NCBI RefSeq assembly: GCF_003991155.1 | Contig: NZ_CP031294.1 | Reading direction: 5' to 3' (one strand) | Length of the DNA stretch: 64,000 nucleotides | Source of the DNA: Escherichia coli | Lineage (GTDB): Bacteria; Pseudomonadota; Gammaproteobacteria; Enterobacterales; Enterobacteriaceae | In this document: one piece after another, positions 1 to 64,000 of the stretch | Position numbering within the stretch: position 1 is the stretch's first letter | Layout: each line of letters begins with the position of its first letter | Position numbers and translations under genes: made by a program | The notes under the pieces: model-generated | What the model was told of the DNA's origin: nothing | Databases searched by the model: none | The model's input: only the letters and a program-made list of their open reading frames with translations

Positions 1-1198
1 AAAGATTGTCGTTAATTACACATTTTATCTTAGAAATAAACTCAGATTCATTGTCCTTGAATGAGTCACTAAAAATATCCCAAACATTGTTAACCTCACA
101 TAAAGCCTTGTGTTCTTTATATTGTTTATTTTTTTCTTCTATTATACCTCGAATATTGCTTTCAGTAGAAAGATAACCATTCTTGAGATAAAAATCTATG
201 TCATCATCGAAAGCAATTTCCGCTCGTTCATAAATAATATCAAGACTATTAATAAATGAATATACAGAATCATCCTTTTTATCATCTAACATGTAATCAA
301 ATACATGTATGTTTTTAATTGATTCTTTAAACAAGGCATAATCAACACCTGGAACACCAGAATAGTAAACCACTGAAAACAGAACCAATCTATTGATAAA
401 ACTTTCTCTAACCTTATCCTCTGCCAAGCTTAGCTCATTCCTAAGATTAACCAGAGATGTTTTTATTTTATTTAATATACGGATATTTTTAATGCCTAAG
501 TCATTTGCTAAGACTTTTAACAAAAGAAAATCAGAATCAGTTTCATAAAAAACTTTACGTAAGTTCTTCTCAGGCGTAGGATCGTATTTTATTTCGACAT
601 CAATTACTTTTTCTCTGTACTCTAAAAACTGTTTTTTTGCAGTTTCATCATGTAAATTATCTTCATTTAAAATTAGAACAACTTTGCAACCTTTTCTTCT
701 TGCTAATTCATCAATTACCCCCATAATTTCTTTAACTTCTAGCGAATTACCTTTTCTTTCAACATCATCAATACAAACCAAATAATTATTAACAAATTTA
801 TACTCAAGAGATGACAGCAGGTTATCTGTTTTGAACCCAAAAAAATCGTTCTTTCCGAAATGTATTAAAAATTTTGACAAGGAGTTGTATTTCAACCATC
901 CCCAAAACCCATTTCTATAACGAATCATAGTTCGATCCGTTTCAGATAAAATTAGTTCTTTATATTTCTTTTCATTAATTGGTGTGGCACAATGATAAAG
1001 AGTTTTTTTAATATCACCAATAGAGTTAACCCCAAACAAAGAAACATACGAATATGCATTAAAATCTAATCCTTCAGAATGCTTAGTATAAAAACTATTC
1101 CAATAATGAGTTTTACCAACGCCCCAATCTCCTTTTATGACGGCAACCCGATGATCTGAAACTAGAAAATTTTTTAGAAATGATTCTATCGATTCCAT
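1..1198 (-). CDS. KAP-family-like P-loop NTPase, partial (3' end runs off the window start)
   Basis: Manual minus-strand translation from ATG at 1198: MESIESFLKNFLVSDHRVAVIKGDWGVGKTHYWNSFYTKHSEG...; GxWGxGKT Walker A as in KAP NTPases; no complete ORF in the track for 1-1200, consistent with a frame open to the edge; very AT-rich. Confidence 0.55.
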   Translation of the reverse strand, partial: MESIESFLKNFLVSDHRVAVIKGDWGVGKTHYWNSFYTKHSEGLDFNAYSYVSLFGVNSIGDIKKTLYHCATPINEKKYKELILSETDRTMIRYRNGFWGWLKYNSLSKFLIHFGKNDFFGFKTDNLLSSLEYKFVNNYLVCIDDVERKGNSLEVKEIMGVIDELARRKGCKVVLILNEDNLHDETAKKQFLEYREKVIDVEIKYDPTPEKNLRKVFYETDSDFLLLKVLANDLGIKNIRILNKIKTSLVNLRNELSLAEDKVRESFINRLVLFSVVYYSGVPGVDYALFKESIKNIHVFDYMLDDKKDDSVYSFINSLDIIYERAEIAFDDDIDFYLKNGYLSTESNIRGIIEEKNKQYKEHKALCEVNNVWDIFSDSFKDNESEFISKIKCVINDNL

Positions 1199-1220
1199 TA
1201 GTATCAATCCTTTAATTCAT

Positions 1221-1247
1221 ATATTGGGCGTAACAAACGCCCAATAT
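1221..1247. promoter_or_regulatory. 10-bp-stem inverted repeat (atattgggcg-N7-cgcccaatat) between the KAP-like gene start and the downstream end of the partition operon
   Basis: Perfect inverted repeat read directly; no U-tract on the minus strand, so terminator versus operator is unresolved. Confidence 0.35.
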
Positions 1248-1249
1248 AA

Positions 1250-1609
1250 TCAACCTTTCTTCATCAACTCTCGTTTAATTTCATCGGTACGCATCGTAAC
1301 GTCGGCAGCTGTGATCGCCTCGTTAAGCTTCACGATGTCCTCGATTTCCTGCGGTGACTTCTCTGCCAGATGGAAAATGGCTGCTCGAATCACGTCAGAA
1401 CGAGTGAACTTCTCGAAGCGAGGGATGAACTTCATCATCTCCAGCAGTTCGAAGTATTCGTCTTCCAGTGACATTGTGCGGCTTTTAATTTTCTCTTTGC
1501 CACGAGTCGGGCGTCCCTGTGGTCTGACTGGTTGGCGCAAAGGAGTTGTGTTCTTAGCCGGTGCATCAGGCTCTTTGCGCTTTGCTAGGTCACCCATTTT
1601 CATGGACAT
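1250..1609 (-). CDS. small basic protein downstream of parA; candidate centromere-binding partner (ParG/ParB-like), function not verified
   Basis: 119 aa ORF immediately after and translationally coupled to the ParA-type ATPase; basic N-terminus; position typical of type Ib partition operons. Confidence 0.4.
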   Translation of the reverse strand: MSMKMGDLAKRKEPDAPAKNTTPLRQPVRPQGRPTRGKEKIKSRTMSLEDEYFELLEMMKFIPRFEKFTRSDVIRAAIFHLAEKSPQEIEDIVKLNEAITAADVTMRTDEIKRELMKKG

Positions 1610-2277
1610 TATTCTTCTTCCTCCAGACTCAACAGATAATCTACAAATTCTTCAAACTCGGCTTCCGCCTTTTTGTCGCGCTCGTTACCGGTCATTTCAA
1701 AGATAGAACGACCAGACTCTTCCGCATCATCATAGACGTTGCGGTTATATAGATTGACTGGCGCAGACTCGATGCCAAACGTCTCAACAATCTCTTTAGC
1801 CGCCAGAATGCGAGACACTTGTGATGGCAAAGCCGGGCACTGGTTCATGACCGCGCGGACCTTCACTTTATCGTTTACATTACGAACATTGTCGATAATA
1901 GGATCAATGTCACGTAAAGATTTCAAATCACGACGCTTAGGACGCAGCGGGATAATGATAACGTCAGCCATCAGCATCGCTTGTCGCTGAATTTCGGAGT
2001 CGAAGCCACCAGCATCTACCACTACAAACTCAGCTCTACCCTGAAGCGATTTTAGGTGCTTAATGATGTCATCCTGAACGTATGCAAAAGGAATCAGCTC
2101 AAGGTCTTCGTTCTGTCGACGGTCTTCACACCAGCTCGTTGTCGTGCGCTGAATATCTATATCGGTAATATAAACCTTCTTCTTCTTTTTGACTTTCAGG
2201 CAAACGGCAATTTGCTGGGCAACGGTGGATTTGCCAGGCCCGCCCTTTGTGCCGCCAACCACAAAGATCTTGGTCAT
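1609..2277 (-). CDS. parA: ParA/Soj-family partition ATPase
   Basis: Deviant Walker A GGTKGGPGKST near N-terminus, ~220 aa, typical small ParA architecture. Confidence 0.8.
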   Translation of the reverse strand: MTKIFVVGGTKGGPGKSTVAQQIAVCLKVKKKKKVYITDIDIQRTTTSWCEDRRQNEDLELIPFAYVQDDIIKHLKSLQGRAEFVVVDAGGFDSEIQRQAMLMADVIIIPLRPKRRDLKSLRDIDPIIDNVRNVNDKVKVRAVMNQCPALPSQVSRILAAKEIVETFGIESAPVNLYNRNVYDDAEESGRSIFEMTGNERDKKAEAEFEEFVDYLLSLEEEE

Positions 2278-2453
2278 TGGAGAGTTCCCTTTGCGTATAT
2301 AATTATCGTCTGAAACAACTTGTTTTCTTATATGTGATATAGCCTAAATGCCTACGGCTGTGGTGTAAAGGTTAAATGGTAGGTGCTGCCTTAGAATTTT
2401 TAGGCGAGAATTAATGGCTGTTAACAAAAAAGGCGACCAAAGTCGCCTGATTT

Positions 2454-3206
2454 TTAATCTTTTAGGTATAAACCTACTGGAGTTCTTGTTTTGCGGGAGA
2501 TGATAAGTACGATAAATTTCTGAACGTTAACTTGCACTTTGTTTGGGAGCCAAGAGCTTAACTCTGCATCAAGCAACAATCCTCTGTTCCACGGCAAAAA
2601 TCCGGTTTCTTTCCCCATCCCGTACTCACCTAACACATCTTCGAACGTTTCTGTTTTGGCATTGTATATACGCACATCGCCGGTTCGCATGAGAGGCCCT
2701 GCCCAGATCTTAGCACCAGGAATGGTTTGTGTATCGTCGCAGACTAAATGCTCATACCAATGAAGAAGAAAGAGATAGGTACGGTGACACAATCCTCGCT
2801 GACGACGCTCTCTGACAGTTTCGACACCAGCTACCTGGTAACATTCGATCTCATTACCGTCTTCAACAAAACTATATTCACGCAGAGCTATCCTACCAGC
2901 GATCGTATTTTTGTTTTCGTCCAGAAGCCCGGACTGGAGCACCTCTTTGATAATCTCTTCTTCAGGGGCATCTTCATCCGCTCGATCTAAGATGAATTCG
3001 CTCAGGTCGCCTTGGTCGCGCGCACCTACACGTTCCATAGAGACATACAGGCAAATGTCATCTTCTGGTTCAATGATTTCAATTTCTGAGATTTTATAGA
3101 GGTAGGCTTCATTGATAAGAAAGCCAAAACGAACAACACGAGTCTCCCCTTTATGAGGAAACTCGCTTAGATCTTTTGAATATGCGCTATCTAGTGTAGG
3201 AGCCAT
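2454..3206 (-). CDS. hypothetical protein
   Basis: 250 aa ORF, no recognised motif. Confidence 0.45.
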   Translation of the reverse strand: MAPTLDSAYSKDLSEFPHKGETRVVRFGFLINEAYLYKISEIEIIEPEDDICLYVSMERVGARDQGDLSEFILDRADEDAPEEEIIKEVLQSGLLDENKNTIAGRIALREYSFVEDGNEIECYQVAGVETVRERRQRGLCHRTYLFLLHWYEHLVCDDTQTIPGAKIWAGPLMRTGDVRIYNAKTETFEDVLGEYGMGKETGFLPWNRGLLLDAELSSWLPNKVQVNVQKFIVLIISRKTRTPVGLYLKD

Positions 3207-3574
3207 TTTGTAGCAGAATCATCAGCCTTAACCGTGCTGACAATGCTACCATGATTGCGTAAGAAGCGGCGAATAGAATGTTCAATAACCTCCGAAAAAG
3301 CCTCGATAAAACGAGACAGCTCAGGGTACTGTTTAGCTGGCTTGACTACAAAACGAACACGACCATTCAGGTAAATTGCTTCAGCTAATGGCTTCACGCT
3401 TGCACCAGCGCGCTCAACATCGTCTTTGAAGGTAACGATGAAGCGTGAGTCTTCCGGTTCAATAGCGTCATTATTGAGCTTACGTACTTCAAGCTTGTGC
3501 TGATTCAGCACATGAGTCTCGATAATACTCGTGCAATCGCGAATAGTTTGTATAGAACGTTTCTCGTTCAGCAT
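3191..3574 (-). CDS. hypothetical protein
   Basis: 127 aa ORF overlapping the downstream gene by 16 nt. Confidence 0.45.
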   Translation of the reverse strand: MLNEKRSIQTIRDCTSIIETHVLNQHKLEVRKLNNDAIEPEDSRFIVTFKDDVERAGASVKPLAEAIYLNGRVRFVVKPAKQYPELSRFIEAFSEVIEHSIRRFLRNHGSIVSTVKADDSATKWLLH

Positions 3575-3798
3575 GTGTCCACCTTAGCCGTTAACACAAG
3601 TGTCATTGCGGCACCCCTCTCGGGGTTGAAGGCTACGAGGATGCGTAGCCTGTATGTGCCCACTTACGTGGATGCCTAATAAATCTACATCAAATTACTA
3701 AATGATTCAACATGAGCTTGAGTGAACAGGCGTGTATATGAGTGAAGATGCCATCTTTAGGATAAAAGGTAAACTGAGACCACTCATCAATCATCGCC

Positions 3799-4131
3799 TC
3801 AGTTCAGGTGCCCCCACTCACACAGCCTTTCACCTATCGTATTGTGGATAAGCAACTGTCGCTCCGTTTCCTCAGTCATAAAATCCTCTCTACTCACATA
3901 GATAGGATTTGCAGCATCGCAGAATAGCACGCCTGGAGCCTGCGTCTTAATCACGCACCCATTTATCAAGCAGCTCGCGATGAACACCAGAGGCATCTTT
4001 TTGCCGCACTTCATTAACCGTTTCATTTTTGACATCCACTGTGCTTTGAAGTCGTTTTCTGTCTTCCTGTTTTGCCTTCTCTTCCATTGCTCGTCGCGCC
4101 GCATTTCCGCCCATCGTGTAAGCGCCGACAA
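3799..4131 (-). CDS. candidate o-spanin-like lipoprotein (true start probably internal, near 4026)
   Basis: ORF in alternate frame overlapping the 3' end of the preceding TM protein gene; internal MKRLMKCGKKMPLVFIASC resembles a lipoprotein signal with lipobox. Confidence 0.3.
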   Translation of the reverse strand: MSALTRWAEMRRDEQWKRRQNRKTENDFKAQWMSKMKRLMKCGKKMPLVFIASCLINGCVIKTQAPGVLFCDAANPIYVSREDFMTEETERQLLIHNTIGERLCEWGHLN

Positions 4132-4198
4132 GAACGAAAAGAACGGCAGCCAGCGTAATCAAAGCAACTTTTAGCTTTGTCATCAGGCTGCCTAGCAT
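3947..4198 (-). CDS. candidate i-spanin-like protein (N-terminal TM helix, charged C-terminal part)
   Basis: 83 aa; hydrophobic N-terminus LKVALITLAAVLFVLVGAY followed by charged region; directly downstream of putative endolysin. Confidence 0.35.
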   Translation of the reverse strand: MLGSLMTKLKVALITLAAVLFVLVGAYTMGGNAARRAMEEKAKQEDRKRLQSTVDVKNETVNEVRQKDASGVHRELLDKWVRD

Positions 4199-4199
4199 A

Positions 4200-4919
4200 T
4201 TAGACCATCCCTTTCTGGTGTCTTCTTACCTGCGACCAGGCGATAAATCCAGCCACAACAATAGTGGCAATACCGAAGATGATGCGTACTGTATCCCCGC
4301 TAGAGATATGACCTTGTGCTTTATCCATAGCAGCGGAAACCTGCGGCATAACATCGGCCAGCTGCGCCAGACCAATACCTGCTGTAACAGTTGCGCCAGC
4401 GGTTTCTTTAGTTACAGGAACAGCCTTCACGGTTTTCACCGGCTTAACGACGCCAGCTCGACGCAGACCTTCCTCAATAACTTCTGCCGCATACCAGGTG
4501 TTCAGCGTTTTTAGTGGACCTCGACCATTCTCGTGGCGAATGATTGCCTCAACCAAAGGTCGAAGGATGTCGTAATCATGCAGATCGATGATCATGTCTG
4601 CGGTTACACCAACGGCTTTAGACACCTCATTAATGTAGGCGTCAGTGTTGTTTTCATTCGGCGGTGCCCAACGTTCAATAACTTCACGAATGGTATCGAT
4701 ACTTGAGCCGTCTTTTGCGCGACGTTTGTCGTGGTAGGTAATTAGAGTCACCGCCAGCGCACGAATCCCCCAAACAGGGTCTTTAAACGTGCAAAAGCGC
4801 GGTTCGTCTGGATTCGCAACCAGACCTTGCCACGGTGATCCTTTATCAAGATTACCGGGGTTATTATTACGAATGCCTCTCGGAGTCTTCATCCTTGATC
4901 TCCTGTTATTGCAGTCCAC
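4200..4919 (-). CDS. putative phage peptidoglycan hydrolase / lysis protein with C-terminal hydrophobic anchor
   Basis: 239 aa; GIRNNNPGNL N-terminal motif; C-terminal TM-like IIFGIATIVVAGFIAW; position between holin-like and spanin-like genes. Confidence 0.4.
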   Translation of the reverse strand: MDCNNRRSRMKTPRGIRNNNPGNLDKGSPWQGLVANPDEPRFCTFKDPVWGIRALAVTLITYHDKRRAKDGSSIDTIREVIERWAPPNENNTDAYINEVSKAVGVTADMIIDLHDYDILRPLVEAIIRHENGRGPLKTLNTWYAAEVIEEGLRRAGVVKPVKTVKAVPVTKETAGATVTAGIGLAQLADVMPQVSAAMDKAQGHISSGDTVRIIFGIATIVVAGFIAWSQVRRHQKGMV

Positions 4920-5241
4920 TTTTTACGCCATACGCGGCTAACCCCAAAAGCAGTGCGGTAATAATGAACGACGTTATTTTAGAAACAATGCCGCCAAAGA
5001 ACCCACTTGAGATGGAATCTAACCGGTTAAGGAGTTTGTCCAGATTGGAGTGTTGAATACTATGTTGCGCCGGGGTCATATCACCAAAGTAGGTTTTCAG
5101 CTGATCATTGACCTCCTGGCCAATTTCTTCACGTAGCTCTTTACCTAATTTGCCAACAACCTCCCGAGCAACGATCGCGGCAATACGCTCAACTTGCTCT
5201 GTTGTAACGCCCGCCATCTCGTTCGACATGTTTTCCTCCAT
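4906..5241 (-). CDS. small membrane-anchored protein, holin-like position
   Basis: 111 aa with C-terminal TM segment ITSFIITALLLGLAAYG; first gene of lysis cluster. Confidence 0.3.
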   Translation of the reverse strand: MEENMSNEMAGVTTEQVERIAAIVAREVVGKLGKELREEIGQEVNDQLKTYFGDMTPAQHSIQHSNLDKLLNRLDSISSGFFGGIVSKITSFIITALLLGLAAYGVKSGLQ

Positions 5242-5431
5242 GAAAAGTCAAATCGGGATGGCGGATTTATATCACACTTCTCCTTTCAATTATAGGTATA
5301 TACTTACCTACCTATGCATATACCGTTTAACGGCTGTTCAAATTCGTATCTAGTAACTCACTAATATATCCCTATGATTGCGGCTGTGAGATCGCATTTT
5401 AAACCTCACAGCCATATAAATAATGTCTAAA

Positions 5432-8400
5432 TCAGTTACTTGTTGCCCCAACAGTACCTGCAAATTTCAGCCATTGACCTGACGGACTTCTATTACTACG
5501 GTAATGATAAACGAGGATTGCGTTTGTAACTCCACCGTAGTCAGCTTTATGTGACGTTGTTAAACGAATTGTATAATCACCGTTAGGTAGATTAAAAACT
5601 TCGATTATAGATTCTGCTAATTCTACAGCACCAAATCCCGTTATATTGTTGATACTGCCAGCATTGAATCCCATAGCATCGCCAAAGCCAATCCAATAAC
5701 TTTTGCTAAACGCCCCATTTGATTTTAGGTGGCTAATGAATGTGGACAAACTCATGCCCATATCCCCACCTGAAACAGAGGAAGTTCGCACAGTCATACT
5801 TGGAAGAGCACTGCTCTTCACATAGGAACTTAGAAGGTTTGTTACCTCTGTTTTCGTATAGGCATTAAGGTTAGCCGCAGTCAAAGTAATATCGGCAGAG
5901 CCATCAAACGCCACACCAGCAATTTTCCTTGCTGTCTGCAATTTTGTGGCAGTGGCAGCATTACCAGTAGTGTTCTGATTACCGGTTGTATTCACACCAG
6001 GTATTGAATCCTTAGCGGTATATACCTGCGCCCACGCAGACCATGCCGCATCAGTGGTATCTCTTCGGGAGCGAATGAAAACCGGCGCATGTGCACCGCT
6101 CGTACCACTCCAGCCAATAAGCAACTCGCCCTCACCAGCAGCACTCGCACCTTTCATGTGCAATACGTTGCCATACGTGGTCGGGTAGCTATTGCTGTAC
6201 GCCTCGTACATTTGAATGCCAGCAGTACCTTGAGCAGAACCGCTTAACGCCGTAACTCGGCCACGAGATACCAATGTATTAATGTTGATATCGCCTGAGC
6301 CATCAAACTTAACACCATTGATGTTTCTCGCTGTTTGCAACTTCGTAGCTGTTGAAGCATTACCGTTCAAACTACCATTTACGCCACCAGTCACATTTAG
6401 TCCATTACCAATTGATACAGCACCGCTGGTATTATTAATTGTAATAGGTCGCAAACCGTTCCATGAACCTAATGTGTCTCCTGATGCTGTTAGCATGAAA
6501 TATGTGTTCGATCCATCATTACGGATAAAGAACCCAAAGCTACCGTAAGCAATGCGGAAACCATTTGCATATTTTGAAATGATCTCGCCAGAAGATGTCA
6601 AACCTCCAGATAATGTACCACCGGTAAGAGGTAATGCACCGACATCAGAGGCTGTTGGTTTGTTTTTCGTGTTATATACTCTTCGCCATCCTGGAGAATA
6701 ATCTGTGCCATTAAATACATAGATAAACTCCGCATTAGTGAGAGCACCAGAGACACTCGTCGTTGTGGCCGTTGTTATACGGATCGTATAATTGTTTGAG
6801 CTACTACCGTTATTAAATACCTCTATAACAGCTCCTGCCAATGGAATAACGCCACAACCAGTTTCACTATTTGGTATGGTTGCACTATTGGCATAGGCCC
6901 ACGCACATCGAGCAATCCATGACTTTGTGTTAAATGCTCCATTATTTTGCAATAACGTCACTAACTGTGCTGTTGTTATTGCTCCGCCATTACTTCCTGT
7001 AGTTAACCAACCAGTAGGAGATGCCGGGCAACCTATATTTGCTGGCGACAAGGAAATATTTGCCGAGCCGTCAAACGACACCCCATTAATAGTACGCGCA
7101 GTCTGCAACTTCGTAGCAGTAGCCGCGTTGCCCGTTGTATTCTGATTACCAGTCGTATTAACACCTGGCAAATTAATATTCGCAGTACCATCAAAGCTCA
7201 CGCCGCCGATAGTTCTTGCCGTCTGAAGTTTTGTAGCAGTTGCAGCATTACCAGTGGTGTTCTGATTACCCGTAGTATTTACACCTGGAAGGTTGATATT
7301 TGCAGAACCGTCGAAACCAACTCCACCGATAGATCTTGCCGTCTGCAATTTCGTGGCTGTACTTGCATTACCATTCAATGAACCAGTTAATCCACCTGTA
7401 ACAGACAACGGACCTGAAACTGTTCCTCCGGTTGTTGGCAGTGCTCCAATATCTGATGGTGTAGGTTTCTGATGTGAGCTATACATCGTATAAACAACAC
7501 CATCGGTAACGCTGGAAGGCTTACTCGCTGAATATGTTGGCGAGGTATAAATAGAAACTGTCGCATTTGCAGTACAATCCCAATGGATATTTACACGAGT
7601 CGCATAATTGCCAATCTCAACGTAAATATCATATGTATCGCCGGATGTGTTGATCCAGGCGAAATTCGTTAATCCGACAGCTGTACGCTTCCACAAAGCA
7701 CCTGTAATCCCTTTGGGGTTTCCATTGCCTGCTCGTAGAACCAGTTCTGAAATGCCTGCCTGATGTGGGGAGCCGACGTTGTAACCAGCGCCACCAATCA
7801 ATGCGATGTAAACGATGGAACTCGCTTGTGGCATGGTAACCGTAGCCAGTTTGAACCACCCTGCCCCGCCAGAGAAAGACATCGTTACTGAATTTAAAGT
7901 ACCAATATCTTTCGGCGTTAATGTGATATCCGCAGTCAGTGCTTTACCGTTAACTTTTCGGTTAGATGGCACCCTGCTATTCGCATTGTCATTGGCTGCT
8001 TTAACTGCTTTTGGCGTTGCGGCCAGCGATTCACTGGTGCTGTCGACAGCACTGCTAAGTTTCACAACACCTTTAGTTGTAAGGCTTGCGTCTTCCATCG
8101 CAACTGCACCGGCAATCTCTTCAGCACGATCAGCAGCAGCTTCCGCACGGGTCGCAGCGGATTCAGCAGCAGTTTTGCTCTGAGATGCTGCCGTCGCACT
8201 GCCTGCCGCCTCTGTTGCTTTCGTGGATGCCGTCGTGGCACTGCCCTTCGCTGCTGACGCCTGTCTGGTCGCCTCATCTTTTGAAGCAGACGCAGATGAT
8301 GCCGATGACGCCGCCGAACTGGCGGACGATGCGGCAGCCGTTTTTGAGGATTCTGCGCTGGTTTCCGACGCTTTCGCGTTCGTTTCGGATGTCTTCGCTG

Positions 8401-9460
8401 CGGAAGCAGACCTCGCTGCTGCGCTGGCCTGTTCAGTGGCTTCGCCAGCCTTCGTTGTGGCTGTTGAAGCAGACGATGCGGCACTTTCTGCCGATTTTCC
8501 GGCGGCGGTGGCACTGGCTGAGGCCTGCCCGGCACTTGTTGACGCGGCACTGGCAGACGACGCAGCCGCTGTTTTTGAGCCTGCCGCAGCTGAGGCACTC
8601 TGTGCTGCTGCCGTCTCAGAAGACTTAGCGTTCGTCTCGGACGTTTTTGCCGCCTTCGCGGAATTGCCTGCCGCTGTTGCCGAGGAGGCTGCACTACTGG
8701 CGCTCAAGGATGCGTTCGTTTCTGATGATTTCGCTGCCTCTTTTGAGGCCGCCGCATCCCGGACTGAGGTGGCAGCTTCTGACGCTTTCGTGGTCGCGGT
8801 GGATGCAGAAGTGGCTGCTGATTGTTGTGACGCTGCGGCATTCGTTTCAGATTTTTTCGCAGCAGTTGCACTCGCACTTGCGGCACTTTGTGAGGATGCC
8901 GCAGCGGATGCACTTTGAGACGCTTGAGAGGCTTTTTCTCCAGCGGTATTGGCGCTTTCTGCTGCTGCGGCAGCACTGGCCGCCGCCTCACGAGCTTTGT
9001 CGCCAGCAGCATCAATCGCGTCAGTGTTATTTTTATACCACTCAACGTTTTCGTTGTGCTCGTTGACGATCTGCATTAGCGGCTTAACGGTTACTTCTGT
9101 ACCGTCTTCACGCTCGATTGTCACCTCATCCAGAGCAGTCAACCAACTGCGCATAGACTTGGAATCAGCCGACATACGCGACATTAGTGCTGTAAAGCGC
9201 GCGCTAAACTGTGTTAAGTCGCCTTCATAGGTCGTAATGATTCGGCACGGAACCTCAGACTGAGTTTCGCCGGTATAAGGTTCTGAGAGAACAATATTCG
9301 TATCGCTTATTACGCGCTTGATCTCATACAGCTTATTGTCGGGGCCAATGACGATCATCCCCGGCAACACACCATTAGCTGTTACGTTCCAGGCTGTCCC
9401 TGCCCCAACCAGAGTATTGCTACCCTGTGTAAATGTGATAGTACCTTCCCTGTACCACAT
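5432..9460 (-). CDS. phage tail fibre protein (long, Ser/Ala-rich linker, repeated GNAATATKLQTAR fibre repeats)
   Basis: 1342 aa; low-complexity A/S/T region; three or more tandem ~50-aa repeats containing GNAATATKLQTAR typical of phage fibre proteins; located downstream of J-like gene. Confidence 0.85.
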   Translation of the reverse strand: MWYREGTITFTQGSNTLVGAGTAWNVTANGVLPGMIVIGPDNKLYEIKRVISDTNIVLSEPYTGETQSEVPCRIITTYEGDLTQFSARFTALMSRMSADSKSMRSWLTALDEVTIEREDGTEVTVKPLMQIVNEHNENVEWYKNNTDAIDAAGDKAREAAASAAAAAESANTAGEKASQASQSASAAASSQSAASASATAAKKSETNAAASQQSAATSASTATTKASEAATSVRDAAASKEAAKSSETNASLSASSAASSATAAGNSAKAAKTSETNAKSSETAAAQSASAAAGSKTAAASSASAASTSAGQASASATAAGKSAESAASSASTATTKAGEATEQASAAARSASAAKTSETNAKASETSAESSKTAAASSASSAASSASSASASKDEATRQASAAKGSATTASTKATEAAGSATAASQSKTAAESAATRAEAAADRAEEIAGAVAMEDASLTTKGVVKLSSAVDSTSESLAATPKAVKAANDNANSRVPSNRKVNGKALTADITLTPKDIGTLNSVTMSFSGGAGWFKLATVTMPQASSIVYIALIGGAGYNVGSPHQAGISELVLRAGNGNPKGITGALWKRTAVGLTNFAWINTSGDTYDIYVEIGNYATRVNIHWDCTANATVSIYTSPTYSASKPSSVTDGVVYTMYSSHQKPTPSDIGALPTTGGTVSGPLSVTGGLTGSLNGNASTATKLQTARSIGGVGFDGSANINLPGVNTTGNQNTTGNAATATKLQTARTIGGVSFDGTANINLPGVNTTGNQNTTGNAATATKLQTARTINGVSFDGSANISLSPANIGCPASPTGWLTTGSNGGAITTAQLVTLLQNNGAFNTKSWIARCAWAYANSATIPNSETGCGVIPLAGAVIEVFNNGSSSNNYTIRITTATTTSVSGALTNAEFIYVFNGTDYSPGWRRVYNTKNKPTASDVGALPLTGGTLSGGLTSSGEIISKYANGFRIAYGSFGFFIRNDGSNTYFMLTASGDTLGSWNGLRPITINNTSGAVSIGNGLNVTGGVNGSLNGNASTATKLQTARNINGVKFDGSGDININTLVSRGRVTALSGSAQGTAGIQMYEAYSNSYPTTYGNVLHMKGASAAGEGELLIGWSGTSGAHAPVFIRSRRDTTDAAWSAWAQVYTAKDSIPGVNTTGNQNTTGNAATATKLQTARKIAGVAFDGSADITLTAANLNAYTKTEVTNLLSSYVKSSALPSMTVRTSSVSGGDMGMSLSTFISHLKSNGAFSKSYWIGFGDAMGFNAGSINNITGFGAVELAESIIEVFNLPNGDYTIRLTTSHKADYGGVTNAILVYHYRSNRSPSGQWLKFAGTVGATSN

Positions 9461-9505
9461 GTTGAATATGCTCCTTGATTTGGCGGGTTATCCTTGCCCG
9501 CCATT

Positions 9506-9523
9506 AAGTAAATACTTACCTAT
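9506..9523. promoter_or_regulatory. family-1 motif TAAGTAAATACTTACCTA upstream of tail fibre gene, followed by a GC hairpin and SD
   Basis: Read directly. Confidence 0.5.
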
Positions 9524-9553
9524 TTTTACCGATATAAAATTTTTTTTCCACCA

Positions 9554-12500
9554 TCACAGACGGCCAATTCTTACTCGTAGGACGTTGTTATCGTCATAAA
9601 CGTCAATCCGCTGACCATTTATAACCAATCTCCCATTGCCGCCGCTATTACCGTTGATCTCAAGCGTTCCATTTTTGCCGAACCGCCATCCAGATCTACC
9701 GCTAACAAAATTGGTAGATTGCAGATCGCCTACTTTTGCATTGGTGATTGTGCCATCCTTGATATACGCTCCATTCATATAGGCGATACTGTTTTCGATA
9801 ACAAATGGCGTTGTGATCTTCCCGTTAACAGAGTTGACCAAACCAAACCTGTCCGCCTGAACCAAAAACTGAGATAGCCCAGTGGTGTCAATACCAAGCG
9901 CAATACCGGCAACATACTTCTGCCCTCCGCTCGTTGAAGTCTCCATTTTCAACGTCCACGCGGTTGATACTTTTTTGTTGGTATCAGCAATAGCTGTTGC
10001 CTGCTGTTGAATTGTCGCGGTATTTCCATCCACCTCTGCTTTCAGAGTATCGATTCGCCCACTCAGAGCATTATCTGCCTGCGTTCTCGCTGTCGTTTCA
10101 GTTGTGACCGCCGCAGAAATGTTGGCTGCTGTTTGAGACTCTAAGTTTGTGATTTGAGTCGCCAATGCAGCATCTTGCTCTGTACGCGTTTTCGTTTCGG
10201 TTGCTACAGCCGCTTTAATATCCTCTTTGTATTGAGAGGTCAGCTTGGTGATCTGAGACGACAACGCCGAGTCAGCATCAGTTCGAGCCTGCGTTTCAAC
10301 TGCAACGGCCGCACTAATATCTTTCGCTGTCTGTGCTTTTAAACTTGAAACCTCTTTTGTTAAAGCGGTATCACCATCTGCACGAGCCGTTGTTTCTCTG
10401 GCAAGAGACGCCTCGAGATCATTAGCTTTTGCTGTAAGAGACGTAATCTGGGTAGACAATGCACTATCGGCATCAGTCCTTGCTTTTGTCTCTACAGCAA
10501 CCGCTGCGGCAATATCAGTTCCGGTTTGTGCTCGCAGGCTGTTAATTTCTCGTGAGAGCGCCTGGTCAGCACTTGCTCTGGCCTCCTGCTCCTGAGTGAT
10601 GGCCGCGGATATATCACCGTCAACCTTTGACTGAAGCTGGTTTATTTGTTTGGCTAACGCAGAGTCCCCGCTTGCTCGGGCCTCCTGCTCACTACGTATT
10701 GCAGCAGAAATATCATCATCAACCTTTGCCTGAAGTTGGGTGATCTGGCTTGCCAGAGCCGAATCTTCCGTTGCTCGGGCTTCTTGCTCTTCCTTAATAG
10801 CTGCGACGATATCGTTGCTTACTTTCGACTCAAGCTGAGTGATCTGTGTCGTCAGAGCTTCATCGGCAGATGTACGAGCCTCCTGCTCTGTACTAATCGC
10901 CGCGCTGATATCTCCTTCAAACTTAGATTGCAGCTGAGTGACACGCTTTGCCAACGCTTCATCGCCATCGGCACGAGCGGTGGACTCTTCCAGAATACTG
11001 GCCTTAATGTCTTCGCCAATTTCTACGCGAATTTCCTCAACCTTCGTGGCCATTGCAGACATATCATCAGCAAAGGTTTTCTGTGTTGTTGCGATCTTCG
11101 CGTTATTGACCATCTGCTTGTGCTGGTCTTCATCTTGACGAAGAGCCAGGTCAATATTTGTTTTGGCTAACGCCTCAATGTTCGTAGTCAGTTCTGCACT
11201 GGCACGATCGACCTCTGCAACCGTCTTTTTCATTTCTTCAACGGCAGCGGAGCTTTCCTCTACCGTTGACTGCAACACTTCCAGTTGTTTAGCGTTTGCA
11301 GCATCGCCTTCAACACGAGCCTCGCTTTCCTTAGCAATAAGAGCCGCCGCTTCATCTCTTGCAGCCTTTATTGCCTCGACTGTATTAGCGAGAGCTTTAT
11401 CGTGTTCAGATACGGTGTTTTCGATTTCAACAATTGCAGCATCAGTAGCATCAATTTTTTCAAACGCTTCATTGACCTTGTCGATCGTTGCCGAAACCTC
11501 ACCTTTAAGCTCGGTTTGTGCGTTCTCCAAAGCATCGCTACGCTCGTTGAATTTTATTTCAAAATCCGCGAGGTTATCGCTGAACTGCTTATCTAATTCA
11601 GCTATATCTTCCTTAACGTCGTTTACCGCCCCCTCCAAAGATTCGACGCTCTGGTTGATATGCTCATTTAACTCGTCAACTGCTTCTTGAGAGGCTTTGC
11701 TGTTGATGTCCTCAAGCAGAGCCTGACCAAGCTCGGAAGATGTAATTTTGCCAGTCAGGAACGACAGTACATCGCGAGTTGTCGCCTCTGTACCCAAGTT
11801 TGAGTTCGGAGGACTTAACATACCTCGCTTGTTCGATGCTCGAACCCAGTAATACCACGTTTCGCTATCCCCAAGACCAGCATGTGTAAAGGTGGTGCTT
11901 GCAGACTCTGCGATCAGTTTCGCCGTATCCAGATTGTTGGTCTGGGATGCGTAAACATTAATGTGATCAAGGTCTACCGAATCTGGATTAACCCAATTCA
12001 GTATCACATTACGATAGTCTCCAACGGCCGTTAATGACGTTGGGGCATCCGGCGGTGTCATTGTGCCCAACACCTGATAAACGGTACTGATAATCTCTGT
12101 TTTTTTACCGTTGAATGAAACCGCATACAGCTGGAAGTCGTAGCGTCCATTCTCCGCGACATTAACGATTTCGTATTGCTCTTCGGTTACACGCGCCGAT
12201 TGCCAGTTCGATACATTGTTTTCATCAGAACGTCGCCAACTGATCCAATACTCTGGAGATTTCCCTTCCCATGTTGCAGTCAGTTTTACTGACAGGTTGC
12301 CCGGGCTTGAGAGATAAGTCCCTTCAGTGATTTGCAGATTAGATGGCTTGGAGTAAGTTGGGTCCAATACCGTCGTATTCTGCGGGATCAGCGTTGCACC
12401 ATTGTCGATTGCCTCATATTTAGACGGATTGTTCTCAACAGCGGTGATGTCAAAGCTACCCGGCGTTTCCCCTTGCGCGATGTTAACGATGCGAACGCGC

Positions 12501-14287
12501 ATAGGTTCGAGGTCTGGTTCTGTAATAGTCCAGACGCCGTTCAAAACAGGCGTTTCAGCCGAAGACAGGGCTTTTGAAAACGTAACTTTTGTTATATTTT
12601 CGCCAGTTTCAAGAACATCGCGTTCAACGATTTTGCCTTCCTGATTCAGTATTCGAATAAAGCAGCCGCCTTTGGCTAACGACACAGGCGCATCGAGTGT
12701 GACGCTGTTTTTGGTAAACGCCACAATTCGACCTGAGTTACGTTTGCCTGCGCGATATTTGTTCTGAATCAGAACGGTTTCACCAGGCATCAGAAATGAC
12801 GCGTCTAAGCCGGCAGTAAATGTAATTACATCCGACTCCATTCTGGCGGTATATAAAAGCCACAAACCAACTCGGTGAGCCTGCCCTCGGCTTGTACAGC
12901 CAAATGCTACGACTTCTGTTTTACGCTCACCATAACGGCGCATTGCGTCCTGATCTTCGACGTACTCGATGTTTTGCTTATAACCGTCCTCCTTGTTGTT
13001 GTAGGTTACGAGCGCAACGGATGGGCGATCTTTACGCGCAGAACCTTTATAGGTAAACAATCCATCTTTGACGTTAGAGTTGGTAAACATCATTACCGGA
13101 TCTGATGGGCTATCCTGCATGATGTTAACCATCCCACCAGCCCAAAACACCATGCCGCGGAATGCTCCGGCAATATCCTGAATTAGCCGGTATGCGTCCT
13201 GTCGACTGGTGATCTGCGTATTGATTGCAAAGCGTTTCTCTTTGCCACCAAAGCCATCATCGACCTCTTCGTCACAATATCGACCAATCTGGTACAACTG
13301 GCCAAGGTCAATCATAGATTCCGACACATACTGACCAAGGCCATATCGAGCATTGGTCAGCAAATCAAAGAGAATCCACGCGGGGTTCGAAGAAGACAAC
13401 AGCTTAAAAGTGCCATCCCATACCCCAGCGTAAGTGTTACTGGACTCGTTATAGTTTGAAGGTACTCGAATTTTTAGGCCACGCACCAGATAAGAGCGAG
13501 ATGGCATGGTGCTGCCGAATTGCTCAGAGTTTACCTTCAATCCAACCAAAACAGAGTTTGGATAGTTCATCGGTGTATCGACAATTTCCCCGATTGAATC
13601 CACCCATGTATCGTTATAGAGATACTGGCTACTGTTATCATCGGTAATACGGACCACACGAACCTTGTATGCTCGTCCAGGCTTAGGCAGCTTCAGCTCA
13701 TAGCTACGGTAATAAACGCCGGTCTTCTTTGCTGTTAGCTTAATGCCAACGCTTTTTTCACCTTCAGCGACCACATCTACAAATGTTGAGTCGCCATTTG
13801 CTATCTGGAACTTGTACTCAACAGTCGTACCGTTCGTGTCACCAGTTTTTTTATCTATGCTTCGCAAAGAAGGAAACTTCATGATGACACGAACCCGATC
13901 AGCTTCATCGTTATCGATTGAAACCGTTACATAATGTGTTTTTTTTAACTGGATATTGACGGATTTAGGCGTTTCAACGAAATCAAAGCCAGACATTGGA
14001 GTCTGGTCTTGTGAACCGTCGCGAAAATCCCATGTGATTCCGCTGAAGTTGGAGGAACCGTCTTCATTTACAATCGGCAGATCGTCGATAAAAATAGATC
14101 TTGCGCCATTTACTAAGCCGCCAATTACCCCTTCCCCAAGAAGATCGAGGATAGCGGCCATTGCACGAGAATTTACGGTATCGTCGGCTTCAACCGGTGT
14201 ACGGCTGGAGCTTTTGCTGCTTTTTTTACCACCCGCACCGGCAATAAACAGCGGTAGCTTTTTCTTCTTGAACTGTTCCATGTTCAA
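9554..14287 (-). CDS. lambda J-like central tail fibre / host specificity protein with internal coiled-coil repeat array
   Basis: 1577 aa; conserved J motifs NYPNSVLVGLKVNSEQFGS, GVWDGTFK, AFGCTSRGQAHRVGLWLLYT; C-terminal domain resembles lambda J C-terminus. Confidence 0.9.
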   Translation of the reverse strand: MNMEQFKKKKLPLFIAGAGGKKSSKSSSRTPVEADDTVNSRAMAAILDLLGEGVIGGLVNGARSIFIDDLPIVNEDGSSNFSGITWDFRDGSQDQTPMSGFDFVETPKSVNIQLKKTHYVTVSIDNDEADRVRVIMKFPSLRSIDKKTGDTNGTTVEYKFQIANGDSTFVDVVAEGEKSVGIKLTAKKTGVYYRSYELKLPKPGRAYKVRVVRITDDNSSQYLYNDTWVDSIGEIVDTPMNYPNSVLVGLKVNSEQFGSTMPSRSYLVRGLKIRVPSNYNESSNTYAGVWDGTFKLLSSSNPAWILFDLLTNARYGLGQYVSESMIDLGQLYQIGRYCDEEVDDGFGGKEKRFAINTQITSRQDAYRLIQDIAGAFRGMVFWAGGMVNIMQDSPSDPVMMFTNSNVKDGLFTYKGSARKDRPSVALVTYNNKEDGYKQNIEYVEDQDAMRRYGERKTEVVAFGCTSRGQAHRVGLWLLYTARMESDVITFTAGLDASFLMPGETVLIQNKYRAGKRNSGRIVAFTKNSVTLDAPVSLAKGGCFIRILNQEGKIVERDVLETGENITKVTFSKALSSAETPVLNGVWTITEPDLEPMRVRIVNIAQGETPGSFDITAVENNPSKYEAIDNGATLIPQNTTVLDPTYSKPSNLQITEGTYLSSPGNLSVKLTATWEGKSPEYWISWRRSDENNVSNWQSARVTEEQYEIVNVAENGRYDFQLYAVSFNGKKTEIISTVYQVLGTMTPPDAPTSLTAVGDYRNVILNWVNPDSVDLDHINVYASQTNNLDTAKLIAESASTTFTHAGLGDSETWYYWVRASNKRGMLSPPNSNLGTEATTRDVLSFLTGKITSSELGQALLEDINSKASQEAVDELNEHINQSVESLEGAVNDVKEDIAELDKQFSDNLADFEIKFNERSDALENAQTELKGEVSATIDKVNEAFEKIDATDAAIVEIENTVSEHDKALANTVEAIKAARDEAAALIAKESEARVEGDAANAKQLEVLQSTVEESSAAVEEMKKTVAEVDRASAELTTNIEALAKTNIDLALRQDEDQHKQMVNNAKIATTQKTFADDMSAMATKVEEIRVEIGEDIKASILEESTARADGDEALAKRVTQLQSKFEGDISAAISTEQEARTSADEALTTQITQLESKVSNDIVAAIKEEQEARATEDSALASQITQLQAKVDDDISAAIRSEQEARASGDSALAKQINQLQSKVDGDISAAITQEQEARASADQALSREINSLRAQTGTDIAAAVAVETKARTDADSALSTQITSLTAKANDLEASLARETTARADGDTALTKEVSSLKAQTAKDISAAVAVETQARTDADSALSSQITKLTSQYKEDIKAAVATETKTRTEQDAALATQITNLESQTAANISAAVTTETTARTQADNALSGRIDTLKAEVDGNTATIQQQATAIADTNKKVSTAWTLKMETSTSGGQKYVAGIALGIDTTGLSQFLVQADRFGLVNSVNGKITTPFVIENSIAYMNGAYIKDGTITNAKVGDLQSTNFVSGRSGWRFGKNGTLEINGNSGGNGRLVINGQRIDVYDDNNVLRVRIGRL

Positions 14288-14298
14288 AAAATCCTTGT

Positions 14299-14892
14299 TT
14301 ACATTAGCTGGTCAATCGTGATTGAAGAACTCACAACCTGTGAGCCAACCAGAATTTCCTCGCCATAGATAAGTTGTACTGGGTTGCCCTGGTTTTCTGT
14401 ATTTTGAGGGCCGTCGAAATAATAAGAGTTCGAGTTATCTGCCTGTCTCACACTTTCGTTAGTGGCTTGCGGCGATATGATTTGTGATATGCCGCCCATC
14501 ATCAGTGACAAACCGAGAGGTGCTAAAGCAGGCATCACTACCGCCGATACAACCAACAAAGCGGCCCCTACTACCGTCTGAAACCACCCAAAAGCAGATC
14601 CACCGCTTCCTCGCGGAACAGGTGTAATGCGGATTTTGGCAATGTTGTCAGACTGCCCCATCATCTGATATTCACTTTCGTCAACAGACCACTTGTGGCC
14701 CTGTTTATTGGTGATCTGGATGTGGTAACGGTCATAGGTTTTGATATTGCGCTTCATCCATGCTTTAAACCCAGGCTTGTTGGCCTCAATTAAATCCAGA
14801 GCCTGTTTTGTATTGCGCACCTTTAGATGCCAGTGGCGGCCAAAATGTTTGGCCATAGGGCCGCCAAGCTGCACATGAACTAACTCAGACAC
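14299..14892 (-). CDS. lambda I-like tail assembly protein
   Basis: 197 aa; hydrophobic central segment and C-terminal YGEEILVGSQVVS resembling lambda gpI; synteny. Confidence 0.75.
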   Translation of the reverse strand: MSELVHVQLGGPMAKHFGRHWHLKVRNTKQALDLIEANKPGFKAWMKRNIKTYDRYHIQITNKQGHKWSVDESEYQMMGQSDNIAKIRITPVPRGSGGSAFGWFQTVVGAALLVVSAVVMPALAPLGLSLMMGGISQIISPQATNESVRQADNSNSYYFDGPQNTENQGNPVQLIYGEEILVGSQVVSSSITIDQLM

Positions 14893-15704
14893 GTCTCATC
14901 TCCCTTGAGCAAGTCTCTGTGACGCAAGTGATGCGTCGTATGTTTCTGATACATTCCGCCGTAATAAGCACGACAACTAAGACGGTCGATCTGGTGATGA
15001 AGAATCATTCCATCGCCGATATAAACCGCGCAGTGATCTGGCATTTTCCCGTATTGAATAAAGAAGACGTCCCCACGTTGAGGCTCTGTTCCAGGTGCAA
15101 GCCGTACCAATCCCTCGTTTCGGTAGTTCTGGTCGAGAATGTCGTTATCGCCGGTGTACCACGATGGAATATGCAGGTGTGCGTTCGGGTTAAGCTCGAC
15201 GTTAAACTCACGCTTCAAATAGTCCCGACACAACATCCAGCAATCGAATACGCCAAATACATACGGTCTACCCAGGTATGGCATTTCGAAACCATCAGGT
15301 GTGATCACATTCATCTCGCTAAAATGGAAAGGGGCATCTCCCTCAACATTCTTGCGAATAGCCAGAATCATCCACGGAACTTCCGTCGCTTCACAGCCTG
15401 CACGATCGGCATCAGATGCTTCTGCTGATTCATCAGTATGTGAATGCCAGATTGCGATTACGTCACCTGCATCCTCTGCCGCCATAATGTCGTCAACGTG
15501 CATTACAAAAGTGTTCTGCGGGTTCTCCGAAACATTTCGCGCTTCCATAAAGCGATATTTGTCGCCATTAGTTCTCACCAGAAAGCCACACGCTTCATTA
15601 GGGTAGCGATTTATGGCGCAGAGATAGATTTGCTGCATAACATCAGAGCCAAGCTCAGGGATTGCTTTATTACCCATATCGCGTAGCTCCAATAAACCCG
15701 CCAA
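14880..15704 (-). CDS. lambda K-like tail tip assembly protein (JAB/MPN + NlpC/P60-like)
   Basis: 274 aa; EACGFL...HSH motif pattern and C-terminal CAVYIGDGMILHH as in gpK; synteny. Confidence 0.75.
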   Translation of the reverse strand: MAGLLELRDMGNKAIPELGSDVMQQIYLCAINRYPNEACGFLVRTNGDKYRFMEARNVSENPQNTFVMHVDDIMAAEDAGDVIAIWHSHTDESAEASDADRAGCEATEVPWMILAIRKNVEGDAPFHFSEMNVITPDGFEMPYLGRPYVFGVFDCWMLCRDYLKREFNVELNPNAHLHIPSWYTGDNDILDQNYRNEGLVRLAPGTEPQRGDVFFIQYGKMPDHCAVYIGDGMILHHQIDRLSCRAYYGGMYQKHTTHHLRHRDLLKGDETCLS

Positions 15705-16401
15705 AATGGATCACTCCGTTGGCAAAATAATTCCGACGCGCATTACAGGCGTCATAACGTTTTGTGCAGTAATCAGCACCAGACATAGACGTCTGCTGGT
15801 TATTTTTGTCGAAATATGGACCGGTATAGCCGCATTCTGGCCCTCGGTATTTCCACGGGCAGGTGTTTTTAATGATCTGACGATACGGCAGTTGCACCCC
15901 CATCAAATCGAACACACTGGACAATTCAAACTCGACAACCTGATGAGTTTCGAGAGTTTTCTGTTCGATAAACCACATTTCATCCGGGAAATGTTGGTTT
16001 GGATCTGCTGTTGGGTTGCCGTCTTTAAAATTAACGGCATCGAGGAAGCGAGCCAGCGTCATCTTGCGAATAATGCGGCAGCCAACAAGATCGTCGTTCG
16101 CCTGAACTTCCGCAGAGACGGTTCCGGCAAAGTTCGATACCTGAATTTTTGGACGTGGCAACGTTCCCTGGCCAGTTTTGTCAAAGCCTGATGCTTTGAT
16201 TGGCCACGGCTCGTATGTCACTCCTTGCCAGACGACCGGTTGCATCAGTTCGTTTGTTCCGGCGTGGAAGAATAACTTCCCCCCTGAAGTTGTGTTCGAC
16301 ATATCCAGTACGAACAACTCAATGAGTGCAGAGGGAGATAAGCTCTGAATATCAGCTTTAATTCCCATTGTTTCATCCTTGAAATAAGTAGGCGCTAACA
16401 T
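15670..16401 (-). CDS. lambda L-like minor tail protein (true start possibly at 16368)
   Basis: 243 aa; ARFLDAVNF, CPWKYRGPECGY, FGGF motifs shared with lambda gpL. Confidence 0.85.
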   Translation of the reverse strand: MLAPTYFKDETMGIKADIQSLSPSALIELFVLDMSNTTSGGKLFFHAGTNELMQPVVWQGVTYEPWPIKASGFDKTGQGTLPRPKIQVSNFAGTVSAEVQANDDLVGCRIIRKMTLARFLDAVNFKDGNPTADPNQHFPDEMWFIEQKTLETHQVVEFELSSVFDLMGVQLPYRQIIKNTCPWKYRGPECGYTGPYFDKNNQQTSMSGADYCTKRYDACNARRNYFANGVIHFGGFIGATRYG

Positions 16402-16450
16402 CCTGTCAGCGCCACAATGATAGTAAATTAGTACTTACTTATCCAGATAC

Positions 16451-16786
16451 TTAAGCCTCAAATACTTGTCTGAATGTAGCAGTTAAGACACAGTACCCCT
16501 GATATCGCTTGACCGTATGACTGTCACATACAACTACAATCCGTTTTCCTCTTGGATTAACCCAATAGAACGACTCAACGCCTGCTCGCTCAGTCAGGAA
16601 GTCATCGATTGCATTAATTTCGTTGTATGATCTGGTAAAGGTTAACGACCATTCTTCTTTAATACGATTAAGACCTTGAGCCTGTCGCTGCTCGTAGTCA
16701 TCACCAAAATTAAGTACCGTTACATTCGGTTTTACGCTTTTTTCAGATTCGTAATCTGGATACCAATTAAACGTTTGTCTTTCCAT
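16451..16786 (-). CDS. lambda M-like minor tail protein
   Basis: 111 aa; size, position and FGDDY...GLN pattern as in gpM. Confidence 0.75.
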   Translation of the reverse strand: MERQTFNWYPDYESEKSVKPNVTVLNFGDDYEQRQAQGLNRIKEEWSLTFTRSYNEINAIDDFLTERAGVESFYWVNPRGKRIVVVCDSHTVKRYQGYCVLTATFRQVFEA

Positions 16787-16828
16787 CTCACATCCTTGTG
16801 AGACTGCCCCGGTCGGGGCAGTCGATAG

Positions 16829-19800
16829 TTAGTTACGTTGAGTGTTTGGGTTGAGTGATCCGCCAGGGCGTTTCTCTTGAGCGATAGTCTCAAGCGCGAT
16901 TGCTTTCATCCGTTGAGCGGCATTGTTCCATATGCTTTCTGTATCGCCGGATTCAGTTGTGCTACCGTCACTATGGACGTTGATCTCAATTGATACAGGA
17001 GAAAGAACATTTCCTCCTCCACTCATACCATCGGTACTGAGCGTTACAGGGATTGTTCGACCATCAGGCAATGGAACATACGCCTCATTCATATCGCCTT
17101 CCCCAAACAACGCCAATTGAGGTGAGTTGGCGATACCGCCTTTCTGGTATGCCCGGAGCGGGATCACGCCGTCTTTTCCGAATATGCCACCATTTGCAAA
17201 CTTCGGAATTGCAGGAATACCATTCGTGCCATCGGCAGCAGAACTGGTCAGATTGTTGAACCCGGAAGTTGAGCCAGAAGAACCGGACATCAATCCATCG
17301 AATCCACCACCAGCCCATACTGAAACCAAACCAGATGCAACTGTCGCGCCGAAATTCAACCACTTATTACCAGAGCCGGAAGCATTAGCTCCAAGCATTG
17401 CAAACGCGGCAGACAGAGCGCCGGTAACAGAGCTGAGGTTCTGCATCGAGAAGATGGAGTCCTTCACTGCTTTTGTCTCAGCATCTTTGGCTTCGGTGCT
17501 ATTAAATAGCCCTGATACCCAGCTACCAATCGCATTTGTTGCTGTGCCAATTGCGCTGGTGGTCTGCTGTGTCGTTTGCCCCAATCCAGTTACCGAACTG
17601 GACGTCTCCTTCGTGGCTTCTCCTACCGACTTGTCGCCATTAACAGTGTTGCTTATGCGCACACCTTGATTGGCAACTGCGGAAGCAACCCCGGTGAGCA
17701 AATTACCACTCTGTGAACTACCAGCTGCGGTGGTTCCCATCCCCAACATGTTCATTAGAGGCAGCGTGATCTGCGACTTCACGACCATATTGGTGATATC
17801 TTTCAAAATGGACTGAGATAGGCTGGAGAAGCTCATCTTCCCGTTAATAACGAAATCAGTCAGGACATCAGTTAAGCCACTAAACAAATCAGTCCAGGTG
17901 CTTTCGATCTGCTCTGCCAGATTTTCGTATTCCAGTGCCAACTTCTGCGTCGCAGTCCCCGTCTCTTTAATAAGCGCGGTATTGCCAGCAGCAATCAGTT
18001 GATTGATTTTCTTTGTATAAAGCGCCACAACTTTAGGATCAGACGCCTTATCACGAAGTTCTATCAACGCTTTGAGATTGCGGTTGTAGGTGTCTTCGAA
18101 ATCAGCAACTTTCTCTTCGCGAGACGGCGTATAGCCAGCACTAATAATGGAATCCGCCTCCGGTGCCCAAGTGGAGATCATCTGCTCAACATTGCGGCGA
18201 TTAAACATCTCACGATATTCAGGTGTCGCATTTTTGAGGTCTTCAAGACGTTTTTTCGCCTTGTCGATCATCTCTTGAGTGATGAACTCGTTAGGAACCG
18301 CATTAGCCAAATCTGTCAGCGATTTCGTTGTATCGCGAAGAGACTGATCAAACGATACCGTAGCCTTAGAGCTTTCACCCATTTGCCCCATAAGCTGATC
18401 GGCTTTGTCCAGAGCCTTCTGGTATCCGGCTGCCAGTTTCTGTTGCGCTGCCTGTTCCTTCTTGGCCGCACGCTGCGAGGCGTTAGCTGATCGTTGGGCT
18501 GCTTTCTCGGCAGCTGCTGCATCCTGTTCACGAGCTTTAGTAAGTGCGGCAATGGCTGCGGCACGCTCTTCATCGCTCATTTTCTCCAGAGAGCTGGCAC
18601 TGGATGCTTTCTGCAAATTAAGCTGCGTCTTGAGTTGTTTAGGCCCAATAATCGGCTTACCTTCGAAGTCCATCATCGGAGTGCCGTCAGGCAAAGTACG
18701 CTGATAAGTCGCAGAATCCATCTGGTTTCGCATATATTGCGCCAACGCCTTCTGAGCAGCTTTATCAGTTGTACCTAACCCAAGAACAGTCCCCTGGTTT
18801 GACATTACGCCCTTACCAGTTTTGGCCGCGTTATCTCTCTCGAACTCTGCCTGAGTAAGTTCCTGAGCAACGGCTTCCAAATGCTCCTGATAACCACGAA
18901 TACTGCCTTGCAGTTTCTGGATTTGCTCGGTATTGCCATCCTTTTTGGCTTTTTCAAGCTGATCATTAAGAGTCGCGATTTGCTTCTCGGTCGCATTCTT
19001 ACGAGAAGAAAGTGAATCAACCAGTTTTTGCGCAGGCTCCAGATAGCTTTTGTTTACCGTTTCACGTAACGGTGCCAATAGCTTGTTCTTTTCGTCATCT
19101 GAAAGTGAACCGTCATCATTGATTTTCTGGATCTTATCCAGAGCCTCCTGCCGGGCTTTCACGAATGTTGCCGCGAAAATCTGGTTTTCCGCTCGAATTT
19201 TCTCAATCTGAGATTCGGCAGCCTCTTTAGCCAAACGCTTTGCTACAGCGCCGTCACCAAGAGCTATCGTGCCGGTTATCTTTTGATACTCTTCCTGATT
19301 TTTTTTCAGGCGTGCTTCGATGTCAGCCTTCGACTCTTTGTGAGTAATAACACCGGCAGAGTTAGATACGTAATTAACACCCTCACCAGTTTTTAATGCT
19401 CGTTGATCAGCAAGAATCTGCTTTTCGAGCTTTTCTGCGCGGTCGGCCATTTGTGCACGTTTGGCCGCCGTCATCGCCTCTGGTATTTTCCTAATCTCGT
19501 CAACGACCTTTGAAGTTTCGCTGCGGAGCATGGTCATGTACGTGATTAGGCCAGCAACAGCTACAGTGGCAACTGTAAATGCTGCCCCTATAGGGTTTGC
19601 TGCAATGAACGCCGTTAATCCAGCAAAAGCGCCTTTAAGCCCCGTAATCGCCCCACGGATGGCGAAAATAAGAGAGGGGATCGGAGCCAGCCCCATACGT
19701 GCCGCACGATTGAATCGGGTTACTGCTGTAGCGCCGAGGTTAAATGGAGTCTGTATGGCGGTCGCCATCGTGGCAAAGGTGCTAACCATCTGGCTGCCTG

Positions 19801-21421
19801 CGCCAACTACCCCCATGATCCCTGCTCGCATCAGTTTGAACGCAACCATCGCGGCCACGACCTTACCGAGATTAATTACCAGCTCTTGGTTCTTTGCTAA
19901 CCATTGAGCAAGCTGACGCAACCCATCGATTGCCGTCGTTAACCCCGAGCCTAAAGAATTGGCAAACGAAATCCCTTCGGCGCTATTCATGATTGAAGCC
20001 AGTTCTTTCATCCCCTTCGATAGAGAATCCAGATATCCGGCCTGACCAACCCGATCAGCAAATAACGTGAATGACGTCTGAAGTTGCGCCAGCGCACCTG
20101 TGTAGGTTTGCATCATGTCTTTCGCTGCGTTCTCATTCTCCGCACGCAGACCAACAAACATCAGAGACAACGCCTGTTTTGCCTCAACCGTACCGCTGGC
20201 AACGGCTTTAGTCAGTTCCCCCATAGTGATGCCTGCGGCGTCTGCCATTGCCTGCATCGCGTTAGGAACGGCTTCACCTAATTGCTGACGTAGCTCTTCC
20301 ATTGACACAACGCCCTTACCGGACATCTGCTGAACGGCCACAGCCGCACGTTTCAACAGCTCACTATCACCACCAAAACGAGCAACGGAGTCCACCAGCG
20401 CCTTCAGAGAACCATCGGTTGGATCTAAGCCAGCAGAACGAAACTTCACGAAGGAATCTGTTAACGCCTGCATCGCGAACGGCGCATTTTGCGCCATGTC
20501 TACGATGTACTTCATATCATCAGCGGCAGCCTGGCCCGGGTTGGACTTCTCCTTATTCAACCCTCGAAGCATCACCCGCATACGTTCCATTTCGGCCGCA
20601 GCTTCAACAATAGGCTTCTGCCACCCAAACATGATGTCAGTAACCGTTCTGGCTGCATCTCCGATCTCGCCAAGCAGGAAAATGTTGCCACGAAGGCCAG
20701 AGAACATACCTCCTTCGTTACTTTTACCGCTATGGCCAGAAGCGCCGCTACGCCGCCCGCTACCACCATCGCCACTTCCAGATGTACGAACGCGTACCGG
20801 CTTGCTAATCAGTTGCTGACGTCCGATAACTTCGTCCATCTGCTCACGAACCTTTTTCAGTCCCTCGGCAGCCTGACTCGTTGTGACACCCCAATTACTG
20901 AGTCGCTTCGTCGTGGTATTAAGGCGCGTATTCATGCCACTCACGGACGCAGAGGCTTCTTTGGCCTCCGTACCAAAGCGGCTTGCGCTTTTGCTTGCAT
21001 AGGTCGCCCAATCAGAGAAATCATTTAGCTCTGATTGCACTTTACGTAATGACGCGGTGAGTTTATCTACTGAAGAAGTTGTCGTATCGACGCGCTCAAT
21101 CAGGGCTTTAAGACCAGAATTGAGGCTGGTGATGTTGCCACGCATTTTACGCGTAGCATCTGAAGCAAGCTCAAAACCGGCAGCTACATCCTGTAGTTTA
21201 TCTGCCGTAGAATCGAGCTTGCTTTCCAGAACGCCAATGATACGGGCGACCGAACCCAAAGAGCGTTCAAAGGTTTGGATTTTTTGAGCAGGCTTTGTTA
21301 CCTGCTCACCAAATCGAGTAAGCAGTTTCCCCGCACGATCGATTGACGCTGTAAACTGTTTGTCTTCCAGCGACAGGATAAACTCTACGTTTTGTGACAT
21401 TCCCTTGTCATCCTCTGCCAA
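16829..21421 (-). CDS. tail tape measure protein
   Basis: 1530 aa, coiled-coil rich, hydrophobic segments, between G/T-like chaperone genes and M-like gene. Confidence 0.85.
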   Translation of the reverse strand: MAEDDKGMSQNVEFILSLEDKQFTASIDRAGKLLTRFGEQVTKPAQKIQTFERSLGSVARIIGVLESKLDSTADKLQDVAAGFELASDATRKMRGNITSLNSGLKALIERVDTTTSSVDKLTASLRKVQSELNDFSDWATYASKSASRFGTEAKEASASVSGMNTRLNTTTKRLSNWGVTTSQAAEGLKKVREQMDEVIGRQQLISKPVRVRTSGSGDGGSGRRSGASGHSGKSNEGGMFSGLRGNIFLLGEIGDAARTVTDIMFGWQKPIVEAAAEMERMRVMLRGLNKEKSNPGQAAADDMKYIVDMAQNAPFAMQALTDSFVKFRSAGLDPTDGSLKALVDSVARFGGDSELLKRAAVAVQQMSGKGVVSMEELRQQLGEAVPNAMQAMADAAGITMGELTKAVASGTVEAKQALSLMFVGLRAENENAAKDMMQTYTGALAQLQTSFTLFADRVGQAGYLDSLSKGMKELASIMNSAEGISFANSLGSGLTTAIDGLRQLAQWLAKNQELVINLGKVVAAMVAFKLMRAGIMGVVGAGSQMVSTFATMATAIQTPFNLGATAVTRFNRAARMGLAPIPSLIFAIRGAITGLKGAFAGLTAFIAANPIGAAFTVATVAVAGLITYMTMLRSETSKVVDEIRKIPEAMTAAKRAQMADRAEKLEKQILADQRALKTGEGVNYVSNSAGVITHKESKADIEARLKKNQEEYQKITGTIALGDGAVAKRLAKEAAESQIEKIRAENQIFAATFVKARQEALDKIQKINDDGSLSDDEKNKLLAPLRETVNKSYLEPAQKLVDSLSSRKNATEKQIATLNDQLEKAKKDGNTEQIQKLQGSIRGYQEHLEAVAQELTQAEFERDNAAKTGKGVMSNQGTVLGLGTTDKAAQKALAQYMRNQMDSATYQRTLPDGTPMMDFEGKPIIGPKQLKTQLNLQKASSASSLEKMSDEERAAAIAALTKAREQDAAAAEKAAQRSANASQRAAKKEQAAQQKLAAGYQKALDKADQLMGQMGESSKATVSFDQSLRDTTKSLTDLANAVPNEFITQEMIDKAKKRLEDLKNATPEYREMFNRRNVEQMISTWAPEADSIISAGYTPSREEKVADFEDTYNRNLKALIELRDKASDPKVVALYTKKINQLIAAGNTALIKETGTATQKLALEYENLAEQIESTWTDLFSGLTDVLTDFVINGKMSFSSLSQSILKDITNMVVKSQITLPLMNMLGMGTTAAGSSQSGNLLTGVASAVANQGVRISNTVNGDKSVGEATKETSSSVTGLGQTTQQTTSAIGTATNAIGSWVSGLFNSTEAKDAETKAVKDSIFSMQNLSSVTGALSAAFAMLGANASGSGNKWLNFGATVASGLVSVWAGGGFDGLMSGSSGSTSGFNNLTSSAADGTNGIPAIPKFANGGIFGKDGVIPLRAYQKGGIANSPQLALFGEGDMNEAYVPLPDGRTIPVTLSTDGMSGGGNVLSPVSIEINVHSDGSTTESGDTESIWNNAAQRMKAIALETIAQEKRPGGSLNPNTQRN

Positions 21422-21677
21422 ATATTTGCATCAGTTGCTCTTTGGCGTCAGGGTCTGCCTTATCCTGGCTTGGATCGTAGACTTTATCTGTTACGACTGG
21501 TCTTCCAATCCTGAGTTGCAAACCCTCCATGAACGCCTTCACAGCCTCGCCATCCGCCTGGGACGCACGAGCGACTTGTAAGTTGCGGACATCCTCTTCC
21601 GCACGCAGACGGTCTATATTGCGACTGAGCATCCAGAACATCGTGAGAGGAACGTTCAGTAGCTCTAATGGCGACAC
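21408..21677 (-). CDS. tail assembly chaperone T-like segment (probably expressed as G-T fusion by frameshift)
   Basis: Short ORF in shifted frame immediately downstream of G-like ORF; canonical position. Confidence 0.45.
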   Translation of the reverse strand: MSPLELLNVPLTMFWMLSRNIDRLRAEEDVRNLQVARASQADGEAVKAFMEGLQLRIGRPVVTDKVYDPSQDKADPDAKEQLMQIFGRG

Positions 21678-21757
21678 GGCGTAGTGAGCAACTACACGAC
21701 TGAAATAGAATCCGAGATCTATTGAGACGGTCCTTGTCCCGGATTCATCGCGGGAAA

Positions 21758-22075
21758 TTACTTTGCCCCTTCGCCAGCCGCTTTTTCGTTTTCTTCATCA
21801 ATCACTTCCATAGCGAAGGTGAAGATCTGCTGGAGTTGCGGAACAGTCAGTTTTTCAAGAACTTCGTCAGGTACTGAAGGGATAACCTTACGAACCAGAT
21901 CTGCATAAGCTGTCACTTGCTCAACAGGAGACATGTTCATGAGATCTTTGCCTTCCATCTGCTTGATGGAAACGAACAGACCTACCGTCATTTCAACGAT
22001 GGGATATTCCTGACCGCCAAATTTGATGCTTTTCTTCGGAGGCAGAATGGAATCGAGATCGAGTAATTTGGTCAT
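21758..22075 (-). CDS. tail assembly chaperone G-like
   Basis: 105 aa acidic protein between major tail gene and tape measure gene. Confidence 0.6.
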   Translation of the reverse strand: MTKLLDLDSILPPKKSIKFGGQEYPIVEMTVGLFVSIKQMEGKDLMNMSPVEQVTAYADLVRKVIPSVPDEVLEKLTVPQLQQIFTFAMEVIDEENEKAAGEGAK

Positions 22076-22130
22076 TGGTTAAAATCCTTTTAAAAGAGAG
22101 GCCCATCCTGAGCCTCTGCTTAATTACTGA

Positions 22131-22877
22131 TTAATCTGCGGGGTTAATCGTTACTGACTTAGTTGCCTTCTTACCACCGCTATTGCTGGTGAAGGAGATA
22201 TTTGTAGAACCCTGCGCCACACCACGTACCAGACCCGTTTGATCTACCGTGGCCTTTTCCTGGTCTTCGGATTCCCAAACACCGGTTTTGTCTGCGGCAT
22301 CAGCTGGAGTGATTTCGGCTGTCAGTTGCACAGTTTCTCCAGCTTTTACGGTTGGAGATTCCGGTGAGATCGACACAGTTTTTACCGGTTTAGGACCGCT
22401 CATTTTGCCCAGAACGCCTTCATCATCCGGGTATGCGCTGAACTGAACAGAGAACACACGAACATCATCAGACTGGTAGGTCATAGTGAAGTTGCCCGCG
22501 GTTGCCGCTTTCGGGATGGTCAACACATAGTCGGTGGTGTCCTGCGGAGTCAGAACCAGCTCCTTCGCCACATCAATCAGGTTAACGCCCTGTGCAGATG
22601 TGATCGTGACAGAGTTGTCATCTTCGCTCAGAGTAGAACCAGGCATCAGGTCAACCATGTTTTGGAGTACAGACTCAGCCAGAGGCGCGGTGATGGTAAT
22701 GTTGCGCCCCTGAACTAATTCGGAAATTACGGTCTGCCCCAACTGATCGACGGTGACTTTCAGCGTTTCAGTGGCTACTTCAACCTGAACACCACCTTTG
22801 GTGTAACCCAAATCCACACCACCAAACGACACCTTACAGGCACCAAGTTTGATGTTTTTTACATGGGTATTAGACAT
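22131..22877 (-). CDS. major tail protein with C-terminal Ig-like (Big_2-type) domain
   Basis: Start set at internal ATG 22877 (MSNTHVKN) preceded by AAGGAG; C-terminal Ig-like repeat similar to the decoration protein domains. Confidence 0.7.
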   Translation of the reverse strand: MSNTHVKNIKLGACKVSFGGVDLGYTKGGVQVEVATETLKVTVDQLGQTVISELVQGRNITITAPLAESVLQNMVDLMPGSTLSEDDNSVTITSAQGVNLIDVAKELVLTPQDTTDYVLTIPKAATAGNFTMTYQSDDVRVFSVQFSAYPDDEGVLGKMSGPKPVKTVSISPESPTVKAGETVQLTAEITPADAADKTGVWESEDQEKATVDQTGLVRGVAQGSTNISFTSNSGGKKATKSVTINPAD

Positions 22878-22925
22878 TGATGGAAAACTCCTTTTTCCGT
22901 TAATTCTACGCATTCATTGCGCTAA

Positions 22926-22945
22926 TAGTAAGTATATACTTACTA
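22926..22945. promoter_or_regulatory. family-1 perfect 20-bp palindrome TAGTAAGTATATACTTACTA upstream of major tail gene
   Basis: Read directly. Confidence 0.55.
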
Positions 22946-22951
22946 ATTGAG

Positions 22952-23335
22952 TTAATTCAATAAATAGCCAGCAAATTCAACAGGAATGCCTGCTTCTATT
23001 AATGCCCCATCATTTTTGGGATAAATGATTGGCATCGCCATCGGTCGTACAAGTCGAAAATAAACACCACCAGATTCCGTTTCCTCTACTGGAAACATCT
23101 CAATGATTTTATGGGCTTTCTCAACCGTCGTAGTAATTGACGAACCACGCACAATGATTGTGAATGATTCGTGATAAAAGCCCTGTAGCTCATGATCGAT
23201 GCTGATGCCGGTATTTGGGTTAATAAGCAGGACGCCAGATTTCACATTGGCAGGCAAGTAGTGACAGAAAATGTCAGTCCCGACCGTGCCAATCTTTGCC
23301 TTCTGCATCAAACTTGCAAACGCTTCAATAAACAC
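22952..23335 (-). CDS. tail terminator-like protein (gpU position); start uncertain (GTG at 23335 or ATG at 23308)
   Basis: ORF track 22952..23458 overlaps upstream gene by 120 nt; GTG with GAGAGG SD overlapping upstream stop proposed. Confidence 0.4.
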   Translation of the reverse strand: MFIEAFASLMQKAKIGTVGTDIFCHYLPANVKSGVLLINPNTGISIDHELQGFYHESFTIIVRGSSITTTVEKAHKIIEMFPVEETESGGVYFRLVRPMAMPIIYPKNDGALIEAGIPVEFAGYLLN

Positions 23336-23336
23336 A

Positions 23337-23810
23337 TTAACCTCTCGTAAATCCGGCTTTTCTGGCAGCCTCAAGAATCGCTTCTGAGAACTGCTTCTCG
23401 CTAATTTCCACCGCTCTTTCCAGAAAGTGTGGCCCAACACGGGGTTTAACACCGGCAATTGGTGGGTTTGTCACGTTCTTCATTCGAGAAAGATAACCGA
23501 GTCGGTATTTACCCAGCTCCATGTACTTAGCATAGTCACCTACTTCTACGCCCGGATGCCCCTGACGTGGTTTTGCTCCAGACACAGAAAGCTCAATACG
23601 CAGCCCTGAATAACCTTCTTTAATCACCCTGGCAAAGATGGCTGTCTCCAGAGATCCGGTTTCCAGCGGGGCCATTGCACGGCTGAGACGCTCAACCAAA
23701 CGCGCCAGCTTTTCCATGTCCCGGATAAGATATCGCTTAAATGCTTTCTGGCTGTTGTTGAGTCGATTCCCCGCACGTTTGAACTGATGCGCATCGTATT
23801 TCAGACCCAT
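23337..23810 (-). CDS. tail completion / HK97 gp10-like protein
   Basis: 157 aa, position between head-tail joining genes and tail terminator. Confidence 0.45.
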   Translation of the reverse strand: MGLKYDAHQFKRAGNRLNNSQKAFKRYLIRDMEKLARLVERLSRAMAPLETGSLETAIFARVIKEGYSGLRIELSVSGAKPRQGHPGVEVGDYAKYMELGKYRLGYLSRMKNVTNPPIAGVKPRVGPHFLERAVEISEKQFSEAILEAARKAGFTRG

Positions 23811-24145
23811 ATATTCGCCCCTACTTCAAGATGCCCAGGTCTTCCTCGTAGCCCCCAGCGGCGATGAACACTGGACACCTTTAATTTTTGACCTTCAAGG
23901 ATCAGCACATCATCAAGTTGTACAGCCGCTTCTAAAGGGACAACTAACACAGCATCAAACAGCTCCAGACTCGCCTTACCACGACTACCAGAGCTATCAG
24001 CACGAACTGACGATTTCTCATTACTCTGTTCGAACTTAACCACGCCGACATTCGTCTTCCTGACGAATTGTAATTGCGCCTCGCCGTAAACGTTCTTTGC
24101 GCCAAAGCGGTAGATCGCAATTTCTGTTTGCCACGAAATATTCAT
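23801..24145 (-). CDS. head-tail joining protein (hypothetical)
   Basis: Start set at internal ATG 24145 (MNISWQ) with GAGAGAGAG upstream; position. Confidence 0.4.
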   Translation of the reverse strand: MNISWQTEIAIYRFGAKNVYGEAQLQFVRKTNVGVVKFEQSNEKSSVRADSSGSRGKASLELFDAVLVVPLEAAVQLDDVLILEGQKLKVSSVHRRWGLRGRPGHLEVGANIWV

Positions 24146-24224
24146 GCTCTCTCTCTGTTGTTGTCGGTCGCTCTCATTACTGGCCAAAAACCCTTTCGAC
24201 CAAAAGTAAATAATGCGACTGGCG

Positions 24225-25058
24225 TTACGCACGGCGAACAATCATACGGTTGTTGATGTAACTGACCAGCAAGCGCCAGGTACTGCGAGCCACATGAACG
24301 TTTGCAGCTTTACCGGTACGGTACATGTTGGTTGTTTCACCGATTGACTCTGACAAAATGCCATCCTCTCGTGCTGCGGCAACATCATTGCCATTTGCGA
24401 TCTCACACGCTTCGTTGACAACGGCAAGCATCAACGCTTCTTTGAAGTAGTCAGGGAACTCTTCAAACTTCTCCTGCGTCATCTTTTCCCAATCGACTAA
24501 ATCATGCCGGTACGCTCCATCTGCTCCCCACGGAATGTCATACACATTCAGCATATTTTGAGGGCGATCGTATCGGTCAAAGTCGATACGTAGAATTTTG
24601 CGGATTGAGAACGGTAAAGTTTTAATTCGTCTGGTAGCCTCAATGAGACGCTTGCGCATTAAGCCTTCACCATCCGACAGCAAAGTGTCCCCATTCAGCA
24701 TATCGATCGCCTGCATTTGAGCATCAGCGACAGTTGCAAACGACTGTTCTGGTATCGACAGTTCAAAACTATTCAGCAGAACATACATTTGCCGCTCTTC
24801 ATGCGTCAGACCCGATGCAACAGCCTTCACAATGACGTACCGCAGATCGCGTTCTTTCTCAGAGAGCTGGTTATATTCAGCCGACACGACAACCGGAATC
24901 GACATTTGACCGCTGGTAATTTCTAGCGGCTCGCCATCAACGAGAATAGCCCCGGTGCTGTCCTTTACTGTGTAGGTAGCAGATTCGATATCCAGCACGT
25001 TGAAGGCAAATGAAAGGGAAACAGCTTCACCGCTACGATACGAGTCGATCTGCGCCAT
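24225..25058 (-). CDS. phage structural protein (head completion/connector candidate)
   Basis: 277 aa in head-tail joining region. Confidence 0.45.
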   Translation of the reverse strand: MAQIDSYRSGEAVSLSFAFNVLDIESATYTVKDSTGAILVDGEPLEITSGQMSIPVVVSAEYNQLSEKERDLRYVIVKAVASGLTHEERQMYVLLNSFELSIPEQSFATVADAQMQAIDMLNGDTLLSDGEGLMRKRLIEATRRIKTLPFSIRKILRIDFDRYDRPQNMLNVYDIPWGADGAYRHDLVDWEKMTQEKFEEFPDYFKEALMLAVVNEACEIANGNDVAAAREDGILSESIGETTNMYRTGKAANVHVARSTWRLLVSYINNRMIVRRA

Positions 25059-25492
25059 TACTCACCGCCTTGTGCTTTCAGGATGCCTTCAATCATCTCG
25101 ACAATTCCTTTCGCTTTGACACCAACCTGATTACCAATCACACGTAGACCGGCAATGCCTTCATTGTCTGCAATTGACTCCAACTCTTCTCGTGTGAAAG
25201 TCTGGATCTGTTTGGCCGGTTCATCTGGTGTCCCACGTTTCATTGGCACAATGTCAGGTGCTGCTGGCTCGGTAATCAGGTCTGCGGTCAACTCGCCACG
25301 ATCACTGTATGCGGCAGACGGAGAAACATTTTTGCCCTCGACTGTTGATGCTCGCATTGAGGCACAAATCCTTTGCTGATCGATAAAAGGCAACTCCGCT
25401 ACGGACACCCCGTTCTCGAACTGAACGCCGCACAACATTCCCGAATAACCGGAAAATTGCGGTTCTAATAAAACAATTTTTGCTGGTTTCAT
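25058..25492 (-). CDS. phage hypothetical protein
   Basis: 144 aa, translationally coupled to downstream gene. Confidence 0.45.
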   Translation of the reverse strand: MKPAKIVLLEPQFSGYSGMLCGVQFENGVSVAELPFIDQQRICASMRASTVEGKNVSPSAAYSDRGELTADLITEPAAPDIVPMKRGTPDEPAKQIQTFTREELESIADNEGIAGLRVIGNQVGVKAKGIVEMIEGILKAQGGE

Positions 25493-25536
25493 AACGCATT
25501 CTCTCTACATGGGCGGCTTTCGCCGCCCAATATTGA

Positions 25537-26457
25537 TTATTCCTGTGCAGCAGTGACTTCTACGGTCGCTGTCGCTTTGTGGCTACCATCTTGGGTAGTA
25601 ACCTCGATTGTGGCAGTACCAGCCGCAACGCCAGTTACAACACCGGTTTCGCTATCCACCGTTGCAAACTCGGTATTTTTGGATTCCCAAGTAACGGTTT
25701 TATTTGTTGCTCCTGCCGGCTCGACATTTGCGGTCAGCTGAACAGTTTTGTTTGCCTCAACGGTTGTGCTATTTGGGTCGATTTCGACGCCGGTAACAGC
25801 CACAACAGGCGCAGTTACTTCCACCGTTGCAGTTCCCTTTTTGCTGCCATCTTGGGAAACGATCTCAATCGTCGCAGTGCCAACTTCTACACCAGTAACG
25901 TTCCCGCTCTGGTCTACCGTTGCCTTGTCTTCATTTTTGGAAGACCAAGTAACTGCCTTATTCGTCGCATTTGACGGCTGAACATTCGCTTTCAGACTGA
26001 CTGATTTCCCTTTCTCAACAGAGGTTGAGTCTGGCGTTACCGTTACGGATTGAACGGCTACCGGATTTACGGTGACTTCCACTGACGCGGAAAGCTGGGT
26101 TTCCTGATCAGTTGCGGTAATTTTCACTTTGCCTGGTGCTACGCCAGTTACTAATCCAGTGCCGTTGACGGTTGCAATTTGATCATTGGCTGACTTCCAG
26201 GTGAATGAACTGGCACTCTTACCCATAGTAATACCTGCACTAAGTTGAACAGTTTTCCCAACCAAAACTGACGGTGAAGCCGGGGTTATGTTTACGGATT
26301 GGGAGAAGGGAACCGCCTGCAAACAAGCAGATAGCTGACTTTGTTGTCGCTCGGTTAAAGGTTCATCGGAGATAGAATTGGTAAATCCGGCACGGCACAT
26401 ATGCCCCGTAAAATCCGAAAATGCCTCTTCCGTAATCTTCATCTTTTGTTCTGGCAT
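25537..26457 (-). CDS. capsid decoration-like protein with three Ig-like (Big_2-type) domains
   Basis: 306 aa; three ~80-aa repeats with VTGV...AGTATIEVT pattern; directly downstream of major capsid gene. Confidence 0.65.
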   Translation of the reverse strand: MPEQKMKITEEAFSDFTGHMCRAGFTNSISDEPLTERQQSQLSACLQAVPFSQSVNITPASPSVLVGKTVQLSAGITMGKSASSFTWKSANDQIATVNGTGLVTGVAPGKVKITATDQETQLSASVEVTVNPVAVQSVTVTPDSTSVEKGKSVSLKANVQPSNATNKAVTWSSKNEDKATVDQSGNVTGVEVGTATIEIVSQDGSKKGTATVEVTAPVVAVTGVEIDPNSTTVEANKTVQLTANVEPAGATNKTVTWESKNTEFATVDSETGVVTGVAAGTATIEVTTQDGSHKATATVEVTAAQE

Positions 26458-26467
26458 TTCTCGCTCC

Positions 26468-26499
26468 TACAAAAAGGGTGGGCGTATAGCCCACCCTTT
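26468..26499 (-). terminator. stem-loop with T-run between major capsid and decoration genes (attenuator/terminator)
   Basis: aaagggtgggc-gtata-gcccaccctttt read directly; followed by SD and ATG of next gene. Confidence 0.5.
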
Positions 26500-26530
26500 A
26501 ACATAGATAATTACTTATCTACTTCACTGA

Positions 26531-27406
26531 TTAAATTTTTACATTGGTCAGTGCAGCGATAGCCTTATCGTGCTTATTCGCCAGAGAGCAGTACCACTTC
26601 ACACGGGTACGTACTGCGTCTTTGTTCTGTACAGTACCAATGTTTTCAACAACGATACCTGCGTTGTCGCCGCCATACAGACCAGTAACGCCGTTCTCTT
26701 CTGACAGATGCAGGCAGTAGATGCTTGCTTTGCCAGAATCGGTCGGGATGAAGTCGTTGATGATGAACGGAACGCCGTTATGACACAGCATCGGACGACC
26801 GAAGTTCTCCATCATGATTTCAGACGGACCTACGTTTACTGTACGCAGCAGCGCACGGTAAGCACGCAGGTGCTCTGAACGCATCATGATGCAGTCAGCA
26901 CCAAGATCTTTCACCGCATCGACCAGTTCGTCGAACATAGAGAAAGTCATAGATGCACCGGCGATATCGATCTTCTGATCTGCGTGCATCAGGCGTGGAA
27001 TGCCGTCAAACGCCTTGTTGTTGGAGCTGGAGTCACCCAAAATCAGGTTGCGACGGAACGCACGAGCCAGACCTTTAACTTTCTGACGAACCTGAATAGC
27101 CAACTGGTTGTTGGTGTCGGCCATAGTGGTCGCCAGGAATTTATCAACGTCTACGTCACCAGCCAGAATACGCAGTTTCGCAACGCATTCTTCGAAGGTT
27201 GCTGCACCTTCAGGGATGGTGTCGTTAACGTCGATGAAGGTAGCTTCACTCAGCGTTTTTTCACGGTTGTACAGATATGCCTTTGAATTAATTTTCATAA
27301 AAGGCAGGATGGCAAACAGGTCATCGCGATCGATGATAGTTTCGATCACACCCTGTTCAAGTTCGTTGTTAGACAGCTTTTCAGCTTCTTCACGCAGTAA
27401 TGGCAT
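26531..27406 (-). CDS. major capsid protein (HK97-fold candidate)
   Basis: 291 aa, position between scaffold and decoration genes. Confidence 0.7.
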   Translation of the reverse strand: MPLLREEAEKLSNNELEQGVIETIIDRDDLFAILPFMKINSKAYLYNREKTLSEATFIDVNDTIPEGAATFEECVAKLRILAGDVDVDKFLATTMADTNNQLAIQVRQKVKGLARAFRRNLILGDSSSNNKAFDGIPRLMHADQKIDIAGASMTFSMFDELVDAVKDLGADCIMMRSEHLRAYRALLRTVNVGPSEIMMENFGRPMLCHNGVPFIINDFIPTDSGKASIYCLHLSEENGVTGLYGGDNAGIVVENIGTVQNKDAVRTRVKWYCSLANKHDKAIAALTNVKI

Positions 27407-27431
27407 CTATCAATTCCCTTTGATTTAGATG

Positions 27432-28319
27432 TTACTTAAGTCCAATTTTCCCCAGACCGGAGGCCAACTTATCCATAGTCGACTTGTTCTTCGGTTGGGA
27501 TATTGTGTAGGTCGATTTGGAATGTGAGCCTACACCCTGCTTGGCTTCGCTACGCATCAATGCGTCAGCTTCCGGATCTGCCCGCACAATGCGTTCAATC
27601 GCGGATTCAAACGGCAACGGCTTACCTTCACCGTCAACCAGAACAGCTCGTTCTTTGTGACCTGCCGGTTTGTCATAACCCACTACGCTACCGTCTTCAC
27701 CCACTTCAAAATGAGAACCGTAGATCACGCGGGCTTTTGCCGGGGTCATCAGAACTTTGTCACGTAGGAAGAGAGAGTTACTGAAGGAAGCGCCCACGGT
27801 CATCTCGACTAATTGAGATTTCAGTGATGCGTTTTCACTTTCCAGTGCTGCATAACGTTCGTCACGCTGTGCCAGCTCTGCCTGGTGTGCTTCGATCATC
27901 TGTTTTTTAACAGCATCGAACTCACCACGACGCTCCAGTTCAGCTTGCTCCGCCTCACGACGTGCGTTTTCTGCGGCCTGTTCAGCTTCTAAAAGCTGGC
28001 GAGCACGAGCCGGATCGATATCACCGTACTGAGCAAGCTGATCGGCCAATGTGCGCTCTTTCTCTTTGCGCTTCATGTTCTCCTTCAGCAGTTCAGCACC
28101 AGCTTTCTTGGTTTTACGAAGTTCGGCCAGTAACTCTTCCTGAGTCATGCCAGCGTATTCGTCATCGCCCTTCGGCTGCTCTTTTTGTTCACCCTGTTTG
28201 TCAGGATCTTGTGTACTCTGCTCATTATCAGCAGCTACACCGCCAGCGCCTCCACGCTCATGCGCTTCAGCGACATCCATCAGACCACGACGGGCCAAAA
28301 GCATTTGCCACAGATTCAT
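27432..28319 (-). CDS. scaffolding protein
   Basis: 295 aa, highly charged coiled-coil (EAEQAAENARREAEQAELERR), between portal and capsid. Confidence 0.6.
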   Translation of the reverse strand: MNLWQMLLARRGLMDVAEAHERGGAGGVAADNEQSTQDPDKQGEQKEQPKGDDEYAGMTQEELLAELRKTKKAGAELLKENMKRKEKERTLADQLAQYGDIDPARARQLLEAEQAAENARREAEQAELERRGEFDAVKKQMIEAHQAELAQRDERYAALESENASLKSQLVEMTVGASFSNSLFLRDKVLMTPAKARVIYGSHFEVGEDGSVVGYDKPAGHKERAVLVDGEGKPLPFESAIERIVRADPEADALMRSEAKQGVGSHSKSTYTISQPKNKSTMDKLASGLGKIGLK

Positions 28320-28340
28320 AAAAATTCCTTTTGTTACTTA

Positions 28341-29915
28341 TCACTCGTTCTCTTGAGTAGATGAGTCCCCATTCCCTCGGGGTTGATCTTGCCCGCTTTC
28401 TTGGGCTGCACCACGATCATAAGTAAGTACTGACTTATTTTCAAGGGTATTTAGATCATTTTTTGGAGGAAAATTCAAGAGATCTTTATCAAATTCCTTT
28501 TTCATCGCCTCAGTAATGTTCGGGAAAATCTTCTCAATAAGCATTTCCATCTGGTGACGACGTACAGAGTCCGGTGCCTGAAGTAATGACAGTTTCTCGG
28601 CAACAGAAAATTCATCAGTAAGGCCACGAATATCGAAACTTTCTGGATATGCAATTAAAGAGTGGTCTTCGTCCAGATCTACCCCCATCCATTTCGCAAC
28701 CAGTAGCATGATTTGGCGTTCAGCCCTTTCCAGACGCTCTGCTTTTGTGACAAGCAAGCTATTTACACGCTGGAAGTCATACATTTTTGCGGCACCAGAT
28801 GAATTATCGATTCCCTGTGCGTTGTCCTGCTTCGTTCGCTCACCAGCTACACCAACTGAATGGTAGATTTCGTTAATCACCGTCTTAATCGTAGTGATGA
28901 TCATCTGAGCTTGTTTCGGGTCTGGTGACAGATAAAACGGCTGGTTTCCACCTTCAGAATCGTAGGTGAAGACTCGCTTTGTGCCCATTTCAAGCACTTT
29001 AGTGTGGTTTTCATCACCAGGTAAAAGCGACTGTACCGGTATAGCCAACTGGCTAAATGTCTGATCCTGAATAATGGCATCAAGGTTTGACAGATAGTTT
29101 GCAACCGCACGATCAAGATAAGCGATATCATCGATCAACGATGGGCTGAAATACGGTGATTCACTTTCTCCAATACAATCAACAGGAAACACAGGAACTA
29201 CGCCGAGATTATGCTCACCGCTATCCTCTAAAATAACTTTTGCCTGACGGCGACCTGCTCCACCAGCGCCCTTCTTCACTTCCTCACGGAACAGATACCA
29301 CTCGTTTTGTGTCCACAGACGATAACGTTGGTATTCCTGACCTGTAGAAGTAAAAGGATCTGCGTCATCACGAGCGACTTCCACAATTAACGCCCACAAC
29401 ATATTCCCGTCGTCGTCCCATGCCACATCCAGCATTTGCTGAGGTGAAATCCAGTAGGCGTAGGCGCGAGCATCTTTCTTTTTCTCGTCAGCTACTGACT
29501 CAACATCACCACTCATCGTGCTATCGACAACAACCCATATGCGACCGTAAATAGACGACTGCAAATCAATAGCGGCCATAAATGAGTCAATAGAGGCATT
29601 CTGGCGAGTCGCACGTTTCCAGAAATTGCGGATCTGCTCTGGTGCCTCTTCGATATTTCTATGAATGTCTTCTTTAAAGAGATATTTGTTGATGAGGTTT
29701 ACCACCTCACGAGTGTGGTTGAAGCGATAAGCACGTTCAACTCGCTCCTTAAACTCCTGATCTCCCTCTTTAAAGTAACGAAAGATATTGTCTGTAAACC
29801 AACCACGCCCGCCAGCGTAAGTGCTGGCGAGGAAGTCCCAATGTTCTTTTTTCTTTTCGTATTCCGGGTGGCGTCGCGCCACCAGATCCTTAATTTGTTT
29901 GTCGTTCAATTCCAT
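28341..29915 (-). CDS. portal protein
   Basis: 524 aa, immediately downstream of large terminase. Confidence 0.7.
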   Translation of the reverse strand: MELNDKQIKDLVARRHPEYEKKKEHWDFLASTYAGGRGWFTDNIFRYFKEGDQEFKERVERAYRFNHTREVVNLINKYLFKEDIHRNIEEAPEQIRNFWKRATRQNASIDSFMAAIDLQSSIYGRIWVVVDSTMSGDVESVADEKKKDARAYAYWISPQQMLDVAWDDDGNMLWALIVEVARDDADPFTSTGQEYQRYRLWTQNEWYLFREEVKKGAGGAGRRQAKVILEDSGEHNLGVVPVFPVDCIGESESPYFSPSLIDDIAYLDRAVANYLSNLDAIIQDQTFSQLAIPVQSLLPGDENHTKVLEMGTKRVFTYDSEGGNQPFYLSPDPKQAQMIITTIKTVINEIYHSVGVAGERTKQDNAQGIDNSSGAAKMYDFQRVNSLLVTKAERLERAERQIMLLVAKWMGVDLDEDHSLIAYPESFDIRGLTDEFSVAEKLSLLQAPDSVRRHQMEMLIEKIFPNITEAMKKEFDKDLLNFPPKNDLNTLENKSVLTYDRGAAQESGQDQPRGNGDSSTQENE

Positions 29916-29928
29916 TTGAATAACCTTA

Positions 29929-29946
29929 GATAATTACTTACCTATC
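29929..29946. promoter_or_regulatory. family-1 motif GATAATTACTTACCTATC between terminase stop and portal start
   Basis: Read directly. Confidence 0.5.
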
Positions 29947-31198
29947 GAGAACCACCAAGAATAACACGGTTTTTGACTGGATACCTACGATGTACTGGAT
30001 AGCCCAATGCGTCTGCACTATGCTCAATGCCACCTGTCTTATCCATATCTCGTGTTCCAGGCTTGTAGATGACTTTTTCCAGTGAATCAATCAAATGCTT
30101 GCACTTCGGATCGATATACAGCCGGATATCTCCAGATGCGGTCATCAGCATTCGGTTAACAGCATTAACACGATCCGCAATTGGCGGGTGCTTTTTCGAA
30201 TAATCGACACGTAAGAATCCCTTCTCTTTGAATATGTCGACGTCAGACTCCCCGCGAGCATGTTGGCGATAAGCACCTGCCGGATCTGGAAATACCGTTA
30301 TCTGTGATTTCCAGCGCCAGAAGCGTCTCTCAAGCTCATCACAAACCTCTGCCGTGTTAGAGGAAAAGAGCACCAATTCATCAATTGCCCATAGCTCACC
30401 ATTTGGCTGAGGTTGCAAAATTACTGAAGACATCGGGTCAATGTTGAAGTCCTGCCCTACCCATATAGGCAACCGAGGGTTGAACTGAAGCGGTTTTACA
30501 TGCACGTTACGATCGAACGGGTAGTAAACGCGCCCGGACATGTTCTCAAAGCTCGCCAGGTACTCCTGAGCGAACGATTTCGGGTCCATATCGTTCTTAG
30601 CAGCTTCAATTTCCGCCGTAGGTACAAACGGAGAATCGGCAGTTACAAACTGCCAGCTCTTCCACTGTCCCTTTCTTTGCAGCTCTACGTTCTGGCCTAT
30701 AGTCCACAGTTTGTGAAATTCCGAGAAGCCTTTTGGCGTACCAATGATCAGTGCACCGCCGCGTGTCGATGAAAGAGTAGGTCGTAACACCTTGTACCAG
30801 GTGTCAGCCTTCATATCCTGAAATTCATCAAGCACTACAAAATGCAACGCTACGCCGCGCAGAGTGTCAGGCTTATCAGCACCTTTGAGGGCGATCTCCG
30901 AACCGTTCTTCAACACGATTGTCATCGTGGTGTCGTTCTTTTTCCTAACCCACTTACGAGGCAGAACTTCCTGTAGATCGTCCCACAAAATCTGGCGAGC
31001 CATCTGGTAAGTAGGAGCGACATACCAGACTCTTTGCTTTTTTTCCTTTGCCGCCGCACGAATAATAGTGGAGATCGACAACCGGGATTTTCCCCAGCGT
31101 CGACCAGCACAAACAACTTTAAATCGATGCGGAGACTGGAAGACTTTCATCTGTCCAGAATGCAGTTGCACAAGACTGAGCGAGGACGGGATTGCCAT
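29942..31198 (-). CDS. terminase large subunit
   Basis: Walker A CAGRRWGKS, Walker B-like VVLDEFQ, C-terminal nuclease-like region; upstream of portal. Confidence 0.8.
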   Translation of the reverse strand: MAIPSSLSLVQLHSGQMKVFQSPHRFKVVCAGRRWGKSRLSISTIIRAAAKEKKQRVWYVAPTYQMARQILWDDLQEVLPRKWVRKKNDTTMTIVLKNGSEIALKGADKPDTLRGVALHFVVLDEFQDMKADTWYKVLRPTLSSTRGGALIIGTPKGFSEFHKLWTIGQNVELQRKGQWKSWQFVTADSPFVPTAEIEAAKNDMDPKSFAQEYLASFENMSGRVYYPFDRNVHVKPLQFNPRLPIWVGQDFNIDPMSSVILQPQPNGELWAIDELVLFSSNTAEVCDELERRFWRWKSQITVFPDPAGAYRQHARGESDVDIFKEKGFLRVDYSKKHPPIADRVNAVNRMLMTASGDIRLYIDPKCKHLIDSLEKVIYKPGTRDMDKTGGIEHSADALGYPVHRRYPVKNRVILGGSR

Positions 31199-31830
31199 TA
31201 TTCGTCCTCCCCTTCACTTCCATCATCTGTCGCATCAAATTCGCTTAGAGCTTCTTCTTCCAACGTCTCAAGCAATTCGTCATCGATGATTTCAGGCTCG
31301 TCGTCTTCCTGACGTAATTTCGCCACCTGGGAAGGCGTAAGCTCACCAAATACCAGGTTCGGAATTTCTTCCTCGTCATTTTCCGCATGATCCATGCCCA
31401 ATGCTTTGGACGAAACTTCAAAGCATTTTGCAAGGGTATTACTGGCTCTCTGTAAGCTCTTGAGAGAATCCTCAATCGCCCCTAAAGGCTTACCCTCACG
31501 TTTGGCCGTAGTGACTTCGACCATCACCATCTGCCCCAACGCATACGCCCAGCCGTCATAACGTGTACGACGTTCTTCTATCTTTTCCGCACGGGCTTTA
31601 GCGCGAAGCTCTGCGTCAGATTTAAGAGACTCACGAACCATCTTCCCAACAGAGTCCGCGCCTTTCTCTAATCCTCGCTTTTTGAAATGTCTGGAGAGTG
31701 TTTCACGACGAATGCCGTACTCTTCCTCCAGCTTTGAGAGTGTATATTCGCCTGACGTCCATTTGGCTTCAGCTTCGGCCCACTCCGCTGGTGTCAGGCG
31801 AGTTTTTACCTCGTCTTTTTCGACCGTCAT
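31198..31830 (-). CDS. terminase small subunit candidate (HTH, acidic C-terminus)
   Basis: 210 aa, start of terminase large subunit overlaps its stop; N-terminal HTH-like segment. Confidence 0.5.
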   Translation of the reverse strand: MTVEKDEVKTRLTPAEWAEAEAKWTSGEYTLSKLEEEYGIRRETLSRHFKKRGLEKGADSVGKMVRESLKSDAELRAKARAEKIEERRTRYDGWAYALGQMVMVEVTTAKREGKPLGAIEDSLKSLQRASNTLAKCFEVSSKALGMDHAENDEEEIPNLVFGELTPSQVAKLRQEDDEPEIIDDELLETLEEEALSEFDATDDGSEGEDE

Positions 31831-31925
31831 AGATCCCTCTAAAACACACAGAGCGCGTCCATGCGCTCTAAAACAACTTGTTTACTGCATCTGCTAACCA
31901 ACTTGTTTTCTGGGGTGTTTAATTA

Positions 31926-31993
31926 GGTCTGGCATGTCTTACGAAGCCTGCTTCCGTATATATTTAATAAGTTACTTATTATTTATATATACA
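31926..31993. repeat. long imperfect palindrome (gcctgcttccgtatat-AT-rich core-atatacagatgcagg), copy 1 of 2
   Basis: Read directly; second copy with same arms at 62229-62289. Confidence 0.7.
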
Positions 31994-32025
31994 GATGCAG
32001 GTCTTTAAATAAGCTCCCAGACCGA

Positions 32026-32292
32026 TTACATCACCAGTAACTTCGCTTTGGCTCGACCTAAAGTGGTTAACCCAAGAGTCCGGCGGTGATAGCGATTGTC
32101 ACTGCGTTGGCGCGTATGCCCTTTCTCCACCAGCCCCTTTTTTATCAGAGCGCGAATTGAGAACTGGATACTTTGCTTGGTTGTCTTGTACGGCAAAACT
32201 TCAAGCAATTCGTCCAGGTCAAGTAGATGACCTCGCTCATAACCGAGATTGAGCGTTTTGATGATGTCCTTTTGTTTGTCGGTTAACGTCAT
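32026..32292 (-). CDS. small winged-helix/HTH-like DNA-binding protein
   Basis: 88 aa basic protein, last gene of the ParB/ABC/GNAT operon. Confidence 0.4.
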   Translation of the reverse strand: MTLTDKQKDIIKTLNLGYERGHLLDLDELLEVLPYKTTKQSIQFSIRALIKKGLVEKGHTRQRSDNRYHRRTLGLTTLGRAKAKLLVM

Positions 32293-32301
32293 GGCAAATC
32301 C

Positions 32302-33192
32302 TTATGCCGGTAAAGCAATTTCTAACGGTTTATCCAAAGGTTGTTTGTCGAATGCCAGCAGTGGCAGCGTGTCAGGCAGTCGACGGCCAAAGTCAGGGTT
32401 TCGGTACACACCATACAACGGAGACGTAAAGCTCAGGTTGTGAATGTCCTTGAGCAGCTTCACAATGCTGGCCTCGTCCACCAGACTGTCGGCAATGTCC
32501 TGAATCGTCGTGCCACGATTCCGCCCAGCTTTTGCCAGGGAACTGTTCTTATGGTAGTCCGCCACCAAATCGCGCAGCGCACGGCGACGACGAGACTCGC
32601 TCATAGCGAACAACTCTTTGACGATCGCCTCGTTATCACCCGGGTCGGAGCGGAAATGGCGCTGGAACACACGCAGTGCACTTTCATAGCTCTTCGGTCG
32701 CTCAGGGCGGATGAACTTAAACCCTGCTTTCATGGCGAAGGGATTGTATTTGCTCATCGAGGACTGGATCTCAATGATTGGCCGGTCATGCATCCTGCTA
32801 ACCAGGTTAATCATTCTATAAGAGACGCCTACGCCACGATACTGAGTATCCACAACTGAGCGACTGATCACCGCAAAGTTGTTATTCACGTACCGACCCC
32901 AGTACTGGTTAGCCACGGTGGTATTAGTGGTTGGTTTCAACTTAGGAAACATGCGGTGGCGAGGTGCCAACAGTAGTTTCGGGTAAGCCATAACCACGAC
33001 GCCCACCAGACGGTCATCAAGTTCGCAGCGATAGTAAGTTGGCGCGAAAGGTTTGCCGTCTGTTTTGTAGTGAAGCGACTTAAGAGCGTGCCAGTCCTCT
33101 ACAGTTCCCTTTGTAACAGTCATTCGCTCCAGAAAGTCCAGATGACGCGGAAACTCTTCAGGGCGGTAGCGTTTAATGATGATGTCCGTCAT
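32302..33192 (-). CDS. GNAT-like acyltransferase-domain protein (tentative)
   Basis: 296 aa; central QYRGVGVSYRMINLV resembles GNAT acetyl-CoA motif A, followed by KAGFKFI. Confidence 0.35.
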   Translation of the reverse strand: MTDIIIKRYRPEEFPRHLDFLERMTVTKGTVEDWHALKSLHYKTDGKPFAPTYYRCELDDRLVGVVVMAYPKLLLAPRHRMFPKLKPTTNTTVANQYWGRYVNNNFAVISRSVVDTQYRGVGVSYRMINLVSRMHDRPIIEIQSSMSKYNPFAMKAGFKFIRPERPKSYESALRVFQRHFRSDPGDNEAIVKELFAMSESRRRRALRDLVADYHKNSSLAKAGRNRGTTIQDIADSLVDEASIVKLLKDIHNLSFTSPLYGVYRNPDFGRRLPDTLPLLAFDKQPLDKPLEIALPA

Positions 33193-33854
33193 GAATGGAC
33201 CTCATCATGACTACCATTGTGATATTCCACCTTCACGCGTTCTTTGTAGTGCTTGGTGATCTGCATATCAGGGCGCAGCGCGTTCTTCAGGTCTTCGTGA
33301 GTCGTCGCCACCATTACCGTCGCACCAACCTTTCGAGCGGCACGCTGGAGGTTAGACGCCACAACCTGAGCGGTTACACGGTCGAGAACAGCGCCGAACT
33401 CGTCAGCAGCCCATACTTTAGCGCCTGACTCAATCAGTTTGGCAATCTTGAGACGATATTTCTGGCCGTCTGACATTTCAGAAGGCTTGCGAACAAACAG
33501 ATATGCATCGTTCAGACCAGCCATAGATAACAACCCAAGCGCATCACTGGTCGTTTTGCCCAACTGATCGATGACGTTAACCTCATTATCGAAGGTAAAA
33601 TCATCGATGGAGGCTACAGACAGCCCTTCATCCTTCATCTGTCGTTGCAACTCGCGCAGCACAACGGATTTGCCGGAACCGGATTGGCCGGTGATGTACA
33701 CCACATCGCCCTGCTTCACTTCCAGCTCCAGATTGTCGTAAAGCGTCCACTCTTTTTCGTCCAGGCCAAGCCCGAACGACTCAGCGATTTCCAACGTGCG
33801 CGTGGTTTTATTTACGCGTGTCTGAAACGATACGTTGATGATGTATTTGCTCAT
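33189..33854 (-). CDS. small ABC-type ATPase (nucleotide-binding domain only)
   Basis: Walker A GQSGSGKS, ABC signature LSDGQKYR, Walker B VWAADEFGAVLD, H-loop TTHE. Confidence 0.7.
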   Translation of the reverse strand: MSKYIINVSFQTRVNKTTRTLEIAESFGLGLDEKEWTLYDNLELEVKQGDVVYITGQSGSGKSVVLRELQRQMKDEGLSVASIDDFTFDNEVNVIDQLGKTTSDALGLLSMAGLNDAYLFVRKPSEMSDGQKYRLKIAKLIESGAKVWAADEFGAVLDRVTAQVVASNLQRAARKVGATVMVATTHEDLKNALRPDMQITKHYKERVKVEYHNGSHDEVHS

Positions 33855-34519
33855 GCAGCCATCTCCCCGGAAGAGATCTTCTCCGCATATGCCACAAATG
33901 CGTCTACCCCGCTTTCTCCCGTCATTTCTTCCATATGGGCAAGCAAATCACCAACAACAATGGCAGAGCCAGCAGGGAGCGTTTTAAAGCCCAATACGTC
34001 GACAACACGTACTTCTTCCGCTGCAACTTCACGACTGATCTCGGTGTGTTCATCCTTCTGTCGTTTAGTTTCTTCGCCAAGATCGATAACTAGCGAGTCG
34101 GTGTCCATTTCTTCTGTCATACTGCCAACGAGAACATTCAACTCACGCTCTTCAAAGCCGAAAACCTCGATATCGTCCAGAACAAGCGACTCAAGCTCTT
34201 TCTGTAGCTTAATTGCATCGTAATCAATGCTGGCAAGTCGGTTATCTTCAAGGCGCTTCGCACGAACCTCGTCATCACTGAGATCATCGCGAACAATAAC
34301 CGGTACGCGCTCAAGTCCAGCAAAAATTGCAGCCTCACGGCGGCCGTGGCCAGTAATAATTACGTCGTTCTTATCGACCGTAATTGGCTGGTCAAATCCG
34401 CGCTTTTTAATGGCTGCGGCTAGATCTCGGATCTGCTGTTCATCATGCTTTTTGGCATTCATCTCATAGGGAATAAGATCTGCCGGGTCGCGATATACGA
34501 TTTCAAACTTTTTGGTCAT
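33851..34519 (-). CDS. ParB/Srx-fold domain protein 2
   Basis: Start at ATG overlapping upstream stop (TAATG); ParB N-domain-like QPITVDKNDVIITGHGRREAAIFAGLERVPVIV. Confidence 0.65.
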   Translation of the reverse strand: MTKKFEIVYRDPADLIPYEMNAKKHDEQQIRDLAAAIKKRGFDQPITVDKNDVIITGHGRREAAIFAGLERVPVIVRDDLSDDEVRAKRLEDNRLASIDYDAIKLQKELESLVLDDIEVFGFEERELNVLVGSMTEEMDTDSLVIDLGEETKRQKDEHTEISREVAAEEVRVVDVLGFKTLPAGSAIVVGDLLAHMEEMTGESGVDAFVAYAEKISSGEMAA

Positions 34520-35217
34520 TACATACGCTCCTTGTAGTAGTCGACCAGCCACACCAGAGCCTCACCAGCGTTCTCCATTTCATTACCGGTGTTAATAGCC
34601 TGCTCTTTGATGATGTTTTTTATGGTTTCTGCAACACGATCTGACGCATCGAAAGTTACTTTGAAGCGCATGGTCTGATGTTCCGCACCCACACGTTCGG
34701 TTTTCTCTCGTTTGTCGGTATCGACAGGCTCATCACTACCACGAGACAACGCCTCCAGTGCTTCAAGGTCGATTGCCGCCTCTTTTGCTAAAACCATCGA
34801 GATTTCGTCGTCATACGGAGCGATTTCAGACAGTTGATAGTCAAGTTCTGACTGAATTTCTTCAATGAAGCGTTGCAATGCGATTTGGTCGTCTTCACCG
34901 TATCGCTCGTTGTCCACCAGTGACATCTGTTTAGCTACGACATCGCTAATTTTGCCCACAGAAAGCACCGGAACCGTTGAAATTCCTTGCTCAATAGCAG
35001 CACGCCAGCGATGTTCGCCGCCGAGGATTTCAAAAAATCCATCTTCAAGTTCACGAGCCAAAATTGGCTTAAAAAAGCCCAATTTTTCGATAGAACCTTT
35101 CAGTTTTTCAAAATTCTGCGCACCAACCGAATTGGTGTTCCAGGTATTCGGGCGAAGGTTGGCAACATCAACCTGCAAAATCGTGATTTTTACATCCATT
35201 TTATTGCTACAATCCAC
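34519..35217 (-). CDS. ParB/Srx-fold domain protein 1
   Basis: ParB N-domain-like segment FEILGGEHRWRAAIEQGISTVPV. Confidence 0.65.
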   Translation of the reverse strand: MDCSNKMDVKITILQVDVANLRPNTWNTNSVGAQNFEKLKGSIEKLGFFKPILARELEDGFFEILGGEHRWRAAIEQGISTVPVLSVGKISDVVAKQMSLVDNERYGEDDQIALQRFIEEIQSELDYQLSEIAPYDDEISMVLAKEAAIDLEALEALSRGSDEPVDTDKREKTERVGAEHQTMRFKVTFDASDRVAETIKNIIKEQAINTGNEMENAGEALVWLVDYYKERM

Positions 35218-35281
35218 TAAGTAATCACTTACTTATTATAATAGCCAAATAACATACAAAAGGCACTAAGGAAAGAGGTTT

Positions 35282-36841
35282 ATGACTGTTCGGATTGTAT
35301 CTAACGCAGTAAATGCGCTTATTTCTGGCGCAGATGACAAGGTAAAGCAACTGGTGCAGCAAATGTTGAGCTACGAAGTCGAGACTGGCGACTGGAAGGG
35401 CACAAGCACGATGTTCAACTGGAGTAAAAACTCGTTCCCTGCTGGCTTTGCCAAGCCTGTAGCGGCGAACTTGAACAAGGCGGGCATCAAATGTGTTCAT
35501 ATCCGCAAAGACAAAGCCCCGGCGCTTGGTAAACCAAATCCTGCGGTTAACCCATTCCCATACAATCCTGATTATGCGTATCAGGATCAGACTGTGGAAA
35601 CACTGGTTCGAGAGGGAATGATGATTGCGCAGATCGCTACTGGTGGCGGGAAATCTAACGTTGCCTGCAAAGCAGCTGCACGTATCGGTCGAATGACATT
35701 ATTTTTAACAACCCGCTCTGTTCTGATGTTTCAAATGGCCGAAAACTTCCAGAGATCCATCGACTACCGCGCCGAAAATGGCGAACCGTGGTTAAAAGAC
35801 CAAAAGGTTGGAGTCATTGGCTCGGGTGAGTTCCAGGTATCACGACATATCAACGTCGCTACAGTTCAAACTCTTGCAAGTTTCCTCGAAGAACCACCAC
35901 GCGATGCAACACCAGATAAGAAAAGCTACCACCTCAAACGTCGGGAGTTGGTGAAACGCTTCCTTTCAAGTGTCTCTCTTCTTATTCTGGAAGAGGCGCA
36001 TGAGTCTTCAGGCTCAAATTTCTATGACATCGCCAGATTATGTGTGAACGCAGACTATCGTCTGGCGCTTACAGCCACGCCGTTCATGAAGGATTCGACG
36101 GAAGCCAACATGCGCCTGATGGCGGTGGCCGGGCGAATTGAAATTAAAGTCACAGAAAAGTACCTGATTGATCGAGGCATTCTGGCAAAGCCGTACTTCC
36201 TTTATCATAAAGTTGCCTACAAGCCAGACGAGGCCAGAATCAAGGCCGAACTTGCCAACAAACACCTCAATTTTAGAGTTGGTATGAGCACCGCCTACCA
36301 AAAGGCTTATCAGTTGGGGATCGTGTATAATTTGGGACGTAACGAGGCCATAGTGCGCGAGGCATTGCTTTATAAGCAACATTCACTCAACTGCATGACT
36401 CTGGTTCGTCTTAAACGCCACGGGCAAATCCTGATGGAGATGATGAAGGAGTCAGGTCTTAAAGTTGATTTCATCTATGGGGAATCTAACCAGACGACAA
36501 GGCAAGCAAAGCTGAATAGTTTAGCGTCTGGTGAAATAGATGTTTTAATAGGCTCGACTATTCTGGATGTTGGTGTTGATGTGCCAAGCGTTGGTGCGGT
36601 CATTCTTGCTGGTGGTGGGAAAGCAGAAGTTGAAATGAGACAGCGTGTCGGTCGTGGCTTACGAGCCAAAAAAAATCAGGCAAACGTGTGTTTTATCACC
36701 GATTTCATTGACATTAGCAACAAATACCTGTTGTCTCACTCTTATGAGCGAAAACACATCATCGACACCACACCTGGCTTTGCAGAAGGTGTATTGCCTA
36801 TTGATGGAGCATTCGATTTTGGAGTTCTGAAACGAGATTAG
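35282..36841 (+). CDS. superfamily 2 helicase (DEAD/DEAH-like, ResIII-type)
   Basis: Walker A ATGGGKS, motif II LILEEAH, motif III LTATP, motif VI QRVGRGLR. Confidence 0.85.
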   Translation: MTVRIVSNAVNALISGADDKVKQLVQQMLSYEVETGDWKGTSTMFNWSKNSFPAGFAKPVAANLNKAGIKCVHIRKDKAPALGKPNPAVNPFPYNPDYAYQDQTVETLVREGMMIAQIATGGGKSNVACKAAARIGRMTLFLTTRSVLMFQMAENFQRSIDYRAENGEPWLKDQKVGVIGSGEFQVSRHINVATVQTLASFLEEPPRDATPDKKSYHLKRRELVKRFLSSVSLLILEEAHESSGSNFYDIARLCVNADYRLALTATPFMKDSTEANMRLMAVAGRIEIKVTEKYLIDRGILAKPYFLYHKVAYKPDEARIKAELANKHLNFRVGMSTAYQKAYQLGIVYNLGRNEAIVREALLYKQHSLNCMTLVRLKRHGQILMEMMKESGLKVDFIYGESNQTTRQAKLNSLASGEIDVLIGSTILDVGVDVPSVGAVILAGGGKAEVEMRQRVGRGLRAKKNQANVCFITDFIDISNKYLLSHSYERKHIIDTTPGFAEGVLPIDGAFDFGVLKRD

Positions 36842-36843
36842 TT

Positions 36844-37122
36844 ATGAGTGAAAAGAAAACAACTTACTGTCAGGTAGCATTGTCTGATAAGGCCAATGAC
36901 AAACTTGGAAAGTTTCAAGTGAAACTAAAAGAAAAAAATATCAAAATGTCTAAGGCTGAAGTCATAAATACCATTCTGGAACAATTGACAATGGCCGACT
37001 TTGACAAGGTTATATCTTCTGTCGGGGCTTCCGCTAAGACTCGTGAGAAAATCATGCGTATCTATGAGAACTCTAATATGACAAAGGAAGATCTCAAAAC
37101 GCTATTAAGCAGATTAAAATAA
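36844..37122 (+). CDS. small protein, possible ribbon-helix-helix DNA-binding protein
   Basis: 92 aa, start 3 nt after helicase stop (coupled); RHH assignment tentative. Confidence 0.4.
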   Translation: MSEKKTTYCQVALSDKANDKLGKFQVKLKEKNIKMSKAEVINTILEQLTMADFDKVISSVGASAKTREKIMRIYENSNMTKEDLKTLLSRLK

Positions 37123-37148
37123 TCACGCTATCAATTAGGGAGACAAAG

Positions 37149-37613
37149 ATGAAGTCTCCCATACTGTTCACTTTCTGTTCTAAAACTATCATGAAATACT
37201 CGCTTCTCCCTCTACTAACGTTACCAGTGTTGATGCTTGCCGCGTGCCAATCACACCCAATATCAATCCATGACGCCAAACCAGCACCGCAGGCCAAAGT
37301 GTTCAAGTATCAAAGCGCAGCGCCAGCTACGTTGGTGGTAATGAGAGACACAGGTTTTGTAGGAGCTGGATGTGATGCTTCCATTTTCATCAACGGCGAA
37401 ACTGTCGCAAAACTGGCTACAGGCGAAAAAGCGACTTTCCATTTAAATGCCGGAGAATTAATTGTGGGTGCATCTCTTGAAGGTGCAGGTTTATGTGCTC
37501 TAAACCCCGCTCGTCAAGAGCGAGAAACGACTCTGAAGAATGGAGACACAAAAGCGTTCAGGGTGTTTACCAGCAATTCTGGTGACATCGACATTCTGCC
37601 AACAACTCTGTGA
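37149..37613 (+). CDS. putative lipoprotein
   Basis: Signal peptide with lipobox-like LAAC (MKYSLLPLLTLPVLMLAAC). Confidence 0.55.
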   Translation: MKSPILFTFCSKTIMKYSLLPLLTLPVLMLAACQSHPISIHDAKPAPQAKVFKYQSAAPATLVVMRDTGFVGAGCDASIFINGETVAKLATGEKATFHLNAGELIVGASLEGAGLCALNPARQERETTLKNGDTKAFRVFTSNSGDIDILPTTL

Positions 37614-37617
37614 TGAC

Positions 37618-38142
37618 ATGACAACCAAAGATATTACCTACGGTATCCAAGCTGAACTCTGGCCGCGAGATTACACTAACGTTGAAAAACTACTGATGTT
37701 CTGGCGCAGAGAACAAATTCCTGTAAGGGTCACTCTCGAAGATGGCCAGGCGTTTTGCATGTACGTTTATGGCCTCATGCCATCTCGTAACAAAGTTGAC
37801 CTTTGCCCAGCCCCTTTTGACAAAGAAAATCGTATAAGGCTCCCACTTGAACGCATTAGTACAATTGAATCAGGTGTGGTTGACAGTATCGCTCACGATT
37901 TCAAAGGTCGACTAACAGTTCACCCTGATTATGTCGATAATCGGCCATCACGCCGCGATTTTTTTGCAATTTGCAACCAAGCCTACAAAGCAAACAAATC
38001 TATAAGGGTGTACATGGCGGATGGCCGTGAAATTGAGGGGGTGTCAGCAGGCGCAGATGCTTGTCAGGTTACACTACGTGTCGAGAACGGTAGAAAAATA
38101 GTTGTTTTGTTCGATTGGGTTGAACGAATTTTGCCTTTTTGA
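37618..38142 (+). CDS. hypothetical protein
   Basis: Start set at in-frame ATG just after upstream stop; ORF track 37540..38142. Confidence 0.4.
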   Translation: MTTKDITYGIQAELWPRDYTNVEKLLMFWRREQIPVRVTLEDGQAFCMYVYGLMPSRNKVDLCPAPFDKENRIRLPLERISTIESGVVDSIAHDFKGRLTVHPDYVDNRPSRRDFFAICNQAYKANKSIRVYMADGREIEGVSAGADACQVTLRVENGRKIVVLFDWVERILPF

Positions 38143-38145
38143 GTT

Positions 38146-38454
38146 ATGAAATCGATATTGTTACCACCATTATTTTTACTTTGCTCAGTTGCGGCAAATG
38201 CAATGGACTATAAGCCTGTCATTCAGTCGCTGATGAATGACGTGTGCTCAACGTCTCAGAATGTATCAGTTTGCATGTATCAATTTTCGGCAGCCGTAAA
38301 AGCAGGAAAAGCGATAGGCGAGAATGTGGAACTGTGTAAGAAAGTGGCAAATGAAGAACGGGCAATGTTGGATTGCGAATCTAGCGAGTCATCGGCACAG
38401 TTCGTTGATGCGCTATTTGACACCAATCGTAAGGCTGTAGAGTCTGTTCAATAA
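38146..38454 (+). CDS. small secreted protein (signal peptide)
   Basis: MKSILLPPLFLLCSVAANA signal-peptide-like N-terminus; 102 aa. Confidence 0.5.
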   Translation: MKSILLPPLFLLCSVAANAMDYKPVIQSLMNDVCSTSQNVSVCMYQFSAAVKAGKAIGENVELCKKVANEERAMLDCESSESSAQFVDALFDTNRKAVESVQ

Positions 38455-38645
38455 ATCTATAAGGTTAATAACCGGCTAAGTCCGGTTATTATTTTTCACA
38501 TCACTTCTTTATATCTACAAATCAAATAACCTAAATATATATAAGGTCTAAAGCCGCAATCAATTATTTATTTAGGGAACACCTTCGACGATCTCGCTTT
38601 TATTTCTAGGACTTTCATCCCTGCAAAAAATTTAAAAAAAAACAC

Positions 38646-38673
38646 TTGCAATCTTTTTTCGCATATCGATAAT
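38646..38673 (+). promoter_or_regulatory. sigma70-like promoter candidate (TTGCAA-N16-GATAAT) preceded by A-tracts
   Basis: Hexamers read directly upstream of the 38739 operon; not validated. Confidence 0.4.
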
Positions 38674-38738
38674 TGAACTCGTCGAAAGCGAAGACGCTAA
38701 CGACAATAAATTTTAAATTTACATAAGGAAAAATTATC

Positions 38739-39389
38739 ATGGCTAACATTATCATTTCTAAAAAATCCATCATTGAAGCTGCTTCCATTGTATCCGATGA
38801 ACTGCGCGAAAAAGCAGATCTGGCAACTCAAACATATAACGAACATTATAAAAATGGTACGCACACTAAAGCAGACAAAGCAAATATGCAAGCTGCGACC
38901 ACTAAACTTGCTTACTTCATCAACAACGTCGTAAACGCAGTAGAAGACGAAAAATTATGCTCTGTTTTCTACTATGCGATTAAAGCAAGCAAACAAGCGC
39001 CAGAAGTATTTTTCCGTGATGCAATGACTAATAGTTATTCTCTGGAAAAACTGGTTTATCTGGTTAAATCAATTAAATCTGGTAAATGCGTTTATTCCAT
39101 CGCTGATATGTCTGGATCTCGTGTATTCGCTTTAATCGATATGATTAACGACGAGATCGACACGTTCACTAATGGCGCTGTTTTCGATTTAATGAATGAA
39201 GCTAAAAAAGCGTGTGAAATTAAATTGGACGCTGGTTATACTCAAGCCAACCAGTTGATCAATCTTTGCGAACGTCTTGGACTTGTTGAAAAAGTCAAAG
39301 GAGCTGGGAGCGCGAAAGCTGGTACTCAGCAATATCGCTTCATTAAAAATGATTTCTACAATTATTTAGCTGATGCTTTCAAAGCGTAA
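38739..39389 (+). CDS. hypothetical protein (AT-rich)
   Basis: 216 aa ORF with upstream promoter candidate and downstream hairpin. Confidence 0.55.
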   Translation: MANIIISKKSIIEAASIVSDELREKADLATQTYNEHYKNGTHTKADKANMQAATTKLAYFINNVVNAVEDEKLCSVFYYAIKASKQAPEVFFRDAMTNSYSLEKLVYLVKSIKSGKCVYSIADMSGSRVFALIDMINDEIDTFTNGAVFDLMNEAKKACEIKLDAGYTQANQLINLCERLGLVEKVKGAGSAKAGTQQYRFIKNDFYNYLADAFKA

Positions 39390-39437
39390 TTAATGGAATC
39401 AAGCGCCCACTATGGGCGCTTTAAAGGAGCTTTGAAA

Positions 39438-39641
39438 ATGGTCAGCTATGACAAGATCCGCGCGGAATATCGCGCAAAGTATCGCGCTTATAAACTAGAA
39501 TTAATCGATGATTTAATCGCGCAACGCGACCAATTAAATTTTACGTTTTCTGATTTGCTTAACAGCAAGCGAGATTGCAAGCGCAAACGTGAATACTTAC
39601 GTTTAAGCGCATTAATCGGAAAACTTCAAAATTCTATTTAA
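39438..39641 (+). CDS. small hypothetical protein
   Basis: Start at ATG preceded by AAAGGAG; ORF track version starts inside the upstream hairpin. Confidence 0.35.
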   Translation: MVSYDKIRAEYRAKYRAYKLELIDDLIAQRDQLNFTFSDLLNSKRDCKRKREYLRLSALIGKLQNSI

Positions 39642-39661
39642 TTTTTTTAAGGAGCTTAATC

Positions 39662-39892
39662 ATGTTTGTTCTTATCGCTGGCGTTAACGTCCATAACGAA
39701 TATTATGTTAATCGCATCGCTGGGATCGCTGGTTACGCTGGGCGCGCAGTCGAGTTTATCGATGAAACAACGCGTAAAATTGATTTATTGAGCGACCAGG
39801 AGCGAAAAAAAGCAGACGTGAACGACGCTGATATATTTTTAATGTTAAAAGCGTTTGTAGAAATGGGATTTAAAATCAGTTTACACAAATAA
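39662..39892 (+). CDS. small hypothetical protein
   Basis: 76 aa, SD AAGGAG upstream; followed by two tandem terminators. Confidence 0.4.
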   Translation: MFVLIAGVNVHNEYYVNRIAGIAGYAGRAVEFIDETTRKIDLLSDQERKKADVNDADIFLMLKAFVEMGFKISLHK

Positions 39893-39897
39893 AATCG

Positions 39898-39925
39898 AGC
39901 GCCCACTATGGGCGCTTTTTTCGTT
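39898..39925 (+). terminator. intrinsic terminator (gagcgcccac-tat-gggcgct + T-run); same hairpin also at 39401-39422
   Basis: Stem-loop and T6 run read directly. Confidence 0.7.
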
Positions 39926-39942
39926 TCCAATACTTCCACAAT

Positions 39943-39970
39943 AACGCGCCATTGATGGCGCGTTTTTTAT
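39943..39970 (+). terminator. second tandem intrinsic terminator (aacgcgccat-tga-tggcgcgtt + T-run)
   Basis: Stem-loop and T6 run read directly. Confidence 0.65.
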
Positions 39971-40383
39971 TGTCTTTAACTCACTCCAACAACATAAAAA
40001 TAAGCGCCAAAATAACGCCATAAACGCGCTTTTATATCCTTACCAGTACATACCCATTACTTAACACATTAACGCGCTTAAAACGCGTTATATTGCGCTA
40101 TAGCGTATGGTTAATCATTGGCTTTTAGTCTTGCTATGTGATCCGCGTTTATTTGTCGGCGCGGATCGGCATTTTGTTTTGTTCCGTATCCGCTCGCGTA
40201 TTATGTGCGCGTGATTTTTCACATAATCACACCACTTAATCACGTATGTGATTATGCTACGAAAGAAATCTGGATGTCTCAGGCGACGAAAGTCATCATA
40301 ATTTTCCCCGCTCGCCTGTCCGACAACCGCTGGTTGGATTCCACCAGCTTCCCGATGTTTTTTTCTACATAAAGGCGAATGCA

Positions 40384-40460
40384 GCCGTTTCCCGAAAAAA
40401 TCCTGGCCGTTTCCCGTCGGCTCATGAATACGTTCCTCGCCGTTTCTGAAAATTTCCCTG
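40384..40460. repeat. three iteron-like repeats GCCGTTTC(C/T)(C/G)
   Basis: gccgtttcccgaaaaaa / gccgtttcccgtcgg / gccgtttctgaaaatttccctg read directly. Confidence 0.5.
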
Positions 40461-40509
40461 CGGCAGCTGGTGGCTATAGAGAAAGGGCCGTTTCTGGCCC
40501 TCTTCTCAG

Positions 40510-40992
40510 TTACACGCCATCAAGGATGTGGATGCGGTTGCTTGCGTATACATTCAGCATAAAGTTAGCGCAAAACAGTTTCCATGTATCAACGCCAGCG
40601 GTATACGTAATGTTTTTGCATTTAATCGCATTGTTGGCGATCCGCATCCCCTGCGATACTGCTTCATCGTCGGAAAATTTGAACGACGATTGAGTTTTAA
40701 TCCAGACAGAAATCTGCGTAGCGAACTCAATCAGCTTGGACTGGCAGAATCGCCCGGAGCGCACCGGAAAGACGAACGTTCCGAATCCAGAATTTACCAC
40801 ATATGCTTTCTCAAATACCCGCGAGTAACGACGATTGCCAATGATGTCGCGTGCAATAATGCATTTTTCTTGTGCTGACAGTTCTACCGTCTCATTGTCG
40901 CGCCATGCACCAAGTACTCGTTTTTCAATGTCAGAGAACGTTACAGCGATATTGCCATGTGCGGGTGCGTTTACAGTAGCGATAAAATTCAT
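40510..40992 (-). CDS. hypothetical protein
   Basis: 160 aa; conserved family-2 box immediately upstream of start. Confidence 0.55.
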   Translation of the reverse strand: MNFIATVNAPAHGNIAVTFSDIEKRVLGAWRDNETVELSAQEKCIIARDIIGNRRYSRVFEKAYVVNSGFGTFVFPVRSGRFCQSKLIEFATQISVWIKTQSSFKFSDDEAVSQGMRIANNAIKCKNITYTAGVDTWKLFCANFMLNVYASNRIHILDGV

Positions 40993-41009
40993 GATTAATT
41001 CCTTATCGT

Positions 41010-41045
41010 AAATAACAAATTGTTTTCTTGTTGGTGTTAATTATC
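41010..41045 (-). promoter_or_regulatory. family-2 promoter/operator-like box (AACA-N3-TGTT core + TCTTGTTGG extension)
   Basis: aaataacaaattgttttcttgttggtgttaattatc read directly; about 20 bp upstream of ATG 40992. Confidence 0.6.
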
Positions 41046-41167
41046 GTTGTACGAATAAGGCGTCAAAGTGGAAAGTTGCGGTAGCCGGACGGGAACAGGT
41101 GGGTTTGTCGGTTGCCTGGAGGTAAGAGGTTGGTGTTTTTAGCCTGCGGGAAACAGGATGGTCATTT

Positions 41168-41191
41168 AAGGCCACCAGCATTGGTGGCCTT
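41168..41191. terminator. GC-rich hairpin (aaggccaccagcattggtggcctt); near-identical hairpin at 41651-41674
   Basis: Inverted repeat read directly; the two copies share flanks gtcatttaag / ccttaat. Confidence 0.45.
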
Positions 41192-41196
41192 AATCT

Positions 41197-41478
41197 TTAG
41201 TGGAGCAGACCGATGTCGATGGTATCCCCTGAATCATCCACACGGATCATCAGCATGGCAAAGGCGTTTAGTGGATAGCTTGCGTGCCATTCAGGGAAGC
41301 GGTCATCTCGCATGAAGTCGGCAATGTCGTAAACGCATCCCTCAAAGTGGAAGAATCGCGTGCTTACCTGCTCGTCATAATCCACATGATCCATTTCTTG
41401 CTGTTCTGTTTCCGGCAAGTCCAGCCATGATTCAAGAAATACATTTTGTGCTTTAGGGGTAATGGTGAAATCAGTCAT
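41197..41478 (-). CDS. small acidic hypothetical protein
   Basis: Start set at ATG 41478 with GAGGA SD; family-2 box upstream. Confidence 0.5.
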   Translation of the reverse strand: MTDFTITPKAQNVFLESWLDLPETEQQEMDHVDYDEQVSTRFFHFEGCVYDIADFMRDDRFPEWHASYPLNAFAMLMIRVDDSGDTIDIGLLH

Positions 41479-41495
41479 GAGCATATCCTCACTGC

Positions 41496-41529
41496 GTAAA
41501 CATGTTGTTTTCTTGTTGGTGTAATTATC
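41496..41529 (-). promoter_or_regulatory. family-2 promoter/operator-like box
   Basis: gtaaacatgttgttttcttgttggtgtaattatc. Confidence 0.6.
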
Positions 41530-41813
41530 GCAGTGTAGATAAGGCATAAAAGAAGTTAATACAGGCTGAATACACAAGAAAGGTTCTGGAAGTTGATAGC
41601 CAGGTTTCAAACTAACCTTCGGTTATTAAAAGTCATTTAAGACCACCAATGCTGGTGGCCTTAATAATTATCGCCCGATTACGCTAAGGATCTTTTCCTC
41701 AACTGATTTGTTGTTGCGACTAAACTGCCTTGCGTATCTGATGACAGAAGAGGCGTTTTGCTTTCTGACCATCTCGGCTCTTTCCTTCAGGCGTTTCTTG
41801 AAATCGCCCATAT

Positions 41814-42188
41814 TTACCACCAGGCGCAGAAGGTCAGTCTGTTATTGTGAAAGTCGTGGTTCTTAATCAGATCTTCCACAAGCTCTTTCAACTCCCCCAC
41901 ATCATGCCAGTAACCTTCATCGTACTCCTGACTGCCGAAGAAAAAACCTTCCCGGGTAGGCAAGTACTCTTCGCAATTACTTTCGTTTATGTGCATCAAA
42001 TGAGCCTTCAGAAAACAAATGTCATTCATCGTTAATTCTAAAAGCTCACAATTTTCGACTTCACCTACGTTGCGCTCCATCCACCCAACGAGCGCATTGA
42101 ACTTACGGAAGTAAGCAACCTGCTTTCTGGATGCCTCGTTATTCAGATCGTTTTTAGGCTGTGTCTCGATATAGATATCAAGTCCCAT
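41814..42188 (-). CDS. hypothetical protein
   Basis: Start set at ATG 42188 (MGLDIYIE) with AAGGAAA SD. Confidence 0.45.
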   Translation of the reverse strand: MGLDIYIETQPKNDLNNEASRKQVAYFRKFNALVGWMERNVGEVENCELLELTMNDICFLKAHLMHINESNCEEYLPTREGFFFGSQEYDEGYWHDVGELKELVEDLIKNHDFHNNRLTFCAWW

Positions 42189-42242
42189 GATGGTTTCCTT
42201 ATTAAGTTGCTTCAGTGAAATCATTTTCACAAATCAGATAAG

Positions 42243-42266
42243 GCAGAAAACAAATTGTTATCGGGC
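42243..42266. promoter_or_regulatory. family-2 palindrome core (agaaaacaaattgtt), inverted orientation relative to the other copies
   Basis: Read directly. Confidence 0.5.
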
Positions 42267-42305
42267 ATAAGAAAATGGCGCGGTTTACGCGCCATTCAAA
42301 GAGGA

Positions 42306-42701
42306 TTAAGCGAATACGCTTTCAGGGATTAAGGTGTCAGCAGGAATGCCGGAGGTAATGCGCAGGCCGTACTGACCAATCCAGGTAGTGTTGGTATTCA
42401 GGCTGGAGGCGAATACGGTGTTAACCATATTCATCATGGTTTCAAACACCTCTTCATCAACCTGGCGGAAGTAGTTCTCGATTTTCAGCAGCAGCGGGTC
42501 AGTTGCATCGAAAATAGACTGGTATTGAGTCGCGTACTCGCCGCCGGAGGCATCACCTTTACGCACGATCGTACTGGCCTGGACTTCGGCACCAGTTTCG
42601 GTGTTGTACGTAACAACGGTGATTTTTGCCACATTCTTACCTTCGGCGGTTTCAGAGGCATAGTAAACATCAACTGTCAGTTTTTCGCGTTTAACGGTCA
42701 T
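42306..42701 (-). CDS. hypothetical protein
   Basis: Start set at ATG 42701 (MTVKREK) with GGAGAG SD; family-1 palindrome and terminator upstream. Confidence 0.5.
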   Translation of the reverse strand: MTVKREKLTVDVYYASETAEGKNVAKITVVTYNTETGAEVQASTIVRKGDASGGEYATQYQSIFDATDPLLLKIENYFRQVDEEVFETMMNMVNTVFASSLNTNTTWIGQYGLRITSGIPADTLIPESVFA

Positions 42702-42764
42702 TTCACTCTCCGTAGTGTTTTGGTTATTTTTATATTCTATGATCGTAAGTATGTACTTACAATA

Positions 42765-42792
42765 CAAAAAAGCCCCGTAAGGATGGCGGGGC
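42765..42792 (-). terminator. intrinsic terminator (agccccg-taaggatggc-ggggct with T-run on minus strand)
   Basis: Read directly; downstream of gene 42828..43139. Confidence 0.65.
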
Positions 42793-42827
42793 TGTCGTAC
42801 TGTCGACTAATTACCACTTGCACATTA

Positions 42828-43139
42828 TCAGGCTATTGCCATCACTGATGCTCTCTGAATCTCTTGCTGGGCCACGCGGTTAACTTCCATCAAAGCCAGT
42901 TCGAGCTGATGTTCCGGCCACATTCTTTGAAATGCCACCCAGCCTTTTCCACGCTGGCGACGAACATTCATTACATAACGAGTAAAGGTGTATTTATCGA
43001 AAGACACCGCTGTTTCACGGAACAGACGAATAGAGGTTCCATTGGCAACGATGTCCAGCAAAGTTAATTGAGCAACCAGCGCAGGCTTCTCTTTTCTCTT
43101 CTGGTCTTTGTCCAGACCAAGAACCAATGATTTTTTCAT
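42828..43139 (-). CDS. hypothetical protein
   Basis: Start set at ATG 43139 (MKKSLVLG); family-2 box upstream. Confidence 0.5.
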   Translation of the reverse strand: MKKSLVLGLDKDQKRKEKPALVAQLTLLDIVANGTSIRLFRETAVSFDKYTFTRYVMNVRRQRGKGWVAFQRMWPEHQLELALMEVNRVAQQEIQRASVMAIA

Positions 43140-43147
43140 CACAACTC

Positions 43148-43186
43148 CGTAAACAACTTGTTTTCTCAATGGCGTAAATAATACCA
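43148..43186 (-). promoter_or_regulatory. family-2 promoter/operator-like box
   Basis: ccgtaaacaacttgttttctcaatggcgtaaataatacc. Confidence 0.6.
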
Positions 43187-43292
43187 GTAAGAAAACGGCT
43201 ACAAAGCATATTGATCAGGTGCATGAGCGATATGCAGGTTCTTCCCTGCGGCTATAGAGAAATTAAGCCAGCATTGCTGGCTTTGGTTAGGT

Positions 43293-43622
43293 TTACTCGA
43301 ATACTTCAAGAAACTCCTGAACGTCCCAATGCTGGACAAGGTGAAGATAGACCTTAGAAATAACATCATTCTCGCTATCGCATGTGAAGTAGTACTTCTG
43401 GCTGCGGTTGTATGTGTCCACACAAAATTCGCTCATATCCATAAAGTCAGCATCTTCACCCATGTCGCAAATCATCAAAGCAGGTGCGTCATCACGAGTC
43501 ATCAGCTCAAGCACCCACCGCGAATTGATCAGAGTGGAAGACCAACCTTCTAACTCATAAAACTGATCAAACTCTTTTTGAGTTAATTTCTTGATTTGGT
43601 TGATGTCGATATTTGCAAACAT
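43293..43622 (-). CDS. small acidic hypothetical protein
   Basis: Start set at ATG 43622 (MFANIDIN) with AAGGA SD; family-2 box upstream. Confidence 0.5.
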   Translation of the reverse strand: MFANIDINQIKKLTQKEFDQFYELEGWSSTLINSRWVLELMTRDDAPALMICDMGEDADFMDMSEFCVDTYNRSQKYYFTCDSENDVISKVYLHLVQHWDVQEFLEVFE

Positions 43623-43630
43623 AAAGCAAT

Positions 43631-43666
43631 CCTTAAACAACATGTTTTCTTGATGGTGTTATTATC
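43631..43666 (-). promoter_or_regulatory. family-2 promoter/operator-like box
   Basis: ccttaaacaacatgttttcttgatggtgttattatc. Confidence 0.6.
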
Positions 43667-43792
43667 GCAATAACGCACAGGTGAAAAAGGATTTTATTCC
43701 GGTGAATGTGGTTTTGGCAGTGAGTTTTCAGGTTCAGTACCGAGTACACTTTTTACATTATTCTGATTTAGTGGCCGAAGGTGGCTGGTGGG

Positions 43793-44125
43793 CAGAATAA
43801 TCCTCTCCCCGAAAACCTACTGAAATCGATTGTGACCCGTTGGCTGTCTGGCACAATTACGCTGTAACTGGGCATTCAGAGGGAATCCAGCGGTAAGTAA
43901 GTTCGCCTGCACGTGAGCGCCTCTCTTCTTCCCGCACATTACAGGTGGGTAGCCGCAACTCTCCCTCTCGCTATACCGGTACGCCGCCGTTCCTGAACCG
44001 GCATCGAGCCTTCTCCCGAAATCCACACAGGCAACTCGACCGTTTCCCTGAAAACCTCCAGCCGTTCCCCGAAGGCAACCCAGCCGTTTCTGTAGCGGGA
44101 TGCAACCTTTTCCCTGTATGGACCG
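43793..44125. repeat. array of about 7 iteron-like repeats (C(C/T)GTTTCCC(T)GAA-type)
   Basis: ctccccgaaaacc, cttctcccgaaatcc, ccgtttccctgaaaacc, gccgttccccgaagg, gccgtttctgtagc, ccttttccctgtatgg, gccgttcctgaacc read directly. Confidence 0.5.
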
Positions 44126-44229
44126 AAGGCTGACCGTAGGGGTGTTACGGGGGATAAAATCAGGAGTTGAATAAATACGAAAAAGGAGGCGACACCCCTC
44201 CTTCTCTCCCCACTTATACATACCTGGCT

Positions 44230-44830
44230 TCTTCGCTATACATGTTGTGTTTTATTCGTGTTTTATCTGTCTCAACCTCTCTATGGACGTTAATACTCAC
44301 TCCTTCCAGAACGTTCTATACGGCGACTAATTCTGTTGGTGAATTGGGTGTGTTGTTCTCTCTGTCGGTGTATGTGGTTTCGTTCGTTTTGCGGTGGTTC
44401 TTCTATGGGGTGTTCTCGTCGTTTTGGTGATTGTTCTTCTCCGTGTATGGAGTAATGGCAGGTGGGCGATTCCTTTCGTTATTGTGTTTGAGTTGTTTGT
44501 CTGGAGTGCGTGAAGGGCTTTTGTAGTTATTCGTGTGTTGGGTAATGGCGTTTCCCGTGATTGTTCTGTTTCGTGTCTTTTGGGATTGAGAGAAACCTTG
44601 CGGTTACAGGCTTCGTTGGGGTTTCAGTGATTCTGGTGTTTCTTCGCTGTTTGGGTAATGGCGTGTCGTGGGTATCGCGCGTATGGAAGTTTCGAATTGC
44701 CTGTGAAAGTTAGGTTGGTTGTCCGGTAGCCTGAGAAGAAGAGGTGGGTCTTTTCGGTAGCCTGCCATAAAGAGGTTGGTTGTTTTTGGTAATGGCATAT
44801 GTGTTATTTAGTTGTTTTGTTATGCCTGAA
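44230..44830. repeat. strongly strand-skewed (G+T-rich on plus strand) non-coding tract with degenerate ~60-bp repeats (ggtaatggc..., cggtagcctg...)
   Basis: Base composition and repeated words read directly; ORFs in the tract are low-complexity and rejected. Confidence 0.5.
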
Positions 44831-45036
44831 AATAAGTTGTTTATATGGTTATGTAACGCAACGGGAACGATTTTGAGCGTGTGTTTTTGTTGGTAGTGTG
44901 TTGGGTCGTCTGTGGTGAAAATTGGACGCTGTGGCGCTGTCTGCTGCGTAGAATTACGGGTATAAGCAGTGATGTGTGAAAACGTCAATTTTTTAGACCA
45001 AATCGGGTGAAAGCGTTGATGTTTCGTTGATCTGTT

Positions 45037-45074
45037 ATTCAGTTGTTTTCTTATTGGTATAAACAACTGTAACC
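45037..45074. promoter_or_regulatory. family-2-related box with split arms (cagttgttt-N12-aaacaactg)
   Basis: Read directly. Confidence 0.45.
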
Positions 45075-45176
45075 TATTGATATTTAAGGATGTGATTCCA
45101 GGCATGGAAGGGGAGTAGTGGCGATCAACGGATTCTTATAGAAAAGAATCAAATTGTGACCGCCATTATCAATGTT

Positions 45177-45911
45177 TTACTTAGTTTTGTTTAGCAGAGA
45201 GAGAATTTCATCACTAATTTCACTCGCCTGTTTGATAGCCAATGCAGTTACCTCTTCTATGGTTGGTGACTGTTGATGCTCATATTTGGTTTCGGTTATG
45301 ACAATGTGTTCTTCACCAGAATTTGCGCATAGTGCCGCATTGACGATAAGGTTTGAGTAAGAATTTAGCAGAGCACTGTTGATGAACGCTTTCACGGTAT
45401 TACTGTCTGCACCAAATACATCTTTTCTGACCGCTTCAGCCTCACAGCGAACCCCTGCAGCAACATCGTGAAGAACATGTATGGCCTTGGAGCTTGTTTG
45501 TTCACAGTACTCAATCATTATTGTCGAATTGTTCTGTTCAACAAACGATCTGATGCCTGACGATTTACCCATAGCATCGAAGGCAGCGTGACCCGCACTA
45601 GTAGAGATATCTTCATAGAGTTCTTCATCGCTATCTTTTTCTTCAGGTGTCGAGGTGTCTTCATCGTCGTAATAGATATTGCCTTTAATCAGTGTCTTGG
45701 ACACTTGATATAAACAATAAGAAACGAGATTTAAGCATTGGATTTTAGCTGTATTGTCCTTTGTCGCCTCGCTATTCAGTTCTTTCGCTTCTTCAGTAAG
45801 GCTGTTGATAAGACTTTGTATTTTTTCCAACGCGTTAGGTGCACACTCCGCGTTGTCCATAAAGAATTTATAACCAGTCCCAGGGATTTCTAAACTTTTC
45901 AACTTTTTCAT
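45177..45911 (-). CDS. hypothetical protein
   Basis: 244 aa ORF. Confidence 0.5.
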   Translation of the reverse strand: MKKLKSLEIPGTGYKFFMDNAECAPNALEKIQSLINSLTEEAKELNSEATKDNTAKIQCLNLVSYCLYQVSKTLIKGNIYYDDEDTSTPEEKDSDEELYEDISTSAGHAAFDAMGKSSGIRSFVEQNNSTIMIEYCEQTSSKAIHVLHDVAAGVRCEAEAVRKDVFGADSNTVKAFINSALLNSYSNLIVNAALCANSGEEHIVITETKYEHQQSPTIEEVTALAIKQASEISDEILSLLNKTK

Positions 45912-45956
45912 TTCTTTGATAATCCTAAAAACAAACTACCAATGCTTTAATATCTG

Positions 45957-46256
45957 TTACCAGTTCCAGCACTCAAGCCCTTCAACGACCGGCGCACCAC
46001 AATCAAAATGTACAGAGTCAAAGCCTACATCAAGTACTTTCTGAATGTTAGCAATCGCGCCTTCGGATATACCATATCGACGCAAGTCCTCTTTCCAGAC
46101 ATCATCCTGTAACCCAGCGTGGACAATACAACCGCCGTCAATTTGTGAAACCCAATCCAGCTCATTGCTTGCGATCATGAATCGGCGAGCATCTTCCTCT
46201 GATGTATGAGATGAGCTGATCAATGCCACCTGGTAGGCTTGGGTAATGTTCAACAT
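45957..46256 (-). CDS. hypothetical protein
   Basis: 99 aa; two family-2 boxes upstream. Confidence 0.5.
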   Translation of the reverse strand: MLNITQAYQVALISSSHTSEEDARRFMIASNELDWVSQIDGGCIVHAGLQDDVWKEDLRRYGISEGAIANIQKVLDVGFDSVHFDCGAPVVEGLECWNW

Positions 46257-46266
46257 TTCAACAACT

Positions 46267-46340
46267 CCGAAACAATTTGTTTTCTTATGTGGCTTATTAT
46301 CTCAATCAACAAAAGGTAGAAAACAAATTGTTTTAGGGTT
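46267..46340. promoter_or_regulatory. two facing family-2 boxes (46267-46301 and 46315-46340)
   Basis: ccgaaacaatttgttttcttatgtggcttattatc and ggtagaaaacaaattgttttagggtt. Confidence 0.55.
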
Positions 46341-46417
46341 TGTTAAAGTCAGAAGGGGTTGTGTCTATATGAAAATGCCCAGCGTGTTGCCGGGCATTGC
46401 GAACAGAGGTTGTTTAA

Positions 46418-48451
46418 TTACTTAACCTGGTGGCCTGGTTTAGCACCAGCATCCGGGCTTAACAGGAAGATATCTTTCCCGCCGGGGCCAGCAGCCATCA
46501 CCATGCCTTCGGAGATACCGAAGCGCATTTTACGCGGAGCCAGGTTAGCCACCATAATGGTGTGACGACCAATCAGTGCCTGTGGGTCTGGATAAGCAGA
46601 ACGGATGCCTGAGAAGACATTACGCTTTTCACCACCGAGATCCAGTGTCAGACGCAGCAGTTTGTCAGAACCTTCGACAAACTCCGCGTTTTCAATCAGC
46701 GCCACACGCAGGTCAACTTTGGCGAAGTCGTCAAAGGTGATGGTTTCCTGAATCGGGTCGTCAGCCAGTGGGCCAGTTACCGGTGCAGCTGTGGCTTTCA
46801 CTTCTTCTTTGGATGCTTCCACCAGTGCTTCCACCTGTTTCATATCGATACGGTTATACAATGCCTTGAACGGATTCACTTTATGGCCCAGCAGCGGTTG
46901 CTGGATACCATCCCAGGTCAGTTCTGTATTCAGGAATGCTTCTGCACGTTCAGTCAGTTTCGGCAGTACCGGTTTCAAGTACGTCATCAGCACGCGGAAC
47001 AGGTTAATGCCCATAGAGCAAATCGCCTGCAGATCGGCATCGCGTCCTTCCTGCTTCGCCACCACCCACGGAGCCTGTTCATCGACATATCGGTTAGCCA
47101 GGTCAGCCAATGCCATGATTTCACGGATAGCTTTACCAAATTCGCGGCTTTCCCATGCTTCGCCAATCACTTCAGCGGCATCAGTAAAGGTTTTGTACAG
47201 TTGCGGGTCAGCCAGTTCGCTTGCCAGCACGCCGTCAAAACGCTTGTTGATAAAGCCTGCATTACGGGAGGCCAGGTTAACCACTTTGTTCACGATATCG
47301 GCATTCACGCGCTGAACGAAATCCTCCAGGTTGAGATCGATATCATCAATGCGCGAAGAGAGTTTCGCAGTGTAGTAGTAACGCAGGCTGTCGGCGTCAA
47401 AATGATTCAGCCAGGTGCTGGCTTTAATAAAGGTGCCGCGAGACTTGGACATCTTCGCGCCGTTCACCGTCACATAGCCGTGAACAAACAGGTTGGTCGG
47501 CTTGCGGAAGTTGCTGCCTTCCAGCATGGCAGGCCAGAACAGGCTGTGGAAGTAAACAATATCTTTACCGATGAAGTGGTACAGCTCGGCTGTGGAGTCT
47601 TTCTTCCAGTATTCATCGAAGCTGGTGGTATCGCCGCGCTTGTCGCACAGATTCTTGAAGGAACCCATGTAGCCAATCGGCGCGTCCAGCCAGACGTAGA
47701 AATATTTGCCCGGCGCGTTCGGAATTTCAAAACCGAAGTAAGGCGCATCGCGGGAGATATCCCACTGTTGCAGGCCGGATTCAAACCACTCCTGCATTTT
47801 GTTCGCCACCTGCTCCTGCAACGCACCGCTGCGGGTCCATGCCTGCAACATTTCGCTGAAAGAGGGCAGATCAAAGAAGAAGTGTTCGGAATCACGCATT
47901 ACCGGGGTAGCGCCAGAAACCACCGATTTCGGCTCGATCAATTCAGTCGGGCTATATGTTGCGCCGCAGACTTCACAGTTATCGCCGTATTGATCTGGCG
48001 CTTTACATTTCGGGCAGGTGCCTTTCACAAAACGATCCGGCAGGAACATGCCTTTTTCCGGGTCGTACAACTGAGAGATAGTGCGGTTTTTAATAAAACC
48101 GTTCTCTTTCAGGCGAGTATAGATAAGCTCAGACAGCTGGCGGTTCTCTTCGCTGTGCGTCGAGTGATAGTTGTCATAGCTGATGTTAAAGCCTGCGAAA
48201 TCAGTCTGGTGTTCCTGACTCATTTCGCCAATCATCTGCTCCGGTGTGATACCAAGCTGCTGTGCTTTCAGCATGATCGGCGTACCGTGGGCATCGTCGG
48301 CACAGATGAAATTAACCTCGTGGCCGCGCATTCGCTGGTAACGAACCCAGACATCAGCCTGGATGTGCTCCAGCATATGGCCGAGGTGGATTGAGCCGTT
48401 AGCGTACGGCAGCGCGCACGTCACCAGAATTTTCTTCGCGACTTGGGTCAT
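46418..48451 (-). CDS. metG: methionine--tRNA ligase
   Basis: Near-full-length match by recall to enterobacterial MetG: HIGH-type motif [16 protein letters not shown], zinc knuckle CPKC...C..C, C-terminal tRNA-binding domain; start set at MTQVAKK (ATG 48451), the ORF-track start is an upstream artefact. Confidence 0.95.
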
Positions 48452-48608
48452 AGTAGGCATTACTTCTTTGTAGTGAAAAGGGGCTTGATAGTAACAAAAT
48501 GGCCTTATGTCTGCCATGTGATAACAGCATTTCTCATAAATGATTAAATGTCGTAGCTGGAGTACACTACAAGGCGACAATTGCGCAAATTAAAATAAAG
48601 GAGACGGG

Positions 48609-49709
48609 ATGAGCGAGTCCAAATCGCCGGATGCCCTGAGAGCAATGGTAGCCGGTACGCTGGCTAATTTTCAGCACCCAACCCTGAAACACAACCTGAC
48701 TACGCTTAAAGCGTTACACCATGTTGCGTTGATGGATGACACACTGCATGTCGAACTAATCATGCCTTTCGTGTGGAATAAGCCTTTTGAAGACCTGAAA
48801 GAGCAATGTAGTGGTGATCTGCTCCGTATCACTGGCGCAAAGGCTATTGACTGGAAGCTGTCGTACAACATTGCCACGCTTAAGCGCGTCAAAAACCAAC
48901 CAGGCATTAATGGCGTTAAGAACATTATCGCCGTCAGCTCAGGCAAGGGCGGCGTGGGTAAATCCTCCACGGCGGTAAACCTGGCACTGGCGTTGGCTGC
49001 TGAAGGTGCGAAAGTTGGTATTTTGGATGCCGATATCTATGGTCCATCAATTCCAACCATGCTGGGCGCGGAAAACCAACGTCCAACCTCACCTGACGGT
49101 ACTCACATGGCACCTATCATGTCTCATGGCCTGGCAACCAACTCTATTGGTTATCTGGTCACCGACGACAATGCAATGGTGTGGCGTGGACCGATGGCCA
49201 GCAAGGCGCTGATGCAGATGTTGCAGGAAACTCTATGGCCTGATCTGGACTATCTCGTTCTCGATATGCCGCCGGGCACTGGTGATATTCAGTTGACGCT
49301 GGCGCAGAACATTCCTGTAACTGGTGCGGTTGTGGTAACTACGCCGCAAGACATCGCGCTGATCGATGCGAAGAAAGGCATTGTGATGTTCGAAAAAGTC
49401 GAAGTGCCGGTACTGGGTATCGTCGAAAACATGAGTGTGCATATTTGCAGTAACTGCGGTCATCACGAGCCAATTTTTGGCACCGGTGGCGCACAGAAAC
49501 TGGCCGAGAAATACAACACGCAGTTGTTAGGCCAAATGCCACTTCATATCTCTCTTCGTGAAGATCTGGATAACGGAACACCAACCGTTATTAGTCGTCC
49601 AGATAGCGAATTTACGGCTATTTATCGTGACCTCGCAGATCGCGTTGCCGCCCAAATGTATTGGCAAGGTGAAGTAATACCTGGCGAAATCGCATTCCGC
49701 GCAGTGTGA
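48609..49709 (+). CDS. mrp: Fe-S cluster carrier ATPase Mrp/ApbC
   Basis: Walker A SGKGGVGKS, CxxC motif (CSNCGHH), conserved divergent arrangement with metG as in enterobacterial chromosomes. Confidence 0.93.
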   Translation: MSESKSPDALRAMVAGTLANFQHPTLKHNLTTLKALHHVALMDDTLHVELIMPFVWNKPFEDLKEQCSGDLLRITGAKAIDWKLSYNIATLKRVKNQPGINGVKNIIAVSSGKGGVGKSSTAVNLALALAAEGAKVGILDADIYGPSIPTMLGAENQRPTSPDGTHMAPIMSHGLATNSIGYLVTDDNAMVWRGPMASKALMQMLQETLWPDLDYLVLDMPPGTGDIQLTLAQNIPVTGAVVVTTPQDIALIDAKKGIVMFEKVEVPVLGIVENMSVHICSNCGHHEPIFGTGGAQKLAEKYNTQLLGQMPLHISLREDLDNGTPTVISRPDSEFTAIYRDLADRVAAQMYWQGEVIPGEIAFRAV

Positions 49710-49714
49710 TAAAA

Positions 49715-49734
49715 GGCGGTGCATTGCACCGCCT
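49715..49734. terminator. hairpin between convergent mrp and umuD'-like genes (ggcggtgca-ttgcaccgcc)
   Basis: Inverted repeat read directly. Confidence 0.55.
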
Positions 49735-49745
49735 AATCAGTTCTC

Positions 49746-50135
49746 CTACATCACGGGACAATCATCAAACTCGCCACTTCTTGCGTCGTTGATAATGTGA
49801 GTGATCACACCAAACACGGCATTGCTGCCCGTGCATCCATCGTCATCCTTTGGCAATGCTTCCTTCTTACCGGTTCTTAAATCCTCCAGATGCTGACGTG
49901 GGTACTTCCGGTATCTTTTTACGCGATATTCCCCATCCAGAGCGCATACAAGCAGAGAACCATCAACCGGGGTAAGTGAGGAATCGACCACCAGCAATGC
50001 ACCCTGTAATATTCCCTCACGATGATGACTATCAGCTGCCCTCATGAAGTAGGTCGCTGAAGGATGTCTAATTATCTGCTGATCAAGAGAAATACGGCTC
50101 TCAGCATAATCCGCCGCAGGAGAAGGGAAGCCCAT
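49746..50135 (-). CDS. UmuD'-like (pre-cleaved UmuD / HumD-type) S24 peptidase-fold protein
   Basis: Begins M-GFPSPAADY, i.e. at the position of the UmuD self-cleavage product; lacks the N-terminal arm; divergent C-terminal tail. Confidence 0.7.
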   Translation of the reverse strand: MGFPSPAADYAESRISLDQQIIRHPSATYFMRAADSHHREGILQGALLVVDSSLTPVDGSLLVCALDGEYRVKRYRKYPRQHLEDLRTGKKEALPKDDDGCTGSNAVFGVITHIINDARSGEFDDCPVM

Positions 50136-50233
50136 AGCGTTTTCACCTCAGAGTACTGTTTATCCATACAGTATACATTAAAGATGCTTGAAGTGTGCAA
50201 TAGCGCGATGCTTTGCGCTCGTCTGGTGGCGCG

Positions 50234-50485
50234 TTATTTTTTGGCTATATCTTCTTTCTGATATACCGGATCGTTTCCTTTTGGCAGCAGGAGGCTTAAC
50301 TGCCGGTAGTGCCGTAGCCGTTCCATGAAATAGGTGCGCAGGTTCTCAGGTTGCTCACGGGCTACCTGTTCCGCTATGACGGGTATGTTCAATCGCTCTT
50401 TGTAGGCAACCCCCCTGGCAGCCAGGTCAACGTTAACTTTATTCCTTTCTTCCTGGCTTTTGGCTGCTATGTTCCAGTTGCTCAT
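50234..50485 (-). CDS. hypothetical protein
   Basis: 83 aa ORF. Confidence 0.4.
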
Positions 50486-50747
50486 GTTTAAGGCTCACAT
50501 TTCCAGATGGTATTCTGAACACCCGTACCAGGCGCAAGATGAGGGTTAGCGTTCGCGCTATGCAGATATACAGCTTTAGACTTTCCGTATTGCTGACAGG
50601 CTTTATCTGCGTTTTTTGGCAGGCTATCCAAGCCAATACCAGCCATCGAACTGGATGCTAACCTTTTCACCGTCATTGTATTGCACCATCGCACACCCAG
50701 ACATAGCTAAAATCGCACCGACAATACCGCTTTTCCAAAAAGCTCTA

Positions 50748-50769
50748 ATTAGGTCATTCGTTACCTAAT
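50748..50769. promoter_or_regulatory. inverted repeat attaggt-N8-acctaat upstream of hsdM (candidate operator)
   Basis: Read directly. Confidence 0.3.
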
Positions 50770-50837
50770 GTCCGAACTGCTAAAGCATCCAAGTTGCTGT
50801 AGAATCACATCCAATTACTTAAACCTGAAATAAGTGG

Positions 50838-52396
50838 ATGAAAATGACAAGTATTCAACAACGTGCAGAGCTTCATCGCCAGATCTGGCAAATTGCTAAC
50901 GATGTCAGGGGTTCAGTCGATGGATGGGATTTTAAGCAGTACGTTTTGGGCGCGCTTTTTTACCGTTTTATCAGCGAAAATTTTTCCAGTTATATTGAAG
51001 CCGGTGATGACAGTATCTGTTATGCGAAACTGGATGACAGCGTAATTACTGATGACATTAAAGACGATGCCATCAAAACTAAAGGCTACTTCATCTACCC
51101 CAGTCAGCTTTTCTGCAACGTAGCTGCGAAAGCAAATACTAATGACAGACTGAATGCAGATTTAAACAGCATCTTCGTTGCTATCGAAAGTTCTGCTTAC
51201 GGTTATCCTTCAGAAGCTGACATCAAAGGTTTGTTTGCTGATTTCGATACCACCAGTAACCGCCTGGGTAACACCGTTAAAGATAAAAATGCCCGCTTGG
51301 CTGCGGTTCTGAAAGGGGTTGAAGGGCTAAAACTTGGTGACTTCCATGAACATCAGATTGACCTGTTCGGTGACGCCTATGAGTTCCTGATTTCTAACTA
51401 TGCGGCGAATGCCGGTAAGTCCGGCGGCGAGTTCTTTACACCGCAGCACGTCTCTAAGCTGATTGCACAACTGGCTATGCACGGGCAGACCCACGTTAAC
51501 AAAATCTACGACCCGGCAGCAGGCTCCGGTTCGCTGTTGTTGCAGGCGAAAAAACAGTTTGATGACCATATCATCGAAGAAGGTTTTTTTGGTCAGGAAA
51601 TCAACCATACGACCTATAACCTGGCGCGTATGAACATGTTTTTGCACAACATCAACTACGACAAGTTTGATATCAAGCTGGGTAATACACTGACTGAGCC
51701 GCACTTCAGAGATGAAAAACCGTTTGATGCCATCGTTTCTAACCCGCCGTATTCGGTGAAATGGATTGGCAGCGATGACCCGACGCTGATTAACGATGAA
51801 CGTTTTGCCCCGGCTGGCGTTCTGGCCCCCAAATCCAAAGCTGACTTTGCGTTTGTATTACATGCGCTGAACTATCTTTCGGCCAAAGGTCGCGCTGCGA
51901 TTGTCTGCTTCCCAGGCATTTTTTACCGTGGCGGCGCGGAGCAGAAAATCCGTCAGTATCTGGTCGACAATAACTATGTCGAAACCGTGATTTCACTGGC
52001 ACCGAATCTGTTCTTTGGCACCACTATTGCCGTCAATATTCTGGTGCTGTCTAAACATAAAACGGATACCAAAGTTCAGTTTATTGATGCCAGCGAACTG
52101 TTCAAAAAAGAGACTAACAACAACATTCTGACCGATGCTCATATCGAACAGATTATGCAGGTATTTGCCAGCAAGGAAGATGTTGCTCATCTGGCGAAAT
52201 CTGTTGCGTTTGAGACTGTTGTCGCGAATGACTATAACCTGTCGGTGAGCAGCTATGTGGAAGCGAAAGATACTCGCGAAATTATCGATATCGCTGAGCT
52301 GAATGCTGAGCTGAAAACCACGGTCAGCAAAATCGACCAGTTGCGTAAAGATATTGATGCGATTGTTGCTGAGATTGAAGGTAGCGAGGTACAGGC

Positions 52397-52400
<4 letters not shown>
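50838..52400 (+). CDS. hsdM: Type I restriction-modification N6-adenine DNA methyltransferase subunit
   Basis: NPPY motif ([10 protein letters not shown]), AdoMet-binding motif, 520 aa; operon with hsdS and hsdR. Confidence 0.93.
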
Positions 52401-53656
<1,256 letters not shown>

Positions 53657-53777
53657 TTGACCATTGCTACCGACCGGATCACCTTAACATCCGGTCTATA
53701 TAGAGACTATTTTTTACACGCCGGAAGTCGCCCTTAAAGCCCTTCCGGCCCTTGCCAGACGGCACAAAGGATGCGCT

Positions 53778-56700
53778 ATGACTCATCAGACACACACCAT
53801 TGCTGAATCCAATAACTTTATCGTTCTTGATAAGTACATCAAAGCCGAGCAAACAGGCGACAGCTACCAGAGCGAATCGGACCTGGAACGTGAACTGATT
53901 CAGGATCTGCGGAATCAGGGCTATGAATTTATTTCCGTAAAATCTCAGTCGGCGATGCTGGCCAACGTTCGGGAACAGCTTCAGAGCCTCAATGGTGTGA
54001 TGTTTAATGACAGCGAGTGGCGGCGCTTCACGGAGCAGTATCTGGACAACCCCAGCGATGGTATTCTGGATAAAACCCGTAAAATCCATATCGACTATAT
54101 CTGCGACTTTATTTTTGACGACGGGCGACTTGAGAACATCTATTTGATAGATAAAAAGAATCTCATGCGCAATAAGGTGCAGATTATCCAGCAGTTTGAA
54201 CAGACGGGTTCTCATGCTAACCGTTATGACGTCACGATCCTGGTTAATGGTTTACCGCTGGTGCAAATCGAACTAAAAAAACGCGGGGTGGCGATTCGTG
54301 AGGCTTTCAACCAGATACATCGTTACAGTAAAGAGAGTTTTAACAGCGAAAATTCCCTGTTTAAGTATCTGCAACTGTTTGTCATTTCTAACGGCACCGA
54401 TACCCGTTATTTTGCCAACACGACAAAGCGCGATAAAAACAGTTTTGACTTCACCATGAATTGGGCGAAATCAGACAACACGCTGATTAAAGACCTCAAA
54501 GACTTTACCGCTACCTTTTTCCAGAAACATACTCTGCTGAATGTTCTGGTGAACTACAGCGTTTTTGACAGTAGTCAGACGCTACTGGTGATGCGACCGT
54601 ACCAGATTGCCGCCACCGAGCGCATTCTGTGGAAAATTAAGAGTTCCTTTACAGCGAAGAACTGGTCAAAACCGGAAAGCGGTGGGTATATCTGGCATAC
54701 TACCGGTTCTGGTAAAACCCTCACCAGCTTTAAAGCCGCGCGTCTGGCAACAGAGCTGGACTTTATTGATAAAGTCTTCTTTGTGGTCGACAGGAAAGAC
54801 CTCGATTACCAGACCATGAAGGAATATCAGCGTTTTTCGCCAGACAGCGTCAACGGCTCGGAAAATACCGCAGGCCTTAAACGAAATCTGGATAAGGACG
54901 ATAACAAAATTATCGTCACTACTATTCAGAAACTCAATAACCTGATGAAAGCAGAAAGCGACCTGCCTGTATATAATCAGCAAGTGGTGTTTATATTTGA
55001 TGAATGCCACCGCAGCCAGTTTGGAGAAGCGCAGAAAAACCTGAAGAAGAAATTCAAACGCTATTATCAGTTTGGTTTTACCGGCACCCCTATTTTCCCG
55101 GAAAACGCTTTAGGCTCAGAAACGACCGCCAGCGTATTTGGTCGTGAATTGCATTCGTATGTAATTACCGATGCGATTCGTGATGAAAAAGTGCTCAAAT
55201 TCAAGGTGGACTACAACGATGTGCGGCCACAGTTTAAATCTTTAGAGACAGAAACCGACGAGAAAAAACTGAGTGCGGCTGAAAATCAGCAGGCATTTCT
55301 TCATCCCATGCGTATACAGGAAATTACGCAATATATTCTGAATAACTTCCGCCAGAAGACCCACCGTACTTTCCCAGGTTCCAAAGGCTTTAATGCCATG
55401 CTGGCAGTGAGTAGCGTGGATGCCGCGAAAGCCTATTACGCGACGTTTAAACGGTTACAAGAGGAAGCAGCTAATAAATCGGCTACCTATAAACCGCTGC
55501 GTGTTGCAACAATCTTCTCCTTTGCCGCCAATGAAGAACAAAATGCCATTGGTGAAATTTCCGATGAAACTTTTGATACCAGCGCAATGGACAGCAGTGC
55601 TAAAGAGTTTCTTGACGCTGCAATTCGTGAGTATAACAGCTATTTTAAAACTAACTTCAGCACCGACAGTAACGGTTTTCAGAACTACTATCGTGATTTA
55701 GCCCAACGGGTTAAAAATCAGGATATCGATCTGTTAATTGTCGTTGGGATGTTTTTAACCGGCTTCGACGCTCCAACATTGAACACGCTATTCGTCGATA
55801 AAAACTTGCGTTTTCACGGCCTGATGCAGGCATTCTCCCGTACCAACCGCATTTATGACGCTACTAAAACCTTCGGTAACATCGTCACTTTTCGGGATCT
55901 GGAACGCTCAACCATTGATGCCATAACGCTGTTTGGTGATAAAAATACTAAAAATGTGGTGTTAGAAAAGAGTTATGCTGAGTATATGGAAGGCTTTACA
56001 GATGCTGCCACTGGTGAAGCTAAACGCGGCTTTATGGCAGTAGTTTCAGAACTGGAACAACGGTTCCCTGACCCTGCCAGTATTGAAAGTGAAAAACAGA
56101 AGAAAGACTTCGTAAAACTGTTTGGTGAATACCTGCGTGCCGAGAACATCCTGCAAAACTATGATGAATTTGCCACGCTGAAAGCCCTGCAACAAATCGA
56201 TCTTAGCGATCCTGTTGCGGTAGAAAAATTCAAAGCAGAACATTATGTGGATGATGAAAAGTTCGCTGAATTGCAAACAATTCGTCTCCCTGCTGAACGC
56301 AAGATTCAGGATTATCGTTCTGCCTATAACGATATTCGCGACTGGCAGCGCCGTGAGAAAGAAGCTGAGAAAAAAGAGAAATCAACCACTGACTGGGATG
56401 ACGTAGTTTTTGAGGTCGATTTGCTGAAGTCTCAGGAAATAAACCTGGATTATATCCTTGGACTGATTTTCGAACACAACAGACAAAATAAAGGCAAGGG
56501 CGAAATGATCGAAGAGGTCAAACGCTTAATTCGTTCAAGCCTGGGGAACCGGGCGAAAGAGGGCCTGGTGGTCGATTTTATTCAGCAAACGAACCTGGAT
56601 GATTTACCAGACAAAGCCAGTATCATTGAGGCATTCTTTACGTTTGCTCAACGCGAACAGCAACGTGAAGCAGAAGCATTGATAAAAGAAGAAAATCTCA

Positions 56701-56894
56701 ATGAAGAGGCGGCGAAACGCTATATTCGCACGTCTTTAAAACGCGAATACGCCACCGAAAATGGCACAGAATTAAACGAGACATTACCAAAACTTAGTCC
56801 GTTAAACCCGCAATATAAAACGAAAAAACAGACCGTTTTCCAGAAAATCGTCACGTTTATTGAAAAGTTCAAAGGAGTAGGTGGGCAGATATAG
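53778..56894 (+). CDS. hsdR: Type I restriction enzyme endonuclease/translocase subunit (EcoR124I HsdR-like)
   Basis: 1038 aa; SF2 helicase motifs (TGSGKT, DECHR), N-terminal nuclease domain; sequence recalled as very close to EcoR124I HsdR. Confidence 0.93.
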
Positions 56895-56952
56895 TGTATT
56901 AATCTGAACCAGATCTGGCAGACATCTGTGCAAATTGCAGATAGCTGTCAGA

Positions 56953-57363
56953 TCAAACCATCGTAGGGATGTTTGTATCCACTTTGAACTCAGGTACACC
57001 AACGAACTCTTTAACCTTCATCTGGTAGCCGGTTCTGTCAGTTTTGATGACTTCCTGTTTGCCCTCTATAAACTGCTCACGCCACTCGTCGCGACGGGAA
57101 GCTGGCATGATCAGCAAAACGTTAGTCATATCCGTGACCTTCCTCCAGTACTCGGCCCAAATATTCTGTTTCACCCATTCCAGATCGACTTTATCCAGCC
57201 AAGCTCGATTCAAACGTGAGCGTTCTTCATCTGGTCGATGGTTTAGTCTCAGCAGGCGATTAATCATGTTGTGGCGTTCGTCGCCATAAACGAAGTCGTG
57301 TACCTGATACATGAAGGCGATCTCTTTCTCGCACTCGGCCACGATTTCGTGGATGACATTCAT
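56953..57363 (-). CDS. hypothetical protein
   Basis: 136 aa ORF; heptamer repeat directly upstream of start. Confidence 0.45.
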   Translation of the reverse strand: MNVIHEIVAECEKEIAFMYQVHDFVYGDERHNMINRLLRLNHRPDEERSRLNRAWLDKVDLEWVKQNIWAEYWRKVTDMTNVLLIMPASRRDEWREQFIEGKQEVIKTDRTGYQMKVKEFVGVPEFKVDTNIPTMV

Positions 57364-57370
57364 TTCCTGC

Positions 57371-57398
57371 CGATAGTCGATAGTCGATAGTCGATAGC
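57371..57398. repeat. heptanucleotide tandem repeat (CGATAGT)x4, 8 bp upstream of the 57363 start codon
   Basis: Read directly. Confidence 0.85.
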
Positions 57399-57443
57399 AG
57401 CGTTTGAGTTGGGATCGTCGATGATGGAAAGGGCTGTATTCAT

Positions 57444-57484
57444 AATAGCACCATTAAGAAGTGATTTGTTTAATGGTGCTATTA
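57444..57484. terminator. 14-bp-stem hairpin (aatagcaccattaa...ttaatggtgctatt)
   Basis: Read directly; downstream of gene 57547..58218. Confidence 0.5.
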
Positions 57485-57546
57485 TTTCAAAAATGAAAAG
57501 GTACTAAATAGAAATAAACAGGCAATCCTTCAAATAAAGGCATTGG

Positions 57547-58218
57547 CTAATCATACTTGGAGGTATTTATCACCAGAATTTTGTTTGTATAAATCTTCTT
57601 AATATCCCATGTGACATTACCGGAATACCATTGACCGTTATATACTTGGTTTCCAGTTGCACCTGTCATTGTTACATAGACAGGTCTGTCGTAATCGGTT
57701 CGTCTATAGTTATATACTCCAACCATAGCAGGCATTACCGCACATGGATACCCCATATCTATTGTAAATTGAGGGTCAGAAATAGTGATAAGTTTCGCAT
57801 CAAGGGGCATCATCTCACCGTGATACACCATTGCGCCTGCGCTGTTATACATGGCAATGCCATAGCCAGAATGTGGTAACACCATATCAGAAAAAGCATA
57901 AACTGTTATTGTTCCGGGGCTACCATTTACCTGATGCAATCTGAGAGCATTGTATCCGTTACTATGTTCATGAATAAACATCATGTTCGCCTTATTACTG
58001 CTTTTTATGAAAAAAAAACATGATTTGTTTGATGGGATTGATGTTTGAAAAACAGAACCTTTAGATGTAGACATTGTCCCTTTATTAATCAGATTTTGCG
58101 GAGTAAATTCAGGACTCATCCACAAACTTCCATCTGATTGAGTAATTGACATCCCGAACATAATTATCCCCAGTATGTGTATATGTAAGAACCAAGCCCC
58201 GTATATAAATTTGACCAA
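57547..58218 (-). CDS. hypothetical protein (AT-rich; contains T9 homopolymer on coding strand)
   Basis: 223 aa ORF; overlaps upstream ORF by 55 nt in another frame. Confidence 0.4.
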   Translation of the reverse strand: MVKFIYGAWFLHIHILGIIMFGMSITQSDGSLWMSPEFTPQNLINKGTMSTSKGSVFQTSIPSNKSCFFFIKSSNKANMMFIHEHSNGYNALRLHQVNGSPGTITVYAFSDMVLPHSGYGIAMYNSAGAMVYHGEMMPLDAKLITISDPQFTIDMGYPCAVMPAMVGVYNYRRTDYDRPVYVTMTGATGNQVYNGQWYSGNVTWDIKKIYTNKILVINTSKYD

Positions 58219-58445
58219 CTAACCGTATTTCCATTAATAGTAACATTTGGAACAGGTAAATTGATGTAGTTGTCGTTGTTAAGAGGCATTAATGACCACA
58301 CGGCATGTAGTGATTTACCCGGTGGCGGATTAGAGTACGTCTTAGAGCCTGATGACGCCGTAAATCGATCAAGAAAAAAAATAGGTGTAAGGAAGCCAGT
58401 AACGTTAATTCCTTTATTGTTGTAAATCCCTGTACCGTATGCCAT
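58164..58445 (-). CDS. hypothetical protein (possibly N-terminal part of a frameshifted gene with 57547..58218)
   Basis: 93 aa ORF, AT-rich. Confidence 0.3.
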   Translation of the reverse strand: MAYGTGIYNNKGINVTGFLTPIFFLDRFTASSGSKTYSNPPPGKSLHAVWSLMPLNNDNYINLPVPNVTINGNTVSWSNLYTGLGSYIYTYWG

Positions 58446-58499
58446 TTTTCACCCTTGTTTTTATCAACACAATATGGCCGATCATGCGGCCATATCAGA

Positions 58500-59069
58500 T
58501 CAATTAGAGCTTTGAAAGACTTTGTGTGGTTGTGTTGCGAGGTTATGTCGATGGCTTAACTCACGCATCATGTCTTCAAGGCGACTCTTTGTGTCGTCGA
58601 GTTGGTCGGCCATTGCTCCCAAAAGCTGACGAACGGCCATAGGATCATCGCTGTTTAGTGATGGCATTTTATAACCCGCCTGAGAAGACATAAGATTGAA
58701 CGCAGACATCAACATCGTTAGAGAGGATTTAAGCCCAGCAATTTCACGATCTTTGCTGGCAATAATCGTCTCACTCTTGTTAGTGTCATCAGTTCGTTGA
58801 GTCTCGCTCACCATATCCAAAGTCGCCTGCAACTTATCAGCGCGCTCTTTTTCAGCAAGATAATGAACACCGAAATGATGTGCTAAAGCTACAACCTGAG
58901 TTGGCTCTTCAAAGGTGGACTCAAAATTAAGTGCTGTAACCACTCTCTCAAATATGGAAACGTCTTCTATTCCTCGAAGAATGGCTAACATTTTGACCAG
59001 TTCATTAGCATCCATTTCTTCGAATAAGGCGTTTTGTTCATCAGCTATCGCTTTGCATTTCTTGCACAT
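58500..59069 (-). CDS. hypothetical protein
   Basis: 189 aa; family-2 box upstream. Confidence 0.5.
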   Translation of the reverse strand: MCKKCKAIADEQNALFEEMDANELVKMLAILRGIEDVSIFERVVTALNFESTFEEPTQVVALAHHFGVHYLAEKERADKLQATLDMVSETQRTDDTNKSETIIASKDREIAGLKSSLTMLMSAFNLMSSQAGYKMPSLNSDDPMAVRQLLGAMADQLDDTKSRLEDMMRELSHRHNLATQPHKVFQSSN

Positions 59070-59084
59070 GTGTTTTTCCTAATT

Positions 59085-59119
59085 CTTAAACAAGTTGTTT
59101 TCTTATTGGCTTTATTGTG
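59085..59119 (-). promoter_or_regulatory. family-2 promoter/operator-like box
   Basis: cttaaacaagttgttttcttattggctttattgtg. Confidence 0.6.
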
Positions 59120-59366
59120 ATGTGGCATAAAAGGGGAGCAAGCTAAACGTAAAGGTGCAAACTCTCTATTTCGGTCAACGAAACACAAGGGCCATTTGGC
59201 CCTTGTTATTAACACGTTGCTTTACGGACTAGCGGATAAGCGAAGTAGATCGCCAGACCAATGAGGACGCCATCAGAAATGACAGACATCATCTTTCCCG
59301 TAAAATCCACCAACACCGCCATCACCAGAAGAGCAATGACGATCACAAGCCGGAATCTCTCAAGCA

Positions 59367-59792
59367 TTAGAGATAAGCATCCAGTGACAACTGAAGCGCC
59401 TGGGCGATCTTTTTCAGTGCCTGCTCTTCTTGTTCACCAATGCCATCCTGATCGGCAATATCAAGGCACAGACACAGAACATCGACCGCCTCTGGAGTAC
59501 CCGCAATATCAGACAGCTCACGAATAGCCTGTGCATTAGCAGAACGAGGGGACGCTTCGTAACGAGCACGGATATTGGCGCTCATTTGGGCAATTTCACC
59601 AGCAAACGGAGAAAACGCAGGCAGAGCTGCAATTGTCTTCTCAAGAATGGCAATTTCTTTTGCGTCACATGTGCCGTCGGCATAGGAGATCATGTACGCG
59701 CCCCACACGGTGGCCTCAACCGCATCACGGTTCTCCATTTTTTTGACTTCGATAACTGCTTTACGAGTTTTCTTTTTGAAGAAACCTAACAT
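59367..59792 (-). CDS. TerB-like (tellurite-resistance TerB domain) protein, tentative
   Basis: 141 aa; two D-x-DG-x-x-x-x-E segments (SYADGTCDAKE, IADQDGIGEQEEQA) as in TerB. Confidence 0.45.
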   Translation of the reverse strand: MLGFFKKKTRKAVIEVKKMENRDAVEATVWGAYMISYADGTCDAKEIAILEKTIAALPAFSPFAGEIAQMSANIRARYEASPRSANAQAIRELSDIAGTPEAVDVLCLCLDIADQDGIGEQEEQALKKIAQALQLSLDAYL

Positions 59793-59812
59793 GTGTTTTC
59801 CTTTTGTTATTT

Positions 59813-59838
59813 GTCAAAACAAGTTGTTTTATAGTTTC
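59813..59838 (-). promoter_or_regulatory. family-2 palindrome (aaaacaagttgtttt)
   Basis: Read directly, about 20 bp upstream of ATG 59792. Confidence 0.55.
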
Positions 59839-59885
59839 ATAAATTGCTTACGCAAAGATGGTCAATGCATATGCACTAACAGCCG

Positions 59886-60074
59886 TCAGAAATAACCAAG
59901 TACCGAACCGACTGGAAAAACAAAAATCCCAACTACACGAGCCAAGGTCATGCCAGCCTGAAACTGGAGATCGCCAGAGCAAACAAGTTTTATAATGTTC
60001 GATACCCAACCGGCGGCCATGAGGGCAAGAATTGCCAGCCAAATTTTTCCAAAGTGATTTGAAAACCAGTTCAT
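59886..60074 (-). CDS. small membrane protein
   Basis: 62 aa, two hydrophobic segments. Confidence 0.35.
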   Translation of the reverse strand: MNWFSNHFGKIWLAILALMAAGWVSNIIKLVCSGDLQFQAGMTLARVVGIFVFPVGSVLGYF

Positions 60075-60083
60075 ACAACCGCC

Positions 60084-60578
60084 TTAGTCACAGCATGATC
60101 CTGAGTAACCGGATGAACTTGAGGTATCGCATCCACCGTCATCCCATCCAGAGTGACAGGACGCTCTACTGGAGTGGTGGTAATTGTCGTCGACGGAGGT
60201 GTGGTGATGGATGAACCCGGCATCAAAAGGCTCTGGCCGGCTGGAACGGCTACCGTCGCCAGTGAAACTATAATGAGAACGTAGGCCATTGGTTTCAGCC
60301 TCTTTCTTTGAAAATTTTCCATTCGAACTGTCCTTGTTGTTTTTCTCCTTCACTAAAGGCCGTGTACTTTTCGCTTCGCGTGAAGAACCAGAGGCAACAA
60401 TCGCCCCCACGTTCGCAACAACTGACGCTTGATTATCTAAACGTTCATTCAGCAACCGAACGGTAGTCTCTAGTTCATCAAGACGTGACATAACACGACC
60501 GCTAAACAATTCGGCCAAAATTTGACGTAAAGAACGAGGACGTTTAGTTGCAGAAGTGAAATAGGTTTGACGTGCCAT
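60084..60578 (-). CDS. hypothetical protein (C-terminal half may be artefactual; a signal-peptide ORF is embedded in another frame)
   Basis: 164 aa ORF; embedded ORF 60071..60322 begins MAYVLIIVSLATVAVPAG. Confidence 0.3.
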   Translation of the reverse strand: MARQTYFTSATKRPRSLRQILAELFSGRVMSRLDELETTVRLLNERLDNQASVVANVGAIVASGSSREAKSTRPLVKEKNNKDSSNGKFSKKEAETNGLRSHYSFTGDGSRSSRPEPFDAGFIHHHTSVDDNYHHSSRASCHSGWDDGGCDTSSSSGYSGSCCD

Positions 60579-60723
60579 GTGGACTCCATCCAGTGTCAGA
60601 AAGAGTTGCGGCTGGCGATTGCCAGCCGCCTTTCTCGTTCCATCCTGGAACTGTGTCTTACCGACACATTGTCATCCTGACGCTGATAAGATACATGATT
60701 TAAAATGATAGGTAAACACTTAC

Positions 60724-61317
60724 TTACCACTTGTTATAAACAAAACCAATATCTTTCTTGTGAGGCATATCTGCTGCTGAAAAAGCTGCGATCTTCGCGA
60801 GTCGATCACATATTTCATTTTCACGATGCCCGGCGTGACCTTTAACCCACTTCCAGCGAACATTATGTCGACTTGCGGCCTCATCCAGACGTTTCCACAG
60901 ATCAACATTCTTTACCGGTTTTTTATCAGAAGTCATCCATCCATTACGTTTCCACCATTTCATCCACTGTGTCATGCCGTTTTTCAGATACTGGCTATCA
61001 GAGTACAAAATAACGTTGCATGGATATTTCAAACGCTCCAGCCCGATAAGTGCGCCCATCATCTCCATGCGGTTATTGGTGGTGCTATGAAAACCATCTG
61101 AGAACTCGCGTTCCTCACCACGATACTGGAGAACGATACCGTAACCGCCCGGGCCACCCGGATTTTTAAGGCAAGAGCCATCACTAAAGATTTTCACGGT
61201 TTTGAGCTGGGGATTGAACTCTACGACAGGCGTTGTGGGATTGGTGCGGGGAGAATTTTTGTTTTTGGCTTTTTTGCGAGTTTTTGCTTGCGATCGGGCT
61301 GGTGTCTTCGTCGTCAT
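60724..61317 (-). CDS. RNase HI-like ribonuclease with basic N-terminal extension
   Basis: Start set at ATG 61317 (MTTKTPAR) with AGGAG SD; four acidic residues align with the RNase HI catalytic D/E/D/D positions by recalled alignment to E. coli RnhA. Confidence 0.75.
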
Positions 61318-61900
61318 ATAAACTCCTGAATCAAGCGCCGCGCCGATTTTTTCCTCGCGCGTGCGCACACGCGTGCGTGTTAATAATTATTAAAATAAAC
61401 AAATTACTTCCCAGAACAGGTTTTTTATAAACCTGAACTGAACGAACGAAGTGAGTGAAGTTCACCTCGAACGAAGTGAGAGGTTGTCTTTTCAGGTAAT
61501 ACTCTCCCAGGGAGGTGAGTATAAAATTCCTCACCAACCTGGTCGTTTCATAACCTGAAAAGCTATGGTCTAAGTCTACTGCCAGCTTAGACTTGGGAAG
61601 TTATGGATGACAGCACCCCAGAACCGAGATCTTCCCACACTTTATGAAGGGGAGTACTGGATTCAACCTCTCGAAACACCCCAGACTCGACAATCATAAA
61701 GTGACCCTTGTCTCTGCTCACTTTGGTTCCCCCTTCCCCGACACCTAAACGGCACCGGTTCTACGCTGGTAGTGAGCTTTTTTAAACCTGACGCCAGTGA
61801 CGCTTACCCCCACCCATCAGGTCGAGTCTCCAGTCTACGACTGGAAACTATCAGATCTTAGCACTTACAATTCACTTTATGAATAGTTTGTACTTATCTA

Positions 61901-62155
61901 TCATTTCGATTGATTATTTTTTCGACCATGTAGTTGAACATTCAAGGCAAACACCTCGTTGATCAACTCACCTAAAAGCTGTTCAACAAGTTCGCGATGC
62001 TCCCCAAGATGCAAGCACTTAATTGCCCATTCGTACAAGTTGAAAGCCTGCTCACGATCTTTCATCATTTCACGAGCCTGGGCCAGAAAATCGCTCTCTA
62101 CGAGCGCAACGACATTAGTCGGATATGACATGTTGGTTTCCTTAAAGTGGTTCAT
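61901..62155 (-). CDS. small hypothetical protein
   Basis: 84 aa ORF. Confidence 0.35.
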   Translation of the reverse strand: MNHFKETNMSYPTNVVALVESDFLAQAREMMKDREQAFNLYEWAIKCLHLGEHRELVEQLLGELINEVFALNVQLHGRKNNQSK

Positions 62156-62228
62156 AAAATCGATTTTAAAGCGTCTGGGAAGGGGTTCTAGTGGATTCTG
62201 TAGTGGTGTTCAGGTCTGGGAGTCTCTG

Positions 62229-62289
62229 ATATAAAACAGCCTGCTTCCGTATATTAATAATTAATATGTAGTTATTTATATATACAGAA
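62229..62289. repeat. long imperfect palindrome (agcctgcttccgtatat-AT-rich core-atatacagaagcaggct), copy 2 of 2
   Basis: Read directly; same arms and orientation as 31926-31993. Confidence 0.7.
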
Positions 62290-62317
62290 GCAGGCTAATT
62301 ACAGACGCCAGAACAAA

Positions 62318-62911
62318 CTAAGCAGCCTTCTTTGATGGTCTTTTTTTCCTGATCACATTCGCAGGATCATACCCTCCCAGACTTTTCATGACGTCCAAAG
62401 GGATCTTGCTTATAGAGTGCCCAGCGTCCTGACAGAATCCTCGAAAAACAACGAGCATACTGCCACCGGGGTTGATGTTTACTTCTACCTGACCCAAATT
62501 GACGTCAGGCTCGACAAACGCTACGCGGCCACCAGACAGAATAATCGTCTCATTCGCACACTCTGTTGCACGCTCATACCACTTTGTATCGAGGGATTGA
62601 GGAATTAGCATCACTGTTGTAACTCCGCGAGCCTGCTCACGTATAGCCGCATCAATCCAGGGGGAGATTTTGGAGTAGGGTGGATTGAGGAAGGCAATTG
62701 TACCTGGCTGTCCCCATTCAGATTTCAAAGCATCACGCTCAACGCCTATGAAATTAGGCAGCTTCGCATTGTCCTTGTTGCAGGCAACGTCAACATCAAA
62801 TGTCACTCCAAGATAACGTTGAATGGCAGAAAACAGCCAGTCAGGTGTTCTCCAGAGGTCACGAAGAGAGTTGTCGCGCTTTCGCTGTTTGATTTTTTCG
62901 GCTGCAATCAT
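62318..62911 (-). CDS. phage-type DNA N6-adenine methyltransferase (Dam-like)
   Basis: FLNPPYSK catalytic motif, 197 aa. Confidence 0.75.
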   Translation of the reverse strand: MIAAEKIKQRKRDNSLRDLWRTPDWLFSAIQRYLGVTFDVDVACNKDNAKLPNFIGVERDALKSEWGQPGTIAFLNPPYSKISPWIDAAIREQARGVTTVMLIPQSLDTKWYERATECANETIILSGGRVAFVEPDVNLGQVEVNINPGGSMLVVFRGFCQDAGHSISKIPLDVMKSLGGYDPANVIRKKRPSKKAA

Positions 62912-62922
62912 CTTCTTTCTCG

Positions 62923-62942
62923 ATAGGTAAGTGATTACCTAT
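62923..62942. promoter_or_regulatory. family-1 palindrome ATAGGTAA-gtga-TTACCTAT, 12 bp upstream of the methylase start
   Basis: Read directly. Confidence 0.55.
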
Positions 62943-62976
62943 TTTTGCATTTGATTTTATGTCTGACAATCAAATA

Positions 62977-63020
62977 AAACGCGCCAGAAATGCAAACGAG
63001 AAGCTCTCTGGCGCGTTTTT
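62977..63020. terminator. hairpin with flanking A/T runs (aaaacgcgccaga...tctggcgcgtttt), candidate bidirectional terminator
   Basis: Read directly. Confidence 0.55.
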
Positions 63021-63094
63021 GTGGTGCTGGATATGTGATTGGCTTACCCAGCACTATAAAGCTCTCTATGGGCTTTATTTTCAGTAGGGGGACG

Positions 63095-63904
63095 TCATCC
63101 AATAGTGTACTCCGCTACAAACTTCTTAACGATCGGTGATTCTTCGTTCAATGTTAGATTTCCACCGTCTCTAACGGCAATTCCTGTCGCTGGAAATACA
63201 GCCATCATTTGCCCAGCCTGAGTTGACGCAGTGTTAAGCGGATACGGTTTTTCTGGATTGCTCATTAAAGCAATCTTAATACTATTACTTGTAGCCTTCT
63301 TTTCTGTGAGAAGGTGTCTCATGGAAATTACCGTGTAAACACTAATATCTGGACCTCCGCTAAACCAATTAAGAAGGTTTAATATCTTATCCTTTGCTTT
63401 GACAGGCGCGTTTTCGTAAGCGTCTAAGAAAATATCTGTTTCTAAGCCTGCTTTATTGAAAAACGAATCATCTTTATCACTTAAAGTAAAACGAGGACCT
63501 CTTGCAGTACGCGCTTTTTTATTTGTGTTGCTATCATTTGACTGTTGAACTTTTAATTCATCATTAACATCAACACACTCTTCAACCTCAATCAATCCCA
63601 ATTGTTCTGGCTCGTTTTCGGCAGATTCAACACTTTCAGCGTTAATTACGTTTATAGGCTCATGCGCTAACTCCAACTCATTTAAAGCAGAGCTGAAATC
63701 ACCTGCTTTTTCTTCATTGAACAGTTCTTCGGCAACATCATCAGAACTCATGGCTACGCCAGCATCGAGGCCGAGCAGCAGATCGTCAATATCATCAGTA
63801 TTTTCAACCTGTGCGGCTTTTTTTACTGGCTCATCAAGTGATTGCAACATGGCTGTCAGCTCGTCCAGATCATCATTTGCCATTACATTTTCAACCGAAC
63901 TCAT
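63095..63904 (-). CDS. acidic hypothetical protein
   Basis: 269 aa, very acidic N-terminal half. Confidence 0.45.
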   Translation of the reverse strand: MSSVENVMANDDLDELTAMLQSLDEPVKKAAQVENTDDIDDLLLGLDAGVAMSSDDVAEELFNEEKAGDFSSALNELELAHEPINVINAESVESAENEPEQLGLIEVEECVDVNDELKVQQSNDSNTNKKARTARGPRFTLSDKDDSFFNKAGLETDIFLDAYENAPVKAKDKILNLLNWFSGGPDISVYTVISMRHLLTEKKATSNSIKIALMSNPEKPYPLNTASTQAGQMMAVFPATGIAVRDGGNLTLNEESPIVKKFVAEYTIG

Positions 63905-64000
63905 GTAAGTCTCCTTCTGCTTGGTTACATTTGCGTTTCGATAGCTACATTTTGACTAAACCTATCAGGCGGAAAAGTATTAAATACAGGCAGGAAATGA

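What the first reader, a model, noticed from the sequence alone, without database searches (positions are those of the whole stretch)
35282..37122. SF2 helicase translationally coupled to a small putative RHH protein, divergent from the ParB operon
The helicase has a ~110-aa N-terminal extension before Walker A and is followed 3 nt later by a 92-aa basic protein. The divergent promoter region at 35218-35281 contains a family-1 motif. This could be a replication/recombination or anti-restriction unit co-regulated with the ParB/ABC/GNAT operon.
Basis: partly seen in the sequence, partly recalled or inferred. Interest (0 to 1): 0.35.

Follow-up and report, generated by a model that had tools for sequence, protein, structure and literature searches.

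The report
UvsW-type helicase with small RHH partner
This is a real but ordinary gene pair of a well-known family of phage-plasmids (SSU5 / pHCM2 / Yersinia pMT1): a T4 UvsW-type branched-DNA helicase followed by a small, fast-evolving, probably ribbon-helix-helix DNA-binding protein, always facing a conserved ParB–ABC–acetyltransferase-like operon next to the DNA-packaging genes.

Summary
The window is an E. coli SSU5-like phage-plasmid, 100% identical here to RefSeq plasmids, which annotate the pair as 'DEAD/DEAH box helicase' and 'hypothetical protein'.

- **Helicase (35282-36841).** It belongs to the T4 UvsW family. A 27-member profile hits the UvsW structure 2oca best (E=3.7e-27), end to end. 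The roughly 100-aa N-terminal 'extension' is the UvsW_N domain. All catalytic motifs are invariant.
- **Small protein (36844-37122, 92 aa, pI 9.6).** It has no sequence match to any Pfam family or solved structure. A linker-joined dimer model pairs residues 7-13 of both copies into a β-ribbon followed by two helices. A syntenic relative's best solved-structure hit is the RHH protein ParG. I call it a probable RHH with an extra C-terminal helical part. It is not detectably related to T4 UvsW.1.
- **Linkage.** In 50,697 phage records, the 31 that hold a helicase of ≥40% identity are exactly the 31 that hold the acetyltransferase-like protein of the divergent operon. The small gene follows the helicase in gammaproteobacterial members. 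It is absent in Pseudomonas phage hairong (Nickievirus) and replaced by an unrelated small ORF in two Rhizobium phages.
- **Motif.** The palindrome TAAGTA-NN-TACTTA is real and clade-wide, and occurs even where the RHH is absent.

Most likely this is a recombination/replication helicase with an RHH regulator or adaptor. Interest is low to moderate.

The parts
35200..35281 (.). Divergent intergenic/promoter region between ParB1 and the helicase
   Evidence: ParB1 start at the ATG at 35199 follows RefSeq, and the CCAT there is invariant in 11 relatives. Mean column identity across relatives is 79%, although synonymous sites of the flanking genes are saturated against SSU5-type relatives.
35218..35231 (.).
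   Evidence: 5 exact copies in the window against 0.07 expected. It is conserved at this position in relatives, down to Rhizobium phage V1VFA-S and a Vreelandella chromosomal element.
35237..35242 (+). -10-like hexamer TATAAT reading towards the helicase, 1-5 nt after the palindrome
   Evidence: Read from the sequence and conserved in relatives. The sigma-70 consensus scan did not call it because there is no -35 hexamer. Its function is inferred.
35269..35278 (+). Shine-Dalgarno of the helicase gene (AGGAAAGAGG)
   Evidence: Read from the sequence; AAGGAAA is invariant in 11 relatives.
35282..35575 (+). Helicase N-terminal domain (aa 1-98): UvsW_N-type domain
   Evidence: Family profile positions 16-210 align to T4 UvsW residues 15-217. 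Pfam UvsW_N (PF21241) is hit by 19 of 27 family members, best E=1.4e-8. The window protein itself does not reach E≤0.01 on its own.
35576..36841 (+). Helicase motor (RecA-like domains 1 and 2) and C-terminal tail, with stop codon
   Evidence: ResIII/DEAD at aa 99-270 and Helicase_C at aa 364-462. Motifs I (TGGGKS), II (EEAHE), III (TATP) and VI (QRxGRGLR) are invariant in 27 homologues. Best solved relative is T4 UvsW 2oca, then XPBII.
36844..36990 (+). Small protein, aa 1-49: probable ribbon-helix-helix DNA-binding domain (strand 7-13, helices 15-30 and 37-47)
   Evidence: - AF2 monomer: pLDDT 88-93 over this part.
- GS-linked dimer: strands at 7-13 in both copies, and these are the only strands in the model, so they pair with each other.
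- ParG is the top solved-structure hit of a syntenic relative, E=0.015.
- hhalign to ParG (P=0.015) and CopG (P=0.009), both in register.
36991..37122 (+). Small protein, aa 50-92: helical C-terminal part with the conserved terminal helix M-T-x-E-D-L-x-x-L-L, plus stop
   Evidence: Helices 50-76 and 81-89. D83 is invariant and L88 near-invariant in the 17-sequence SSU5-type alignment, and the motif is still recognisable in distant members.
34519..35199 (-). Context: ParB/Srx-domain protein 1, first gene of the divergent operon
   Evidence: ParB_N E=3.3e-13; phrog_723; syntenic in all relatives.
33851..34519 (-). Context: ParB/Srx-domain protein 2
   Evidence: ParB_N E=1.5e-8; phrog_930; RefSeq coordinates.
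33189..33854 (-). Context: soluble ABC-type ATPase with no transmembrane partner
   Evidence: ABC_tran E=5.8e-13; phrog_293.
32302..33192 (-). Context: 296-aa protein with a weak GNAT-like motif (invariant R118-G119-x-G121), the best-conserved protein of the block
   Evidence: phrog_886 E=1e-164. Acetyltransf_10 is a weak hit in 5 of 11 homologues. Found in exactly the 31 phage records that hold the closest helicases. It is 96.6-99% identical between E. coli, Salmonella and Klebsiella elements.
32026..32292 (-). Context: 88-aa putative winged-helix DNA-binding protein, last gene before TerS (31198-31830) and TerL (29942-31198)
   Evidence: phrog_900; annotated 'DNA binding domain containing protein' in phage Cyrano; weak LexA_DNA_bind hit.

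Best explanation
**Helicase.** The 519-aa protein is a T4 UvsW-type SF2 helicase: an N-terminal UvsW_N DNA-junction-binding domain followed by two RecA-like motor domains. By homology it should act on branched DNA, for example regressing forks, migrating Holliday junctions or D-loops, and removing R-loops. That would serve the lytic, recombination-assisted replication of this roughly 110-kb phage-plasmid and leave unbranched concatemers for packaging.

**Small protein.** The 92-aa protein made right behind it is a dimeric ribbon-helix-helix DNA-binding protein with an extra C-terminal helical part. Its most likely role is as a sequence-specific DNA binder that autoregulates its own transcription unit. 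A second possibility is that it directs the helicase to DNA. ParG and TraM/TraY are RHH proteins that do both kinds of job with their ATPase or helicase partners (recalled from the literature, not tested here).

**Shown versus inferred.**
- Shown: family membership of the helicase, intact catalytic motifs, reality and purifying selection of the small gene, and the conserved synteny.
- Model-based: the RHH fold.
- Inferred: all activities, the regulatory role, translational coupling, and any physical contact between the two proteins.
For: **Helicase**
- The family profile's best solved-structure hit is T4 UvsW 2oca (E=3.7e-27), covering the N-terminal domain and both motor domains.
- Pfam UvsW_N is hit in 19 of 27 homologues.
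- Motifs I, II, III and VI are invariant.
- Annotators of phage Cyrano already named it 'UvsW helicase'.
- UvsW and its relative T5 D10 are branch-migration enzymes of recombination-dependent replication (PMC5180179, read).
- The element carries its own DnaE, DnaB-like helicase, primase, ligase, FEN-like exonuclease and an SbcCD-like nuclease. Such nucleases partner recombination-dependent replication in T4 (from my own knowledge).

**Small protein**
- Monomer model pLDDT 82.
- The linked-dimer model gives reciprocal strands at 7-13 with pLDDT about 85.
- ParG RHH is the top solved-structure hit of a syntenic relative.
- hhalign to ParG and CopG is in register.
- pI 9.6 and dN/dS 0.08.

**Linkage**
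- It directly follows the helicase in all 83 SSU5-like loci.
- It does so in Xenorhabdus, Vreelandella and Stenotrophomonas relatives and in unnamed assembled contigs, with gaps from -8 to +46 nt; a positional counterpart with only weak HMM similarity follows the helicase in Methylomicrobium.
- One family member sits on an ordinary Rep3/ParA plasmid contig without any helicase. This favours an autonomous DNA-binding role.
Against: - No operator for the small protein was identified.
- The one conspicuous palindrome in the promoter also occurs in Rhizobium phage V1VFA-S, which lacks this protein family. It is therefore not specifically the small protein's site.
- The linked-dimer model is an unconventional use of AF2. 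Its output here reports no inter-chain confidence.
- The helicase lies 30-40 kb from the replication genes, next to the packaging genes and an operon that hosts anti-defence genes in relatives. That fits a conflict role as well as a replication role.
- No UvsX/RecA-type recombinase is named in the RefSeq annotation I read.
- The small protein evolves about 7 times faster than the helicase (dN 0.33 against 0.047) and is dispensable in some lineages.
Confidence: 0.5

Rival explanations
1. The helicase and small protein belong, with the divergent ParB-ParB-ABC-GNAT-like operon, to an early-acting counter-defence module, for example anti-restriction or DNA protection/modification. Its products might be packaged in the capsid and injected with the DNA, as an unfused version of the 'polyvalent proteins' of phages.
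For: - Co-occurrence and the divergent arrangement are strict. The 31 phage records with the GNAT-like protein are the same 31 with the closest helicases.
- The block abuts TerS, TerL and portal.
- Tad2-like anti-Thoeris genes sit inside the operon, between the ABC and GNAT-like genes, in three distant relatives.
- Both ParB paralogues match ParB-methyltransferase fusion families (phrog_498; MTase_II).
- Iyer et al. 2017 describe ParB/Srx, GNAT and helicase domains in capsid-delivered conflict proteins encoded next to virion genes (PMC5512222).
- The helicase core resembles PbeA and the Dnd restriction helicases.
Against: - The helicase's closest characterised relative over its full length is the replication/recombination enzyme UvsW, not an anti-restriction protein.
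- PADLOC and NCBIfam matches cover the generic helicase core and score far below family cut-offs (59 bits against 600).
- All 31 records belong to one phage lineage, so the co-occurrence may be inherited synteny.
- No methyltransferase or known anti-restriction domain is present in the block.
- No virion proteomics data were available.
Confidence: 0.2
2. The small protein is chiefly a dedicated cofactor of the helicase, a functional analogue of T4 UvsW.1 (the small ORF that follows uvsW). It would bind the helicase through its conserved C-terminal helix and tether it to DNA, rather than act as a transcription factor.
For: - Genetic linkage is tight. Spacing runs from overlapping to a few nucleotides in many lineages: 2 nt here, -8 to +10 nt in distant members. 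That suggests co-production.
- The C-terminal helix motif (MTxEDLxxLL) is among the best-conserved parts across distant members. Strand residues 8, 10 and 12 vary; I infer that these face the DNA.
- There is a positional precedent: T4 UvsW is followed by UvsW.1, described as its potential DNA-binding partner (PMC7824862).
Against: - The helicase persists without the small protein in the Nickievirus hairong, and with an unrelated ORF in two Rhizobium phages.
- One family member occurs on a plasmid contig with no helicase.
- The small protein evolves about 7 times faster than its supposed partner.
- No interaction test could be run.
Confidence: 0.2
3. The pair serves the plasmid state of the element (replication initiation, copy control or partition), with the ParB-like proteins and the RHH acting as a partition or centromere-binding system.
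For: - ParB_N domains and an RHH resembling ParG lie side by side.
- The element is maintained as a plasmid: all 250 matching places in E. coli genomes are on plasmids.
- The gene pair is present in 822 plasmid records, including Y. pestis pMT1.
Against: - A separate ParA-like gene with a small partner gene lies elsewhere (window 1609-2277), and RepA is elsewhere too.
- There is no ParA next to these ParB-like genes; an ABC ATPase sits there instead.
- The same block occurs in phages isolated as plaque formers on Pseudomonas, Stenotrophomonas, Xanthomonas and Rhizobium, and in a chromosomal element of Vreelandella.
- The block is physically contiguous with the terminase genes, not with the plasmid maintenance genes.
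Confidence: 0.05

Closest known systems
Bacteriophage T4 UvsW helicase (PDB 2OCA; Pfam UvsW_N PF21241 + SF2 core)
   Same: - Same domain order and similar length (519 aa against about 503-510 aa).
- Best solved-structure hit of the family profile, aligned from the N-terminal domain through both motor domains.
- The W-D/K-G...F-P-x-G signature of the N-terminal domain is shared (alignment).
- A small ORF follows the helicase gene in both genomes.
   Different: - Only about 20-25% identity to UvsW (my estimate from the alignment; no tool reported it).
- Motif II is EEAH rather than DECH (the T4 sequence is recalled, not checked here).
- The genomic setting differs: it faces a ParB/ABC/GNAT-like operon beside the terminase genes.
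- The downstream small protein is unrelated to UvsW.1.
- The host is a temperate phage-plasmid with a Pol III-type replisome, not a T4-like phage.
- No biochemistry exists for this protein.
Archaeal XPB / Rad25 helicases (S. tokodaii XPBII 6P4F; A. fulgidus XPB 2FWR) and phage T5 D10
   Same: - Second-best solved relatives of the motor domains (E=1.7e-12 for the single sequence; 9e-24 for the profile).
- T5 D10, described as the UvsW/XPB-like branch-migration helicase of another large siphovirus, is the functional comparator (PMC5180179).
   Different: - The NCBIfam XPB equivalog scores 51 bits against a cut-off of 610.
- The N-terminal domain aligns to UvsW_N. The HMM alignments to XPBII start only at the motor domain (query residue 99, profile position 109).
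- No Bax1-like nuclease partner is present.
Ribbon-helix-helix proteins with added domains that work with an ATPase or helicase: ParG (TP228, PDB 1P94), TraM/TraY of F-like plasmids, CopG, AcaB
   Same: - Predicted strand-helix-helix that dimerises through the strand.
- In-register alignments to ParG and CopG.
- Like ParG, it is the small second gene behind an NTPase gene.
- Like TraM, it has an RHH N-terminus plus a helical C-terminal part.
   Different: - No significant sequence match to any RHH Pfam family.
- Structural scores are within noise.
- The partner is an SF2 helicase, not a ParA ATPase or a relaxase.
- The family is tiny: 29 representatives among 1.84 billion proteins.
- No DNA target is known.
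T4 UvsW.1 (PDB 2JPN), the small protein encoded after uvsW
   Same: Same position (a small ORF immediately after a UvsW-type helicase gene) and similar size. It is proposed in the literature as a DNA-binding partner of the helicase (PMC7824862).
   Different: - No sequence similarity: the profile search of all PDB chains at E≤10 does not list it.
- UvsW.1 is described as an all-helical protein, whereas this protein has an RHH-type strand.

Membership tests
T4 UvsW-type SF2 helicase | SF2 motor with intact motifs I, II, III and VI | tested here: met
   ResIII/DEAD and Helicase_C are above Pfam cut-offs. TGGGKS, EEAHE, TATP and QRxGRGLR are invariant in 27 homologues.
T4 UvsW-type SF2 helicase | Closest solved relative is UvsW over the whole length | tested here: met
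   Profile against all PDB chains: 2oca ranks first, E=3.7e-27, with two stretches covering profile 16-210 and 233-500. With the single sequence, XPBII ranks first and UvsW fifth.
T4 UvsW-type SF2 helicase | N-terminal UvsW_N domain (PF21241) | tested here: met
   19 of 27 family members hit PF21241, best E=1.4e-8. The window protein alone does not reach E≤0.01, but it aligns in the family profile to UvsW residues 15-100.
T4 UvsW-type SF2 helicase | ATP-dependent unwinding or branch migration of forks, Holliday junctions and R-loops | not testable with these tools
   This is a biochemical property. It is known for T4 UvsW and T5 D10 (PMC5180179).
XPB/Rad25 repair helicase | Score at the level of the NCBIfam XPB equivalog | tested here: not met
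   NF045503 scores 50.9 bits against a cut-off of 610, and TIGR00603 rad25 scores 27 against 329. The N-terminal domain aligns to UvsW_N, while the HMM alignments to XPBII begin only at the motor domain.
Ribbon-helix-helix (RHH) DNA-binding proteins | N-terminal strand that pairs with the strand of a second subunit, followed by two helices | tested here: met
   This is model-based only. The GS-linked dimer gives strands 7-13 and 129-135 (residues 7-13 of the second copy), which are the only strands in the model, followed by helices 15-30 and 37-47, with pLDDT about 80-86. In the monomer model the same segment is extended coil.
Ribbon-helix-helix (RHH) DNA-binding proteins | Sequence or structure match to known RHH families | tested here: inconclusive
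   - No RHH Pfam family is hit by any of 23 members, and there is no PDB hit for the profile.
- A syntenic relative's top PDB hit is ParG, E=0.015, aligned on the RHH.
- hhalign to ParG gives P=0.015 and to CopG P=0.009, both in register; Arc gives nothing.
Ribbon-helix-helix (RHH) DNA-binding proteins | Sequence-specific binding to repeated or palindromic DNA sites | not testable with these tools
   No operator could be assigned. The promoter palindrome also occurs in a phage without this protein family.
T4 UvsW.1 | Homology to UvsW.1 (PDB 2JPN) | tested here: not met
Type Ib partition system (ParA + RHH centromere-binding protein such as ParG) | RHH gene directly downstream of a ParA/ParF-type ATPase gene | tested here: not met
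   The upstream gene is an SF2 helicase. The element's ParA-like gene lies elsewhere (window 1609-2277) with its own 117-aa partner.
Pbe/Dnd-type restriction helicases (PADLOC PbeA; NCBIfam dnd_restrict_1) | Full-length match and presence of the other system components | tested here: not met
   PbeA models score 79 bits over the helicase core only. dnd_restrict_1 scores 59 bits against a cut-off of 600. The neighbouring genes match no Pbe or Dnd component.

The most novel reading that the evidence does not exclude
The nine-gene block is one conserved machine of a clade of 100-120-kb siphoviruses and phage-plasmids. The block runs TerL-TerS-wHTH-GNAT-like-ABC-ParB-ParB on one strand, facing the UvsW-like helicase and the RHH protein on the other. 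In this reading the ParB/Srx proteins, the ABC ATPase and the GNAT-like enzyme modify or guard the phage DNA. The UvsW-type helicase, targeted by the RHH protein, remodels it at packaging or on entry. That would be a new kind of DNA-protection or packaging-linked system rather than a plain replication helicase. The evidence does not exclude this, but the strict co-occurrence can equally be inherited synteny.
Probability: 0.12. Interest if true: 0.6.

Novelty: new member of a known kind. Interest (0 to 1): 0.28.

Why it matters
This gene pair sits in a very common family of phage-plasmids of Enterobacterales. It is on 243 of 5,426 complete E. coli genomes and 822 PLSDB plasmids, including Yersinia pestis pMT1. 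These elements carry resistance genes and other cargo.

- Knowing that the helicase is UvsW-type points to recombination-dependent steps in their lytic replication.
- The small RHH protein is a candidate regulator or targeting factor that could be tested easily.
- The more interesting lead lies next door. An extremely conserved ParB-ParB-ABC-GNAT-like operon, with a slot that hosts anti-Thoeris genes in relatives, has no known function. It is inseparable from this helicase across the clade.
- By itself the finding is an annotation refinement, not a surprise.

Tried and rejected
- **Sequence searches with the small protein.** The single sequence and a 23-member profile found nothing meaningful in Pfam, NCBIfam, PADLOC or the PDB. 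The word-indexed search found only close relatives. The exhaustive profile search of 1.84 billion representatives found just 29.
- **UvsW.1 homology.** Considered because of the positional parallel, and rejected.
- **The promoter palindrome as the RHH operator.** Made unlikely because the palindrome is kept, at the same place and in several copies, in Rhizobium phage V1VFA-S, which has no member of this protein family.
- **Second viral-contig scan with the helicase alignment.** It returned the same close relatives because only the best 80 are kept. Distant contexts came from contig look-ups and the annotated phage collection instead.
- **Sigma-70 promoter scan.** It called nothing in the divergent region.
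- **Rfam.** No match in 31000-40000.
- **Literature.** No paper in the held library treats this helicase, the small protein or the ParB/ABC operon of SSU5-like elements.
- **The 296-aa protein.** Profile search against the PDB gave only a 20-residue GNAT motif match at E about 2.
Full report
**What the window is.** The region 32000-38200 is 99% identical to Escherichia phage CMS-2020a, about 98% to phage Cyrano and 82% to Salmonella phage SSU5. The stretch 35200-37200 is 100% identical to several RefSeq E. coli plasmids of about 110 kb. It occurs in 243 of 5,426 complete E. coli genomes, always on plasmids. The window is therefore an SSU5/pHCM2-type phage-plasmid. RefSeq annotates the two genes as 'DEAD/DEAH box helicase' and 'hypothetical protein'. 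Phage Cyrano's annotators called the first one 'UvsW helicase'. The same pair is on Yersinia pestis pMT1 and on 822 PLSDB plasmids.

**Check of the observation.**
- Both ORFs are as described. The helicase stop (36839-36841) and the next ATG (36844) are 2 nt apart.
- The helicase has ResIII/DEAD at aa 99-270 and Helicase_C at aa 364-462.
- The 92-aa protein has pI 9.6. It belongs to PHROG 1466, of unknown function.
- On the other strand, starting 82 nt away, run ParB, ParB, an ABC ATPase, a 296-aa protein, an 88-aa putative DNA-binding protein, TerS, TerL and portal.
- The palindrome TAAGTAATCACTTA lies at 35218-35231. The pattern occurs 5 times in the window against 0.07 expected.

**The helicase.**
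- With the single sequence the best solved relatives are archaeal XPBII, A. fulgidus XPB and T4 UvsW.
- With a profile of 27 homologues of 48-83% identity, T4 UvsW (2oca) becomes the best hit, E=3.7e-27. It aligns in two stretches that together run from residue 15 to 470 of UvsW, N-terminal domain included.
- Pfam's UvsW_N model is hit by 19 of the 27 homologues. The 'N-terminal extension' is therefore the UvsW N-terminal domain.
- Motifs I, II (EEAHE), III and VI are invariant, so the enzyme should be active.
- Matches to XPB, PbeA and Dnd restriction-helicase models cover the generic core and fall far below family cut-offs.
- UvsW and T5 D10 migrate branches, regress forks and, for UvsW, unwind R-loops in recombination-dependent replication (PMC5180179).
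- The element has its own DnaE, DnaB-like helicase, primase, ligase, flap exonuclease and SbcCD-like nuclease. This fits such a role, though no recombinase is named in the annotation.

**The small protein.**
- The family is very small: 16 clusters by word-indexed search and 29 representatives among 1.84 billion proteins by exhaustive profile search.
- Nothing in Pfam, NCBIfam, PADLOC or the PDB matches by sequence.
- The sequence pattern is that of an RHH: alternating hydrophobic residues at 9, 11 and 13, a Ser/Thr/Pro cap, a helix, a short turn, and a second helix.
- The AF2 monomer model (pLDDT 82) has helices 15-30, 37-47, 50-76 and 81-89 and an extended N-terminus.
- I joined two copies with a 30-residue Gly-Ser linker, in every row of a 19-sequence alignment. 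The model then puts strands at residues 7-13 of both copies. These are the only strands present, so they pair with each other, with pLDDT about 85. That is the RHH signature.
- Independent hints are weak but consistent:
  - The positional counterpart in a Vreelandella element has ParG as its top PDB hit (E=0.015), aligned exactly on the RHH.
  - hhalign places the family in register on ParG and CopG at P about 0.01.
- I rate the RHH fold at about 0.75.
- T4 UvsW.1, the positional analogue, is not detectably related.

**Evolution and linkage.**
- In all 83 SSU5-like loci fetched, every one with enough flank shows the order wHTH / GNAT-like / ABC / ParB / ParB facing helicase / small gene.
- The same order, including portal, TerL and TerS, holds at 45-65% helicase identity. 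Examples are Xenorhabdus, an unnamed 100-kb contig, an ENA contig, a Methylomicrobium contig, the Vreelandella chromosome and a further 102-kb contig.
- In the annotated phage collection the 296-aa protein is found in exactly 31 records. These are the same 31 that hold the closest helicases: Escherichia 4, Salmonella 2, Klebsiella 6, Stenotrophomonas 2, Xanthomonas 1, Rhizobium 10, Pseudomonas 6.
- More distant helicase relatives, in SPO1-like, Twort-like and other phages, were not examined for this context.
- All 31 records share the packaging genes. The link is therefore clade-wide, but it cannot be separated from common descent.
- The small gene is less constant:
  - It is recognisable after the helicase in Enterobacterales, Xenorhabdus, Vreelandella and Stenotrophomonas phage ANB28, and only weakly (HMM E 0.03) in Methylomicrobium.
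  - It also follows the helicase for the distant family members P0159, P0161 and P0163.
  - In Pseudomonas phage hairong, tRNA genes follow the helicase.
  - In Rhizobium phages RHEph10 and V1VFA-S an unrelated 57-61-aa ORF overlaps the helicase stop.
  - One family member lies on a Rep3/ParA/KfrA plasmid contig without a helicase. Another lies on the 29-kb Photorhabdus plasmid pPAU1.
- Spacing ranges from -8 to +46 nt. In Klebsiella-type elements a hairpin and a 25-aa N-terminal extension intervene. Translational coupling is therefore plausible here but not a family trait.
- The small protein changes about 7 times faster than the helicase (dN 0.33 against 0.047 versus SSU5).
- Against phage Cyrano its synonymous divergence is 1.13 while the helicase's is 0.11. 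This marks a recombination boundary at the junction; downstream cargo differs between elements.

**The promoter motif.**
- In relatives the palindrome TAAGTA-NN-TACTTA is followed after 1-2 nt by TATAAT on the helicase strand.
- Similar arrangements occur at 28424, 22929 and 9505.
- It is kept in the same intergenic region in a Vreelandella element and in Rhizobium phage V1VFA-S, where 4 exact copies lie within 14.5 kb.
- V1VFA-S has no member of the small-protein family. The palindrome is thus a clade-wide promoter or operator element, not specifically the RHH's site.
- What binds it is unknown.

**Interpretation.**
- The best-supported reading is a UvsW-type branched-DNA helicase for recombination-assisted lytic replication and concatemer clean-up. 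A dimeric RHH DNA-binding protein would regulate the unit or guide the helicase (confidence 0.5).
- The main rival puts the helicase, with the ParB/ABC/GNAT-like operon, in an early counter-defence or capsid-delivered module (0.2).
- The rival is suggested by three things: the position next to the virion genes, the Tad2-like genes inserted in the operon in three distant relatives, and the framework of Iyer et al. 2017 (PMC5512222).
- A plasmid-maintenance role is unlikely. The element has a separate ParA-like gene with a small partner gene, and the block occurs in phages isolated as plaque formers.

**Verdict.** It is an annotated gene pair of a well-known element family. The helicase is a new member of the UvsW family and the small protein is a probable RHH of a tiny uncharacterised family. 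Novelty is modest. The neighbouring operon is the more intriguing unknown.

Noticed in passing
window 9505-9518, 22929-22942, 28424-28437, 35218-35231, 42746-42759; also L171 (Rhizobium phage V1VFA-S) 4987, 6434, 8316, 11892; L168 7945-7965: The palindrome TAAGTA-NN-TACTTA has 5 exact copies against 0.07 expected. It is often followed after 1-2 nt by a -10-like TATnnT. It is conserved at the head of the ParB/helicase divergent region across the whole phage clade. It is a candidate clade-specific promoter or operator; its binder is unknown.
   Followed up: partly
L167 5437-5727, L170 3471-3773, L171 3649-3936 (relatives); the equivalent slot in the window is the junction 33189-33192 between the ABC and 296-aa genes: Relatives have a variable slot between the ABC ATPase gene and the GNAT-like gene. 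In three distant members it holds Tad2-like (anti-Thoeris) genes (E 1e-16 to 1e-24). In others it holds unrelated ORFs of 84-145 aa. In the window the slot is empty, and the two genes overlap.
   Followed up: partly
window 32302-33192 (-) and 33189-33854 (-): The 296-aa protein (phrog_886) and the ABC ATPase are the most conserved proteins of the block. Between E. coli, Salmonella and Klebsiella elements the 296-aa protein is 96.6-99% identical, while the helicase is about 91-93% and the small protein 50-63%. The 296-aa protein has an invariant R-G-x-G motif like the GNAT acetyl-CoA loop, but no significant family match.
   Followed up: partly
window 36841-37122 and downstream to about 38200: There is a recombination boundary at the helicase/small-gene junction. 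Against phage Cyrano, dS is 0.11 in the helicase and 1.13 in the small gene. Homology ends at about 37094, and the downstream cargo differs between elements.
   Followed up: partly
window 37540-38142 (+) (RefSeq start at about 37618): This gene encodes an FljA-like 'repressor of phase-1 flagellin' (Pfam Flag1_repress, E=2.5e-84). It is preceded by a lipoprotein gene (37149-37613, phrog_890). Flag1_repress genes also lie near the helicase in the Xenorhabdus relative (L086) and on the unnamed contig L178. A phage-plasmid might use it to alter host flagellin expression.
   Followed up: no
window 35208-35215 and 35292-35299: An 8-nt perfect inverted repeat, TACAATCC / GGATTGTA, brackets the divergent region. 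One arm lies just upstream of the ParB1 start and the other within helicase codons 4-6. Both arms are largely conserved in relatives.
   Followed up: no
L086 707-2956 and L167 443-2833 (relatives): The large terminase genes of the Xenorhabdus and Methylomicrobium relatives are 749-796 aa and carry LAGLIDADG homing-endonuclease hits, with an intein-splicing hit as well in the Methylomicrobium gene. The window's TerL is 418 aa and has none.
   Followed up: no
window about 46418-48451, 48609-49709, 50844-56882 (from the RefSeq annotation of the identical plasmid): The same element carries host-like genes metG (methionine-tRNA ligase) and apbC, and a complete type I restriction-modification system (hsdM, hsdS, hsdR).
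   Followed up: no
L174 5001-5300; L172 (Photorhabdus pPAU1) 6001-6246: Two members of the small-protein family occur without an adjacent helicase. One is on a Rep3/ParA/KfrA plasmid contig, behind a 131-aa ORF of unknown function. The other is on a 29-kb plasmid that retains a phage tape-measure gene.
   Followed up: partly

Follow-up and report, generated by a model that had tools for sequence, protein, structure and literature searches.

A core gene of SSU5-type phage-plasmids encodes a FljA homologue and adjoins genes for predicted exported proteins

Results

Organization of the locus

We analyzed a stretch of 64,000 nucleotides of Escherichia coli DNA (contig NZ_CP031294.1 of assembly GCF_003991155.1), which we call the window. 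Within it, the region 37149..38454 holds three open reading frames on the + strand (ORF1 to ORF3), separated by spacers of only 4 nt and 3 nt. These genes and their surroundings are as follows:

35282..36841, + strand: DEAD/DEAH helicase gene, upstream and co-directional; conserved left flank
36844..37122, + strand: gene for a conserved 92-aa protein, upstream and co-directional; conserved left flank
37149..37613 or 37191..37613, + strand: ORF1, predicted lipoprotein gene (lipobox rule, phrog_890, homologue alignment)
37618..38142, + strand: ORF2, FljA-family gene; 174 aa, cytoplasmic (PF03614, phrog_1444)
38146..38454, + strand: ORF3, gene for a small, predicted exported protein; 102 aa, signal peptide in residues 1-19 (phrog_9536)
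38466..38497, + strand: hairpin with a T-run, resembling an intrinsic terminator and beginning 12 nt past the ORF3 stop codon
38739..39389, + strand: gene for a conserved 216-aa protein (phrog_1513) with no assigned function; conserved right flank

The left flank of helicase and 92-aa genes is also present in SSU5, pMT1, Klebsiella phages and the related element L018. ORF2 starts 4 nt after the stop codon of ORF1 and has no Shine-Dalgarno sequence of its own, which makes translational coupling of the two genes likely. The hairpin at 38466..38497 has a fold energy of -12.6 kcal/mol (z = -4.2), and 0 of 200 shuffled sequences were equally stable; judged by its terminator-like structure, it appears to be the end of the transcription unit.

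Export signals are rare in the surrounding DNA. Among the 51 annotated CDS in positions 1-50000 of the window, a lipobox occurs in ORF1 alone, and a signal-peptide-like N-terminus is found only in ORF3 and in a small membrane protein encoded at 3947..4198. The clustering of exported proteins at this locus is therefore real.

The element is related to phage SSU5

The region 37149..38454 occurs with 100% identity on several circular E. coli plasmids of ~110 kb each, and positions 1-50000 of the window align with one of them, pGF66.1-B (NZ_CP172196), with three mismatches in 50 kb. A search of 5426 complete E. coli genomes returned matches to the region at 334 places, all 334 plasmid-borne, on plasmids of 100-115 kb. 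The gene content of pGF66.1-B combines a siphovirus-type structural module with RepA and ParB-like proteins, DnaE, DnaB and a primase, nrdAB, thyA and dfrA51, four tRNAs and a type I restriction-modification system. Among named phages, Salmonella phage SSU5 comes closest (~74% DNA identity over the region), and published work places elements of this type in the pSLy3 group within the community of SSU5 phage-plasmids (PMC12429562, PMC7969092). The DNA thus shows near-identity and synteny with complete circular plasmids that bear SSU5-type genes for phage structure, replication and partition. By the all-plasmid matches, the gene content and the published grouping, the element is an extrachromosomal SSU5/pSLy3-type phage-plasmid of E. 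coli of ~110 kb and not an integrated prophage; an earlier note on this DNA had discussed the three genes as prophage cargo.

ORF1 and ORF3 carry predicted export signals

Two in-frame start codons are available for ORF1: the ATG at 37149, which is the RefSeq start and is preceded by AGGGAG, yields 154 aa, and the ATG at 37191 yields 140 aa. In an alignment of 18 sequences, 140 aa is the commonest length, with C19 and K2 invariant, and because the homologues are mostly of this length, the ATG at 37191 is the start supported by homology. From either start, the N-terminus MKYSLLPLLTLPVLMLAAC/QSH fits a PROSITE-type (PS51257) lipobox rule, which asks for a basic n-region, an uncharged hydrophobic stretch and the pattern [LVI][ASTVI][GAS]C, with the cysteine within the first 35 residues. 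The lipobox L-A-A-C (...VLMLAAC) contains Cys19, or Cys33 if counted from the long start, followed by Gln at position +2. By this pattern and its conservation in homologues, ORF1 classifies as a bacterial lipoprotein, and its match in PHROGs is phrog_890, “lipoprotein” (6.4e-52). The mature part is predicted to form a β-sandwich of ~120 aa with two conserved cysteines; an AF2 model (pLDDT 65) has seven strands, and its fold matches are generic (the PepT1 extracellular domain, the AlgF C-terminal domain, TssJ and DUF4352). DUF2846 (PF11008) was considered for ORF1 and rejected, since the match reaches 18.1 bits against a cut-off of 34.3 (E 0.0028) and covers residues 45-92 only; a paper on Bd1399 that this lead pointed to (PMC10792529) holds no information on function.

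The N-terminus of ORF3, MKSILLPPLFLLCSVAANA/MDYK, consists of a basic n-region, a hydrophobic core (mean Kyte-Doolittle value 2.6) and an A-N-A site. Its homologues have divergent signal sequences, for example MKPILLSSILLIIAPAVSA and MKAILLSSILLASSTAASA, with an unchanged architecture: K2, the hydrophobic core and a small-x-small site (VSA, ASA or ANA) are all retained. With small residues at -3/-1 and an N-terminus that is conserved in kind and not in sequence, ORF3 has the features of a Sec type-I signal peptide. PGAP places the start of ORF3 at TTG 38158, which removes the basic n-region, and the matching PHROGs profile, phrog_9536 (5.8e-55), begins at Met20. Two homologues read ANA/KDD, with a lysine where ORF3 has Met20, so this internal methionine is not the true start. 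The mature part of 83 aa has four invariant cysteines and three predicted helices; the AF2 model has a pLDDT of 85 overall and of >90 for the mature part, and a search of the PDB returned no structural neighbor.

Our assignment of export to both proteins combines such pattern rules with conservation, which is also visible at the codon level. Signal-peptide codons show pN values of 0.31-0.47 compared with 0.12-0.26 for mature codons, at a pS of ~0.75 throughout; the respective values for ORF3 are 0.37 for the signal region and 0.13 for the mature part, and the mature region of ORF1 has a pN of 0.115 against a pS of 0.73. ORF1 and ORF3 are real genes under purifying selection. The picture drawn in the earlier note, of a lipoprotein and a signal-peptide protein flanking a cytoplasmic ORF, is thus borne out by lipobox, signal peptide and conservation on the outer genes and, for the middle one, by the lack of a signal peptide in ORF2.

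ORF2 is a member of the FljA family

ORF2 matches the Pfam family PF03614 (Flag1_repress) over its full length (residues 5-171 of 174) with 282.4 bits against a cut-off of 24 (E 1.5e-84), and phrog_1444 in PHROGs (1.9e-100). FljA-family proteins are few: among 1.84 billion representative proteins, searched exhaustively with HMMER, only 26 reached E <= 0.001. One of these, named Salmonella FljA by NCBI (P0135), is 36% identical to ORF2 over the full length (E 1.2e-25), and the two have in common an N-terminal motif, DI[TS]YG..E.WPRDY, and a C-terminal motif, P-S.RDFF.IC...IRVY..DG....G...G..A.QV.......FDWV.RI. The earlier note had rightly seen a cytoplasmic ORF here but missed its identity as a FljA-family core gene and the conserved anchor of the locus.

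To our knowledge, repression of fliC is the sole activity established by experiment for this family. FljA reportedly acts post-transcriptionally by binding the fliC mRNA leader, as Yamamoto and Kutsukake and Aldridge et al. are said to have described in 2006. In Salmonella, fljA is co-transcribed with fljB and its product prevents fliC expression (PMC3378880). In FljA-type phase variation, the repressor gene follows an alternative flagellin gene (fljB, flkA or fljB-z66) and is transcribed together with it. ORF2 does not have this arrangement: the gene upstream of it is that of the lipoprotein, and none of the 123 annotated features of the near-identical plasmid NZ_CP172196 is a flagellin gene. 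E. coli has a fliC leader. Searches for sequences resembling it gave chance-level matches only, both in the window and in the leaders of ten FljA-like genes, and an Rfam scan of the whole window found no element.

Residues ~120-162 of ORF2 align weakly to the Sm1 motif of Hfq in four separate searches, all below significance: Pfam (6.8e-4, below cut-off), TIGR02383 (0.073), hhalign (E 0.049) and a profile search of the PDB, in which only Hfq-like proteins of M. jannaschii match (E 0.42). These alignments are suggestive of, but do not establish, an Sm-like RNA-binding domain at the C-terminus.

The FljA-like gene is a core gene and is common in non-flagellate hosts

The FljA-like gene is present in 242 complete E. 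coli genomes, always plasmid-borne, compared with 236 for the portal gene of these elements. It is a core gene of SSU5-type phage-plasmids, carried by nearly every one. Its sequence varies far more than that of the portal gene: at >=99% identity, the portal gene is found in 186 of 236 records and the FljA-like gene in only 79 of 242. In 159 E. coli records it is 60-80% identical, and mosaicism is visible within the gene.

By tblastn against PLSDB, we found the gene on 830 plasmids from Klebsiella (341), Escherichia (228), Enterobacter (92), Yersinia (62), Salmonella (60), Citrobacter (27), Cronobacter (10) and Shigella (6). Klebsiella pneumoniae, Y. pestis and Shigella are non-flagellate. Klebsiella, Yersinia and Shigella together account for 409 of the 830 carrier plasmids, a host range that bears on the reading of the gene, although occurrence in Klebsiella is not proof of function there. 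With about half of the carriers in non-flagellate bacteria, the target of the FljA homologue is probably not flagellin alone. The gene is constrained between hosts (dN/dS 0.08-0.15), and purifying selection is visible even between two copies borne by Klebsiella, which differ with a pN of 0.175 and a pS of 0.81.

Copies at 36-45% identity (in elements L017 and L018) remain in SSU5-type synteny, and pMT1 of Y. pestis retains the order helicase, 92-aa, lipoprotein and FljA-like gene. In a neighbor-joining tree, Salmonella FljA forms a sister branch to all phage-plasmid copies and is not nested within their clade.

Exported neighbors differ between related elements

We compared the genes adjoining the FljA-like gene in 15 related elements. 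In 14 of the 15, the adjoining gene encodes a predicted exported protein, and these proteins fall into at least three unrelated families:

+ strand: ORF1-type β-sandwich lipoprotein; window, SSU5, pMT1, L014
− strand: ORF1-type lipoprotein; two Klebsiella phages, L018
266-aa lipoprotein with Asp at +2; Cyrano, pSLy3, L012, L013
~196-aa signal-peptide protein overlapping the FljA-like start; L011, L016
118-aa signal-peptide protein; L006

In the fifteenth element, L017, the adjacent gene product is not exported, and a gene for a 151-aa lipoprotein lies one position further away. The downstream slot holds one of two subfamilies or nothing over the 15 elements: ORF3-family proteins with the four invariant cysteines occur downstream in the window, L005, L004, L013 and the very divergent L018, and in the remaining elements this slot is empty. 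All three genes recur in L018, whose FljA-like copy is only 36% identical.

With exported neighbors in 15 elements and the trio recurring across the deepest divergence sampled, the association between repressor and exported proteins is both old and recurrent. In its behavior, the locus is a hot spot at which genes for exported proteins are exchanged. In Pfam, NCBIfam and PADLOC, we found no functional family for the three proteins or for eight alternative neighbors, the PF03614 match of ORF2 aside. The exported proteins had been described as envelope “cargo”; for the lipoprotein this view does not hold, since its retention on Y. pestis pMT1 and the trio in very divergent elements place it nearer to the backbone.

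Discussion

Possible functions of the locus

We tentatively propose that these genes form a conserved backbone module of the phage-plasmid, in which a post-transcriptional repressor of the FljA family is co-expressed with envelope proteins and its target is not, or not only, the host flagellin; we give this proposal slightly less than an even chance. Following established rules, ORF1 would be lipidated at Cys19, and the Gln at +2 would direct it by Lol sorting to the inner face of the outer membrane. By the same kind of rules, ORF3 would be exported by Sec, cleaved after Ala19 and adopt a periplasmic three-helix fold with two disulfides. If ORF2 acts like its Salmonella homologue, it would bind the 5′ leader of a target mRNA and block its translation. 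In elements from Klebsiella, Y. pestis and Shigella the gene is no less intact or constrained, and it never lies beside a flagellin gene; the target is therefore probably independent of flagella. Most likely, the conserved target would be an mRNA that is present with or without them, either encoded by the element or a conserved host mRNA, and flagellated hosts such as E. coli would at most offer fliC mRNA as a further target. The exported proteins, co-expressed with the repressor, would act at the envelope.

Alternatively, the FljA homologue could bind the fliC mRNA leader of the host, like FljA in Salmonella and FlkB in E. coli, and stop flagellin synthesis during residence or replication of the element. 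The proposed gains are saved resources and escape from flagellotropic phages and from TLR5, and the exported proteins would remodel the surface further. The gene is already named “repressor of phase-1 flagellin” in some RefSeq/GenBank records, a name with which the full-length PF03614 match and the motifs at both termini agree; the identity to Salmonella FljA is only 36%, however. A fliC leader is available in the E. coli host, but about half of the carrier plasmids reside in non-flagellate genera, where the gene is intact and constrained. FljA-like repressors are known from other mobile elements, for example the pBSSB1-family linear plasmids, yet every characterized FljA system differs from this element in having an alternative flagellin gene. 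Furthermore, pHCM2 carries a FljA-like gene (P0060). S. Typhi CT18, which harbors pHCM2, is still typed H:d, which counts against silencing. We therefore regard silencing of host flagellin as unlikely, although it deserves serious consideration.

The earlier note had suggested superinfection exclusion. In its receptor-masking form, the lipoprotein and/or the periplasmic protein would block the receptor or DNA entry of incoming phages, and the FljA homologue would be an unrelated neighbor. The predicted exported location of ORF1 and ORF3 suits such a role, as does the exchange of at least three unrelated exported-protein families beside the FljA-like gene, and a region so much more diverse than the structural genes (186/236 for the portal against 79/242 for the FljA-like gene at >=99% identity) is typical of conflict loci. 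A lipoprotein that masks the element's own receptor should have an allele that follows the receptor-binding protein. We compared plasmids with the same lipoprotein allele (>=99%), for example NZ_CP107165, NZ_CP115378, NZ_CP081792 and NZ_JBSTQP010000003. Their distal tail-fiber segments vary between full (100%) identity and matches of 84-94% identity with a coverage of 25-59%. The lipoprotein allele is thus not matched to the distal tail fiber, which weakens receptor masking tied to that fiber, although this mismatch does not exclude other forms of exclusion. ORF1 shows neither homology to Llp or Cor nor an allele matched to the element's own receptor-binding protein, the two features by which masking of their type would be recognized. 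The exported proteins also have no similarity to defense or exclusion families in PADLOC and no named Pfam or NCBIfam family, and for ORF1 the PHROGs match goes no further than the generic label “lipoprotein”. Their fold matches are generic β-sandwiches, and selection on the lipoprotein, which Y. pestis pMT1 has kept, is strongly purifying. With nothing in PADLOC, Pfam, NCBIfam, the folds or the tail-fiber comparison linking the exported proteins to exclusion, we consider receptor masking improbable.

It is hardly credible that misplaced start codons have created spurious signal peptides on proteins that are cytoplasmic: the PGAP start of ORF3 at TTG 38158, the phrog_9536 profile beginning at Met20 and the two candidate starts of ORF1 could be read in this way, but ORF3 homologues without a methionine at position 20 retain the N-terminal extension, the signal regions, which change rapidly in sequence, have kept their hydrophobicity together with an A-x-A site or lipobox, and the lipobox cysteine is within the accepted distance from either ORF1 start.

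Flagellin silencing and superinfection exclusion are both compatible with the backbone module that we favor, and the readings are not mutually exclusive. A broader idea, which we put forward as doubtful, is that the FljA family consists primarily of RNA-binding translational repressors of phage-plasmids, possibly with tandem Sm/Hfq-like domains, with exported partners and a target other than flagellin, and that the Salmonella repressor is a specialized, chromosomally domesticated branch.

In clinical Enterobacteriaceae, phage-plasmids of the SSU5 type are frequent (~4% of complete E. coli genomes, 830 PLSDB plasmids), and little work has been done on most of their backbone genes. Should the FljA homologue silence flagellin, cells that carry these elements would be altered in motility and H-antigen expression, in their susceptibility to flagellotropic phages and in how innate immunity recognizes them. 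If its target is another one, as the abundance in Klebsiella and Y. pestis suggests, a textbook regulator of phase variation would belong to a wider class of RNA-binding regulators of mobile elements.

Comparison with known systems

FljA of Salmonella enterica, encoded in the fljBA operon, belongs to the same family as ORF2 over the full length (179 compared with 174 aa), and ORF2, like it, is a presumed mRNA-binding translational repressor. Unlike Salmonella FljA, ORF2 is not located downstream of a flagellin gene, lacks a Hin-type switch, resides on a phage-plasmid between exported-protein genes and is common in non-flagellate hosts. The pBSSB1-family linear plasmids, with fljB-z66/fljA, and the E. 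coli flk islet, with FlkB, resemble the present case in carrying a FljA-family gene on a mobile element; the linear-plasmid FljA is ~35% identical to ORF2. In both, however, the repressor gene directly follows an alternative flagellin gene (for example on linear plasmid NZ_CP038609), whereas the element with ORF2 has no flagellin gene.

As in T4 RegA and Hfq, the concept for ORF2 is that of a phage-encoded repressor binding mRNA leaders; its ~45 C-terminal residues are weakly similar to Hfq Sm1, with scores of 0.00068 to 0.42 that do not amount to significant similarity. ORF1 is comparable to T5 Llp and to Cor of phages phi80, N15 and HK022, small phage lipoproteins with a predicted position at the outer membrane, turned toward the periplasm. 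This likeness is by analogy only: we found no similarity to them in sequence or fold, and no co-variation with the tail fiber.

The closest counterparts are SSU5_121/SSU5_122 and their equivalents on pHCM2, pSLy3 and Y. pestis pMT1, an orthologous pair of lipoprotein and FljA-like genes that likewise has the helicase/92-aa genes on one side and the 216-aa gene on the other. SSU5 and pMT1 lack ORF3, their proteins are ~80% identical to those of the window, and they have a hairpin between the 92-aa and lipoprotein genes that is absent from the window. In the annotation of SSU5, the two genes are already labeled “putative lipoprotein” and “putative repressor of phase 1 flagellin”; in the literature on SSU5, phage-plasmids and pHCM2, we found no study of the FljA-like gene or the paired lipoprotein. 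What is new is the comparative picture of a FljA homologue without a flagellin gene that is a core gene, is abundant in non-flagellate hosts and constantly adjoins exported proteins.

Allelic diversity of the FljA-like gene

In E. coli plasmids, ORF2 (37618..38142), the FljA-like gene of the locus, occurs as several alleles that share 69-79% DNA identity and are mosaic inside the gene. The portal gene (28341..29915), which served as a backbone reference, is at least 99% identical in elements carrying diverse FljA-like alleles. Judged by these sequence comparisons, the FljA-like locus is a recombination hot spot within an otherwise clonal backbone.

Related elements carry other exported proteins next to the FljA-like gene:
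L003, 592..1392: 266-aa lipoprotein
L006, 1077..1433: 118-aa signal-peptide protein
L017, 2131..2586: 151-aa lipoprotein
These three proteins are otherwise dissimilar and apparently have in common the motif L(L/E)DPD(A/S)..F ... (V)CG.(V/I)N.KN..G(G)Y(T)G, which suggests a common domain; no Pfam family scored above its cut-off for any of them.

The transcription-unit boundaries differ among relatives, since in SSU5 (L002, ~2860..2920) and Y. pestis pMT1 (L019, ~2015..2073) the interval from the conserved 92-aa gene to the lipoprotein gene contains a GC-rich hairpin and, after it, a T-run, whereas the corresponding stretch of the window (37123..37190) lacks a hairpin of this type and instead contains an AGGGAG sequence and an additional in-frame ATG.

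Sequence features of ORF2 and ORF3

The Hfq Sm1 motif aligned weakly but repeatedly to residues ~120-174 of ORF2 (37978..38142), and the C-terminal part is the best-conserved portion of the FljA family. In addition, an N-terminal segment, IPVRVTLEDGQ..C.YV.G, resembles a second copy of the Sm1-like stretch. FljA may thus be a tandem Sm-like RNA binder; to our knowledge, no structure has been solved for any member of the family.

At 38146..38205, the signal peptide of the secreted protein ORF3 is masked by the annotated start sites: PGAP places the start at TTG 38158, with loss of Lys2, and the matching profile phrog_9536 begins at Met20. That the long form is real is shown by homologues that have a Lys at the Met20 position.

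Other genes and annotation gaps in the window

Elsewhere, the window contains the following genes:
5432..9460: tail-fibre ORF, single, 1342 aa
43817..44221 and 44710..45105, minus strand: two ORFs of 131-134 aa
within 46418..49709, minus strand: metG (methionine-tRNA ligase), full-length
within 46418..49709, plus strand: apbC/mrp, full-length
49746..50135: S24-peptidase (LexA/CI-type) repressor gene
50838..56894: hsdM, hsdS and hsdR, forming a complete type I restriction-modification system

metG and apbC/mrp are divergently oriented housekeeping genes on a phage-plasmid. Acquisition of apbC has already been noted for such elements (PMC12429562); no discussion of the metG copy was seen.

The two 131-134-aa ORFs lie in a ~1.5-kb stretch (43650..45170) for which the near-identical RefSeq plasmid pGF66.1-B has no gene annotation, and which holds two (positions 43682 and 44128) of the three differences between that plasmid and positions 1-50000 of the window. 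The tail-fibre stretch, by comparison, shows no sequence differences, yet RefSeq annotates it in pGF66.1-B as one gene plus a pseudogene, whereas in the window it reads as the single 1342-aa ORF.

Follow-up and report, generated by a model that had tools for sequence, protein, structure and literature searches.

Several small genes in one region of an Escherichia coli phage-plasmid are followed by stem-loops that occur more than once, which raises the question of whether such hairpins are the joints at which these genes are gained, lost and exchanged. The window, meaning the whole 64-kb stretch of DNA that was analysed, is 100% identical to plasmid NZ_OW849379.1 and 97.6% identical to phage Cyrano, and the element is an SSU5/pHCM2/pLF82-type phage-plasmid of siphovirus type. 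Phage-plasmids of the SSU5/pHCM2/pMT1/pLF82 type are common in Enterobacteriaceae. The annotation of Cyrano, a close relative, includes UvsY, a gp32-like SSB, an exonuclease, RecA, SbcCD-like proteins, RuvC and an integrase. In the window, the segment from 38.7 to 46.2 kb is a hyperplastic accessory region where a + strand operon ends against an array of small genes on the - strand; these genes stand singly, and each has a leader of its own that resembles a promoter/operator (termed D1) and a 3′ hairpin. Searches of the cassette-region proteins against Pfam and PADLOC gave no hits, and all of their PHROG matches are to families of unknown function. An Rfam search of 37 to 46 kb (E ≤ 1) returned only sub-threshold matches to sRNA families, none at the gathering score, which are accounted for by a predicted double terminator at 39894-39978.

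Of the roughly 20 perfect hairpins in the window whose stems reach 8 bp or more, only two, A and B, are re-used. The hairpins of the region form stable folds (z from -2.1 to -5.2) and lie 3 to 12 nt past stop codons. A sequence-only reading of this DNA had placed the hairpin gagcgcccac-tat-gggcgct at 39401 and 39898. Indeed, this pattern has two matches, with 0.00 expected from 100 shuffles: AAGCGCCCACTATGGGCGCT at 39401-39420, the first base of which is mismatched, and GAGCGCCCACTATGGGCGCT at 39897-39916. The hairpin in fact has an 8-bp stem, AGCGCCCA / TGGGCGCT, closed by the 3-nt loop CTA, and together with its flanks it forms a 31-nt block whose copies are 90% identical. The features of this site, which we call slot A, and of the hairpin that follows it are these.

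39402-39420, + strand: hairpin A copy 1 (A1), AGCGCCCA-CTA-TGGGCGCT, -15.1 kcal/mol.
39438-39641, + strand: cassette gene X, 67 amino acids, PHROG 6145, with no Pfam or PADLOC match.
39646-39657, + strand: RBS linker TTTAAGGAGCTT, repeated at 39421-39432 as TTAAAGGAGCTT.
39662-39892, + strand: cassette gene Y, 76 amino acids, PHROG 1585.
39898-39921, + strand: hairpin A copy 2 (A2) with its T-run, the stop codon of Y lying 5 nt upstream; z = -3.7.
39943-39970, + strand: putative second terminator (T2), AACGCGCCA-TTGA-TGGCGCGTT followed by a T-run.

Hairpin A1 lies 12 nt past the stop codon of a 216-amino-acid gene and is followed directly by TTAAAGGAG, which is the RBS of gene X, with no T-run. 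The sequence after the hairpin, UUUAAAGGAG, has just three T's and is not that of an intrinsic terminator; transcription probably reads through A1, to judge from these letters. Both A2 (39898-39921) and T2 have the stem and T-run expected of intrinsic terminators, and of the copies of A and B only A2 is canonical by its sequence. An N-terminally extended X reading frame (39393-39641) that would translate hairpin A was rejected, since the ATG at 39438 has a strong RBS in front of it and the context of A2 contains no such frame. We also judged the PHROG/GenBank label “MIT family metal ion transporter” not to be credible for the 67-amino-acid protein X.

Our comparison set comprised about 80 related loci, 76 of them fetched with the anchor gene g1 (see below); those from IMG/VR are phylogenetically non-independent samples. 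Slot A takes nine arrangements in this set, built from three gene families, and hairpin A is invariably at the boundary. The counts are 24 for [A]X[A], 19 for [A]XY[A] as in the window, 15 for [A]Y[A] and 9 for the hairpin alone, the remainder being other arrangements; [A]Y′[A]Y[A] also occurs. Gene X is missing from [A]Y[A] relatives such as Cyrano/pLF82, and the breakpoint of this indel, 39432|39645, has a 13-nt overlap that falls in the RBS motif TTTAAGGAGCTT. Gene Y is absent, present alone, or replaced or preceded by a paralogue, Y′ (~45% identical), and the Y′ and Y units each have their own hairpin A and RBS. An empty slot is a single hairpin A, and some relatives carry hairpin units of 44 nt in tandem. 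The 19 nt of hairpin A are invariant even where the adjoining 216-amino-acid protein is only 60-73% identical. This invariance exceeds the needs of a generic terminator and hints at an additional, sequence-specific role.

A second hairpin, B, had been described as two copies with identical flanks and an inversion of the six central bases. The two copies and the inversion are borne out: agcatt and aatgct are exact reverse complements, as are the loops GCAT and ATGC. The literal 8+6+8 pattern has no matches, because the element is 20 nt rather than 22, whereas the corrected pattern GTCATTTAAGRCCACCANNNNTGGTGGCCTTAAT has exactly two (41161-41194 and 41632-41665; 0.00 expected). Most of the supposed flanks (ttaag / cttaa) is in fact stem, and beyond the palindrome the copies have in common just GTCAT on its left and T on its right. 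Hairpin B is a 28-nt palindrome with a 12-bp stem, TTAAGGCCACCA / TGGTGGCCTTAA, and a 4-nt loop, and its two copies are 96% inverted repeats of each other. Slot B is made up as follows.

40510-40992, - strand: g1, 160 amino acids, PHROG 1641, a conserved anchor gene.
41161-41194 (stem 41166-41193), - strand: hairpin B copy 1 (B1), + strand loop GCAT, -20.1 kcal/mol, z = -4.7.
41197-41478, - strand: g2, 93 amino acids, PHROG 1845, an optional cassette gene between B1 and B2.
41632-41665 (stem 41637-41664), - strand: hairpin B copy 2 (B2), + strand loop ATGC, -17.4 kcal/mol.

Hairpin B1 is 3 nt past the g2 stop codon. The sequence that follows it on the gene strand, AUGACCAUCC, has no U-tract and is not that of an intrinsic terminator. 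Hairpin B2 is 3 nt past the stop codon of a small ORF, g3 (41668-41820); its stem carries one G-to-A change (GACC for GGCC), which leaves a G-U pair on the transcribed strand, and on the - strand it is weakly terminator-like. Because A1 and B1 have no U-tract, the term “terminator” is not established for these two copies, which may instead be read-through or stabiliser hairpins.

Among six relatives, blastn places the breakpoints of slot B at 41194|41632, and the g2 cassette, consisting of the gene and its own D1, spans 41195-41631 within an indel of 471 nt. We surveyed 32 loci that retain both neighbouring genes. The slot is empty in half of them (16/32), being 207 nt long with one chimeric hairpin and no gene, and in 13/32 it holds the g2 cassette and two hairpins in 678 nt (+471). 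The other 3/32, with lengths of 751, 1010 and 1275 nt at one locus each, hold different cassettes (a 310-amino-acid gene, a 104-amino-acid gene and one more). The 310-amino-acid cassette accompanies g2 in locus L065 and occurs without g2 in L034, with B hairpins flanking both, and a further locus (L045) retains D1 and the hairpin with a different gene. Single slot-B hairpins are chimeras, B1 on the left and B2 on the right, with three switch points within the common 34 nt: GTCATTTAAG in L032, GCCACCA in the L027 class and TGGTGGCCTTAAT in the L030 class. In a UPGMA tree of the flanking sequence, which is crude and can be distorted by recombination, filled loci are scattered among empty ones. 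Inversion of the g2 segment between B1 and B2 was rejected, as g2 points the same way in every locus.

Genes between identical hairpins are swapped among the related loci, and the module exchange proposed in the sequence-only reading is supported. Hairpins are accompanied in this role by other short repeats of the region.

41014-41068, - strand: D1, a putative promoter/operator/leader repeat, upstream of g1.
43265-43283, - strand: hairpin C, AAGCCAGC-ATT-GCTGGCTT, 3′ of g6 and B-like.
43634-43650, - strand: crossover zone in the D1 core; the window is without a ~360-nt cassette found in most relatives.

Further copies of D1 are at 41498-41552, 43152-43206 and 43636-43690, with a partial copy at 42223-42256. 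Its GATAAT -10-like box is TGn-extended in three copies, and the repeat includes the palindrome AAACAAnTTGTTT, of which there are 13 sites versus 0.48 expected. A consensus promoter scan did not call D1 as a promoter. The ~360-nt cassette consists of a 216-nt gene and a B-family hairpin, GCCACC-GTGCT-GGTGGC. Indel overlaps of 13-34 nt coincide with three short repeats, namely hairpin B, the D1 core and the RBS; some exchanges use the RBS (39432|39645) or the D1 core (43634-43650). Some replacement breakpoints, 38140|38452 and ~45173|45957, have no hairpin repeat.

We consider it likely that terminator-type hairpins are linkers for the shuffling of gene cassettes, and that the inversion of their loops is a separate consequence of the same structures. 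Hairpins A and B would be terminator-type 3′ stem-loops re-used at several gene ends, and since their copies are identical over 19-34 nt, they could serve as stretches of short homology. Recombination between two copies, for which homologous recombination is the presumed route, would delete the gene between them, with one chimeric hairpin left behind; a cassette would be inserted or swapped if this reaction ran in reverse or if a co-infecting relative took part in the exchange. At slot A, the cassette would be the unit RBS, gene and hairpin, set right behind the resident stem. Such a placement would deprive the proximal copy of its T-run, leaving it to be read through, while the distal copy would keep its T-run and terminate. 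That breakpoints lie at gene ends could be due in part to selection, under which only viable recombinants survive, and not to a preference of crossover for these places. If a few hairpin and promoter-like motifs are the joints, this provides a concrete, testable rule for the gain and loss of small genes.

The inverted loop that the sequence-only reading pointed out is real. In itself it is no evidence of exchange, and represents a separate, recurrent mutational phenomenon. Among 108 distinct hairpin-A contexts, the loop is CTA in 83, its reverse complement TAG in 15 (about 14%; PhiR41_1 and others) and a single-substitution variant in 6. The TAG alleles form 13 clusters of varied flank context and lineage and are homoplasious; for 5 of the 13, the nearest CTA allele has 80/80 flanking bases identical, with every loop base changed. 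Relatives show three inverse loop pairs at T2 (TCAT/ATGA, TTGT/ACAA and TTGA/TCAA), both ATT and AAT at hairpin C (10 versus 9 distinct contexts), and further inverse pairs with identical or nearly identical flanks (GCAT/ATGC, GCAG/CTGC and CAA/TTG). Inverse alleles therefore occur in all four hairpin families with 3-4-nt loops (A, B, C and T2), within 5 kb, whereas four hairpins with 5-7-nt loops have none among the relatives. Each inversion is an exact reverse complement that alters several bases in one step and leaves stems and length unchanged. The GCAT orientation of B1 is kept family-wide, and B1 and B2 (ATGC) would be one flip apart.

Most likely, the flips arise by template switching or by recombination of the stem and are neutral. 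With perfect palindromic stems, replication could switch template inside the hairpin, or the two arms could recombine, and either event would reverse-complement the loop at once, probably with no effect on a terminator. Hairpin-loop inversion through template-switch mutation has been described (Monttinen & Loytynoja 2022; PMC8794818), as has the hairpin “flip-flop” that yields small inversions in plastomes (PMC12928735, citing Kim & Lee 2005). In what these sources report, as here, the loop is exactly reverse-complemented between perfect inverted-repeat stems with length preserved, the change recurs homoplasiously in close relatives, and loops of ~4 nt predominate. The present cases differ in that they affect terminator-type hairpins of a phage-plasmid, in four families and at high frequency. 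They offer a clean natural record of palindrome-driven mutation and, because one flip mimics 3-4 substitutions, a practical caution for SNP-based typing.

It is scarcely conceivable that the loop differences are independent point substitutions or sequencing and assembly artefacts at palindromes. CTGC and ATGC, like AAT and ATT, are one base apart, and the former pair taken alone could be a point mutation, but the changes from CTA to TAG and from GCAT to ATGC leave no loop base as it was, with 80 bases of flank unchanged, and contexts with the exact inverse (15) are more numerous than those with single-substitution variants taken together (6). Moreover, assemblies of independent origin in GenBank and IMG/VR repeatedly contain inverse alleles, which have acquired secondary substitutions of their own (TTG, TAA and GCAA). 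Loops that occur either way round between strongly conserved stems also resemble a symmetric site with an indifferent centre, as would be expected if the repeats were conserved mainly for regulation, whether as a palindrome in the DNA that a dimeric protein binds or as an RNA stem recognised by a factor for processing or anti-termination, with re-use reflecting co-regulation and recombination being incidental. We find this somewhat doubtful. The adjoining D1 palindrome is clearly dispersed in a regulon-like manner, and A1 and B1 lack U-tracts; however, A and B have just two copies each in 64 kb, always directly 3′ of stop codons, and no binding protein is known for them. A regulatory role is also compatible with the evidence for recombination and would alter only the reason for sequence conservation.

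Alternatively, the boundaries may be passive, as in moron accretion: illegitimate recombination would occur anywhere, only gene-end junctions would survive selection, and the hairpins would be each gene's terminator, alike by cassette ancestry without promoting exchange. The breakpoints that have no hairpin repeat fit this, as does the moron-like layout of - strand genes, but it is an unlikely account of scar-free junctions at three positions inside a common 34-nt block, of a single slot that changed state repeatedly, and of indel overlaps that each match hairpin B, the D1 core or the RBS. At the other extreme, the hairpins could be sites of dedicated site- or structure-specific recombination that mobilises cassettes, integron attC-like or served by a phage resolvase or nuclease, with loop flips as the footprint of cruciform processing. 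Invariance of hairpin A beside a diverged protein, the tandem 44-nt units and the integrase, RuvC and SbcCD-like genes annotated in Cyrano would agree with such a system. Slot A, laid out as [A]gene[A]gene[A], also resembles integron gene cassettes (ORF plus attC) in being a promoterless ORF array with a perfect or imperfect palindrome after each gene, an empty site having one copy and a filled site two. An attC site is an imperfect palindrome of 57-141 bp with R″/L″-L′/R′ boxes (GTTRRRY core) and extrahelical bases, and IntI is encoded nearby. By sequence inspection, the hairpins here are far shorter perfect palindromes of 19-28 nt, with no R/L boxes, extrahelical bases or GTTRRRY core at their edges, and no IntI-type gene was identified in the studied region of the window. 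Crossovers also fall in unrelated motifs (RBS and D1) and at variable points within a block, as expected for homology-driven and not for site-specific exchange. A dedicated system is therefore very improbable. A related proposal, which we hold to be quite improbable, is that a structure-directed exchange specific to this family, integron-like without IntI, recognises hairpin A and perhaps also B, and that recombination and nuclease proteins of T4 type encoded by the phage-plasmid itself would act on the extruded hairpins. If true, it would explain the freeze of 19 nt across the SSU5/pHCM2/pMT1 family, the frequent loop flips, and why cassettes always enter between stem and T-run.

Cassette shuffling through short-homology hairpins, the reading that we prefer, has its closest counterpart in the promoter-early stem-loop (PeSL) cassettes of T4-like myoviruses (Arbiol et al. 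2010, PMC2839356; Comeau et al. 2014, PMC4122927), where PeSL-mediated shuffling was shown experimentally. That work included the detection, by inverse PCR, of cassette mini-circles formed during infection and the measurement of promoter and terminator activity with reporter fusions (PMC2839356). In the features that these papers set out, the resemblance is close. Short conserved stem-loop regulatory motifs lie between small ORFan genes of hyperplastic regions (here A twice, B twice, the related C, and D1 four to five times, within 39.4-43.7 kb), and close relatives have either a gene between two motifs or a single chimeric motif, as is found at slot B. Crossovers fall at variable points in the motif, also beside the loop, the cassettes stay, or here would stay, transcriptionally insulated, and the hosts have T4-type recombination genes, here as annotated in Cyrano.

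The present host, however, is an SSU5-type siphovirus phage-plasmid and not a T4-like myovirus. The slot A linker is a hairpin plus RBS without a promoter, and in the - strand intergenic regions the hairpin and the promoter-like D1, with its GATAAT/TGn box, are ~100 nt apart and not fused. The stems AGCGCCCA and GGCCACCA are unrelated to GGGG...CCCC, and the PeSL consensus as given in those papers (an AT-rich upstream region, an early promoter and a GGGG..CCCC stem) is not seen here. Given the SSU5-type host and the other stems, we regard the system as an analogue of PeSLs and not a member. Loop flipping is not mentioned in the PeSL accounts drawn on here. The - strand genes also resemble the morons of lambdoid and other phages as outlined in PMC2839356, in that each is a single accessory gene inserted between others and equipped with a promoter-like element and a 3′ hairpin of its own; morons are described there as not thought to move by flanking regulatory sequences, in contrast to the junctions found here within shared flanking repeats. 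Mobile hairpins of the REP/BIME or MITE-like kind were rejected on account of the two copies per 64 kb and the fixed place after stop codons.

Both behaviours are known elsewhere, yet they appear to be undescribed for the SSU5-type family. The literature searched contained no earlier account of hairpin-bounded cassettes or of loop flips in SSU5-type elements, nor of a comparable loop inversion in phage or plasmid terminators. If our reading is true, the PeSL idea extends from T4-like phages to an element whose recombination toolkit is similar, and the pattern marks the likeliest sites of new accessory genes in related plasmids. The anchor gene g1 is present in 590 plasmid records, and among those from Escherichia, g1 is found in 218 and the optional g2 in 98.

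The segment of the window from 39000 to 44000 is 100% identical to NZ_OW849379.1, a non-mobilizable E. coli plasmid of 110.7 kb, is 95 to 98% identical to the phages Cyrano, CMS-2020a, and PhiR41_1, and partially matches Klebsiella phage-plasmids and Salmonella phage SSU5. These matches indicate that the window represents a phage-plasmid of the SSU5/pHCM2/pLF82 type. A plus-strand operon, running from a helicase gene to genes for a 216-aa protein, X, and Y, ends at A2 (the second copy of a hairpin called A) plus a second terminator, T2. A non-coding gap of 545 nt (39965–40509) separates this operon from a convergent array of small minus-strand genes.

Features of the operon end and the small-gene array (window positions)
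39943–39970, T2, second terminator at the 3′ end of the plus-strand operon
40510–40992, minus strand, g1, first gene of the leftward array
41197–41478, minus strand, g2
41668–41820 and 41814–42188, minus strand, g3 region
minus strand, g4, g5, and g6, further members of the array
41014–41068, 41498–41552, 43152–43206, 43636–43690, and (partial) 42223–42256, copies of D1, a conserved element of ~55 nt

Every small minus-strand gene is followed by a stable hairpin 3 to 12 nt past its stop codon, and most genes of the array are preceded by D1, which contains a −10-like box (GATAAT/TGn) and the palindrome AAACAAnTTGTTT. The array and cassette proteins all belong to PHROGs of unknown function and had no match in Pfam or PADLOC, and an Rfam search of the region returned no above-threshold result.

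Among the ~20 perfect hairpins in the window with stems of at least 8 bp, only hairpins A and B recur. Hairpin A does occur twice, as the sequence-only reading had stated (39401–39420, A1, and 39897–39916, A2, allowing at most one mismatch; 0.00 expected from 100 shuffles). Its stem, AGCGCCCA/TGGGCGCT, comprises 8 to 9 bp closed by a CTA loop (−15.1 and −15.6 kcal/mol for the copies), and the copies are 90% identical across a 31-nt block that includes the flanks. For hairpin B, the pattern initially written was two bases too long and has no match, but its twofold occurrence with an inverted loop held up with the corrected pattern, GTCATTTAAGRCCACCANNNNTGGTGGCCTTAAT, which has two exact matches (41161–41194, B1, and 41632–41665, B2; 0.00 expected). 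Hairpin B consists of a 12-bp stem and a 4-nt loop, which together form a 28-nt palindrome. Its loops, GCAT (B1) and ATGC (B2), are exact reverse complements, and the B2 stem carries a single G-to-A change. In a repeat search, the two copies are 96% complementary as inverted repeats and only 82% identical as direct repeats. The flanks said to be identical are mostly stem; outside it, the copies share just GTCAT and T.

To compare relatives, we fetched three GenBank records, 16 IMG/VR loci with the B palindrome, 76 IMG/VR loci with a g1 homologue, and further loci carrying hairpin A. Alignment (blastn) of window positions 38 to 47 kb with the first 19 loci revealed recurrent sharp breakpoints, including 41194|41632 in six loci, where the paired alignments overlap on the hairpin block. 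The size of this site between B1 and B2 (slot B) was taken as the distance from g1 to g3 in the 32 loci having both genes.

Slot B states among 32 loci
207 nt, 16 loci, single hairpin and no gene
678 nt, 13 loci, two hairpins and an additional 471 nt (the g2 cassette)
751, 1010, and 1275 nt, one locus each, other cassettes

The single hairpins of empty slots are chimeras with a B1-type left flank and a B2-type right flank. The switch point lies within GTCATTTAAG in locus L032, within GCCACCA in the L027/L024/L025/L038 class, and within TGGTGGCCTTAAT in the L030/L004 class. A 310-aa gene, N, is flanked on both sides by B hairpins in L034, which lacks g2, and in L065, which has it, and in L045 a B-type hairpin and a g2-type D1 leader enclose a different 104-aa gene. 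A UPGMA tree built from the flanking 1.6 kb shows empty, filled, and alternative states interspersed, with empty L042 beside filled L049 to L051 and filled L029 beside empty L025 and L039. PLSDB contains g1 in 590 records, 218 of them from Escherichia, and the interior of g2 in 257, of which 98 are from Escherichia.

The site between A1 and A2 (slot A) is also variable, with nine arrangements of X, Y, and a paralogue of Y (Y′) among 80 loci.

Slot A arrangements
[A]X[A], 24 loci
[A]XY[A], as in the window, 19 loci
[A]Y[A], 15 loci
[A] alone, 9 loci
[A]Y′[A], 4 loci
[A]XY′[A], 3 loci
[A]Y′[A]Y[A], 2 loci
[A]YY[A], 1 locus
X[A], 1 locus

SSU5 has the [A]X[A] form. Each of the two units of L022, Y′ and Y, consists of hairpin A, TTTAAGGAGCTTAATCATG, and the gene; their first 112 nt are 78% identical, and they diverge beyond. 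The single hairpin of empty slots bears a T-run, and in filled slots a ribosome-binding site (RBS) follows the proximal copy and the T-run is kept only at the distal copy. A1 lies too close to the start of X to leave space for a promoter, and therefore X and Y would have to be transcribed through A1. A2 and T2 conform to the sequence definition of intrinsic terminators and A1 and B1 do not. Transcription through A1 would be consistent with A1 acting as a poor terminator. Some relatives carry two to three tandem units of 44 to 48 nt (hairpin A, T-run, and spacer) with no intervening gene (L152 1497–1603; L114 8080–8142; L133, L135, and L146), suggesting that the terminator unit itself duplicates. 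In L152 and L114, these are followed by a degenerate copy with a TAG-orientation loop (AAGCGCCCATAGTGGCGCT).

Not all breakpoints fall at these hairpins. An indel of the X gene is joined at a repeated RBS (39432|39645, 13-nt overlap by blastn), and a ~360-nt cassette present in most relatives and absent from the window, with its own B-family hairpin (GCCACC-GTGCT-GGTGGC), has its junction in the D1 core (43634–43650). Two replacement breakpoints, 38140|38452 and ~45173|45957 (blastn), show no obvious repeat. Together with the breakpoints at hairpins A and B, those at the RBS and D1 core indicate exchange at several short conserved regulatory motifs, of which the two hairpins are examples. The proposal that genes are exchanged at re-used hairpins is therefore supported by the slot B breakpoints, the chimeric hairpins, and the nine slot A arrangements, and the gene swaps that it predicted among relatives are found in both slots.

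Loop inversion is general rather than peculiar to hairpin B. The A1 loop of PhiR41_1 is TAG in place of CTA, and among 108 distinct hairpin-A contexts the loop is CTA in 83 and TAG in 15, with just six single-substitution variants of CTA; the rest are more inverse pairs or partners (TTA/TAA, TCA/TGA, and CAA/TTG). The TAG alleles form 13 clusters at different sites and in different lineages, and in five of these the nearest CTA allele is identical at 80 of 80 flanking bases even though all three loop bases differ. Inverse pairs also occur in T2 (TCAT 10/ATGA 7, TTGT 10/ACAA 5, and TTGA 1/TCAA 1), in hairpin C at 43265–43283 (ATT 10/AAT 9), and in hairpin B among relatives (GCAT/ATGC and GCAG/CTGC). 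Between close allele pairs (at most one mismatch in 80 flanking bases, identical stems), most of the differences seen in the loops of A, T2, and C are exact inversions; in the control hairpin at 42274, which has a 5-nt loop, only point changes occur. No inverse alleles were seen among relatives for four hairpins with loops of 5 to 7 nt (42274, 40486, 38466, and 44180).

Point mutation cannot account for changes of three to four bases that yield exactly the reverse complement within invariant flanks. Given that the alleles are found again in independent assemblies and have acquired secondary substitutions, an artefact is unlikely. The whole family keeps GCAT at the B1 site, even in lineages with a 6-nt loop (AGCATG/AGCATC), and the ATGC found in B2 and in many empty alleles is therefore the derived flip. 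The fact that all 13 filled loci combine GCAT at B1 with ATGC at B2 (ACGC in one) indicates that this difference is an inherited haplotype and not ongoing switching.

These observations fit two known processes. Cassettes would be exchanged by short-homology recombination between repeated regulatory motifs, as has been demonstrated for the promoter/stem-loop motifs (PeSLs) of T4-like phages. There (PMC2839356 and PMC4122927), where one phage has a gene between two motifs, a relative has one chimeric motif, mini-circles are detected, and crossover positions vary and include the stem-loop. Shuffling seems to work alike here, but host, sequence, and architecture differ, and the system is not a PeSL. 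The architecture of integron attC sites is absent from these hairpins. Cyrano is annotated by its depositors with UvsY, a gp32-like SSB, an exonuclease, RecA, SbcCD-like proteins, and RuvC. Cyrano (OV696614.1 52241–67874, L181) is a siphovirus-type phage-plasmid, and its annotation, in which UvsY, the SSB, RecA, the SbcCD-like proteins, and RuvC make up a T4-like recombination set, also lists metG, nrdAB, thyX, the DNA polymerase III alpha subunit, and three tRNAs.

Loops of perfect palindromes could invert by intra-strand template switching, which can invert hairpin loops (PMC8794818), or by recombination between the two arms of the stem, a route described for hairpins in plastomes (Kim & Lee 2005, as cited in PMC12928735). 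The 19 nt of hairpin A do not vary, even in loci whose neighbouring 216-aa protein is only 60 to 73% identical. This could reflect selection for specific binding or processing at the site, homogenisation through the exchanges themselves, or a dedicated recombination role, the last having a low probability. Overall, the comparisons support, for this widespread family of phage-plasmids, linker-mediated modular shuffling together with flip-flop of hairpin loops, and we found no earlier description of either in such phage-plasmids in the literature searched.

Several further observations concern gene annotation. The g3 gene (50 aa, GTG start, 41668–41820) overlaps by 7 nt the end of an upstream 124/138-aa ORF (41814–42230), which is the only one annotated by PGAP; the Cyrano record includes g3 as well. 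Because g3 is 86 to 100% conserved across 32 loci, the unit that ends at hairpin B2 probably comprises two ORFs. Both SSU5 and PHROG 6145 give protein X (67 aa, 39438–39641; 6441–6644 of SSU5 locus L182) the label “MIT family metal ion transporter”. This is probably a propagated mis-annotation, since the protein lacks a Pfam match and its size seems much too small for a transporter. The ~1.5 kb at 43623–45176 lack an annotated gene in RefSeq and correspond to two annotated ORFs in Cyrano; nowhere else in the region is divergence greater, with relatives just 66 to 97% identical.

In the 545-nt gap, GCCGTTTCY occurs four times in a 112-nt stretch (40384–40495), compared with five times in the whole window and 1.1 expected. 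The gap also contains several terminator-like hairpins (40139–40168 and 40195–40211) and could harbour iteron-like repeats or a small RNA. T2 (39943–39964) and the g4 terminator (42274–42296) share their 8-mer arms, but with the order exchanged (ACGCGCCAT...ATGGCGCGT versus ATGGCGCG...CGCGCCAT), which may be due to chance or to past template switching.

The palindrome AAACAAnTTGTTT has 13 sites in the window with at most one mismatch, versus 0.48 expected (2313, 31871, 31896, 41013, 41498, 42248, 43151, 43635, 44830, 46270, 46321, 59088, and 59817). It forms the core of D1 and looks like a dispersed operator of a single regulator. Among the sites checked, it lies roughly 12 to 140 nt upstream of minus-strand gene starts, including those of the cassette genes and of a gene starting at 31830, which by comparison with Cyrano is read as the putative terminase small subunit.
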